The translations under genes were made by a program, and so were the position numbers. The notes under the pieces were generated by a model that searched no databases, was not told the DNA's origin, and saw only the letters and a program-made list of their open reading frames with translations. A DNA stretch of 29,227 nucleotides from an uncultured Oligoflexia bacterium. GTDB lineage: Bacteria; Bdellovibrionota; UBA1018; UBA6935. The DNA is taken from NCBI GenBank assembly GCA_964013565.1, contig CAXGWU010000036.1, positions 1-29,227 of the forward strand. The letters run 5' to 3'. The first letter of the stretch is position 1. The number at the start of each line of letters is the position of its first letter. Shown here in pieces: positions 1 through 29,227 of the stretch.

Positions 1-84
1 TCTATGGGATTTCTAGGAATTCCCTCATCTATGACGCGAATTATGCAACAACGCCCACTTTAGGATTTAACTATTTGAAATAAT
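1..84 (+). CDS. C-terminal end of a truncated protein (…SMGFLGIPSSMTRIMQQRPLLGFNYLK*), function unknown
   Basis: Open frame from base 1 to TAA at 82-84; too short to identify. Confidence 0.45.
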
Positions 85-147
85 AAAAGATTTTAAAGTT
101 GAGTCTTTTTGGTTGCCTCTTGCTTCGAGTATTCGTAAAAAAAGAAA

Positions 148-1977
148 ATGATTTTTACTCGTTTAAAGCAAATGATTGTGGGTAAACCGATGCCGAGTCA
201 TCGATTGTCCGAAGAGAAGATCTCAAAATGGAAGGCATTGGCTGTTTTGTCTTCAGATGCCCTTTCTTCTGTTGCCTACGCGACTGAAGAAATTCTGATC
301 CCGCTTGCAGCCGTTTCAGCTGCGGCTCTCGCATGGTCTGTGCCCGTGGCGATCGCGATTGGTATTCTTCTTATTATTGTTTCTGCATCTTATCGTCAAA
401 CGATCGAGGCTTATTCAAATGGAGGAGGAGCTTATGTCGTTGCCAAAGAGAATATTGGTGTTCTTTCTGGATTGGTTGCAGGAGCTGCTTTACTTATTGG
501 TTATGTGTTAACGGTTTCTGTTTCAGTTGCTGCTGGAGTTTCTGCAATTACATCTGCTTTTCCTGAAGTGTATGAGTTTAGGGTGATGATCGCAGTGATT
601 GTTATCGGACTCATTACGTGGATGAATCTAAGAGGAATTAGGGAGTCTGCAACCGTTTTTGCTTTTCCAACTTATATTTTTATTATTTCTTTCTTTGTCA
701 TGATGGGAGTAGGAGCTTGGAAAATCTGGACTGGACAAGCTGTTCAGGCTCACCCTATTCTTCATGACAGTTATCCTCCAATAGCTATGTTTTTAGTTTT
801 TAGGGCCTTTTCTTCAGGCTGTGCGGCCTTAACAGGAATTGAAGCGATTTCTAATGGAGTGCCTAGTTTTAAAGCTCCTGCTCATACCAATGCAAAAATT
901 ACATTGACTTGGATGGCAGCTCTTTTGGTGGTTTTGTTTTTTGGTATTACTGCACTTTCTCATGTTTATGGAATTGTTCCTCGAGGTGGAGAAATGGCAG
1001 TGTCTCAATTGGCGAGAGCCGTTTTTGGGACAAACTGGTTTTACTATGTCATTCAAGTTTCAACAGCTTTGATTTTGGTTTTAGCGGCTAATACCTCTTA
1101 CAATGGATTTCCTTGGTTGGCAGCAGTCCTGGCACATGATCGCTTTTTACCTAGACAAATGGCTATTCTCGGAGATCGACTGGTCTATTCGAATAGTATT
1201 ATCTGGCTCAGTATTGCGGCTGCGATTCTAGTTATTTTATTCCAAGGAGAAACACATTCGCTTATTCCTCTTTATGCGGTCGGTGTATTTTTGGGATTTA
1301 CTCTTTCACAAGCGGGAATGTTAAAACATCATCTTAAACATAAGAAGCCAGGGTGGATGAGAGCGTTTGCTATTAATGCCCTAGGTGCGGTGACTACATT
1401 CATTGTAATGCTTGTTGTTGGAGCAACTAAATTTTCTGAAGGGGCTTGGATTGTTGTCCTTTTAATTCCGTTTTGTGTTTTTATCTTTTATAAAATTAAT
1501 CGACATTATCTGTCGATTGGAGCAGAGCTGTCTCTGATGGAGGAGAGTGCTCCAAGTAAAATGAATCCTGTTAAGCATACAGTCGTGATTCCTATTTCAG
1601 GTGTTCATAGAGGAGTTGTTGAAGCACTCCGATATGGAATTTCTATATCAGATGATGTTCGGGCGGTTTATGTTGAAATAGACCCTCAAGCAACAGAGCG
1701 CGTGAAACAAGCTTGGGAAGAGTGGGCGCATGAAATTCCATTTGTGGTATTAAAATCTCCTTATCGATCGATCATAAAACCCCTATTGGAATATGTTGAT
1801 GATTTATCTAATACGGTACACAGTGAAATCATTACAGTGATTGTTCCTGAATTTGTGACAGCTCATTGGTGGCATCAAATTTTGCACAACCAAACTGCTT
1901 TTTTGATTCGAGCAGCTTTGTTGTTTAAGAAAGGAAAAGTAGTGACAAGTGTTCGCTACCATATTAAAGGAATTTAA
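148..1977 (+). CDS. APC superfamily amino-acid permease-like transporter
   Basis: 609 aa, many hydrophobic segments; N-terminus IVGKPMPSHRLSEEKISKWKALAVLSSDALSSVAYATEE is typical of APC/KUP-like permeases. Start may be the second Met (about 175). Confidence 0.85.
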   Translation: MIFTRLKQMIVGKPMPSHRLSEEKISKWKALAVLSSDALSSVAYATEEILIPLAAVSAAALAWSVPVAIAIGILLIIVSASYRQTIEAYSNGGGAYVVAKENIGVLSGLVAGAALLIGYVLTVSVSVAAGVSAITSAFPEVYEFRVMIAVIVIGLITWMNLRGIRESATVFAFPTYIFIISFFVMMGVGAWKIWTGQAVQAHPILHDSYPPIAMFLVFRAFSSGCAALTGIEAISNGVPSFKAPAHTNAKITLTWMAALLVVLFFGITALSHVYGIVPRGGEMAVSQLARAVFGTNWFYYVIQVSTALILVLAANTSYNGFPWLAAVLAHDRFLPRQMAILGDRLVYSNSIIWLSIAAAILVILFQGETHSLIPLYAVGVFLGFTLSQAGMLKHHLKHKKPGWMRAFAINALGAVTTFIVMLVVGATKFSEGAWIVVLLIPFCVFIFYKINRHYLSIGAELSLMEESAPSKMNPVKHTVVIPISGVHRGVVEALRYGISISDDVRAVYVEIDPQATERVKQAWEEWAHEIPFVVLKSPYRSIIKPLLEYVDDLSNTVHSEIITVIVPEFVTAHWWHQILHNQTAFLIRAALLFKKGKVVTSVRYHIKGI

Positions 1978-1980
1978 AGT

Positions 1981-3003
1981 CTAGCTTTCAGTTTGATCTT
2001 TTTCTTCAGAAGATTGGTTGGGTTGAAAGTCTTTTTCAACCGGGGGAAAATAATCTTCTGGATCCTCAGGAAGTGGGACTTCCTCTGTTGGTCGATCTCC
2101 TTTAGCGAAAATAAAGGCAATAGACAAAACAAGGGCTGCTCCAGCACCAAGTTGAACATAGTTAAGCTGGGCTTTTAGATAAACCCAGTTTAGAATGACG
2201 GCGGTTACTGGAAAAATCATTTCAGCAAAAGCAGTGATATTTGCTTGAGTGTATTTAACTCCGTAGTTGTAAAGTGTCATGGCAAGTAAGCCCGGAATGA
2301 TTGCAATAAAAAGGATGGCTTGGACTGTCGAGATTTCTGATAGAAGTTCTAAAGAATGATTTGTTGGGCTTAGAAAAACAAATGGGATCAAGGTAATTAA
2401 TCCAAACCAGTATCTCCAAAATGTAGTTACAATCGGACTCACTCTTTTAAGGACGCTCTTTCCAATGACAGTCGCAACTGCCCATAGGCAGGCAGCAGTA
2501 AGAGCAAAGAGTACTCCTTTTGAATTTGCATCTAATTCTTCAGAAAATGACGGGAAATTTAATTCTGGAAATGAAAGAACAGCTGCTGAAGCTATCGCAA
2601 TAGGAGCCGCTATTAAAAACACCCGGCTTGGTATTTCCTGAAGAAAAATGAGCGCAAGTAAAGTGGTTAAAATAGGTTGTATTTTTTGAATGAGAATAGT
2701 GACGCTCGGATTAATGAGTTGAAAACTTTTTGTAAAAAGAAGAAGAGCGATGGCAGAGGCACCACTTCCAATCACCATTAATCCAATCCAGTCATAAAAC
2801 TTCAATTTGAAAAATTCTTCTCGTTTAAACCAGACGTAAGGCAAAAAGAGAAGAAACACCACAAGGTGTTCTAAGGCAACAATGAGAGAAGCGTCTATTT
2901 TTTGTAATGTAGGGACTCGAAAGAGAGCATCCGTTGCCCAAAGGGCTGCCGCAAGAGCGACAAGAAGAGGACCTAGAAAATTTTTTTTATAGTGAAAGGG
3001 CAT
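1981..3003 (-). CDS. DMT-family (EamA-like) transporter
   Basis: 340 aa, about 10 hydrophobic segments with two EamA-like halves; acidic C-terminal tail. Overlaps the trmFO stop by 17 nt. Confidence 0.8.
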   Translation of the reverse strand: MPFHYKKNFLGPLLVALAAALWATDALFRVPTLQKIDASLIVALEHLVVFLLFLPYVWFKREEFFKLKFYDWIGLMVIGSGASAIALLLFTKSFQLINPSVTILIQKIQPILTTLLALIFLQEIPSRVFLIAAPIAIASAAVLSFPELNFPSFSEELDANSKGVLFALTAACLWAVATVIGKSVLKRVSPIVTTFWRYWFGLITLIPFVFLSPTNHSLELLSEISTVQAILFIAIIPGLLAMTLYNYGVKYTQANITAFAEMIFPVTAVILNWVYLKAQLNYVQLGAGAALVLSIAFIFAKGDRPTEEVPLPEDPEDYFPPVEKDFQPNQSSEEKDQTES

Positions 3004-4372
3004 GTTTTTTTAGTTCCTGAAGTTGTGAAGACGTTACCGGAATCTTAGTCGAAGACCACCATTTTTTAAAATTAATTAGCGACTGTTGAGCCATTTTTTC
3101 TCTTACGGCTTTACGTTTCTGACCTGAAAGTCCGTCAAAGTAAAGGGGATCGAAGAGGCCAAAGTGGACATTCGTAGGTTGATAATTTTTGGAGTCTGAA
3201 TGAATGAGGTAGTGAAGCATAGCGCCAAGAGCTGTATTTGGAGGAGGAGCGTCGTGTTCAATTCCTTTGATTCGTTGAAGAATAAACATGGCCACAAGCA
3301 TGCCACAGCCAGCAGATTCAAGGTATCCTTCGACGCCTGTAATCTGTCCGGCAAGATACACTGAAGGAGCCCCTTTTAGAGAGAGATCAGGCCGAAAAAC
3401 TTTTGGGCCGCACACGTAAGTGTTTCTGTGGATTGATCCCAGTCTTAAAAATTCTGCATTTCTGAGTGCTGGAATCATTTTGAAGATTCTTTTTTGTTCG
3501 CCGTACTTTAGTTTAGTTTGAAATCCCACCATATTATAAGCGGTTCTACTTTTGTTTTCTGGGCGAAGTTGAACCACCGCATAGGCTTTTTCTTCAGGAC
3601 GATTTGGATTTTCTAAGCCTACTGGTTTCATCGGACCGAAGCGAAGAGATTCTCTTCCTGATGCGGCAATTGCTTCAATGGGTTGGCATCCTTGAAAAAA
3701 TTTTTCTTTCTCAAATGTTTTTGGAGTCACTTTTTCTCCCATTAGAAGTTCATCAATAAATTTTTCATATTCTTCTTTGTTCATCGGGCAGTTGAGATAA
3801 GCAACTTCTTCGCCTTTTCCGTAGCGATTTGCGAGAAATGAATATTCTGGATCGATTGAATCACTTTCAATAATTGGGGCGATTGCATCGTAAAAGTAAA
3901 GATCGTCAGTATCTGTTTGTGAAGCAATCCACTGACTCAACCCTTCTGAAGTGAGAGGGCCTGTCGCAAATAGGGTCGGAGCATCTTCAAAAGGTTCTGT
4001 GATTTCTTCTCCAAGACGGCGTTCAATATTTGGGTGACTTTCTAATTTTTGGGTGACTTGTTGAGCAAAAATATCCCGATCTACAGTCAGTGCTTCTCCG
4101 CCAGGAACTTGACTGGCTTCTGCACACTGAAGAATGAGAGAGCCAACGTGATTCATCTCTGCTTTGAGCATTCCTGGTCCAGAAATAGGATTTTTGGATT
4201 TAAGAGAGTTGCTGCAGACTAATTCTGCACATTGATCACTTTGGTGAGCTTCTGTCATTTTTTTTGGACGCATTTCATGAATACAAACTTTAATTCCTCT
4301 TTCGGCTAAAAAATAAGCAGCCTCTGAACCTGCAAGTCCGCTTCCAACGATATGAATCTGTACTTTTGACAT
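2987..4372 (-). CDS. trmFO: Methylenetetrahydrofolate-tRNA-(uracil-5-)-methyltransferase TrmFO
   Basis: 461 aa; N-terminal HIVGSGLAGSEAAYFLAERGIKVCIHEMRP FAD-binding motif and C-terminal AGQITGVEGYLESAGCGM are characteristic. Confidence 0.95.
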   Translation of the reverse strand: MSKVQIHIVGSGLAGSEAAYFLAERGIKVCIHEMRPKKMTEAHQSDQCAELVCSNSLKSKNPISGPGMLKAEMNHVGSLILQCAEASQVPGGEALTVDRDIFAQQVTQKLESHPNIERRLGEEITEPFEDAPTLFATGPLTSEGLSQWIASQTDTDDLYFYDAIAPIIESDSIDPEYSFLANRYGKGEEVAYLNCPMNKEEYEKFIDELLMGEKVTPKTFEKEKFFQGCQPIEAIAASGRESLRFGPMKPVGLENPNRPEEKAYAVVQLRPENKSRTAYNMVGFQTKLKYGEQKRIFKMIPALRNAEFLRLGSIHRNTYVCGPKVFRPDLSLKGAPSVYLAGQITGVEGYLESAGCGMLVAMFILQRIKGIEHDAPPPNTALGAMLHYLIHSDSKNYQPTNVHFGLFDPLYFDGLSGQKRKAVREKMAQQSLINFKKWWSSTKIPVTSSQLQELKKHALSL

Positions 4373-4382
4373 AAAGCATTAT

Positions 4383-4496
4383 TTATCACAGATGTTGATA
4401 ATTGTGGATAAGTCTTTGATTTAGGAGTGAAAATCAATGGTTGCTCGTGGTTAACTTATTTAAAATGTGGATAAAGTGTGGATAAGTTGTGGATAA
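4383..4496. promoter_or_regulatory. Cluster of DnaA boxes (TGTGGATAA), possible oriC-like or DnaA-controlled regulatory region
   Basis: Perfect TGTGGATAA at 4403-4411, 4466-4474, 4477-4485 and 4488-4496; one-mismatch TGTTGATAA at 4393-4401; weaker CGTGGTTAA at 4446-4454; TTATCACA (box lacking one C) at 4383-4390 in the opposite orientation. Confidence 0.75.
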
Positions 4497-4531
4497 CTGG
4501 ATGATCTTTGTTTTTTTGAGAAAATAAATCC

Positions 4532-5458
4532 ATGAATCTCGCTCAATTTACAGAACGTTGGTTGTCTGAGCTCAGGCAAAAGGGGAGGAGCTCGCATTCA
4601 CTAAGAGCCTATGAGCATGATTTAAATTCTTGGGTTCTTTTTTTAGAATCCAAACAAATTCAAACAGTTAAAGATCTGAATCAAATTGATCGGAAATTAA
4701 TTCGAACTTTCCTTTCAAATGAATTGGGTCATTGTGCATCTTCAACGCTCGCTCGAAAGGTATCGACCTTAAGACAATTTAGTCGTTGGTTACGAAGAAA
4801 TACCGATTTTGAACGAGACTTAAGTTTATTGTGGGCCTCTCCCAGAGTACAAAAACCACTCCCTCGTTTTTTTGGAATTGAAGAAATGCTTAGTCTTCTT
4901 GATTTGATGGATGAGTCCACATTTTTAGGAGTCCGAGATCGAGCTCTTTTTGAAGTGATGTATGGTGCTGGTCTTCGAGTTGATGAAGTGACTGGTTTAT
5001 TTTGGGATTCTATAGATTTTAAAAAAGGGTGGGTAAGAGTAATCGGTAAAGGGACGAAAGAGAGAGAGGTTCCTATTGGTTCCTCCGCTTTAGAAGCACT
5101 TGGCTCCTATCTGAATTGGTTAAAAAAATTAGAACAAGTGAATTTAAAAGTTTTTTTAAATTATAGATATAGCCCTCTTTCAAATAGGAGTGTTGCTCGA
5201 ATTCTTTCTAAATACCTTTTAAAGTTATATTCTTTATCTGATGAAATAGGTCTATTACCTAAAAATTTGAGTCCTCATTCGATTCGGCATAGTTTTGCTA
5301 CACATTTACTTGCAGGAGGGGCAGATTTAAAAGTCATTCAACAAATGTTAGGGCATTCACAATTATCAACCACCCAGCGCTATACTCATGTAGATTTAGG
5401 AACATTGGTAGACGAGTATCATCAAGCCCATCCTTTAGAGGATCTTTTGAAGAAATAA
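4532..5458 (+). CDS. xerC: Tyrosine recombinase XerC-like
   Basis: 308 aa; catalytic-region signatures GAGLRVDEV, HSIRHSFATHLLAGGADLKVIQQMLGHSQLSTTQRYTHV. Confidence 0.9.
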   Translation: MNLAQFTERWLSELRQKGRSSHSLRAYEHDLNSWVLFLESKQIQTVKDLNQIDRKLIRTFLSNELGHCASSTLARKVSTLRQFSRWLRRNTDFERDLSLLWASPRVQKPLPRFFGIEEMLSLLDLMDESTFLGVRDRALFEVMYGAGLRVDEVTGLFWDSIDFKKGWVRVIGKGTKEREVPIGSSALEALGSYLNWLKKLEQVNLKVFLNYRYSPLSNRSVARILSKYLLKLYSLSDEIGLLPKNLSPHSIRHSFATHLLAGGADLKVIQQMLGHSQLSTTQRYTHVDLGTLVDEYHQAHPLEDLLKK

Positions 5459-5499
5459 CTTGGGTTGAGTTGTATGATTTGCTAATTCGAAAGGCTCAT

Positions 5500-6114
5500 A
5501 TGGAAAGTTTATTGAAGTTTCTTCTCGGTTTTAATGCTCCTATCCCTTATTTCTTCGTTTTTGGAATATTGCTTGCCTGTGGCTTGGGAATACCGATTCC
5601 TGAAGACATTACTTTATTTGCTGCAGGTGTGCTCTCCTATTATGGAAAGGCAAATGTATATGTCATGATTGCCATCGGCATGTTGGGGGTGATGCTGGGT
5701 GATTCAATGATTTTTTATCTTGGATCTAAGTATGGTGTTCGACTGACTGAAAACAAAAAGTTTCATAAAATCATTCCACCAGCTAAGTTTGAAAAAATGT
5801 CCGAAAGCCTTCGGGTGAGGGGAAACCGATTGATATTTTTTGCTCGATTTATGCCTGGATTTCGGGCCGCCGCTTTTTTCTCAGCAGGTACATTAGGTCT
5901 TCCTTATCGAGTGTTTTTTTTATTTGATGGAGTTGCGGCTTTGATTTCTGTTCCATCAATCATCTATAGCGTTTATTATTTTGGTGATCAGGTTGATCGT
6001 GTCATTCGTATTATCCAAGGGATTGAACATGGGATTGCAGGAGCAATCTTTTTGGGTATTTTATTTTTTGTAATGAAATGGATGATAAAGAAAAGGAAAC
6101 GACAGAGAGCTTAA
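5500..6114 (+). CDS. DedA family (SNARE-associated/VTT domain) membrane protein
   Basis: Track ORF starts at TTG 5470; ATG at 5500 (MESLLKFLLGFNAPIPYFF) is a better start. Motifs GIPIPEDITLFAAGVLSYYG and FFARFMPGFRAAAFFSAG fit DedA. Confidence 0.88.
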   Translation: MESLLKFLLGFNAPIPYFFVFGILLACGLGIPIPEDITLFAAGVLSYYGKANVYVMIAIGMLGVMLGDSMIFYLGSKYGVRLTENKKFHKIIPPAKFEKMSESLRVRGNRLIFFARFMPGFRAAAFFSAGTLGLPYRVFFLFDGVAALISVPSIIYSVYYFGDQVDRVIRIIQGIEHGIAGAIFLGILFFVMKWMIKKRKRQRA

Positions 6115-6116
6115 GG

Positions 6117-7082
6117 ATGAGATTAATTTTAGTGTGCTTTTTTTTTATTTGTTTTTTTAATATGGGGTTTTCTTCGGGGCCAGCAAAACTAAAAGAAAAA
6201 ATAAAGTCGCTCGTGACTCCTAAAATGAGCTCTAAAGAGAAAAAACAATGGTGCCACTCTTTAGAACATTCGATTCATTTTTATCAATGGAAATGGGATT
6301 CTTGCAAAAAATTAGACTGGAAAGTTTTAGGTAAATCGGTTCAAAACCGTCCTCTCACTTATTTAACTTATGGTCCAGAGAATGCAAAAAATACAACTCT
6401 TATTTTTACGATGGTTCATTCTGATGAAATTACCCCGCTCTATATTGGTTTACGCCTGACCGATTGGTTGGAAGAACATGCTTCTTCGTTTACTAATCAA
6501 AGAGTGATTTTAGCACCTCTTGTTAATCCGGATGGTTTTTTTAGAAAAAGAAAAACTCGAGTGAATGCCAATAAAGTAGATGTAAATAGAAACTTTCCAA
6601 CAGCGGATTGGAATGATGATGCAATTGAATTATGGAAAAAAAAATTTCGTTCAAATCCACGTCGTTACCCTGGAAAACAAGCAAATTCTGAACCAGAAAC
6701 TCGGTTTCAGATTGCTTTGATTAAAAAATTTAAACCTCAAAAAATTCTTTCAGTTCACGCACCTCTAAATTTTATGGATTACGATGGACCGAATATTCTT
6801 TCACTTGCTAAATTTCCAAAAGAATACGTAAAAAAATGCCTTCAGCTTCGATCAAAGGTGAATGCGCGATCGGGAGGATTTTATCCAGGATCTTTAGGAA
6901 ATTACGCAGGACAAGAGCGATCCATTCCTACATTGACTCTTGAGCTACCTTCTGCAGATTACTCTAAAGGGTTAAAGTATTGGAATCAGTTTAAAAACGG
7001 AATTAAAACGGTGATTGAGTTTGAGGTTCCACCCACTTTACAAGGACTTCCTTCTAAAGAAAGTAAAAAACAATTTTTTTAG
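6117..7082 (+). CDS. Secreted M14-family zinc carboxypeptidase/murein peptide amidase-like (MpaA-like)
   Basis: Internal ATG at 6117 directly after the DedA stop gives a signal peptide (MRLILVCFFFICFFNMGFSSG). Motifs HSDEITP, NPDGF, VDVNRNFPT, SEPETR, SVHAP fit M14 zinc peptidases. Confidence 0.8.
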   Translation: MRLILVCFFFICFFNMGFSSGPAKLKEKIKSLVTPKMSSKEKKQWCHSLEHSIHFYQWKWDSCKKLDWKVLGKSVQNRPLTYLTYGPENAKNTTLIFTMVHSDEITPLYIGLRLTDWLEEHASSFTNQRVILAPLVNPDGFFRKRKTRVNANKVDVNRNFPTADWNDDAIELWKKKFRSNPRRYPGKQANSEPETRFQIALIKKFKPQKILSVHAPLNFMDYDGPNILSLAKFPKEYVKKCLQLRSKVNARSGGFYPGSLGNYAGQERSIPTLTLELPSADYSKGLKYWNQFKNGIKTVIEFEVPPTLQGLPSKESKKQFF

Positions 7083-7090
7083 GTTAAAAA

Positions 7091-8557
7091 ATGAATAAAT
7101 CATTTATCTCTTTTTTATTTTTCTTTGGACTCGTTTTATTTGCCCACTCATTTTCATTAGGGCTTTCAGATGATGAAGCCTATTATTGGATTCTGTCACG
7201 ACAGTGGTCTTTAGGCAGTGAGTTTCACCCCCCCATGGTCGCCTGGTGGATTAAGATTGTGACTATGGTTTTTGGGGACCTTAGTGTGCGATTGCCGGCT
7301 ATTTTAACTTCTCTGTTTCTGGTCTGGGTTACTCGATTTTATGTACTCAATGAAGGGAAACCAGATCTTTTAAAGTTTTCTCATCAATGGATTTGGATAA
7401 GTTTACCTGGGCTTTTTGTGGGATCTTGGATGATGGTTCCTGATATTCCACTCTTTTTCTTTTGGGGAATTCTTCTTTTAGTTGGAAGAAAGTGGATCGA
7501 GCGTCGCTCTCTTTTACTTTTTTTTGTTATTCTTTTTTCATTTGCCGGGATGAATCTTTCCAAATTTTCTGGAGTTTTAATTCTACCTAGCCTTATTGCA
7601 TCATGGTTTTTTCTTTCTGACGAAACTCAGAGAGTTCGTACTACTTTTTATGGAGGGTTTGCCCTTTTCTTAGGCCTTATTTTTTCTTGGTCTATTATTA
7701 TTTATTGGAATTCAGCACATGAATGGATTGCTCTCAAATATCAGTTTATGGGGAGGCATGCGGGAGAGATCTCTTGGCTGAGGTATTTGAGGTTTTGGGG
7801 GATTCAGATCATTTTAGCTGGTCCTGTTCTTTTTCTTTTTAGCTTAAAGTTACCTGTATTTTTTTTAAAAAAGAAAAACAAAGGAGCTCTTTATTTATTG
7901 TTTTTAGCTCTCCCGCCTTTAATTGTTTATTTTCTACAGCCTCTTCGAGCAGAGTTTAAGCTTCATTGGACATTAGCTGCTTGGATTCCGTTATGGATTC
8001 TTTGGATTTTGGAAAATATCTCTAATCGGAGATGGTTTCGTATTCAAAATAGTTTTTCTGCTTTAGTAATTGTTTTTGTTTTTTTATCGGCTCATCTTCC
8101 GATTCTTCCGTTTTTTCATAAAGCTTTTTCAGATCGTCCTTGGAATCCTTTGTGGGACGTAACGGGTGATTTAGAAGGGTGGAGAGAGCTTCCTTCTCAT
8201 TTAAAGTCTTTAGGATATCAATTAGATGAGTGGGGCTTTGCAGGGAATCGTTATCAGACCGCATCACAAGCTGGATTTGCTTTGAGAGAGTATGGAGTTT
8301 CAGTTTGGGTGCCTCGGAAAGAAGGTGCACGATTTGATTGGTCAATTCCTCGTATTGTTAAAGATCCTGTATTTGATTTAACTCTTTTGAAAAAGACTCT
8401 CTTTTTTGGAGATCACCGATATAATGCTCCACCTTCTTTTTTGAAGGCCAGTTGTGAATCTATTCCATCTTTAGAGGTGAATCGGGGTTCCTATCGATCT
8501 AAAACGATTCTTATCTGGAAGTGTTTACCGAAGCTTTCTTTAGATGATCATTCCTAA
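7091..8557 (+). CDS. ArnT/PMT (GT39/GT83-like) integral-membrane glycosyltransferase
   Basis: 488 aa polytopic protein; SDDEAYYWILSRQWSLGSEFHPPMVAWWIKI near the N-terminus is the typical acidic motif-containing loop of the family. Confidence 0.85.
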   Translation: MNKSFISFLFFFGLVLFAHSFSLGLSDDEAYYWILSRQWSLGSEFHPPMVAWWIKIVTMVFGDLSVRLPAILTSLFLVWVTRFYVLNEGKPDLLKFSHQWIWISLPGLFVGSWMMVPDIPLFFFWGILLLVGRKWIERRSLLLFFVILFSFAGMNLSKFSGVLILPSLIASWFFLSDETQRVRTTFYGGFALFLGLIFSWSIIIYWNSAHEWIALKYQFMGRHAGEISWLRYLRFWGIQIILAGPVLFLFSLKLPVFFLKKKNKGALYLLFLALPPLIVYFLQPLRAEFKLHWTLAAWIPLWILWILENISNRRWFRIQNSFSALVIVFVFLSAHLPILPFFHKAFSDRPWNPLWDVTGDLEGWRELPSHLKSLGYQLDEWGFAGNRYQTASQAGFALREYGVSVWVPRKEGARFDWSIPRIVKDPVFDLTLLKKTLFFGDHRYNAPPSFLKASCESIPSLEVNRGSYRSKTILIWKCLPKLSLDDHS

Positions 8558-9350
8558 TCCAAGCGGTTTGATTTCGCCCAGAAAATGTGTTTTTAATTTG
8601 AAACCACCGATCTTTAAATGAAATCACTTCAAATGTAGTGCTGTCTTTGATTCGACTAATGACAGGATAGTGAAGTCCAGGTCCAGAACGCATTTTTACA
8701 TTTGGAACTGTTGTTTTTACAAAAAAACGGTTTTCAATTTTAGGGGATATCCTTTGTTTTTTTATTTTATTTTCAGTGTTTCTTTTAGAGCTTGCTTGTG
8801 TAGATTGAATTGTTTGAATGGGAGTATTTTTTTTGACTTCAGGAGTGAGTTCTACTCGACTCATTGAAATTTGTGGTTTTTCTGATTCAACTCTAAAAAT
8901 AAGATAAGCTCCGCTGATGATGGTCAAAGCAGCAGAAATACTGAGTGATACAGTGATGATATTTTTTTGGACCCAAGTTTGAATTTGATCTGTTTTTGAT
9001 GATTGCATGATATTAATTTCTGGTAATGGTTCAGGAAAAGAAGATTCTTTAGAAACAGACTTTACTTCTTTTTGGATTTTGGGTTTATTCATCCTTTCTC
9101 TAAAAGGAGGAGGGGTAGCTTTTGAAATTGTCCTTTTAGGTTGAGCAGGCTTTATTGTCGGTTGTGTACGAATTTCATGAAATTCCATGGGTTGTTTTAA
9201 ATTTGAATTTACTTTAATTGCCGTATGATTGGATTGTTTTATACATGAAAATCCGCCACATTGAATACAGCGTGTGAAAGTCCACCCATTAGGACTTTGT
9301 TTTTTTTCTACATGCATTTCACTTGAACAGTGAGGACAAGTCACTTTCAT
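8511..9350 (-). CDS. Zinc-ribbon / single-TM / bacterial SH3 domain protein
   Basis: N-terminal CPHCSSEMHV…CIQCGG ribbon, TM IITVSLSISAALTIISGAYLIF, C-terminal VPNVKMRSGPGLHYPVISRIKDSTTFEVISFKDRWFQI…AWIRNDHL SH3-like repeat. RBS AAGGAGT before ATG. Confidence 0.75.
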   Translation of the reverse strand: MKVTCPHCSSEMHVEKKQSPNGWTFTRCIQCGGFSCIKQSNHTAIKVNSNLKQPMEFHEIRTQPTIKPAQPKRTISKATPPPFRERMNKPKIQKEVKSVSKESSFPEPLPEINIMQSSKTDQIQTWVQKNIITVSLSISAALTIISGAYLIFRVESEKPQISMSRVELTPEVKKNTPIQTIQSTQASSKRNTENKIKKQRISPKIENRFFVKTTVPNVKMRSGPGLHYPVISRIKDSTTFEVISFKDRWFQIKNTFSGRNQTAWIRNDHLKKASVNTSR

Positions 9351-9424
9351 TTTTTACTCCTTGCCAAAGATAGAAATATTCCTATAAATAGGATCTCTTA
9401 TTGTAAAAAGATCAACAATGGGCA

Positions 9425-10261
9425 TTAATTTCCGGAAGGAGTGGAGCTGATCTCTCTTTTTGGTTTAGAGGTCGAGTCAATGTTTTGAAGGGAAGGAGAG
9501 TCCCATGGAATATTTTCTACATGAGGTTCTAATACTTTTAAAACAACTCTACGATTTGTATCTAAAGCATTGATATCCCAACTTCCATCAGGATTACGTT
9601 CTTTTTTTTGTGGTCGAGTGGATCCATATCCAATTGCAAGAAGTTGAGTGGGATCAAATCCGGTGTCAATAAAACGTCTAAGTACTTGTGATGCGCGTGC
9701 TCCAGAAAGCTCCCAGTTCGATGGATAGATCCCGCTGAGAATAGGTCGACCATCGGTATGGCCTTCAACTACAATTTTATATTTTTTTTGTTCAGCGTCT
9801 TGACGTCCGAGTAGAGCGATCGTGAGCTTTTTTAAAATGTCCATTCCCTTTGGTTTGATGTTTGCACTCAAAGTATCAAAAAAGAACGTAGAATGAAAAG
9901 TGATCGTCGTTCCATTTGGATCTGAAAAAACAACAGCATCTTTTTCAATGCCTGCTTCTTGAATCACTTGTGATACAAATTTAGCAGTTTGTTCTCCCGC
10001 GGATTCATAATCTCCACCAAAGTGTTTAGCTAATCCTTCCTTTACTTTTTCATATCTAGGTGTATCAAAATTAGCTGTACTCATCATCATAATAAAAAAT
10101 GCACAAAGGAGTGTCATCAGGTCAGCGTATGAAGTTAACCAGATGGCTTCGTCCCCGTCCTCTCCTTTTCTCAAAGACTTCACTTCAGGTTTTTGGTGAG
10201 CGAGTTCTTCTTGAGTTTGTCGTGCTTTTTTTAAAAACTTTGAAATTGACAAGTTAAGCAA
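9425..10261 (-). CDS. motB: MotB/OmpA-like stator protein
   Basis: TM with conserved Asp (AIWLTSYADLMTLLCAFFIMM) and OmpA-like peptidoglycan-binding C-terminus (VVEGHTDGRP…NWELSGARASQVLR). Confidence 0.85.
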   Translation of the reverse strand: MLNLSISKFLKKARQTQEELAHQKPEVKSLRKGEDGDEAIWLTSYADLMTLLCAFFIMMMSTANFDTPRYEKVKEGLAKHFGGDYESAGEQTAKFVSQVIQEAGIEKDAVVFSDPNGTTITFHSTFFFDTLSANIKPKGMDILKKLTIALLGRQDAEQKKYKIVVEGHTDGRPILSGIYPSNWELSGARASQVLRRFIDTGFDPTQLLAIGYGSTRPQKKERNPDGSWDINALDTNRRVVLKVLEPHVENIPWDSPSLQNIDSTSKPKREISSTPSGN

Positions 10262-11036
10262 CCCTTCTCTCTATTCTTTCTTCTGGCATAAGAAAAGAAT
10301 TTAAACTTTCTTTCATTGCAAGTGGATTCACTTGTTTTTTTAATAAAATTGCACCTTCGACCATCATTCGTCGAAGAGCAATTTCTTCTTCAGTTCTTTC
10401 AGTCAAATTTTCTGCTATAGGAAGAAAAACTAAGTTAGCAATAGAGATTCCATAAAGTGTTCCAACTAGTCCAATAGACATTGCTGGCCCGATGAGTTTC
10501 TCACTCCCAGGTTTCCCTAGTTGTTGAAGAAGAGCGATCATTCCTAATGTGGTTGCAAGTAGTCCAAATGCAGGAGGAAATTTTCCAATGCTTTTGAACA
10601 TGTTTGCTTCACTCATATACTTTTTTTCAACTGTTTTTAATCTTTCTTCTAGAACTGAACGTATTTCTTGTTCTGTAAGAACTCCTGCTGCTACAAGAGA
10701 AACTCCTTCTTTTAAAAAAGGGTGACGAATACTGGGAATTGAATCTTTCAATGCGGATAGACCCAGTGAAGCTTTTTTATTAAGGTCTAGTAAGGTTTGA
10801 ACTGATTCTTGATAATTTACTTTATTTTTTCCTAAAACTCTAAAAAAGAAAATTTTTAAGAGAGAAATAATTTTTTTTATTGGAAAACTAATACTTGCTG
10901 CTGCTAGCGTTCCTCCACAAACAATGACTATCCCGTGAAAATTTAAGAAAAACATCAAGTCCATCCCGCTCTCTGCGAGAGATGCGACCATGACTCCAAC
11001 ACCTAGTAATACACCAAAAAGAGATGAAAAATTCAT
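10254..11036 (-). CDS. motA: MotA-like stator protein
   Basis: Track start at 11120 overlaps the upstream gene by 83 nt; ATG at 11036 (MNFSSLFGVLLGVGVMVASLAESG) preceded by GGAGG is a better start. Four hydrophobic segments, MotA-type GGTLAAASISFP and PAFGLLATTLGMIALLQ. Confidence 0.87.
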   Translation of the reverse strand: MNFSSLFGVLLGVGVMVASLAESGMDLMFFLNFHGIVIVCGGTLAAASISFPIKKIISLLKIFFFRVLGKNKVNYQESVQTLLDLNKKASLGLSALKDSIPSIRHPFLKEGVSLVAAGVLTEQEIRSVLEERLKTVEKKYMSEANMFKSIGKFPPAFGLLATTLGMIALLQQLGKPGSEKLIGPAMSIGLVGTLYGISIANLVFLPIAENLTERTEEEIALRRMMVEGAILLKKQVNPLAMKESLNSFLMPEERIERRVA

Positions 11037-11037
11037 T

Positions 11038-11556
11038 TTATGCAGCCTCCTCGGAAGAGCCTTTTGTAGAAAGAGCTGTTTTCCAAAGTTGATATTGTGT
11101 AATGACGTAACTGTCATCAAGTTCCTTAAGTCGATTCACCACATGGTGAGCACAACTCTCGTAAAATTTAAGTTTTCTTTCGGTCGACTTGTTTAAAAAA
11201 GCCTGAAATGAATATTTTGAAATATAGAATAAAAGACATTCAGTGGTTGCTCGTACTGTTGCAGATCGAGGTCCGTCATCAATAAGTGAGAATTCCCCAA
11301 AAAAACCACCTCGATCAATTTGACCAACGTCGTAGGTATTTCCTGAGACTCGATTTGATTTGAATACGCCTACAGAACCATCCATGACAAGATACATTCC
11401 CCAACTCATTTCACCTTCGATTACAATGTTAGATAGAGCTTCGTACTGAATGAGTTTTCCTATTCCTAAAATTTCTTGGATTTCAGTTTCTGAAAAAATT
11501 TGCAAAAGACTGACTTCCTTAAGAGATTCAACTGACGGTTGTTTTTTGTTTACCAT
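11038..11556 (-). CDS. Cyclic-nucleotide-binding domain protein
   Basis: 172 aa; …VIEGEMSWGMYLVMDGSVGVF…DRGGFFGEFSLIDDGPRSATVRATTECLLFYIS matches the cNMP-binding fold (G-E-S/L…PRSATV). Confidence 0.85.
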   Translation of the reverse strand: MVNKKQPSVESLKEVSLLQIFSETEIQEILGIGKLIQYEALSNIVIEGEMSWGMYLVMDGSVGVFKSNRVSGNTYDVGQIDRGGFFGEFSLIDDGPRSATVRATTECLLFYISKYSFQAFLNKSTERKLKFYESCAHHVVNRLKELDDSYVITQYQLWKTALSTKGSSEEAA

Positions 11557-13871
11557 CCTGCCACCTTTTTAAATTCTTCATTGTTATTTGGATTTTGGCC
11601 TTCTGGTGTTAGATCTGCAGCAAACATTTTTTCATTAGTTTCAATGAGATTGATACTGCCATCGTTAGCCATTACTTTTACTCTGTTAAGTATTTTTCTT
11701 GAAATATTTTGATACTCATCTCTTGATACGTTATCAAGACCTTCAATTTCTTCTTGAAGTTCAATGACAAGCTCTTGAGGTGATTTAGCAAAAATCGCGT
11801 TTCGTACATGTTCGGTTGAACCTTTTAAGAAACGAATTAACTCTTCATGTTTTAATCCAAGAACGACTTCAAGAAGGTGGTTATCTCTAAGGTATGCAAG
11901 GGTGTCTACAGAAACTAACTTACTTTTTACTGCGTGAGCACTATCCGGATTTTTTGTATTTAGCATGCTCATTACACTTTTCTGAGTCTGGATATTTGCT
12001 CTTTCAAGAAGACTTACAAGTACGTCGGATCCTGGAAGTGCTTCTGTATTTAACTTAGGATTGTCACTTCTTTTCCGTTTTAACGCTACGGCTACGTTAT
12101 AGATATAGTCTTTTGGAAGGTGATCAATTCTTGAAAGCTCAGTAAGAAGTCGCATTTTGGTATCTTCATCCATTTGAGCATAGATTGCTGTTCTTTTCAT
12201 TGGGTCAGTCTGAGTAAGAACAATAGCTTTTACTGTTATTGATTCATTTCGAATCAACTCAAGAACTTGAAGTTTGTCCATTTCTGCAAGAAAGTCAAAT
12301 AGACTGGTGGATCGATGACCTAAGATAAACATTTTTGCTGCAATGGTTCTGTTGTGGAGACTTTTTAAAAGTTCTAGCTTATCGTTATCATCCATTTCTA
12401 CAGGGTTTTTAGCGTAATACTCCATCAAGTCTGATAGATCAGTTTGTAAGCTCGGGTCACGAAGCATGTCGACTACAATTGCTTCTCCAAAAAGTTCAAT
12501 GTAGCAAGCTGTAACTTCCACTCCTTCTTCCGTTAATATTCGGGAAAAAACTTGTTTCGCTACTCTCGGTTGTTCACCAAAAATCTGAGTTAATTCTGAT
12601 TGTAGTCTTTCAATTTCGTAACGAATTGCAACGGAATTGATATTCTCTAAACGCGAAGGAGGTTTAGCAAATGACTCATTTGTTTCTGGGGATTGATTTT
12701 TTCCATCTTGAATAAATCTGTGAATATTTTCATTAGGTCCTCTTTTAGGTCGATAGGTAGCCAGAGCAATGAAAATAAGAAGAGAGAGTACTGAAACTGC
12801 AAAAATAAGTGAGTAGATTTCAAATTCTTGAATTTGAGATTGAACAATATCTCCATCTTCAACACGCTCTATTTTTTCATAGTGTACAAACTTCTCACTT
12901 TTATTTTCTTTATTTTCATTTGTTTGATTGAGTTGAGAATTTGAATTAAACTTTTTTGAGCTGGTAAATAAATCCTGTTTGTTTTTAAAAAATTCTGAAT
13001 TGGACTGAGATTTAGAATCTTTACTTGTAGAAGAAGCAAGTCCTCGTCGTCCAGATACATTTACTCCAGAAGCAATTCCGTTAGTAAGTCCTTGAGGAAA
13101 AGAAATGGATTTGTGATCTAGGTATACATTTTTTAGAAATCCTGTTTTTAATTTAGCCATTTCTAAAAGACCATACTGTTCCTCTGGAGAAAGACTAGAG
13201 TCTGTAAGAATAGTTCCTTCAATCCTATTGATTTTTACTGCAACATCACCATCTTGTACAAATTCACCAATAGAACCATATTGGGCTTCTTCGGGATTGA
13301 CGGGATCTACTTTAACGTCATAATCACCGAGAAGACAGTGCTGAGGACAGAAACGTCCAATTAAGTCAGATAGGGCACTGGTAAATTCTTTACTTATTCT
13401 TTCTTTAATTTCGGCTACTTTTCTGGATGATGCAATGGGTTGAGGAAAGTGTGCTATTTTTGTTTCAATTTCTACTGGATATGGCAAGTCCTCAAAGTGT
13501 TGATCTATTAATTCAAGGAGTTTCTTTTTTGAGTTCGGTCCAACTAAATCACCAATGAGTAAATTTACTTTGACTTCACTTACTTCAATTTCTGGATTTC
13601 CACCATTTTGAAGATTAATGTCAAATCCTGGTTCGAGTTCATCAGGAACAGCAACAGTGACCTGAGCTTGTGAAGAAAGGAGTTTACATTGATCGTCACA
13701 GTATTTTTTTAAAATAGGTTCTATTACTTTTTTTACTTCAGAAATAGACTTTCTTTTGAGTTGGTCTGCATTTAAAGATGCACTTTGAGCAACTTTTGAT
13801 GTTCCCAAAATTATGATGAATAAAAATGACCATTGAGTTATTTTAATGAAGAAATTCCTTTTTCTTTTCAT
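11550..13871 (-). CDS. Membrane-anchored protein with FliG-like cytoplasmic region
   Basis: 773 aa: signal peptide, about 300-residue extracytoplasmic part with duplicated C-x3-C-containing segment, polar linker, TM (IYSLIFAVSVLSLLIFIALATY), then FliG middle/C-like region (…LIRNESITVKAIVLTQTDP…; LLEVVLGLKHEELIRFLKGSTEHVRNAIFAKSPQELVIELQEEIE…). Confidence 0.75.
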   Translation of the reverse strand: MKRKRNFFIKITQWSFLFIIILGTSKVAQSASLNADQLKRKSISEVKKVIEPILKKYCDDQCKLLSSQAQVTVAVPDELEPGFDINLQNGGNPEIEVSEVKVNLLIGDLVGPNSKKKLLELIDQHFEDLPYPVEIETKIAHFPQPIASSRKVAEIKERISKEFTSALSDLIGRFCPQHCLLGDYDVKVDPVNPEEAQYGSIGEFVQDGDVAVKINRIEGTILTDSSLSPEEQYGLLEMAKLKTGFLKNVYLDHKSISFPQGLTNGIASGVNVSGRRGLASSTSKDSKSQSNSEFFKNKQDLFTSSKKFNSNSQLNQTNENKENKSEKFVHYEKIERVEDGDIVQSQIQEFEIYSLIFAVSVLSLLIFIALATYRPKRGPNENIHRFIQDGKNQSPETNESFAKPPSRLENINSVAIRYEIERLQSELTQIFGEQPRVAKQVFSRILTEEGVEVTACYIELFGEAIVVDMLRDPSLQTDLSDLMEYYAKNPVEMDDNDKLELLKSLHNRTIAAKMFILGHRSTSLFDFLAEMDKLQVLELIRNESITVKAIVLTQTDPMKRTAIYAQMDEDTKMRLLTELSRIDHLPKDYIYNVAVALKRKRSDNPKLNTEALPGSDVLVSLLERANIQTQKSVMSMLNTKNPDSAHAVKSKLVSVDTLAYLRDNHLLEVVLGLKHEELIRFLKGSTEHVRNAIFAKSPQELVIELQEEIEGLDNVSRDEYQNISRKILNRVKVMANDGSINLIETNEKMFAADLTPEGQNPNNNEEFKKVAGW

Positions 13872-13873
13872 TT

Positions 13874-14593
13874 TTAATTACTCCCTCTTAAGGTTAATTT
13901 TTTCTTTTTTGATTGTATAAATTTTTTGAGAGACTCATTATTAGGGTCAAATTCAACAGACTGTTCCCAAGATCGCATTGCTAATTCGGAGTAGCCAAGA
14001 CGTTCTAATAGCGTTCCTCTCATTTCATAAAGTTTGGGGTCAGTTGGGTAGCTTTTAATCATTTCATCTGTTTCTAGTAATCCAACTTCATATCGTTTGT
14101 TTCTATAGAGTTGCTTGATGTAGTCGATTTGAGCTAGATAGCTCGACTGACGTTTAGGTTGAGCTTCAGGAGGTGTAACAAGGCCTAGTTCATTTTCAAT
14201 ATTACTTCTCTTCCAGTCATTCTCTGGAATGCCTTCTGGAAGTTTTTCGATGATTTCGTGATCTGCAGTAGAGGGTTTTATTTTTTTATAGTCAGGGTTA
14301 ATTTGATTTTTTTGATTGGATGCAAGAGTCCTTTGTCCTACTAGAGTAGCATCCATTGGAACTACAAATTCAGTCATTTGATTTGTTTCTCTGGGAAGTT
14401 CAACTTCAACTGACTTCTGTCCTTCTTTTGATCTCAATATGATATTTGTCTCTTTTTCACCTTCGAAGAATGAATTACCAAAAGGATTTTCGATCATTGG
14501 AATGGTTTCAGTCTTTGTAGACGCACAAGAATTTCCAATAAGAATAATGAGAAGAGAAGTGATGCCTTTATTTAGATATTTCATCGATTTCAT
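13874..14593 (-). CDS. TPR-containing lipoprotein
   Basis: Lipobox-like LIGNSC after hydrophobic leader; C-terminal TPR-like helices (MRGTLLERLGYSELAMRSWEQSVEFDPNNESLKKF). Confidence 0.75.
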   Translation of the reverse strand: MKSMKYLNKGITSLLIILIGNSCASTKTETIPMIENPFGNSFFEGEKETNIILRSKEGQKSVEVELPRETNQMTEFVVPMDATLVGQRTLASNQKNQINPDYKKIKPSTADHEIIEKLPEGIPENDWKRSNIENELGLVTPPEAQPKRQSSYLAQIDYIKQLYRNKRYEVGLLETDEMIKSYPTDPKLYEMRGTLLERLGYSELAMRSWEQSVEFDPNNESLKKFIQSKKKKLTLRGSN

Positions 14594-14595
14594 CC

Positions 14596-15798
14596 TTAAA
14601 ATAGTGCGCTTACGCCCACGCCTCCTTCAATTCCAGTGAGGGTTCCTACAGCAGTTCCATCTAAAAATGCAGTTGCTGGTGGTCGGTACCCAATATTTGC
14701 ATTGACTCCCCAGTGTTTTCCAAGTCTCCATTCATATCCACCGCGAATCAATCCACCTAAAAACCCTGATGTGTAAGTTCCACCAATTCCAACAAATATA
14801 CTTCCTCGAATTTTGTTATAGTTTTCTAAATTTCCGATGAGATTCCAGGCGTGCATAAAAAGAAGAGAAAGATTAAATCCGTTCCACACATCAACAGTGG
14901 ATGTATCTGTAGAAGTGCTAAAGAAAGAGCTTGCACTTCTAAAGTAGTCTAATTCAAATCCAACTTCTTTTTTTCGATTATCGTAGCGTTCCATCATGCG
15001 GAAACCAAGACCAATAGTTCCGTTGTATTCGTTTAAATTTCTTTCAAACATATAATAGAGGATCACTCGGTACTGTAAAGTGGGTTCATAATCCGCTTGA
15101 TGTCTTGCTTGATCAACTTGTGAGTAATCAACTCCACGTCTAAAAGCAGCTGCACGAGAAGTTTCTGAATTATATGTTCTAGACCATATAATTGTTTGGT
15201 TTTCTGCATCAGTGATATAGAGAGAGAGTAAGAGTCCTGTGGGCAAATAGGCAAACGCAATATCTAAAAAATGTTTCACAGAGTGTTTTTTTGCAAGTCG
15301 AGCGAGTTGCTCAGGGTGACTTTCTGGAGACGAAATAACAACGTTATTTCCACTCAGACGAGCTGTTCTTGATCGACATGGAATACATTGAATCATTCTG
15401 GTTTGTGAGTTTTTTAGAATTCGCTCAGTTGTGAGTAACTCTAAATGACTCTTAAAGGATTCTGGAACATTTTCACTGGTGACGACATTTCGAACGGATA
15501 GATCAGTTAAGCCCCTTACATCGCCACTTTTGACATCATACTCAAAATCAGAAAGTACATCTTCAAGGACCTGGTAAAAACTTCTTTTCTTTTCGTCATC
15601 TTGTTCTTCGTTAGAAGAAATGAGCTTAGACTTCGTAGTTGGATCAGGAGTGATTTCTTTGTTCTCTGGTGATTCTTCTGCAAAAGTAGAGGTACTTGTT
15701 GTGAACAAGACGAGGAGAATTATCTTTCCCAAAAACTGAAAGGGGAGAGTCACTCGCTTTTTAATGAGTTTATCTGTTTTGTGGGTTTTTATATTCAT
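14596..15798 (-). CDS. Outer-membrane beta-barrel candidate, first gene of the motor-like operon
   Basis: Likely start ATG 15798 (track ORF begins 15843): signal peptide …FLGKIILLVLFTTSTSTFAEES; C-terminal alternating/glycine-rich strands ending in …GVGVSALF. Confidence 0.6.
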   Translation of the reverse strand: MNIKTHKTDKLIKKRVTLPFQFLGKIILLVLFTTSTSTFAEESPENKEITPDPTTKSKLISSNEEQDDEKKRSFYQVLEDVLSDFEYDVKSGDVRGLTDLSVRNVVTSENVPESFKSHLELLTTERILKNSQTRMIQCIPCRSRTARLSGNNVVISSPESHPEQLARLAKKHSVKHFLDIAFAYLPTGLLLSLYITDAENQTIIWSRTYNSETSRAAAFRRGVDYSQVDQARHQADYEPTLQYRVILYYMFERNLNEYNGTIGLGFRMMERYDNRKKEVGFELDYFRSASSFFSTSTDTSTVDVWNGFNLSLLFMHAWNLIGNLENYNKIRGSIFVGIGGTYTSGFLGGLIRGGYEWRLGKHWGVNANIGYRPPATAFLDGTAVGTLTGIEGGVGVSALF

Positions 15799-15830
15799 AG
15801 TGGTATAAACGATTCCTTCCTCTAGATGAC

Positions 15831-15857
15831 TTTTCGGACACATCCCCTGTCTTTTTA
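15831..15857 (-). promoter_or_regulatory. Sigma-28 (FliA)-like promoter candidate for the OMP-lipoprotein-FliG-like-cNMP-MotAB operon
   Basis: Minus strand TAAAAAGA-N11-TCCGAAAA compared with TAAAGTTT-N11-GCCGATAA, ending 32 nt upstream of ATG 15798. Confidence 0.45.
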
Positions 15858-15922
15858 ATTATTTTTCGTTTTTTTTCATTTTTTGTTTCATAAGGTGAAA
15901 AATTTGCCGATAGGTAGGTGAA

Positions 15923-16753
15923 ATGTTCCACAAAAGAAGGAAAATAAATTTAAATAAGATAAAGAAGAGTGTTTTTTTGACGTTTTTTTCGGTTCTTCAT
16001 GTTCAGTGTTCGTCGACACCGGTGACTCCTATTGAGCCATTACCGGAAGTTCCAGAGTATCTTCATGCTCCTCATCCTGTTGGTTTTGATTTTGCAGATT
16101 TAGAGCTTATTTTTCATAAGGCTTCTTCTCCAACACCTGAAAAATTGGCAGGTTGTAATGAAAAGTTTGAAAGTCTAAAAGTAGTCACTCAAAAAAATGA
16201 AGACATATATAGAGTCACCAGAGAGTTCATTAAAAATGAACCAGTTGAGTTTCATTGGTGTTTTTATCATAAGATCTTCACTCTTCATGAGACATTAAAG
16301 AATACCCCTACTTGGCGTGGACGACAGAAAGAAGTTATTGAAGCTTTTGAGTTTTTAGTTCCAGTCGCTCGAGGGTTTCGTAAAGAATTTCATGATCCAC
16401 GCTATCTTCGATGGGCGTCTCGATATTATATTCAGTTAAGTAAAACTGTTTTTTATAAAAACTTAGTTCTTTCTCCACAAGCAGTATCAGATCAGTATGG
16501 TGAAATTTCTACTCCTTATGCTTTATGGAAAAAGTCAGAACCTCAAAAAGAGGCTTCTCAGGCAGAAATTAAAAATGTAGAAATACAAAGCAACACAAAT
16601 TTAAAAGAACCAAAAGAGGAACTTCGTGTTCCTGCTGGATTAGAAGATCAAATTGATGCTGAGTTAGAAACAGAGTTAAGTAGTGATCCTTTTTTAAATG
16701 AAGCCCTTCCAGAGTTAGATTCCAACAAATCAGCTGAGGTTATTGAAAAATAA
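15923..16753 (+). CDS. Lipoprotein of unknown function
   Basis: 276 aa; hydrophobic leader with lipobox-like VLHVQC; mixed helical body, acidic C-terminus. Divergent from the motor-like operon. Confidence 0.65.
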   Translation: MFHKRRKINLNKIKKSVFLTFFSVLHVQCSSTPVTPIEPLPEVPEYLHAPHPVGFDFADLELIFHKASSPTPEKLAGCNEKFESLKVVTQKNEDIYRVTREFIKNEPVEFHWCFYHKIFTLHETLKNTPTWRGRQKEVIEAFEFLVPVARGFRKEFHDPRYLRWASRYYIQLSKTVFYKNLVLSPQAVSDQYGEISTPYALWKKSEPQKEASQAEIKNVEIQSNTNLKEPKEELRVPAGLEDQIDAELETELSSDPFLNEALPELDSNKSAEVIEK

Positions 16754-16921
16754 CTAGAGTTTTAATTGAAATTAAAAATTGAGTGTTTTTCTATGGCTCA
16801 AGTTTCATTCGTATTTTCAAAAGATGTCTGATTGTTTGTAAACCTGTTCATCTCAAAGAGAATTTTATGTTACATCTACTCTAAGGAATAGTAATTCTCA
16901 GGAGGGCAAGAATTCAACTTC

Positions 16922-17887
16922 TTGTATTTATTGATGAATAAGAGTCTTTTTGACGTAAAAATGTGGGTTAAAGACATGCAGCAAGGGAAGCGCATAGCCC
17001 TTGCTCGAATCATTACGAAGATTGAGAACCGAGATGTCGAAGTTCCTGAGTTGATGAAAGAGATTTTTCCTCTGACAGGAAAAGCGGAGGTTCTTGGTGT
17101 GACCGGTCCTCCTGGAGCAGGAAAGTCTACCCTTGTTGATCAGTTGATCTATGCGAGTCGTGCCGAAGGTAAGAAAGTAGCGGTTATTGCTGTTGATCCC
17201 TCAAGTCCATTTTCTGGGGGTGCAATTCTTGGAGATCGCATTCGAATGCAAAGGCATTATGGTGATACAGGAGTTTATATTCGAAGTTTAGGAACTCGTG
17301 GAAAACATGGGGGACTATCGCATTCGACAAAAGAAGCAGTTATGGCTTTGGATGCAGCGGGATTTGATCGAATTATTGTAGAAACTGCAGGTGTTGGTCA
17401 GACCGAATTGGCAATTTTGAAATTAGCACAAACTGTTTTGGTGGTCCTAGTGCCAGAGAGCGGGGATTCAATTCAGGTCATGAAAGCTGGATTAATGGAG
17501 ATTGCAGATCTTTTTGTAGTGAATAAATCAGATCGACCTGCTGCGGATCAATTAGTAAGAGAGCTTGTCGTAATGGTGGGTATGAACAGTGACCATGAAG
17601 CAAAATGGTCTGTACCTGTATTGAAGACAGAAGCGGTTAAGTCTGTAGGAATTGATGCGGTAATGAAGAGTCTTTCAGAGCATCAATCCTATTTAGATGA
17701 GTCCCATTTGAGAAATCAAAAGAGAACTTCTTTTTTGTCTGAGGAAATCGAAGATATCTTGTTAGAAAAATTTACTCAAAAAATTAAAGAATCTCTTTCT
17801 TCAAAAAAAGGAAAAGAAATTCTTTCAGATTTAACATCAGGAAAAATCACTCCTTATGATGCGAGTGGTCTAATTTTCAAAATCTAA
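16922..17887 (+). CDS. meaB: MeaB/ArgK-like G3E GTPase (methylmalonyl-CoA mutase associated chaperone family)
   Basis: GVTGPPGAGKSTLVDQLI P-loop, VIAVDPSSPFSGGAILGDRIRM, IIVETAGVGQTE. Start could be TTG 16922 or ATG 16934. Confidence 0.9.
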   Translation: MYLLMNKSLFDVKMWVKDMQQGKRIALARIITKIENRDVEVPELMKEIFPLTGKAEVLGVTGPPGAGKSTLVDQLIYASRAEGKKVAVIAVDPSSPFSGGAILGDRIRMQRHYGDTGVYIRSLGTRGKHGGLSHSTKEAVMALDAAGFDRIIVETAGVGQTELAILKLAQTVLVVLVPESGDSIQVMKAGLMEIADLFVVNKSDRPAADQLVRELVVMVGMNSDHEAKWSVPVLKTEAVKSVGIDAVMKSLSEHQSYLDESHLRNQKRTSFLSEEIEDILLEKFTQKIKESLSSKKGKEILSDLTSGKITPYDASGLIFKI

Positions 17888-17968
17888 ACTTATTCGTAGG
17901 AATTTTATTTTTAACTTATTGAAATTTAAATAGAAACTATTAAAAAACAATACCTGACTAAAAAAGTC

Positions 17969-17996
17969 TAAAGTAATCTTAATACTTGACCGAATT
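17969..17996 (+). promoter_or_regulatory. Sigma-28-like promoter candidate for flagellin 1
   Basis: TAAAGTAA…GACCGAATT; CCGA core one base farther from TAAAG than in the canonical arrangement. Confidence 0.5.
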
Positions 17997-18283
17997 AGTT
18001 TATGTAACAAGAAGTGAATGGAAGACTCAAATCCTATAGGGAGTGAGTGTATTTCCTGAAGCTTTGGCAGGGGTGCAGCAATTCCTGTCACAATAAAACA
18101 GACCTCTGGTCGTTGGTTTCGCAATAAGAAATTTTCTCTTTTGCAAAGTCAGTGGGGATCTATAAGTTCGTTTGAATTTTTTCAAAATTGAACTTTGAAG
18201 GGGAGTCCTACGCCTTTTAGAAGAGAAAACGGGGTTTCTTATGGGTGATCCATCAGGAAGAGGTGCGCACTTAGGAGGAAACT

Positions 18284-19117
18284 ATGGGTATGCGTGTAAA
18301 TACAAATGTTCAGTCGATTGCGGCTCAACGGACGTTGGAAAAAAATAATATTTCTCAGCAAAAATCAATTGAGAAACTAGCAGCAGGTACTCGAATTGTT
18401 CGAGCGGCCGACGATGCAGCTGGTTTAGCAATTTCTGAGAGAATGAGAGCTAACATTGGTTCGATTCGTCAGAACGCAAGAAACGCTCAAGACGGAATCT
18501 CAATGATTCAGGTTGCTGAAGGATCTTTTAATGAAATTAATAACGTTTTAGTGCGTTTTAGAGAGCTTGCTGTTCAAAGTGCCTCTGACACTATTGGTGA
18601 TAAAGAGCGATCTTACATTGATAAAGAGGTTCAGCAATTGAAACAAGAGGTTGATCGAATCGCAAATGGTACTGAGTTTAATGGAAAAAATCTATTAAAT
18701 GGAAGTGGTGAGGTTCTACAGATTCAAGTAGGTCCGATGAATGATCCAGAGCTCGATCGATTTTATTTGGATACGTCTAAGACGAATTCAACGACTGATG
18801 CTTTAGGTCTTGCAGATTTCAATACGCTTTCAAGAGAAGCTTCCCAAGAGTCTCTTGCAGCAATTGATAACGCAATTGATATGGTTGTAGAAAATCGTTC
18901 TGATCTAGGTGCTCAACAAAATAGACTTGAGTCTACCATCAGAAACTTAAAAATCTATGATGAGAACTTATCAGCTGCGAGAAGTCGAATCTATGATGTC
19001 GATATTGCAAGTGAGACTGCTGAATTGACTCGTTCAAATATCTTAACTTCTGCAGGTGTGTCGGTTCTCAGTCAAGCAAATCAAAATAGTATGAGAGCGT
19101 TACAGCTTCTAGGATAA
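18284..19117 (+). CDS. fliC: Flagellin 1
   Basis: 277 aa, MGMRVNTNVQSIAAQRTLEKNN N-terminus and ANQNSMRALQLL C-terminus typical of short flagellins; RBS TTAGGAGGAA. Confidence 0.95.
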   Translation: MGMRVNTNVQSIAAQRTLEKNNISQQKSIEKLAAGTRIVRAADDAAGLAISERMRANIGSIRQNARNAQDGISMIQVAEGSFNEINNVLVRFRELAVQSASDTIGDKERSYIDKEVQQLKQEVDRIANGTEFNGKNLLNGSGEVLQIQVGPMNDPELDRFYLDTSKTNSTTDALGLADFNTLSREASQESLAAIDNAIDMVVENRSDLGAQQNRLESTIRNLKIYDENLSAARSRIYDVDIASETAELTRSNILTSAGVSVLSQANQNSMRALQLLG

Positions 19118-19149
19118 GCTTCAGAGAACAGATAACTTTCTTATATCAT

Positions 19150-19208
19150 TCGTCTTTTGGGATTATGGGTAAAACCAGGTCTCAAAAGACGATAAATTTG
19201 TTTTTTTA
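19150..19208 (+). terminator. Rho-independent terminator candidate after flagellin 1
   Basis: Stem TCGTCTTTTG…CAAAAGACGA (10 bp) followed by a T-rich tract (TAAATTTGTTTTTTT). Confidence 0.7.
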
Positions 19209-19209
19209 C

Positions 19210-19236
19210 TAAAGTATTTACGCAGTGCTCCGATAT
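19210..19236 (+). promoter_or_regulatory. Sigma-28-like promoter for flagellin 2
   Basis: TAAAGTAT-N11-TCCGATAT, near-consensus to TAAAGTTT-N11-GCCGATAA. Confidence 0.75.
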
Positions 19237-19243
19237 GCTTATT

Positions 19244-19270
19244 GTCAGCAAGGAAAGGTTCCTTGGTGAC
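19244..19270 (+). promoter_or_regulatory. Leader hairpin at the predicted 5' end of the flagellin 2 transcript
   Basis: GTCAGCAAGGAA-AGG-TTCCTTGGTGAC; 12-bp stem with a single mismatch, starting about 7 nt after the -10 element. Confidence 0.55.
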
Positions 19271-19514
19271 GGTCAAAGTCTCCGTGAATGCACGGGGAGG
19301 TGATGTCAGAAGCAGAGAAAAGCTTTCTTTCATCGATACGGTATAGCCTAAGTTTCGTCTTTTTCATTCGTAAAAAGCAGCTTAGTTTTTTCAATTCATA
19401 TTTTCTCAAGACCTTGATCTAAACAATAACTTTTGTTTCTAAGAGAACTTTGTCTCGGCCTTTTGGTTTCCAAAGCTTCTTTTTAGAAACGATAACCATT
19501 GAGGTACGTTTGTT

Positions 19515-20348
19515 ATGGGCTTGAGAGTAAATACAAATATTGCATCGTTAGCAGCACAAAGAGTTGTGCGAAATCGAAGTTTAGAGCAAGAAAAATCTTA
19601 TCAGAGATTGGCAACTGGGCGAAGAATTGTCAATGCAGGTGACGACGCAGCCGGTTTATCTATTAGTGAAAATCTGCGTGCACAGATTCGTTCAATGCAT
19701 CAGGCAGAAAGAAATGCGAATGACGGAATTTCTTTTGTTCAGGTTGCAGAAGGTGGCCTTAATGAAATAGCAAATATGCTCGTTCGTTTAAGAGAGCTTT
19801 CTATTCAGGCAGCTTCAGATACTGTCGGTGACCGTGAACGAGGTTTTATTCAAACGGAAGTAGAAAGCATTGTTGGTGAGATCGATCGCATCGCAAATGT
19901 AACCTCATTTAATGGAACAAATTTGTTAAATGGAGAAAGCGACAAAGGTGATCTTGATATTCAAGTGGGAATTCGAAATAAGGAACCCGACCGAGTCAAT
20001 TTATCAATAGACGAGAATGATGTGACTACGTCTGCTCTAGGAATTGATGGGATTGAGGCTTCAAGTATTGGCTCTGCAAGAGACTCTTTGGATTCAATTG
20101 ATAATGCAATTGATCGAGTGAGTGGATCAAGAGCTCGATTAGGTGCTGCACAAAATAAACTCAGATCAAGAGTGAATAATCTTTCTATTAATAGACAGAA
20201 TTTAGAAGCAGCAAGATCAAGAGTGATTGATACTGATATTGCAGATGAAAGTGCGAAATTGGTCACTCATAATATTCTAAAAAGTACTGGAATTTCAGTT
20301 TTGGCTCAGGCAAACGTCGCGCCAATGAAAGCTTTGGAATTAATCTAA
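19515..20348 (+). CDS. fliC: Flagellin 2
   Basis: 277 aa, MGLRVNTNIASLAAQRVVRNRS…; C-terminal SILAQ/NVAPMKALELI-type end; paralog of flagellin 1. Confidence 0.95.
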   Translation: MGLRVNTNIASLAAQRVVRNRSLEQEKSYQRLATGRRIVNAGDDAAGLSISENLRAQIRSMHQAERNANDGISFVQVAEGGLNEIANMLVRLRELSIQAASDTVGDRERGFIQTEVESIVGEIDRIANVTSFNGTNLLNGESDKGDLDIQVGIRNKEPDRVNLSIDENDVTTSALGIDGIEASSIGSARDSLDSIDNAIDRVSGSRARLGAAQNKLRSRVNNLSINRQNLEAARSRVIDTDIADESAKLVTHNILKSTGISVLAQANVAPMKALELI

Positions 20349-20464
20349 GTTAGGTACACTTAAGGGAAGAAAGGACATTGATGCCTTTCTTCCCTTATAA
20401 AAGTTTTAAAAATTGCGCCCAAATCCTTTTTGTAATAGTGCAAAAAGGGTTTAAGAAGCCCATT

Positions 20465-20501
20465 CCCCCTAGGATTGCCGAGAGCCTAGGGGGTTTTTTT
20501 T
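20465..20501 (+). terminator. Strong Rho-independent terminator after flagellin 2
   Basis: CCCCCTAGG (20465-20473) / CCTAGGGGG (20485-20493), followed by eight T. Confidence 0.95.
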
Positions 20502-20563
20502 GTCAAAAATATGACTTCATTTTTCTTTTAAATATTCCGTAAAGCTATTAAGAGGGTTTTTAC

Positions 20564-20914
20564 GTGAAAATCGGCAATTTACTCATCAATTCAATTCATA
20601 AAATACAGTCTAAAAAAGACGCTCAAGACTCTTTTAAAGAACACCTTGAACAAGAACAAAAGAAACAAGACTCTGAACCAGAAAAAAAAGAATTATCAGA
20701 AGAAGAATTAACCGATGCGATTGAAAATTTTGAGAGCGCTAAGTTTGCAAAAGAAAGAGGAATTCACGCAAGTGTGACTCCAGGCTTAAGAGTAGTGTTA
20801 TCTGATTCTCAAGGAAAGCAAATACGTCAAATGAGTGGCGAAGAGTTTCTTGATTTACGAACCGCTGTTCAAGAACAAGTTTCTCAAGGAAAGTTAATTG
20901 ATAAAAAGATTTGA
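20564..20914 (+). CDS. FlaG-like/flagellar-locus small protein
   Basis: 116 aa; C-terminal GLRVVLSDSQGKQIRQMSGEEFLDL resembles the FlaG 'RQIP-x-E' region; position between flagellin and fliD. Confidence 0.5.
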   Translation: MKIGNLLINSIHKIQSKKDAQDSFKEHLEQEQKKQDSEPEKKELSEEELTDAIENFESAKFAKERGIHASVTPGLRVVLSDSQGKQIRQMSGEEFLDLRTAVQEQVSQGKLIDKKI

Positions 20915-20955
20915 TGCCTCTTGGATCTTTTTGATGTCTCAGTTATGTTCATTTT

Positions 20956-21708
20956 ATGGATGTCTATGTTATTTCTGATCTTCATATAGAATCTTCGAGA
21001 GACTCTATCTATCAAGATTTATTAAATTTAATCGAAAATGAACCAATGAGTGGGGACTTCTTTGTTTTTGCAGGAGATATTTTTGACCATTGGATCGGAA
21101 ACAAGCAATTTTATCAAAAAAATTTCGAAAAATTTATTTCTATCGTTCAAAAAAAATCAAAAGAGGGAGTGATCTTCTATTATATAGAAGGAAATCATGA
21201 TTTTCTTTTAAAAGGAATTTTTGGAGAAAGTTCTTCAATTAATATAGTGGATTCTTTTGTAGCTCTTGAGCATGATTCTCGAAAAATAATCATTACTCAT
21301 GGTGATCTGGCAAATCCTCACGATAAGTCTTATCTTTTGTTAAGAAAATTTTGGAGAAGTATTTGGATTAAATGTTTTGTAGCAATTTCATCAGGTCAAT
21401 TTATTGACTTTTTAGGAAGAACGCTTAGTCGCGGATCCTCTCAAACACGTATAGAAGAACGTCTTGCCCCTGATGAAAAGTCCATTTCTAGATTAAGAGA
21501 AATATATCATCAGTACGCAGAAAAGTTTTTTTCAAAAGGATTTGATTGTGTGGTGGCAGGCCATTGTCATGATCGTGACGAATATCGAAAAAAAATAGGG
21601 GAAAAAGAATTTCAATACATCAATGTGGGATTTCCTCGAGTTCATGGAGAGTACCTTGTTAAGTCGCAGGGGAGTATGTATTTTAAAAGAGTTCATTTCA
21701 CCAGGTAA
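20956..21708 (+). CDS. LpxH-like metallophosphoesterase (UDP-2,3-diacylglucosamine hydrolase family)
   Basis: ISDLHIES, FVFAGDIFDHWIGN, IEGNHDFLLKG, THGDLANPHD, VVAGHCHD. Confidence 0.8.
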   Translation: MDVYVISDLHIESSRDSIYQDLLNLIENEPMSGDFFVFAGDIFDHWIGNKQFYQKNFEKFISIVQKKSKEGVIFYYIEGNHDFLLKGIFGESSSINIVDSFVALEHDSRKIIITHGDLANPHDKSYLLLRKFWRSIWIKCFVAISSGQFIDFLGRTLSRGSSQTRIEERLAPDEKSISRLREIYHQYAEKFFSKGFDCVVAGHCHDRDEYRKKIGEKEFQYINVGFPRVHGEYLVKSQGSMYFKRVHFTR

Positions 21709-21809
21709 ATTCTTCCGATTGGAAATCATTTCATCTCTTATCATAATAAAAAGACAAGTTCTCTTAGGATGAGAGGGCTTATTTTAGAAATAAAGGATCA
21801 GGAGGATCC

Positions 21810-23198
21810 GTGGGTTTGCGATTCGACCCTTCTGGAGGGCAATTTCAACAGGCTATTAATAAAATTATAGAGGCAGAGTCTCAGCCTATTCGTTCGCTTG
21901 AGGGTAGAAAAAAAACTCAAGAACAAAAACTCAAGCTTTTTAACGAGTTTAAAGGAATGTTCTCTGATTTCAAAAAAGAAATTAATGAAATATCTAATGT
22001 AAGAAAATTAAGAGAGTTGAAAGTTGATTTAGGAGATGGAGAAGGATTTATTAACGTCACTGTAGATAAAGAAGTGGCTCAAACAGGCACCTTCAATATT
22101 GAAATTGATCGTCTTGCGGGTAGAACAGGGGCAATTACAAATGGATTTGAAAACCCAGATGAAAAGTCTTTAGGAATTGGATTTATTGCGGTTAGTACTG
22201 TAGATCAAAACTATGAAATTTTCATAGATGAAGAGGAAAGTAGTTTACACGGTGTAGCTCGAAAAATTAATGATGATCCTAATGCTCCAATTACGGCATC
22301 AGTCATTAGGGATGTGTATGATCCAGATAATCCATGGAAGCTTATTTTTAACGCTAAAAACGACGGTGAACTCGTAGAAGTTGAAACTCCAGAGTTATAT
22401 TTTATGGATGGAAATTCTACTATCTGGATCGATAATGATCGTGAAGCACAAAATGCGTTTCTAACGGTAAATGGTTTTGAAGTAGATGCAGAATCTAATG
22501 ATATTTCAAATTTTCTACAGGGAGTAAATTTACAACTTTTAAAAGAAAGACCAGATTCTCCTATAACAGTGACTATTTCTGAAGATTTTGAAAAAATTAC
22601 TGGAAAAGTAGATGCAGTCGTAAAAAAAATAAATGATGTTTTAGACTTTATCAATAAACAAAACCAGGTCGATGATAGTTCAGATACCTCTTCAACTTTT
22701 ACTGGAGATACGGGTTTAACAAATATCGAATATCGTCTTAGGAACTTAATGCATGAAGGATTTCCAGTTCATTGGAAAGAAGATGGTGAATACGATATTT
22801 TTAATTTGAACAAACTTGGAATTTCATTCAATCGAAGTGGAAATTTAACTTTTGATAAAAATAAATTTAACAAGTTGATGGAAGAAGATTTTGGTGCAGT
22901 ATCAGAATCTTTAGCAGGTGAATATGGATTTGCCCATCAATTAGATTCTGTGATTTCTGGTTGGACTCGTCCAGTCGATGGATTTTTAAGTTCTAGAGAG
23001 AAGTCTTTAAAGAGACGAATTCAAAATATTGATGATCAGATTAATCGAAAAACAGACGCACTTGAAAGAAGGGCTCAAGCCTTAACTCAGCGTTTTGCGC
23101 GTTTACAGGGGAGCTTGGCGAGCATGCAGGCTCAACAAGCATATGTTCAAGCAAATTTAGGAGGTGGTGGTGATTTATTGGGCCAGCTCTTGGGATAG
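21810..23198 (+). CDS. fliD: Flagellar filament cap FliD
   Basis: 462 aa; N-terminal D0-like INKIIEAESQPIRSLEGRKKTQEQKLKLFNEFKGMFSDFKKEI and C-terminal RRAQALTQRFARLQGSLASMQAQQAYVQANLGG; GTG start with AGGAGG RBS. Confidence 0.9.
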   Translation: MGLRFDPSGGQFQQAINKIIEAESQPIRSLEGRKKTQEQKLKLFNEFKGMFSDFKKEINEISNVRKLRELKVDLGDGEGFINVTVDKEVAQTGTFNIEIDRLAGRTGAITNGFENPDEKSLGIGFIAVSTVDQNYEIFIDEEESSLHGVARKINDDPNAPITASVIRDVYDPDNPWKLIFNAKNDGELVEVETPELYFMDGNSTIWIDNDREAQNAFLTVNGFEVDAESNDISNFLQGVNLQLLKERPDSPITVTISEDFEKITGKVDAVVKKINDVLDFINKQNQVDDSSDTSSTFTGDTGLTNIEYRLRNLMHEGFPVHWKEDGEYDIFNLNKLGISFNRSGNLTFDKNKFNKLMEEDFGAVSESLAGEYGFAHQLDSVISGWTRPVDGFLSSREKSLKRRIQNIDDQINRKTDALERRAQALTQRFARLQGSLASMQAQQAYVQANLGGGGDLLGQLLG

Positions 23199-23207
23199 GA
23201 GAAAAAA

Positions 23208-23609
23208 ATGAGCAATGGATATGGAGCATATAAGCAAACAGCCGTAATGACAGCGAGTCCCGTTCAAATTTTATTAATGCTTTACGAGGCTGCCATTAAA
23301 TATGTCAAAAAAGCATCGATCGCAATTGATAAAGAGGATATGAAAATCAAAGGTGAATCAATAATCAAGGCACATGACATTGTGATCGAATTAACGACTT
23401 CTTTAGATCATGAAAAAGGTGGAAAAGTTGCTGAAGATTTAGAAGCCCTGTACAATTTTATGACAGAGAAGCTCGTAAGCGCTAATCTGAATAATAGCAA
23501 GGAAGATTTAGCTGCTGTTCAAAAATCTCTTGAAACTTTACTGGAAGGCTGGAGAGGTGCAGCAGAAAAAATAGCTAAAGGGATAGCCGATCAAGGAACG
23601 AATGGTTAG
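23208..23609 (+). CDS. fliS: Flagellin export chaperone FliS
   Basis: 133 aa; YKQTAVMTASPVQILLMLYEAAIKYVKKA typical of FliS. Confidence 0.93.
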   Translation: MSNGYGAYKQTAVMTASPVQILLMLYEAAIKYVKKASIAIDKEDMKIKGESIIKAHDIVIELTTSLDHEKGGKVAEDLEALYNFMTEKLVSANLNNSKEDLAAVQKSLETLLEGWRGAAEKIAKGIADQGTNG

Positions 23610-23612
23610 AGT

Positions 23613-24041
23613 ATGAATATCGTTGAACTCGTAGTACAGAAAAATAAACTTTTAAGAAAGTTTAGAGATTTAACTGTCCACTTTATTAATACACCACTGG
23701 ATCCTCAGTTAGTACAGCTTATACATTTACAAAATAAACGAGATTCTGTGATTAAAGCATGTGAAATTGTTGATGATCAGATCAATCGAAAATTAAAAGA
23801 AATAGAAAAACTAAAATTATCTGAATCTGATCGATTGCATTTAAAGTCTGAATTTGAAGAAAAAGAAAGAATTGTACAAGAAATAAAAGTTTTAGATGAA
23901 AAAGTAATTCAAATGATTCGAGAGGAACAAGATAAGGTTTCTTTAGAAATGACTAAAACTAAAGAAAAAACATCAAAAATGAATAAATTTAAAAGTAAAA
24001 ATGAAAAAGATCGAGGTCGGGAGTTAGATCAACAAGTATGA
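23613..24041 (+). CDS. Coiled-coil protein in FliT-like position
   Basis: 142 aa, highly charged helical; follows fliS by 3 nt. Confidence 0.5.
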   Translation: MNIVELVVQKNKLLRKFRDLTVHFINTPLDPQLVQLIHLQNKRDSVIKACEIVDDQINRKLKEIEKLKLSESDRLHLKSEFEEKERIVQEIKVLDEKVIQMIREEQDKVSLEMTKTKEKTSKMNKFKSKNEKDRGRELDQQV

Positions 24042-25165
24042 ATCAAAATGATTTAGACATTCAAAATAAAATTTTGGATACGATAAAAAACAAAACTGAT
24101 TTTAAAGATTCAACAGAGATTGATATGATTCGTTATGGAAAAGATCCAAACTCTGAATCATATCTTGTTACTGTAAATGATAAAATTAATGATAAAATAA
24201 TAAAGGAATTTGATGAAGAGCAAGAACAGAGTCGGCCTTATCGATCTTCCCCTAAGTTGAGACCTGCGTTTTCAAAGACAGGTACATTAGATATCGAGTT
24301 TTTATTTGAAAATGCAAAAATATTAGTAAAAGCAAAAGACTTTGATTTAGCGAGAAATATTTATAATGCCATTATTAAAAATGGAAGTCATTCAGCAGAA
24401 GGTCTGTTTGGAATAGCGATTACTTATGAAGGTGAGAAAGACTATGAAAAAGCACTTTCTTATTATGAAGAGTCCGCAGCATATCACCCTTCTTTTAAAA
24501 CTTTCAAAAGACTTTGTTCAGTATTGCAACGGCTTGGTCGTTGGACTTATGCAGCAGAAACTTATGAAAGAGCTTTGTTACTGAAAAACGTCGAAAATGA
24601 AGATCAAGTTTATCTCCATTTTCAGGCAGCTGAATGTTGGCAAAAAGCAGAACGGTTTACTGAAGCAGAAATTCACTATAAGCAGGTGACAAAAATCGCG
24701 CCTAAAGACTCAAGAAGTTATAATGCATTAGGATCATTAGAAATGAGCAGAAATCGTGTTCCTGAAGCTCTTGAGTATTTTAAAAAAGGAAGTCAGATAC
24801 ACTCAGAAGATGCATCTTCTTATTTTGGTATGGGCTCATGCTATTTAAGTCTAGGAAAAAGGCTTCAAGCAATGGATTCATTTGCAAAAAGTTTAGAAAG
24901 AAATATTCAAAATCCAACAGCTATTTTTTATTTAGTAAGATTGGGTTTTGAACTTAAACTTTACGAAAAAGCGGAAAAACTAGTTCAAAAGTATGTAAAT
25001 CAAGCACCGATTAATCCTAATCTTTTGTATAGCTTGGCTGCAATGCAATACCATATTCATCACTATGAAGATTCACTTAAAAATATACAAAAACTTTTAC
25101 AAATGAGAGCGGAACACGAAGGAGCTAAAAAACTCAAAAAGTTAGTTTTAAAAAAAATGAATTAA
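24038..25165 (+). CDS. TPR-repeat protein
   Basis: Repeated 34-residue helices: AEGLFGIAITYEGEKDYEKALSYYEESAAYHP; SRSYNALGSLEMSRNRVPEALEYFKKGSQIHS; SSYFGMGSCYLSLGKRLQAMDSFAKSLERN. Confidence 0.85.
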   Translation: MNQNDLDIQNKILDTIKNKTDFKDSTEIDMIRYGKDPNSESYLVTVNDKINDKIIKEFDEEQEQSRPYRSSPKLRPAFSKTGTLDIEFLFENAKILVKAKDFDLARNIYNAIIKNGSHSAEGLFGIAITYEGEKDYEKALSYYEESAAYHPSFKTFKRLCSVLQRLGRWTYAAETYERALLLKNVENEDQVYLHFQAAECWQKAERFTEAEIHYKQVTKIAPKDSRSYNALGSLEMSRNRVPEALEYFKKGSQIHSEDASSYFGMGSCYLSLGKRLQAMDSFAKSLERNIQNPTAIFYLVRLGFELKLYEKAEKLVQKYVNQAPINPNLLYSLAAMQYHIHHYEDSLKNIQKLLQMRAEHEGAKKLKKLVLKKMN

Positions 25166-25206
25166 TTAAAAGCTAAGGATGGGCTTTTTTCTGTCAAGGA
25201 GGACGG

Positions 25207-25383
25207 ATGATTGTTGATACGAAGTGGTTGAAGGGACGAATTGTCAAGGACCCAGAAGTAAATACGAAAGATATCGAAGGACTAATAGAAGGATTTTTAG
25301 ATAATTTAATTTCAGAGAAAACTCTAGGAAAAGTTAAAATAAACTCTAGAGTTGATAAAACGATAAAGCCAAGGAGCAAATAG
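25207..25383 (+). CDS. Small protein, 58 aa (MIVDTKWLKGRIVKDPEVNTKDIEGLIEGFLDNLISEKTLGKVKINSRVDKTIKPRSK)
   Basis: ATG preceded by AAGGAGGACGG; stop TAG at 25381-25383, 2 nt before the next ATG. Absent from the supplied ORF track. Confidence 0.7.
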   Translation: MIVDTKWLKGRIVKDPEVNTKDIEGLIEGFLDNLISEKTLGKVKINSRVDKTIKPRSK

Positions 25384-25385
25384 GC

Positions 25386-27179
25386 ATGAATGAGCAAGGA
25401 TCGCTCGTTAATAAAAAAAATATAAAATGTTTAGTCGTACAATTGGGGCCATTATCAGACACAATACAGTCGCTCATGGCACTTCGAGCGGCCAAACAAC
25501 TCTATCCCAATGTAGACTTTTCAATGGTAGTCCGGAGTCAACACTCCGCTGCAGCAAGAAGAGTAGATTGGTTAGAGAATGTATTTACTCTACCTACAGA
25601 AGCTATTATCAATCAAATTGTCGATTCAGAAAAAACAATTAAAGAAGGGATGGCAGATTTAGGACTTTGGTTATCCCCTGTTGTTGGAAATGGATGGGAC
25701 TTTTTAGTTAATTGGACGTATTCACAAGCGAGTAGTTATTTGTCAAGTTTAATTCCTGCACAAATTAAATTAGGATATGTTCGGGAGAACAAACAGTCTC
25801 TTCTCTGTTCAGATGGTTGGAGTTGTTATATTCATGCAGCAGTTCAATCTGATATAAAACAAAATATACATTTAACAGATATTTTAACAACTCAGTTACT
25901 CACAACTTTCCAGATTCATCTGGGAGAGCCGGAAGATAACGGAGAAAAGGCTGTTACCTCTAAATCTTTTTTTGTTTTAGATTCTGGTGCTGTGGATTCT
26001 GCATGGGATTATCTTTATTCTTCAAAAAAATGGATATGTATTCACATCAGAAATGAAGAAAAACATAAGAATTGGTCAAGTCTAGAATGGAGTGAATTTG
26101 CTTCTTTTTTATTAAGACGTCATCCAGAATACAACATCGTTATTACTGGAGACGAAAAAGAGAAAAATTTTTCAAATGAATGTTATCAAAATTTAATCAG
26201 AGATCTTCCTGAATGTGAGAATAGAGTTTTATCTCTCGTAGGAGAAACTGATTTTGATTTATGGACGTCTATTGTTGGAAAATGTGCATGGTTAGTGTCT
26301 TCCGATATTACAGCTGTTCAGCTGGCAAGTGTATTAGGAACGAGAATTCTTCATCTTGCTCCTGGAGATGTTAAATATTATGAGATTGGTCCTTACGGGA
26401 ATAGTCACTATGTGGTTACATCAAACGAAAAGATTCGGGTAGAAGCAGCATATGCTGTCTGGTCTTACGCAAGTAGCGAGTGGGCTCATCATGGAAACAA
26501 AACAATCTACGAACACTTTCAACAACTAGGATATTCTGGACTTATTTCAAAAACCGATGTTTTAAGAACTAAAATTAGATCCACTCAAAATGGAGGCGGT
26601 GTTTTTTATGAGCGACTGATAAAAGAACATTACGAACTTTCAGATTTAGTTGCTAACGTTATTGGACAAATTGCTCGTGGTTGGTATTGTGGTTGGATCG
26701 CTCCCACAGGACAAGAAATTAATAGAGAGTTTATTACACCTGAACTGATTAAAGAAATTCGATTGATGCTTGAGTCTTCTCTGGTTTTGTACCGGGTTAC
26801 TTTAGAAGCAGTTAATGTAGCCACTGAACTGGTAGATGTTTCAGGAAGATTGAAGTCAGATAAAATCATGAGCCTGAATGAGCGAGATAAAATTCAATCG
26901 ATTGGAAAGAAGCTCATTGAACTCGATGCACTCATTGATCGTCTCGCTAAAGCCCAACCGATGCTGGCAATTTTCGCAAAAATGAGTCAAGTGCTTATTC
27001 ATAATTTAGAAAGTGAAAAATTATCTTCTGCAGCAAGAGACACCGCAGAAGTTTATCGTCAAATGAATGAAGGTGTTGCTGTTTTAAGAGAATGGCTTGA
27101 ACATACGATAGAAATTTCAAAACCCGTAATTGTTCAAAAGCGCCCTCTTCAATTAATCGAAGGACAACGTAAACTTTAA
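25386..27179 (+). CDS. Glycosyltransferase family 9 (heptosyltransferase)-like protein with extended C-terminal helical region
   Basis: 597 aa; N-terminal CLVVQLGPLSDTIQSLMALRAAKQLYPNVDFSMVVR, middle HIRNEEKHKNWSSLEWSEFASFLLRRHPEYNIVITGDEKEK…FDLWTSIVGKCAWLVSSDITAVQLASVLGTRILHLAPG fit GT9. Confidence 0.7.
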   Translation: MNEQGSLVNKKNIKCLVVQLGPLSDTIQSLMALRAAKQLYPNVDFSMVVRSQHSAAARRVDWLENVFTLPTEAIINQIVDSEKTIKEGMADLGLWLSPVVGNGWDFLVNWTYSQASSYLSSLIPAQIKLGYVRENKQSLLCSDGWSCYIHAAVQSDIKQNIHLTDILTTQLLTTFQIHLGEPEDNGEKAVTSKSFFVLDSGAVDSAWDYLYSSKKWICIHIRNEEKHKNWSSLEWSEFASFLLRRHPEYNIVITGDEKEKNFSNECYQNLIRDLPECENRVLSLVGETDFDLWTSIVGKCAWLVSSDITAVQLASVLGTRILHLAPGDVKYYEIGPYGNSHYVVTSNEKIRVEAAYAVWSYASSEWAHHGNKTIYEHFQQLGYSGLISKTDVLRTKIRSTQNGGGVFYERLIKEHYELSDLVANVIGQIARGWYCGWIAPTGQEINREFITPELIKEIRLMLESSLVLYRVTLEAVNVATELVDVSGRLKSDKIMSLNERDKIQSIGKKLIELDALIDRLAKAQPMLAIFAKMSQVLIHNLESEKLSSAARDTAEVYRQMNEGVAVLREWLEHTIEISKPVIVQKRPLQLIEGQRKL

Positions 27180-27189
27180 GGAGTCGATC

Positions 27190-27789
27190 TTGATTTATCA
27201 AATTTCACTAAATGGTGAGAAAAAAGAAATCCAACTGGGCGATAAATTACAAATTTTATCTCAGTTAGTTGAATGTATTGAAAGTAATTTAAATAAAGAA
27301 ACTCAAGTGATATCGGAACTTAAACTTGGTGGAATTTCTTATGATTGGAGTACGCATGGTTCTGATATTGAAATCAATTCAAATCAGCTTTCTGAAATAG
27401 AAGTTTGGACAAAGAATCCTAAAGAAATTGCAATTGAATCATTAGAGTATTTGAAAAAATATTGCTCAATTTTAATTCAGTTTTGTGATGACCTTAAACC
27501 TTTAGTTTTTGAACCTCAATTTGAACGATTTTATGTTCAACTGATCGATGGTCTAATGACTTTTTCAGAAACTTTAAGTGTTTCAAAAAAGATTTTATTA
27601 AAAGAATCAATTCAAAATTTAGATCTTTTAGAAAATGATTTAAAATCGATTATAAAAGATATGCATGATTCAAAAAGGGATTCAGAGTTAGAGTATTTTA
27701 AATTACTTTTAAGTAAGTATTTGCCTCAGAATTTACTTTCATGGCAGAATACGGGTATCAATCAAATTATTCGTCTACACGAAGTTTAA
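27190..27789 (+). CDS. Hypothetical protein, 199 aa
   Basis: TTG start with AAGGAGT RBS; helical C-terminal part; 10 nt after the GT9-like gene. Confidence 0.6.
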   Translation: MIYQISLNGEKKEIQLGDKLQILSQLVECIESNLNKETQVISELKLGGISYDWSTHGSDIEINSNQLSEIEVWTKNPKEIAIESLEYLKKYCSILIQFCDDLKPLVFEPQFERFYVQLIDGLMTFSETLSVSKKILLKESIQNLDLLENDLKSIIKDMHDSKRDSELEYFKLLLSKYLPQNLLSWQNTGINQIIRLHEV

Positions 27790-27982
27790 ATAAGTCCTGA
27801 AAGTTTTATAAAAAAACTCCCAGAACTTAACTTATAAATAATTAATCACCAGATACTCTCTGGTGGAGTTGAGTTATTTTGAAACCATCGTTTGTATTTA
27901 ATTCGACAACCGTAAATTTTTGTTTGATTTCGTGCTACTGGTAATTAATGATTCGAAATAAATGAGTGACGACTGTTTCATC

Positions 27983-29224
27983 TTATTTTTTATTTTCTAG
28001 TTTAACTTTAATATGTTTTTCTAATCCGTTTTCAGTTGGAGTGTAGAATTTTTTATTTTCAATTTCTTTAGGAAGTAAAGGATGTGTCACTTTTTGATCG
28101 TGTGCATATTGATATCCGACTCCATATCCTTCTTTTTTCATAAGTGAGGTAGGAGCATTTTTTAAGTACATGGGTGGAGGTAGCGCTCCGCTTTTTCTTA
28201 CCTCACTTATTGCCTTATCAATGGCAAGGTAAGATGCATTGCTTTTAGGAGCACATGAGAGGTAAATTACCGCCTGAGAGAGCGGGATTCGAGCTTCTGG
28301 CATGCCTATGAGAGAAACGGCTTGTTGGGCAGCTATCGCAACTTGAAGGGCTTGAGGGTCTGCATTTCCGATGTCTTCAGATGCCAAAATAACAAGGCGT
28401 CTAGAAATGAAGACAGGGTCTTCCCCTCCCTCTAGCATTCGGGCTAAATAATAAACGCCTGCATCGGGACTTGAGCTTCGAATACTTTTTATAAAAGCTG
28501 ATGTGATATCATAGTGGGCCTCTCCTTTTTTGTCATATGAAAGAACTGGAGAGTGTTGGATTTTTTCACAAATGTTATCGTAGTCATCAAGATTTATTTT
28601 TTCAGAGGTGGATTGTTTATTTTGAATGATAGTTTCAATTTGTTCTAAATGCCCAAGCACAAACCGAGCGTCGCCTTGAGAGTTTTGAGAAATCAATTCA
28701 ATGACTTCTTTAGTTAATGAATAGGAAATTTTTTTTGAATTTTTTAAAGCTCGTTCGATGATTTTTTTTATTGCTTCTTTTGATAAAGCTTCGAGACGAA
28801 TTACATTTGATCTTGAAAGAAGTGCCTGATTGATCTCGAAAGAAGGATTTTCTGTAGTTGCTCCAATAAGAGTAAGTGTTCCATTTTCTACATGTGGAAG
28901 AAGGGCATCTTGCTGAGTTTTATTAAAACGGTGAATCTCATCAATAAAGAGAATGGTGGATTGGTTGTGGAGACTTTTGATCATTTTTGCTTTTTCAACA
29001 GCTTCTTTAATTTCTTTAATACCACCCATGACTGCACTGATATTTACAAAGTGATGAGCAGTTTTTTTTGCAATGATTTGCGCAAGTGAAGTTTTTCCGC
29101 ATCCTGGAGGTCCCCATAAAATTAATGAAGGGATGGAGTCCTTTTTAATCCATTCTAGCAAGGGAGAACCTTCTGAGAGGTGTTTTTCATGACCATAAAA
29201 ATTCTCTAGGACCATTGGTCTCAT
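27983..29224 (-). CDS. rarA: Replication-associated recombination protein A (RarA/MgsA), AAA+ ATPase, probably 5'-truncated
   Basis: LILWGPPGCGKTSLAQIIA, FIDEIHRFNKTQQDALLPHVE, GATTENPSFEIN. The family usually has residues before MRP (PLAERMRP), so the true start may lie beyond the window. Confidence 0.93.
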   Translation of the reverse strand: MRPMVLENFYGHEKHLSEGSPLLEWIKKDSIPSLILWGPPGCGKTSLAQIIAKKTAHHFVNISAVMGGIKEIKEAVEKAKMIKSLHNQSTILFIDEIHRFNKTQQDALLPHVENGTLTLIGATTENPSFEINQALLSRSNVIRLEALSKEAIKKIIERALKNSKKISYSLTKEVIELISQNSQGDARFVLGHLEQIETIIQNKQSTSEKINLDDYDNICEKIQHSPVLSYDKKGEAHYDITSAFIKSIRSSSPDAGVYYLARMLEGGEDPVFISRRLVILASEDIGNADPQALQVAIAAQQAVSLIGMPEARIPLSQAVIYLSCAPKSNASYLAIDKAISEVRKSGALPPPMYLKNAPTSLMKKEGYGVGYQYAHDQKVTHPLLPKEIENKKFYTPTENGLEKHIKVKLENKK

Positions 29225-29227
29225 TTG

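What the first reader, a model, noticed from the sequence alone, without database searches (positions are those of the whole stretch)
9425..15798. Operon combining a MotA/MotB-type stator with a membrane-tethered FliG-like protein, a cNMP-binding protein and envelope proteins
Six minus-strand genes are packed with 2-bp gaps or few-base overlaps: outer-membrane candidate, TPR lipoprotein, FliG-like membrane protein, cyclic-nucleotide-binding protein, MotA, MotB. In known flagella, FliG is a soluble rotor protein held by the separate FliF ring. Here a FliG-like part sits on its own single-pass envelope protein next to its own stator pair. The set could form a dedicated ion-driven motor (a second torque source, gliding/surface machine, or envelope-spanning force transducer) or a flagellar stator-docking/regulation module. 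The function is inference; the domain assignments are pattern-based.
Basis: partly seen in the sequence, partly recalled or inferred. Interest (0 to 1): 0.85.

Follow-up and report, generated by a model that had tools for sequence, protein, structure and literature searches.

The report
Membrane-anchored FliG rotor with own stator
A marine Bdellovibrio-like bacterium, and about 80 related uncultured species, carry a conserved operon that pairs a flagellar-type MotA/MotB ion motor with a full FliG "rotor" protein built into the inner membrane, plus outer-membrane partners, which looks like a stripped-down flagellar motor without a flagellum and has not been described in any paper I could find.

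Summary
Six tightly packed minus-strand genes (9425-15843) encode six proteins.

- An outer-membrane protein: 8-stranded barrel plus a TolB-N/LpoB-like periplasmic domain.
- A TPR lipoprotein.
- A 773-aa membrane protein with FliG_M and FliG_C above Pfam thresholds.
- A stand-alone cyclic-nucleotide-binding protein.
- MotA.
- MotB, with plug and OmpA domains.

New findings:

- The cytoplasmic half of the 773-aa protein aligns to full-length FliG.
- Its periplasmic half is predicted as two tandem ring-building-motif-like domains. Their best structural match is the FliF MS-ring, so the protein resembles a natural FliF-FliG fusion that lacks the export-gate-housing domain.
- The gene set OMP, TPR, FliG-like, MotA, MotB is kept in about 80 Bdellovibrionota species. 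It persists, in a different order, in a relative only 25-33% identical.
- The host is flagellated (flagellins, FliD and FliS lie 2.5 kb away). A related Oligoflexales contig also carries a canonical FliG.

Best reading, as inference: a dedicated ion-driven rotor-stator module separate from the flagellar basal body, tuned by a cyclic nucleotide; its output is unknown. The main rival is a flagellar accessory or stator-docking ring. No publication describing it was found. NCBI calls the protein "hypothetical". Rating: new variant of a known kind, high interest.

The parts
14596..15843 (-). Outer-membrane protein (415-aa ORF; probable start at 15798 gives 400 aa). It has a signal peptide, a disordered stretch, a periplasmic alpha/beta domain (model residues 74-210, numbered from the 400-aa form) and a C-terminal 8-stranded beta-barrel (240-399) ending in ...SALF.
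   Evidence: AF2 model has mean pLDDT 77. Foldseek matches: TolB 1.5e-6, LpoB C-domain 1.7e-4, OmpW 9e-5, OmpA TM domain 1.5e-4, NspA and OmpX. No Pfam or NCBIfam family. 334 homologues, all 'hypothetical'.
13874..14593 (-). Lipoprotein of 239 aa with about two C-terminal TPR repeats (residues about 157-234). The lipobox Cys is conserved (family consensus LLGLSGC).
   Evidence: Sub-threshold Pfam TPR hits. Designed TPR proteins match at 3.5e-8. The Cys is invariant in 73 family members.
11550..13871 (-). 773-aa FliF/FliG-fusion-like membrane protein (whole gene).
13452..13799 (-). Periplasmic RBM-like domain 1 (aa 25-140, alpha-beta-beta-alpha-beta) with invariant C58xxxC62.
   Evidence: AF2 secondary structure with pLDDT about 90. 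Foldseek to FliF MS-ring 6scn_A, E 1.2e-3, prob 0.99, 276 columns. Invariant Cys residues.
13104..13436 (-). Periplasmic RBM-like domain 2 (aa 146-256) with invariant C175xxxC179.
12750..12818 (-). Transmembrane helix (aa 352-374). It is preceded by the invariant periplasmic motif EKIERVExGD and followed by basic residues (RPKR), which gives N-out/C-in topology.
   Evidence: Read from the sequence. AF2 helix 340-372. Invariant columns E332, E335-E338, G340, D341.
12282..12653 (-). Cytoplasmic helical region (aa 407-530) in the position of FliG_N plus helix NM.
   Evidence: Foldseek aligns 317 columns to the 321-residue full-length A. aeolicus FliG 3hjl and to Salmonella FliG in the C-ring. The profile matches 3hjl from chain residue 63. 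No significant sequence match to FliG_N or to FliF_C.
12060..12269 (-). FliG middle domain (aa 535-604). The EHPQR motif is degenerate, reading E-S-x-T...R.
   Evidence: Pfam FliG_M 9.1e-8. Alignment to T. maritima FliG.
11646..11966 (-). FliG C-terminal (torque) domain (aa 636-742). The torque helix reads KSP[KR][DE]L..EL[E]EE.
   Evidence: Pfam FliG_C 2e-14. 1qc7 match: TM-score 0.82 normalised by target length, rmsd 1.8. Residue mapping to E. coli FliG.
11038..11556 (-). Stand-alone cyclic-nucleotide-binding protein (172 aa) with no DNA-binding domain. Its start overlaps the FliG-like gene's stop.
   Evidence: Pfam 7.2e-16. PKA regulatory-subunit CNB domains match at about 1e-19. The phosphate-binding cassette FGE..L....PRSAT is conserved in 65 members.
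10254..11036 (-). MotA (260 aa from the ATG at 11036; the ORF as listed runs to a TTG at 11120).
   Evidence: Pfam 7.5e-21. Solved flagellar MotA/PomA structures match at 3e-36 to 9e-26. Equivalents of P173 and P222 are invariant in 71 sequences.
9425..10261 (-). MotB with plug, TM segment carrying the invariant Asp (E. coli D32 equivalent) and an OmpA-type peptidoglycan-binding domain.
   Evidence: Pfam MotB_plug 1.2e-13 and OmpA 1.1e-16. D32 equivalent invariant in 68 sequences.
8511..9350 (-). Possible accessory protein (279 aa): cytoplasmic Zn-ribbon, TM segment, periplasmic SH3_3 domain. It lies 74 bp downstream of motB.
   Evidence: Pfam SH3_3 1.1e-7, Zn_ribbon_4 6.8e-4. Found in the same position in at least 34 loci, but only about 24% identical.
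15923..16753 (+). Divergently transcribed lipoprotein (276 aa) of unknown fold, conserved next to the operon.
   Evidence: Present in the same position and orientation in most loci. Lipobox consensus LLVGC. No Pfam, NCBIfam or PDB hit.

Best explanation
The cluster encodes a self-contained rotor-stator module derived from flagellar motor parts but separate from the flagellar basal body.

Proposed mechanism:
1. MotA5B2-type units sit in the inner membrane. MotB's OmpA domain fixes them to peptidoglycan, and they conduct H+ or Na+ past the conserved MotB Asp.
2. The rotating MotA cytoplasmic domain pushes on the acidic torque helix of the FliG_C domain of the 773-aa protein.
3. That protein is itself embedded in the inner membrane. 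I infer that it oligomerises into a ring through its two periplasmic RBM-like domains, so it combines the roles of FliF and FliG in one chain.
4. It has no RBM3/beta-collar. The cluster has no export gate, rod, hook, FliM or FliN.
5. The movement or force is passed through the periplasmic face to the TPR lipoprotein and to the outer-membrane barrel, which has a TolB-N/LpoB-like domain.
6. The small cyclic-nucleotide-binding protein is translationally coupled to the FliG-like gene. I infer that it gates or biases the motor in response to cAMP or cGMP.

Shown here: the domain identities, the predicted topology, and the conservation of catalytic and torque residues and of the gene set.

Inferred: ring formation, the MotA-FliG contact, coupling to the outer membrane, regulation, and the physiological output (surface movement, prey contact or envelope dynamics).
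For: - FliG_M and FliG_C score above Pfam cut-offs. The family profile hits T. maritima FliG MC at 1.6e-12. The model aligns over 317 columns to full-length FliG.
- The periplasmic half is predicted with pLDDT above 90 as two alpha-beta-beta-alpha-beta domains. The first non-FliG structural hits are FliF MS-ring chains (6scn_A at 1.2e-3, then 8z5v, 6sd1, 7cg7) and YscD.
- Charge distribution around the TM (acidic before, RPKR after) places the FliG part in the cytoplasm, where MotA's loop lies.
- Stator hallmarks are intact: MotB Asp and MotA Pro-173/Pro-222 equivalents are invariant, and the plug and OmpA domains are present.
- Torque-helix equivalents of E. coli K264, D288 and D289 are conserved.
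- The gene set OMP, TPR, FliG-like, (cNMP), MotA, MotB is kept in about 80 species-level genomes at 40-65% identity.
- All five core genes recur in another order in L084 at only 25-33% identity. A third lineage has TPR, FliG-like, MotA, MotB (L087).
- The host has a flagellum of its own (flagellins, FliD, FliS). L086 carries a canonical 331-aa FliG 1.5 kb from a family member.
- The FliG-like part is only 18% identical to that canonical FliG, which is itself 35% identical to E. coli FliG.
- The FliM-binding HPQ residues are lost.
- A sigma-28 promoter motif is found upstream of 10 of 53 flagellin genes but upstream of only 1 of 66 operons.
Against: - No experiment and no complex prediction links MotA to this FliG domain.
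- The R281 equivalent on the torque helix is acidic, and the MotA R90/E98 equivalents are not in register. The canonical charge pairing is therefore altered.
- Charge covariation between the two proteins was uninformative.
- Similarity to FliF is structural only and weak (E 1e-3). No sequence signal was found, and the RBM fold is common.
- The cluster lies 2.5 kb from flagellin/fliD/fliS here, and flagellins lie within 10 kb in 29 of the related loci. This fits a flagellar role equally well.
- Oligoflexales relatives lack adjacent motAB.
- I could not check whole genomes for a second, canonical motAB or fliF/fliG set in the window's own lineage.
Confidence: 0.45

Rival explanations
1. Flagellar accessory module. 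The membrane FliG-like protein, TPR lipoprotein and OM protein form a periplasmic and inner-membrane scaffold around the polar, probably sheathed, flagellar motor. This scaffold would recruit, park or regulate an extra MotAB stator set, by analogy with PflA/PflB, FlgP/FlgQ, FlgT/MotXY or the spirochaete collar. The cNMP protein would act as a clutch or brake input.
For: - The operon lies 2.5 kb from two flagellins, FliD and FliS. Flagellins lie within 10 kb in 29 of the related loci.
- The MotA/MotB pair is of the flagellar type: best matches are solved flagellar stators at 3e-36, with plug and OmpA domains.
- TPR proteins and TolB-N/LpoB-like lipoprotein folds are typical of flagellar disks and cages (from established knowledge; fold evidence).
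- Oligoflexales relatives occur without their own motAB, so they may use flagellar stators.
Against: - No known flagellar scaffold contains a FliG domain.
- Unrelated neighbours (MeaB, PMT_2) are as syntenic as the flagellins, so proximity may only reflect genome collinearity.
- The sigma-28 motif is not enriched upstream of the operon (1 of 66, against 10 of 53 for flagellins).
- The operon keeps its own MotAB even after gene-order shuffling at 25-33% identity.
Confidence: 0.3
2. Decoy or regulatory rotor. The FliG-like protein does not turn anything. It binds MotAB units, or the flagellar stators, to sequester, activate or report on them. It would be a cyclic-nucleotide-controlled stator sink or a force/ion-flux sensor that signals to the envelope.
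For: - The torque helix is conserved but modified.
- The CNB protein is more tightly linked to the FliG-like gene than MotAB is. Their reading frames overlap, and the pairing is kept in an Oligoflexales genome that has no adjacent motAB.
Against: - Two well-conserved periplasmic domains, a lipoprotein and an OM barrel are more than a cytoplasmic decoy would need.
- The CNB gene is absent from 12 loci that keep everything else.
Confidence: 0.12
3. It is the flagellar rotor itself. In this clade a FliF-FliG fusion would have replaced separate FliF and FliG, and the adjacent MotAB would be the flagellar stator.
For: - Engineered FliF-FliG fusions work in Salmonella and Vibrio (PMC11481574; references cited in PMC4768692).
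- Topology and domain order match FliF followed by FliG.
Against: - There is no RBM3/beta-collar to hold the export gate and rod.
- The HPQ residues of the FliM-binding motif are lost.
- Identity to any canonical FliG is only 17-20%.
- TIGR00207 scores 61.6 against a cut-off of 226.7.
- A canonical FliG coexists with a family member in L086.
- No fliE/fliH/fliI/fliM genes are nearby.
Confidence: 0.05

Closest known systems
Bacterial flagellar rotor-stator pair (FliF MS-ring, FliG, MotA5B2)
   Same: - FliG_M and FliG_C domains, with a region in the place of FliG_N.
- A flagellar-type MotA/MotB with plug, ion-binding Asp, conserved prolines and an OmpA domain.
- RBM-like periplasmic domains on a membrane protein with FliF-like topology.
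- Acidic pair on the torque helix.
   Different: - FliG is covalently part of the membrane protein.
- There are only two RBM-like domains and no RBM3/beta-collar.
- No export apparatus, rod, hook, FliM or FliN is encoded in the cluster.
- The EHPQR motif is degenerate, and the R281 equivalent has reversed charge.
- The partners are an OM barrel, a TPR lipoprotein and a cNMP-binding protein.
Chlamydiaceae FliF-FliG fusion protein (Bergeron 2016, PMC4768692)
   Same: A natural single chain with a signal or TM segment, two RBM-like periplasmic domains, a TM segment and a cytoplasmic FliG-like region, in an organism where it is not part of a working flagellum.
   Different: - The chlamydial protein is about 330 aa and carries only a FliG_M-like region, with no torque domain.
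- It has no adjacent MotAB. It is thought to interact with the injectisome.
- No sequence relationship to it was tested here.
Other 5:2 ion-driven motors with envelope-spanning partners (TolQR-TolA-TolB-Pal, ExbBD-TonB, GldLM/T9SS, AglRQS-Glt)
   Same: - Logic: an inner-membrane ion motor is coupled through periplasmic proteins to outer-membrane components.
- The OM protein's periplasmic domain has the TolB-N/LpoB fold.
- TPR lipoproteins and OM barrels are also parts of the Glt gliding complex (from established knowledge).
   Different: - The stator belongs to the flagellar (plug plus OmpA, MotA/PomA-like) clade, not the Tol/Exb/Agl clade.
- The motor's direct partner is a FliG domain, not a TonB/TolA/GldM-type periplasmic arm.
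Flagellar periplasmic scaffolds (Vibrio FlgT/FlgO/FlgP and MotXY; Campylobacter PflA/PflB/FlgP/FlgQ)
   Same: Envelope proteins with TPR repeats, small lipoprotein alpha/beta folds and small barrels, encoded with or near stator genes.
   Different: - None of them contains FliG domains or RBM-like rings fused to a rotor protein.
- No sequence similarity was detected.
YcgR/PilZ-type second-messenger brakes acting on FliG/MotA
   Same: A small nucleotide-binding protein genetically tied to rotor and stator.
   Different: - The ligand domain is a CAP/PKA-type CNB domain, not PilZ.
- Binding to the rotor is only inferred.

Membership tests
FliG (flagellar motor switch protein) | FliG middle and C-terminal domains detectable by the curated models | tested here: met
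   PF14841 scores 32.7 bits (cut-off 25) and PF01706 scores 54.2 bits (cut-off 23.3). All 40 aligned members match both. PDB FliG chains match at 1.6e-12.
FliG (flagellar motor switch protein) | Equivalog-level match to FliG (TIGR00207), i.e. the same function as the flagellar switch protein | tested here: not met
   61.6 bits against a cut-off of 226.7, covering only profile positions 108-327. Identity to canonical FliG is 17-20%.
FliG (flagellar motor switch protein) | EHPQR motif of FliG_M that binds FliM | tested here: not met
   Aligned to T. maritima EHPQ...R, the family has E-S-(L/I)-T...R. E543, T546 and R581 are invariant and S544 is at least 90% conserved, but H, P and Q are replaced.
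FliG (flagellar motor switch protein) | Conserved charged residues of the torque helix (E. coli K264, R281, D288, D289, R297) | tested here: inconclusive
   K264 maps to K (67 of 77). D288 and D289 map to E/D and E (76 and 71 of 77). R281 maps to D/E (76 of 77), preceded by K/R. R297 maps to S, followed by R (67 of 77).
FliG (flagellar motor switch protein) | Soluble protein held on the FliF C-terminal tail through FliG_N | tested here: not met
   The FliG-like region is fused, after a TM helix and a roughly 30-residue linker, to a periplasmic domain.
FliF / SctJ (MS-ring, PF01514) | Sequence match to the YscJ/FliF family | tested here: not met
   No PF01514 hit appears for the window protein, and it is not among the 25 most-matched families of the 40 members at E up to 5. 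hmmsearch and hhalign against E. coli FliF are not significant.
FliF / SctJ (MS-ring, PF01514) | TM, then tandem RBM (alpha-beta-beta-alpha-beta) domains, then TM | tested here: met
   Based on the AF2 prediction only. Two such domains are predicted with pLDDT above 90. FliF chains are the best non-FliG structural matches (6scn_A at 1.2e-3, prob 0.99).
FliF / SctJ (MS-ring, PF01514) | RBM3 with beta-collar forming the S-ring that houses the export gate and rod | tested here: not met
   After the second RBM-like domain the model has only a disordered, low-complexity stretch (residues 262-337) before the TM.
FliF / SctJ (MS-ring, PF01514) | Assembly into a 20- to 34-mer ring | not testable with these tools
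   No multimer prediction was available.
Flagellar-type MotA/MotB stator | MotA with 4 TM segments and the conserved prolines (E. coli P173, P222); MotB with the ion-binding Asp (D32), plug and OmpA-type PG-binding domain | tested here: met
   P173 and P222 equivalents are present in 71 of 71 sequences, and D32 in 68 of 68. MotB_plug 1.2e-13 and OmpA 1.1e-16. Solved MotA/PomA match at 3e-36 to 9e-26.
Flagellar-type MotA/MotB stator | Equivalog-level match to a named flagellar stator (MotA, PomA, MotP; MotB, MotS, MotD) | tested here: not met
   The best MotA-side match is MotP at 157 bits (cut-off 394). The best MotB-side match is MotD at 128 bits (cut-off 283).
Flagellar-type MotA/MotB stator | Charged pair of the MotA cytoplasmic loop (E. 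coli R90, E98) in register | tested here: inconclusive
   The family motif is [ED]LN[KR][KR]A.xG....x[ED]. Basic and acidic residues are conserved but shifted by one position relative to Clostridium MotA and E. coli MotA.
Tol-Pal / Ton systems | TolQ/ExbB-type A subunit, TolR/ExbD B subunit without plug, and a TolA/TonB arm | tested here: not met
   The stator is MotA/MotB-like with plug and OmpA. No TolA or TonB gene lies in the cluster. Only the OM protein's N-domain shares the TolB-N fold.
CRP/FNR transcription factors | CNB domain followed by an HTH DNA-binding domain | tested here: not met
   The protein has 172 aa and a CNB domain only. CRP scores 42.6 bits against a cut-off of 266, covering profile positions 13-130. 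The best PDB matches are PKA regulatory-subunit CNB domains.

The most novel reading that the evidence does not exclude
Bdellovibrionota possess a flagellum-independent, ion-driven rotary machine. It would consist of a membrane-embedded ring of a FliF-FliG-like single-chain rotor turned by its own MotAB stators, coupled to an outer-membrane barrel and lipoproteins, and gated by cAMP or cGMP. It would be the first case of the FliG-MotA torque interface used outside a flagellum. It is also a candidate for the still unidentified motor of surface movement or prey contact in this phylum, or a relic of how stators and rotor were first joined.
Probability: 0.35. Interest if true: 0.9.

Novelty: new variant of a known kind. 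Interest (0 to 1): 0.8.

Why it matters
The FliG-MotA interface is the defining torque-generating contact of the bacterial flagellum. To my knowledge it is known only there, and six literature searches found no counter-example.

- A conserved operon that keeps this contact but discards the export apparatus, rod, hook and switch would show that the flagellar motor core is a portable module. Here the rotor is also wired directly into the membrane and to outer-membrane partners.
- It would give a minimal natural system for studying torque generation: one rotor protein plus MotAB.
- It bears on how stators and rotor were recruited during flagellar evolution.
- A 2026 review states that the gliding motor of Bdellovibrio is unidentified (PMC13104615). 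This cluster is a testable candidate for envelope-associated movement in relatives, although it was not seen in cultured B. bacteriovorus here.
- Even under the flagellar-accessory reading, it would be the first FliG-domain scaffold around a motor.

Tried and rejected
- Sequence-level proof of FliF ancestry failed. Pfam at E up to 5 on 40 members, a family HMM against E. coli FliF, and hhalign of the full, periplasmic and middle sub-alignments against E. coli FliF, FliG and their concatenation all gave nothing for the periplasmic or FliG_N-like parts. The FliF likeness rests on the predicted fold only.
- Charge covariation between the MotA loop and the FliG-like torque helix across 68 paired loci gave low mutual information, confounded by phylogeny.
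- MAFFT alignment of this MotA to E. coli MotA misaligns the loop. I used the HMMER alignments to solved TGI4-type MotA instead.
- Promoter and terminator scans of the operon gave no more hits than shuffled sequence.
- A GCCGATA at 15906-15912 near the divergent gene is not above chance and lacks a correctly spaced -35 element.
- The conserved C-terminal ...KKVAGW looked like a docking peptide for the CNB protein, since all 34 loci with GW have the cNMP gene. However, GW-stop overlaps the ATG of the cNMP gene, so overlap constraint explains it.
- The 578-aa protein after the second MotAB pair in L060 is not a detectable relative of the FliG-like protein.
- The exact window protein is not indexed in the contig look-up.
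- The rival idea that the C-terminal half is an MgtE_N-type sensor domain was rejected. Those hits are weaker (best 3e-4) than the FliG_M and FliG_C hits in all 40 members.

Full report
**1. What is in the sequence**

Between 9425 and 15843 the minus strand carries six ORFs with no room for internal promoters. In transcription order they are:
- a 415-aa protein (14596-15843);
- a 239-aa protein (13874-14593, 2-bp gap);
- a 773-aa protein (11550-13871, 2-bp gap);
- a 172-aa protein (11038-11556, 7-nt overlap);
- MotA (ORF 10254-11120, with a probable ATG at 11036, one base after the preceding stop);
- MotB (9425-10261, 8-nt overlap).

A simple scan found no terminator-like or promoter-like sites inside the block beyond what shuffled sequence gives. 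The end coordinate 15798 corresponds to the second ATG of the first gene, which is probably the true start. A 100%-identical 400-aa protein from Tara Oceans data begins there.

**2. Domain assignments**

Pfam confirms the pattern-based calls:
- FliG_M, 9.1e-8, residues 535-604 of the 773-aa protein, above the curated cut-off;
- FliG_C, 2e-14, residues 636-742, above the curated cut-off;
- cNMP_binding, 7.2e-16;
- MotA_ExbB, 7.5e-21;
- MotB_plug, 1.2e-13, and OmpA, 1.1e-16.

NCBIfam places MotA and MotB nearest to MotP/MotA/PomA and MotD/MotS, but far below the equivalog cut-offs. It scores the 773-aa protein at 61.6 bits against a FliG cut-off of 226.7. These are relatives of the flagellar proteins, not orthologues.

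The 172-aa protein is a lone CNB domain. It is most like PKA regulatory-subunit domains (about 1e-19). Its phosphate-binding cassette FGE..L....PRSAT is conserved across 65 homologues, and it has no DNA-binding domain.

The 239-aa protein has a conserved lipobox cysteine and about two C-terminal TPR repeats (3.5e-8 to designed TPR proteins).

**3. The 773-aa protein looks like FliF and FliG in one chain**

Sequence evidence. A profile of 40 homologues hits T. maritima FliG MC at 1.6e-12 and full-length A. aeolicus FliG from residue 63 onward.

The AF2 model built on that alignment has mean pLDDT 76.5, and its folded parts are above 90. It shows, in order:
- an N-terminal hydrophobic helix, which is a signal peptide or first TM segment;
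- two tandem alpha-beta-beta-alpha-beta domains (residues 25-140 and 146-256);
- a disordered, low-complexity stretch (262-337);
- a TM helix (about 352-374);
- a 30-residue linker;
- an all-helical region (407-754).

Foldseek against the PDB aligns 317 columns to the 321-residue full-length FliG 3hjl (2e-7) and to Salmonella FliG in CW and CCW C-rings. The first non-FliG hits are FliF MS-ring chains (6scn_A at 1.2e-3, prob 0.99, 276 columns; then 8z5v_A, 6sd1_A, 7cg7_A) and the injectisome ring protein YscD.

Topology. Acidic residues precede the TM helix and RPKR follows it, so the FliG part is cytoplasmic. That is where the MotA loop lies.

The family-specific features are:
- an invariant CxxxC at the same position in each RBM-like domain (C58/C62 and C175/C179);
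- an invariant juxtamembrane motif EKIERVExGD.

Limits of the FliF comparison. I found no sequence-level signal for FliF. "FliF-like" therefore rests on the predicted fold and on topology. The model has no equivalent of RBM3 and its beta-collar, the part of FliF that forms the S-ring and houses the export gate and rod.

**4. Are the functional residues kept?**

Stator:
- The equivalent of E. coli MotB D32 is invariant in 68 sequences.
- The equivalents of MotA P173 and P222 are invariant in 71 sequences.

Torque helix, mapped onto E. coli FliG:
- K264 is K in 67 of 77 sequences.
- D288 and D289 are E/D and E in 76 and 71 of 77.
- R281 is D or E in 76 of 77, with K/R just before it.
- R297 is S, followed by R in 67 of 77.

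MotA loop, aligned to solved Clostridium MotA. The family motif is [ED]LN[KR][KR]A.xG....x[ED]. Conserved basic and acidic residues are present but sit one position out of register with R90 and E98. This could mean a private, re-tuned interface that keeps this pair apart from the flagellar pair. I could not show that, because covariation analysis was uninformative.

FliM-binding motif. EHPQR is reduced to E-S-x-T...R. This fits the absence of fliM and fliN from the cluster.

**5. The outer-membrane protein**

This protein has no Pfam family. Its 334 homologues are all annotated as hypothetical.

The AF2 model (pLDDT 77) has a signal peptide, a disordered stretch, an alpha/beta domain and an 8-stranded barrel ending in an aromatic residue. 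Foldseek matches:
- the alpha/beta domain to the TolB N-terminal domain (1.5e-6) and the LpoB C-domain (1.7e-4);
- the barrel to OmpW, OmpA, OmpX, NspA and PagL (1e-4 to 1e-3).

**6. Conservation and distribution**

Source. The window's protein is identical to MBN22473.1, a "hypothetical protein" of a Tara Oceans MAG labelled Bdellovibrionaceae/Pseudobdellovibrionaceae bacterium.

Close family. A word-indexed search found 169 full-length homologues at 46-56% identity, all from Bdellovibrionota MAGs where a name is given. A scan of one genome per GTDB species returned 80 loci. Nearly all are MAGs labelled Bacteriovoracaceae, Oligoflexia, Bdellovibrionia or Bdellovibrionales (a few carry other labels). 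Two genomes not flagged as MAGs, FG-1 and FG-2, are also included.

Gene order, from tblastn with the window's proteins. The order is: divergent lipoprotein, then OMP, TPR, FliG-like, cNMP, MotA, MotB, and often the Zn-ribbon/SH3 protein. This holds in essentially every locus long enough to show it.
- The cNMP gene is missing in 12 loci.
- L006 lacks motAB after the FliG-like gene.
- Median identities are MotA 65%, OMP 54%, cNMP 52%, MotB 49%, FliG-like 48%, TPR 40%.

Wider family, from an exhaustive HMM search of 1.84 billion representatives. It gave 105 hits below 1e-30.
- A second tier of full-length relatives is labelled Oligoflexales. Some of these stand alone (L086). One is followed only by a cNMP gene.
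- In L084 a 986-aa relative sits in the order OMP, TPR, MotA, MotB, FliG-like, with the five proteins only 25-33% identical to the window's.
- In a third lineage (L087) a 670-aa membrane FliG-like protein with a different periplasmic part is flanked by a TPR protein and MotA/MotB.

Retention of the same set through sequence divergence and gene-order change is the strongest evidence that these proteins work together.

**7. Relationship to the flagellum**

The host is flagellated. The window holds two flagellins (18284-19117 and 19515-20348), FliD and FliS. A sigma-28-type motif lies before the second flagellin.

Points that fit a flagellar link:
- Flagellins lie within 10 kb of the cluster in 29 of the related loci. 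Unrelated neighbours (MeaB, PMT_2) are equally syntenic, so this may be plain collinearity.

Points that fit a separate machine:
- In L086 a canonical 331-aa FliG, 35% identical to E. coli FliG, lies 1.5 kb from a family member. It is only 18% identical to the FliG-like region. The FliG-like protein is therefore an additional, very divergent paralogue and not the flagellar FliG.
- The sigma-28 motif occurs upstream of 10 of 53 flagellin genes, 1 of 66 operons and 0.5% of random windows. This is weak evidence that the operon is not a late flagellar operon.

I could not scan whole genomes, so whether the window's clade has a separate canonical fliF/fliG/motAB set remains untested.

**8. Most likely mechanism**

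I favour, at about 0.45, a self-contained rotor-stator module. Peptidoglycan-anchored MotA5B2 units use ion flow to push on the FliG_C domains of a membrane-embedded oligomer of the 773-aa protein. The periplasmic RBM-like face of that oligomer contacts the TPR lipoprotein and the OM protein's TolB-N-like domain. The CNB protein is translationally coupled to the rotor gene, and I infer that it modulates the motor.

Shown: domain identity, predicted topology, residue conservation and gene linkage.

Inferred: ring assembly, the contact itself, transmission to the outer membrane, the ligand and the physiological output.

Rivals:
- A flagellar accessory scaffold or extra-stator dock, about 0.3.
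- A non-rotating decoy or sensor, about 0.12.
- The flagellar rotor itself, about 0.05. This is contradicted by the missing RBM3, the lost FliM motif and the coexisting canonical FliG.

**9. Comparison with what is known**

The parts belong to the flagellar rotor and stator superfamilies. Several defining features of FliG proper and of FliF proper were tested and not met. I therefore do not file the protein as FliG or FliF.

The nearest precedent is the Chlamydiaceae FliF-FliG fusion described by Bergeron (PMC4768692). That protein is about 330 aa, has only a FliG_M-like region and has no stator.

Engineered FliF-FliG fusions are functional in flagella (PMC11481574), so a single-chain rotor is physically plausible.

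The recent survey of MotAB diversity separates flagellar stators from "generic" Tol/Exb/Agl-type ones. In the passages I read, it did not report flagellar-type stators serving non-flagellar rotors (PMC12505986).

A 2026 review states that the Bdellovibrio gliding motor is unidentified (PMC13104615).

Six full-text searches found no description of a membrane-tethered FliG with its own MotAB. The library does not cover most subscription-journal papers, so this is absence of evidence only.

**10. Verdict**

The feature is real and strongly conserved. It is probably undescribed. Its parts are known, but its architecture is new. I rate it a new variant of a known kind, with interest 0.8.

Noticed in passing
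window 18284-19117, 19515-20348, 21810-23198, 23208-23609; motif at 19210-19235: Two flagellin genes, fliD and fliS lie 2.5 kb from the cluster. A sigma-28-type TAAAG-N15-CCGATA motif sits before the second flagellin. The host is therefore flagellated.
   Followed up: partly
window 23613-24041, 24038-25165, 25386-27179: Three genes follow fliS: a 142-aa ORF with no family (in the position where fliT lies in E. coli), a 375-aa multi-TPR protein and a 597-aa protein with a weak GT9 (heptosyltransferase-like) match. They may be related to flagellin modification.
   Followed up: no
L060 3668-8076: One related genome has a second, unrelated module 4 kb upstream of the cluster: TPR protein, MotA (24% identical to the cluster's MotA), MotB with plug and OmpA, then 578-aa and 199-aa proteins with no family. 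The 578-aa protein is not detectably FliG-like.
   Followed up: partly
L087 4603-8984: Another lineage has a TPR protein, a 670-aa membrane FliG-like protein (FliG_M 4e-15, FliG_C 9e-19, with a different periplasmic part), MotA and MotB. A MoxR/DUF58/DUF4381/VWA set follows directly. Membrane-tethered FliG plus MotAB is therefore wider than the window's family.
   Followed up: partly
L066 10001-11680 and L067 10001-11743 (Bdellovibrionota bacterium FG-1): FG-1, which is not labelled as a MAG, has two copies of the rotor gene that are 94% identical, on two contigs. Both contigs break at the same residue. The flanking OMP and TPR genes differ between the copies. This suggests a recent duplication or two strains.
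   Followed up: partly
window 11550-11560 (junction of the FliG-like and cNMP genes): The conserved C-terminal ...[KR][KR]V[AS]GW of the rotor protein ends in GW-stop, which overlaps the ATG of the cNMP gene. All 34 loci with the GW ending have the cNMP gene, and the 12 loci without the cNMP gene lack GW. The motif is probably constrained by the gene overlap.
   Followed up: yes
window 13686-13700 and 13335-13349 (aa 58-62 and 175-179 of the 773-aa protein): An invariant CxxxC sits at the helix-to-strand junction of each RBM-like domain. It is kept even in distant relatives (tier-2 alignment, P0389). To my knowledge it is not a feature of FliF or SctJ. It may form a disulfide or a metal site.
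   Followed up: no
L086 12911-13906: In an Oligoflexales MAG a canonical fliG lies alone, with no fliF or fliH beside it, 1.5 kb from the membrane FliG-like gene and on the opposite strand.
   Followed up: partly
window 8511-9350: The protein after motB combines an MJ0042-type zinc ribbon, a Pro-rich linker, a TM segment and a periplasmic SH3_3 domain. It is positionally conserved but only about 24% identical between genomes.
   Followed up: partly
window 16922-17887: A MeaB-type GTPase (TIGR00750, 322 bits) has no methylmalonyl-CoA mutase gene next to it. It is syntenic with the cluster in many genomes.
   Followed up: no
window 4532-5458: A XerC/XerD-type tyrosine recombinase lies among housekeeping genes (TrmFO/GidA-like, EamA, VTT, M14 peptidase, PMT_2). 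The neighbours are the same in L001, so it is a chromosomal gene and not a mobile element.
   Followed up: partly

What the first reader, a model, noticed from the sequence alone, without database searches (positions are those of the whole stretch)
11550..13871. 773-aa protein: extracytoplasmic region + TM + degenerate FliG middle/C-terminal domains
The C-terminal half follows the FliG plan: …DFLAEMDKLQVLELIRNESITVKAIVLTQTDPMKRTAIYAQMDEDTKMRLLTELSRIDHLP (middle-domain-like) and DTLAYLRDNHLLEVVLGLKHEELIRFLKGSTEHVRNAIFAKSPQELVIELQEEIE (torque-helix-like). The usual EHPQ motif appears as ESIT, so it has diverged from a standard switch protein. The N-terminal signal peptide and TM make it look like a fused FliF-like + FliG-like rotor or a MotA-contacting anchor.
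Basis: partly seen in the sequence, partly recalled or inferred. Interest (0 to 1): 0.8.

Follow-up and report, generated by a model that had tools for sequence, protein, structure and literature searches.

The report
Membrane-anchored FliF/FliG-like protein with own stator
This gene encodes one protein that joins a flagellar-ring-like outer part, a membrane anchor and a complete flagellar rotor (FliG-like) inner part. It sits in a conserved operon with its own MotA/MotB proton motor and two outer-envelope proteins, so it looks like an undescribed envelope machine built from flagellar motor parts.

Summary
ORF 11550-13871 (-) encodes a 773-aa protein with a signal peptide and two periplasmic alpha-beta-beta-alpha-beta modules whose best fold matches are the FliF MS-ring. 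A low-complexity linker, one TM helix and a cytoplasmic FliG-like region follow (Pfam FliG_M and FliG_C above gathering score; C-terminal domain superposes on T. maritima FliG-C at 1.8 A).

It is not the organism's normal FliF or FliG. It scores far below the FliG equivalog cut-off, lacks EHPQR and MFxF, and has no sequence-level FliF match. A genome that carries the family (FG-1) also has a canonical fliE-fliF-fliG-fliH cluster.

In 80 Bdellovibrionota genomes the gene lies in a tight operon: OM-type protein, TPR lipoprotein, this protein, (cNMP-binding protein), flagellar-type MotA, MotB. A distant one-module sister family in high-GC bacteria keeps the same five-gene core in a different order. 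No paper found describes either family.

Best reading (about 0.5): it is the force-receiving ring subunit of a dedicated MotAB stator in an envelope-spanning complex without a type III export apparatus. Rivals are a flagellar-motor accessory ring or a non-rotating stator anchor. The closest precedent is the chlamydial FliF-FliG fusion. I rate it a new variant of a known kind, of high interest.

The parts
11550..13871 (-). Whole gene E: 773-aa FliF-like/FliG-like membrane protein
   Evidence: ORF; Pfam FliG_M and FliG_C; more than 120 full-length homologues at about 50% identity; AF2 model with pLDDT 74
13782..13871 (-). Signal peptide or N-terminal anchor (aa 1-30: KRKR, hydrophobic core, VAQS/AS)
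   Evidence: Read directly from the sequence; the same pattern occurs in homologues
13452..13796 (-). Periplasmic module 1 (aa 26-140), alpha-beta-beta-alpha-beta, with invariant C58xxxC62 and P81-G-F83
   Evidence: AF2 secondary structure; invariant columns; retained in sister family 2
13104..13433 (-). Periplasmic module 2 (aa 147-256), alpha-beta-beta-alpha-beta, with invariant C175xxxC179, N192, E195, Y198
   Evidence: AF2 model with pLDDT 84.6; the two modules together match FliF RBM2+RBM3 chains 7bk0_B and 6scn_A
12855..13088 (-). Disordered Ser/Asn-rich periplasmic linker (aa 262-339), ending in the invariant EKIERVExGD motif (aa 332-341)
   Evidence: pLDDT below 50; variable length and composition, with an invariant motif at its end
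12747..12827 (-). Transmembrane helix (aa 349-375), followed by a positively charged cytoplasmic flank
   Evidence: Hydropathy scan; modelled helix 341-372
12312..12653 (-). Cytoplasmic helical region (aa 407-520), probably FliG_N-like plus the N-M helix
   Evidence: Foldseek alignments cover 315-320 columns of full-length FliG (3hjl, 8umx_B); PDB profile match reaches FliG residue 63; no Pfam FliG_N hit; conserved in family 2
12060..12269 (-). FliG middle domain (aa 535-604); EHPQ replaced by E543-S-I-T546, R581 kept
   Evidence: PF14841 32.7 bits; column counts
11646..11966 (-). FliG C-terminal domain (aa 636-742)
   Evidence: PF01706 54.2 bits; 1qc7_B TM-score 0.83, rmsd 1.8 A
11721..11786 (-). 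Torque-helix equivalent (aa 696-717): K696, K/R699, D/E700, E704, E706, E/D707, E708, R717
   Evidence: Alignment to T. maritima and FG-1 FliG; conservation in 78 sequences
11038..11556 (-). Gene D: 172-aa stand-alone cyclic-nucleotide-binding protein; its start overlaps the stop of E
   Evidence: PF00027 58.4 bits; phosphate-binding cassette G87-E88...R97-S98-A99 invariant in 64 homologues; present in 63 of 80 loci and absent from one subclade
10254..11036 (-). Gene C: flagellar-type MotA (real start probably M29 of the ORF that begins at 11120)
   Evidence: PF01618; NCBIfam MotP/MotA/PomA 126-157 bits, below cut-offs; PDB C. sporogenes MotA E 2e-36, PomA 1e-25, aligned from M29; P182, P183, P234 invariant
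9425..10261 (-). Gene B: MotB (plug, TM with invariant D47, OmpA-type peptidoglycan-binding domain)
   Evidence: PF13677 and PF00691; D47 present in 65 of 65
13874..14593 (-). Gene F: 239-aa lipoprotein with C-terminal TPR
   Evidence: Weak TPR hits; clear lipoboxes in homologues; present in 73 of 80 loci; homologous to family-2 g6, E 4e-18
14596..15843 (-). Gene G: 415-aa secreted protein with an N-terminal alpha/beta domain (invariant CxxC) and a C-terminal beta-rich half ending in an aromatic residue (outer-membrane-barrel-like)
   Evidence: Alignment A3; present in 68 of 80 loci; homologous to family-2 g5, E 2e-24; no Pfam or PDB sequence match
8511..9350 (-). Gene A (possible member): Zn-ribbon, TM (aa 130-154), SH3_3 protein downstream of MotB
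   Evidence: Pfam; hydropathy; found in 47 of 80 loci at only 20-38% identity
15923..16753 (+). Gene H (possible member): 276-aa lipoprotein transcribed divergently from the operon
   Evidence: Conserved position in 58 of 80 loci; lipobox in homologues; no family hit

Best explanation
Gene E encodes the force-receiving, probably ring-forming, subunit of a proton-driven envelope machine built from flagellar motor parts but separate from the flagellar basal body.

Shown: the protein is exported at its N-terminus, carries two FliF-type ring-building-like modules in the periplasm, crosses the inner membrane once, and exposes a complete FliG-like region with a conserved charged torque helix in the cytoplasm. 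It is co-transcribed, with overlapping or abutting reading frames, with a flagellar-type MotA/MotB stator whose ion-path residues are intact, with a lipoprotein carrying TPR repeats, and with an outer-membrane-type protein.

Inferred:
- The periplasmic modules oligomerise into a ring, as RBM domains do in FliF and SctJ.
- The MotA cytoplasmic domain pushes on the FliG_C-like domains, so ion flow through MotAB rotates or drives this ring in the inner membrane.
- Movement or force passes through the periplasmic modules, lipoprotein F and protein G to the outer membrane.
- The small cNMP-binding protein D gates the rotor-stator contact in response to cAMP or cGMP.

The output of the machine (surface movement, prey contact or invasion, envelope or sheath remodelling) is unknown.
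For: Architecture:
- FliG_M and FliG_C score above Pfam gathering scores.
- Foldseek matches full-length FliG (3hjl E 3e-8, 315 columns) and FliG-C (1qc7_B, TM-score 0.83, rmsd 1.8 A).
- The N-terminal two-module model matches the FliF MS-ring best (7bk0_B 3.6e-7, 6scn_A 2e-6, 8z5v_A).
- There is a single TM helix, and conserved periplasmic Cys pairs.

Stator link:
- MotA and MotB lie in the same operon in 68-70 of 80 loci from different species.
- The sister family, only 20-27% identical, keeps MotA, MotB, the FliG-like protein, the TPR protein and the G-like protein together in a different gene order. That argues for a functional unit rather than inherited synteny.
- The stator looks functional and flagellar-type: best PDB hits are flagellar MotA and PomA over the full length, and MotB D47 and MotA P182/P183/P234 are invariant.
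- The torque helix is under selection: the acidic pair at the E. coli D288/D289 positions (E/D707, E708) plus K696, E704 and R717 are conserved. MotA keeps an invariant basic pair K115-K116 and acidic D/E126 in the FliG-contact helix.

Separate from the flagellum:
- No FliM, FliN, export-gate or rod genes lie in the operon or within 10 kb in 80 loci, and no canonical FliG lies in any flank.
- FG-1, which carries the family, has a complete canonical flgBC-fliEFGHIJ...fliMNOPQR-flhBA cluster. Its FliG has EHPQ, MFVF and KRAADLLRED.
- Almost all products of the family-2 operon have signal peptides or lipoboxes, as expected for an envelope-spanning complex.

Regulation: protein D has an intact cNMP phosphate-binding cassette.
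Against: - No experiment or multimer model shows ring formation, MotA contact or rotation.
- FliF-likeness is fold-level only. The RBM fold is common, TM-scores are low (0.24-0.36) because domain orientations differ, and hhalign against FliF gives 2-3% probability.
- The canonical contact residues are not in register. The E. coli R281 position is acidic here. The MotA R90 and E98 positions are A117 and N/K/S/Q125, with the conserved charges one or two residues away.
- Flagellin, FliD and FliS genes lie 4.5-10 kb away in the window and in about 29 related loci, and flagellin abuts one family-2 operon. A flagellar role is therefore not excluded.
- Every organism with the system for which I have flagellar information is flagellated (window; FG-1).
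Confidence: 0.5

Rival explanations
1. Flagellar-motor accessory. Protein E forms an extra ring around the MS/C-ring of the polar sheathed flagellum of these bacteria. It recruits or positions a specialised set of stators (the co-encoded MotAB) through its FliG_C-like domains. Lipoprotein F and outer-membrane protein G tie the motor to the outer membrane or sheath, much as PflA/PflB/FlgP or MotX/MotY/FlgT scaffolds do in other high-torque motors.
For: - Two flagellin genes, FliD and FliS lie 4.5-10 kb from the operon. Flagellins are within 10 kb in about 29 of 80 loci and next to a family-2 operon.
- Carriers FG-1 and FG-2 have a thick, sheathed-type polar flagellum.
- The stator is of the flagellar type.
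- TPR proteins (PflA, PflB) and membrane-anchored FliG/MgtE-like ARM proteins (FlgY, FlbB, MotE) are known periplasmic motor accessories.
- A sigma-28-like -10 box is weakly enriched in the G/H intergenic region.
Against: - The operon is never inside a flagellar gene cluster in the 80 loci and 3 family-2 loci.
- A static FliG ring bound to MotA would block the rotating MotA pentamer rather than scaffold it. Known scaffolds bind MotB or PomB in the periplasm instead.
- No family member was seen in cultured B. bacteriovorus, whose motor has been imaged.
- Family 2 sits in an 11-gene operon of unknown secreted proteins, with no flagellar genes in three of four contigs.
- The sigma-28 control failed: the flagellin promoters themselves did not match the pattern.
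Confidence: 0.27
2. Non-rotating stator anchor or regulator. The FliG_C-like domain acts as a membrane-tethered decoy that holds the co-encoded MotAB units plugged and idle, or as a brake or clutch. It releases them to the flagellar rotor when the cNMP-binding protein senses a signal.
For: - A stand-alone cNMP-binding protein is encoded between E and MotA, with overlapping reading frames, and has an intact binding cassette.
- Second-messenger control at the MotA-FliG interface is established for YcgR/PilZ proteins (general knowledge; FlgX PilZ).
- The canonical charge register is shifted.
Against: - This does not explain the conserved periplasmic ring-type modules, the outer-membrane protein and the lipoprotein, all kept in two very distant families.
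- The cNMP gene is absent from a whole subclade and from family 2, while the five-gene core persists.
- A decoy would not need a full FliG N/M/C fold.
Confidence: 0.13
3. It is simply this lineage's FliF and FliG, naturally fused, forming the MS ring and the top of the C ring of the ordinary flagellum.
For: - Engineered Salmonella FliF-FliG fusions exist as solved structures (8z4d).
- JGI pipelines label homologues 'flagellar motor switch protein FliG'.
- The organism has flagellin, FliD and FliS.
Against: - TIGR00207 FliG scores 61.6 bits against a cut-off of 226.7.
- There is no PF01514 FliF hit.
- The EHPQR FliM-binding motif and the MFxF hinge are lost.
- It is only 18% identical to the canonical FliG of a genome from the same phylum.
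- FG-1 has both a canonical FliF (499 bits) and FliG (309.6 bits) plus a second weak FliG hit of 114.7 bits.
- It is not in fliE-fliF-fliG-fliH context.
Confidence: 0.03

Closest known systems
Flagellar MS-ring/C-ring pair FliF + FliG with MotAB stator (including the engineered Salmonella FliF-FliG fusion, PDB 8z4d/8z4g)
   Same: - Periplasmic RBM-type modules, a TM helix, and a cytoplasmic FliG fold with a C-terminal torque-helix bundle.
- An adjacent flagellar-type MotA/MotB with intact ion-path residues.
- An acidic pair kept at the E. coli D288/D289 positions.
   Different: - One natural polypeptide with only two RBM-like modules, short inserts where FliF has the beta-collar, and no sequence-level FliF match.
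- Apparently a cleavable signal peptide rather than an N-terminal TM.
- EHPQR and MFxF are lost, and the R281 position is acidic.
- No FliM, FliN, export gate or rod genes nearby. Instead it is co-encoded with an OM-type protein, a TPR lipoprotein and a cNMP-binding protein.
- It coexists with canonical FliF and FliG.
Chlamydiaceae FliF-FliG fusion protein (Bergeron 2016, PeerJ, PMC4768692)
   Same: A natural single chain with a signal sequence, two RBM-like periplasmic domains, a TM helix and a cytoplasmic FliG-homologous region, outside a complete flagellar system.
   Different: - The chlamydial protein is about 330 aa and carries only FliG_M-like sequence, with no torque-generating C-terminal domain described.
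- The paper describes Chlamydia as not thought to be flagellated; that Chlamydia lacks MotAB is from my own knowledge, not checked here.
- Here the full FliG N/M/C-like region and a dedicated stator are present.
- A sequence relationship between the two families was not tested, because I had no chlamydial sequence.
Second FliG paralogues in flagellated bacteria (e.g. spirochaete FliG1/FliG2; recalled from memory, not tested here)
   Same: An extra FliG-type protein beside the canonical switch protein.
   Different: Those paralogues are soluble, of FliG length, and have no periplasmic domain, TM helix or private stator operon.
E-ring proteins FlgY / FlbB / MotE (COG3334)
   Same: Membrane-anchored proteins with a FliG/MgtE_N-like ARM head that form a ring in flagellar motors. 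FG-1 encodes one in its flagellar cluster.
   Different: Their ARM-like head is periplasmic and lacks FliG_C and the torque helix. They are short and encoded inside flagellar clusters. Protein E has a cytoplasmic FliG-like part and its own MotAB.
Other stator-driven envelope machines: ExbBD-TonB, TolQR-TolA-Pal, AglRQS-Glt gliding complex, GldLM of the type IX secretion and gliding system, ZorAB
   Same: The concept is the same: a MotAB-family ion motor in the inner membrane energises a process at the outer membrane through an anchored transducer, with TPR proteins, lipoproteins and OM barrels as partners.
   Different: Those systems use the 'generic' (TolQ/ExbB-type or GldL) branch, and the transducer sits inside the stator. 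Here the stator is the flagellar branch with a torque-generating cytoplasmic domain, and the partner is FliG-like. PADLOC finds no defence-system match for E.

Membership tests
FliG, flagellar motor switch protein (TIGR00207; Pfam FliG_N/M/C) | FliG middle domain (PF14841) above gathering score | tested here: met
   32.7 bits against 25, aa 535-604
FliG, flagellar motor switch protein (TIGR00207; Pfam FliG_N/M/C) | FliG C-terminal domain (PF01706) above gathering score, with the matching fold | tested here: met
   54.2 bits against 23.3; 1qc7_B TM-score 0.83, rmsd 1.8 A
FliG, flagellar motor switch protein (TIGR00207; Pfam FliG_N/M/C) | FliG N-terminal domain that binds the FliF C-terminus | tested here: inconclusive
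   No Pfam FliG_N hit even at E<=10. However, Foldseek aligns 315-320 columns of full-length FliG, and the profile reaches FliG residue 63.
FliG, flagellar motor switch protein (TIGR00207; Pfam FliG_N/M/C) | Whole-protein equivalog score (TIGR00207 cut-off 226.7 bits) | tested here: not met
   61.6 bits
FliG, flagellar motor switch protein (TIGR00207; Pfam FliG_N/M/C) | EHPQR FliM-binding motif and MFxF hinge | tested here: not met
   E543-S-[LI]-T546 with R581 kept; MFxF replaced by L652-V-S-x, in 78 sequences. The canonical FG-1 FliG has EHPQ and MFVF.
FliG, flagellar motor switch protein (TIGR00207; Pfam FliG_N/M/C) | Charged torque-helix residues at E. coli R281, D288, D289, R297 | tested here: inconclusive
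   The acidic pair is kept (E/D707, E708). The R281 position is D/E700, with K/R699 beside it. The R297 position is S716, with R717 beside it.
FliG, flagellar motor switch protein (TIGR00207; Pfam FliG_N/M/C) | Soluble protein encoded in a fliE-fliF-fliG-fliH cluster | tested here: not met
   It is a membrane protein in an operon with an OM-type protein, a lipoprotein, a cNMP-binding protein and MotAB. FG-1 has a separate canonical cluster.
FliF / SctJ (YscJ_FliF, PF01514) ring-building inner-membrane proteins | Sequence match to PF01514 or to a FliF | tested here: not met
   No Pfam hit at E<=10; family HMM against FG-1 FliF gives 5 bits; hhalign probability 2-3%
FliF / SctJ (YscJ_FliF, PF01514) ring-building inner-membrane proteins | Tandem alpha-beta-beta-alpha-beta (RBM) folds in the periplasm between an N-terminal signal or TM and a C-terminal TM | tested here: met
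   AF2 secondary structure, pLDDT 84.6; best PDB matches are FliF MS-ring chains (E 3.6e-7, 2e-6, prob 1.00), then YscD; topology
FliF / SctJ (YscJ_FliF, PF01514) ring-building inner-membrane proteins | RBM3 beta-collar insertion | tested here: not met
   Only about 20-residue inserts lie between beta1 and beta2 of each module (aa 74-94 and 192-209)
FliF / SctJ (YscJ_FliF, PF01514) ring-building inner-membrane proteins | Assembly into a homo-oligomeric ring | not testable with these tools
   No multimer prediction or experiment was available
Flagellar stator MotA/MotB (for the adjacent genes C and B) | MotA_ExbB domain with four TM helices, a large cytoplasmic domain and conserved prolines; MotB plug, TM Asp and OmpA domain | tested here: met
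   Pfam; full-length alignment to flagellar MotA and PomA structures; P182/P183/P234 and D47 invariant
Flagellar stator MotA/MotB (for the adjacent genes C and B) | NCBIfam equivalog cut-offs for MotA/MotP/PomA; charged residues at the E. coli R90 and E98 positions | tested here: not met
   Best score 157 bits against a cut-off of 394. Positions G-3 and G+5 are A117 and N/K/S/Q125. The conserved charges are K115, K116 and D/E126.
Chlamydial FliF-FliG fusion | Signal sequence, two RBM-like domains, TM, and a cytoplasmic FliG-homologous region | tested here: met
   The same domain order is seen. Sequence homology to the chlamydial family was not tested.

The most novel reading that the evidence does not exclude
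The operon encodes an autonomous minimal rotary motor: a single-chain MS-ring/FliG rotor turned by its own flagellar-type stator, with no type III export apparatus, rod or filament. It couples to the outer membrane through a TPR lipoprotein and an OM protein, and in most members is gated by a cyclic nucleotide. It would be either a flagellar rotor-stator module repurposed for a new envelope function in predatory bacteria, or a surviving relative of a pre-flagellar rotor. Its presence in two deeply divergent families suggests an old and overlooked class of bacterial machine.
Probability: 0.3. Interest if true: 0.95.

Novelty: new variant of a known kind. Interest (0 to 1): 0.8.

Why it matters
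All flagellar-branch MotAB stators have been assumed to drive flagella, and FliG has been treated as a soluble switch protein tied to FliF.

A conserved operon pairs a flagellar-type stator with a membrane-anchored FliF/FliG-like chain and outer-membrane partners, with no export apparatus. If this is a working unit, the rotor-stator module can exist, and presumably work, outside the flagellum. That makes two long-standing questions testable. One is how the flagellar motor was assembled from simpler modules. The other is whether rotor-stator pairs were reused for other envelope tasks.

The system is also a concrete candidate for unexplained envelope mechanics in Bdellovibrio-like predators. It adds a possible cyclic-nucleotide input at a rotor-stator interface, which has so far been known mainly for c-di-GMP.

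Tried and rejected
- **Sequence link of the N-terminal part to FliF.** Pfam at E<=10, the family HMM against a Bdellovibrionota FliF and hhalign were all negative or insignificant. FliF-likeness is therefore claimed at fold level only.
- **Link to B. bacteriovorus HD100 motAB2 (Bd3020/Bd3021).** No family member from cultured Bdellovibrio appeared among homologues, GTDB loci or cluster look-ups. Nothing on the neighbouring genes turned up in papers or supplements. The published 'two FliG copies' are probably Bd3403 plus the Bd3319 entry listed as 'fliG' inside the fliP-flhA-type cluster, which I take to be a mislabel.
- **Anti-phage system (Zorya-like).** PADLOC gives nothing for E, G, F or MotA. 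It gives only generic MotB/ZorB and cNMP-domain hits, so this was rejected.
- **Residue covariation between MotA position 125 and FliG-like position 699.** No clear pattern emerged.
- **Sigma-28 and sigma-54 promoter scans upstream of the operon in 62 loci.** The result was weak and uninterpretable, because the flagellin controls did not match the consensus either.
- **Taxonomy of sister family 2.** Two homologue searches returned only unnamed metagenome proteins. The only hints are high GC and a sub-threshold OMP_myx_plus hit.
- **Look-up of the window protein's own contig.** It failed: the protein is not on record.
- **PDB profile search for protein G.** It found nothing.

Full report
**The observation.** The ORF exists exactly as described: 11550..13871 on the minus strand, ATG start, 773 aa. 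Pfam places a FliG middle domain at aa 535-604 (32.7 bits, gathering score 25). It places a FliG C-terminal domain at aa 636-742 (54.2 bits, gathering score 23.3). A profile of 28 family members finds FliG crystal structures by sequence alone (3ajc E 8e-13, 1lkv 3e-12, 3hjl 1.5e-11). It also finds the engineered Salmonella FliF-FliG fusion 8z4d. A hydropathy scan finds one strong TM segment, aa 349-375, followed by RPKRG. The N-terminus (MKRKRN..., hydrophobic core, VAQS/AS) reads as a signal peptide or anchor.

**Anatomy.** An AlphaFold2 model built on the family alignment (mean pLDDT 74), plus a separate model of aa 31-262 (pLDDT 84.6), give the following layout.
- Two periplasmic modules with the order helix-strand-strand-helix-strand (aa 26-140 and 147-256). 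[quoted passage not shown]
- A disordered Ser/Asn-rich linker (aa 262-339) ending in the invariant motif EKIERVExGD.
- The TM helix, then a short disordered cytoplasmic stretch.
- An all-helical region, aa 407-751.

*Fold matches, whole model.* Foldseek against the PDB returns full-length FliG first (3hjl E 3.3e-8; 8umx_B, 8wiw_3, 8vib_G; 315-320 aligned columns of 310-331-residue chains). Salmonella FliF MS-ring chains follow (7bk0_B 6.8e-4, 8zds_B, 8t8p_A, 6scn_A). The isolated FliG C-terminal domain 1qc7_B superposes at TM-score 0.83 and rmsd 1.8 A.

*Fold matches, N-terminal model.* Its best hits are FliF chains covering RBM2 plus RBM3 (7bk0_B 3.6e-7, 6scn_A 2.0e-6, 266-270 columns). RBM3-only chains come next (8z5v_A, 6scn_K, 6sd1_A, 7cg7_A), with YscD further down.

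*Limits of the FliF resemblance.* TM-scores are low because domain orientations differ. There is no sequence-level support either:
- no Pfam hit at E<=10;
- 5 bits against a Bdellovibrionota FliF;
- hhalign probability of 2-3%.

The FliF resemblance is therefore a fold-level statement only.

**Not the ordinary FliF or FliG.**
- The FliG equivalog model TIGR00207 gives 61.6 bits against a cut-off of 226.7.
- Across 78 family members the EHPQR motif is E-S-[LI]-T with the Arg retained. The MFxF hinge is L-V-S-x.
- No family member lies next to fliE, fliF, fliH, fliM or fliN in the 80 related loci, and no second FliG-type ORF lies in any 10-kb flank.
- Decisively, the annotated genome of magnetotactic Bdellovibrionota FG-1 (PMC13200544) carries the family (loci L064 and L065; FG-2 is L037). 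It also has a complete canonical flgB-flgC-fliE-fliF-fliG-fliH-fliI-fliJ...fliM-fliN-fliOPQR-flhBA cluster.
- In that genome FliF scores 499 bits and FliG 309.6 bits, and there is a second, weak FliG hit of 114.7 bits elsewhere.
- The canonical FG-1 FliG has EHPQ, MFVF and the torque helix KRAADLLREDL. It is 18% identical to the window protein over 234 residues.
- The window itself encodes two flagellins, FliD and FliS, so its organism is flagellated.

**Context.** On the minus strand the genes G (14596-15843), F (13874-14593), E, D (11038-11556), C (MotA) and B (MotB, 9425-10261) abut or overlap by a few bases.
- C aligns over its full length with flagellar MotA and PomA structures from its Met29 onward (C. 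sporogenes 6ysf/8ucs E 2e-36, PomA 1e-25). Its best NCBIfam scores are MotP, MotA and PomA models, all below their cut-offs.
- B has the MotB plug and an OmpA domain.
- In the homologues, MotB D47 and MotA P182/P183/P234 are invariant. These are the equivalents of the E. coli ion-path residues.
- D is a 172-aa stand-alone cyclic-nucleotide-binding domain with an invariant phosphate-binding cassette.
- F is a lipoprotein with C-terminal TPR repeats.
- G has a signal peptide, an N-terminal domain with an invariant CxxC, and a beta-rich C-terminal half ending in an aromatic residue, as outer-membrane barrels do.

A scan of one genome per GTDB species found 89 loci. The 80 retrieved are Bdellovibrionota MAGs, some with evidently wrong labels, plus the non-MAG FG-1 and FG-2 records. 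Gene presence in those loci is F 73, MotA 70, MotB 68, G 68 and D 63, always in the same order. D is missing from a roughly 40%-identity subclade.

**A second, distant family.** An exhaustive HMMER search of 1.84 billion representative proteins with the periplasmic part found only 142 proteins at E<=0.001. About 93 are family members of 720-990 aa. The rest are 540-620-aa proteins that match module 1 only and have weak MgtE_N and FliG_C hits at their C-termini.
- A profile-profile comparison of the two families gives 99.9% probability, E 8e-33 over 553 columns. It covers module 1, the TM region and the whole cytoplasmic region.
- Four contigs carry this second family (GC 0.54-0.61 in the three contigs whose DNA was retrieved). 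In all four the gene directly follows a MotA and a MotB with plug and OmpA domains.
- In the three long contigs it sits in a conserved 11-gene operon.
- BLAST and HMM comparisons show that the genes before MotA are homologues of G (E 2e-24) and F (E 4e-18).

The five-gene core (G, F, MotA, MotB, FliG-like) is thus kept together in two families that share only 20-27% identity and differ in gene order. That is hard to explain by inherited synteny, and it argues for one functional unit. Almost all other products of the family-2 operon carry signal peptides or lipoboxes. Two end in aromatic residues, and one gives a sub-threshold hit to a myxobacterial-type OM barrel model. This fits an envelope-spanning complex.

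**The rotor-stator interface.** Aligned to the T. maritima, FG-1 and (from memory) E. coli torque helices, the acidic pair at E. coli D288/D289 is conserved as E/D707-E708. K696, E704 and R717 are also conserved. The R281 position is D/E700, with K/R699 beside it. In MotA, the canonical R90 and E98 positions are A117 and N/K/S/Q125. These are three residues before and five after the conserved Gly120. K115-K116 are invariantly basic and residue 126 is invariantly acidic. A charged interface is therefore conserved on both partners, but in a shifted register. This is compatible with a co-evolved private rotor-stator pair. It does not prove contact, and a simple covariation test showed nothing.

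**Mechanism.**

*Shown:*
- the domain architecture and topology of E;
- the operon and its conservation in two families;
- intact stator and cNMP-binding residues;
- coexistence with canonical FliF and FliG.

*Inferred:*
- the periplasmic modules form a ring, as RBM domains do;
- MotA drives the FliG_C-like domains;
- force is passed to F and G at the outer membrane;
- D gates the interface.

I give about 0.5 to this reading: a self-contained MotAB-driven envelope machine separate from the basal body.

*Main rival (about 0.27): an accessory ring of the polar sheathed flagellar motor.* For it:
- flagellin, fliD and fliS lie 4.5-10 kb away in the window and in about 29 loci, and flagellin abuts one family-2 operon;
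- carriers have a thick flagellum;
- TPR and ARM-type motor accessories are known.

Against it, the operon always lies outside flagellar clusters, and a static FliG ring bound to MotA would be mechanically awkward.

*Minor rivals.* A non-rotating stator anchor or brake (about 0.13) does not explain the conserved periplasmic and outer-membrane parts. It also does not explain the absence of the cNMP gene from one subclade and from family 2. A natural FliF-FliG fusion serving as the ordinary rotor (about 0.03) is contradicted by FG-1.

**Comparison with what is known.** The closest precedent is the chlamydial FliF-FliG fusion described from sequence analysis (signal sequence, two RBM-like domains, TM, FliG_M-like tail; PMC4768692). 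As described there, that protein has only an M-domain-like cytoplasmic tail, with no FliG C-terminal domain. That Chlamydia also lacks MotAB is from my own knowledge. A 2025 survey of MotAB evolution treats the flagellar-type stator clade as flagellar and does not mention such partners. Full-text searches on FliG-like proteins with MotAB, non-flagellar stators, Bdellovibrio, and natural fusions found no description of this family. NCBI names the window protein (MBN22473.1, a marine MAG) 'hypothetical protein', and JGI pipelines call homologues 'FliG'. PADLOC finds no defence-system match.

**Verdict.** The protein fails membership as FliG (equivalog score, EHPQR, context) and as FliF (sequence), while resembling both in fold. 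I file it as a new variant of a known kind. The parts are flagellar rotor-stator parts in a new single-chain, export-apparatus-free arrangement, with outer-membrane partners and a cyclic-nucleotide sensor. The system is conserved across a phylum and has a deep sister family. Interest is 0.8. It rests on bioinformatic evidence only, and the function is not known.

Noticed in passing
window 18284-19117, 19515-20348, 21810-23198, 23208-23609 (+): Two flagellin genes, fliD and fliS lie 4.5-10 kb from the operon. A TPR protein (24038-25165) and a family-9 glycosyltransferase (25386-27179) follow. Flagellins are also within 10 kb in about 29 of 80 related loci.
   Followed up: partly
window 15905-15912 (+), upstream of gene H (15923): A sigma-28-like -10 box GCCGATAG sits in the G/H divergent intergenic region. 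Similar boxes occur upstream of 7 of 22 H and 10 of 62 G homologues (about 7% expected by chance). The flagellin controls did not match the consensus, so this is uninterpretable.
   Followed up: partly
window 13686-13700 and 13335-13349 (-) (E aa 58-62 and 175-179); G aa 153-156 (window 15376-15387): Invariant CxxxC pairs sit at the same structural position in both periplasmic modules of E, and an invariant CxxC is found in the periplasmic domain of G. They may be disulfides or a shared metal or redox site. Their role is unexplained.
   Followed up: no
window 11553-11570 (-) (E C-terminus, ...KKVAGW): After a variable linker, the extreme C-terminus of E is a conserved basic-hydrophobic tail ([KR][KR]V[AG], often ending GW). 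It is present whether or not the cNMP gene is present. It may be a docking or membrane-binding peptide.
   Followed up: partly
window 11037-11120 (-): The MotA ORF as listed starts 28 codons too early. All structural homologues align from Met29 (start 11036), which removes the 83-base overlap with the cNMP gene.
   Followed up: yes
L081 1126-13205, L082 1248-13274, L083 1278-13386: The sister family sits in a conserved 11-gene operon in high-GC bacteria. Six of its products (about 540, 215, 650, 305, 315 and 180 aa) have no Pfam or NCBIfam family above cut-off; the best is one sub-threshold OMP_myx_plus hit. Nearly all have signal peptides or lipoboxes. The host taxon is unknown.
   Followed up: partly
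L044, L047, L052, L053, L055-L057, L059, L060, L073, L078: A subclade about 40% identical to the window protein lacks the cNMP-binding gene between E and MotA, so the cyclic-nucleotide input is optional.
   Followed up: partly
L064 and L065 (Bdellovibrionota FG-1, two contigs): FG-1 has two copies of the gene, each cut at about aa 577 by a contig end and each preceded by its own G and F. This is either a real duplication or an assembly break at a repeat.
   Followed up: no
window 8511-9350 (-): Downstream of MotB lies a protein with an N-terminal MJ0042-type zinc ribbon, one TM helix and a C-terminal SH3_3 domain. It holds the same position in 47 of 80 loci but at only 20-38% identity. It may be a further component.
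   Followed up: partly
P0181, P0197, P0213 (912-986 aa): Some family members carry an extra N-terminal extension of about 170 residues, which in the one sequence read (P0181) is Asn/Ser-rich, before module 1.
   Followed up: no
window 4532-5458 (+): A XerC/XerD-type tyrosine recombinase (Phage_integrase plus SAM-like N domain) lies among housekeeping genes. I saw no sign that the operon lies on a mobile element.
   Followed up: no
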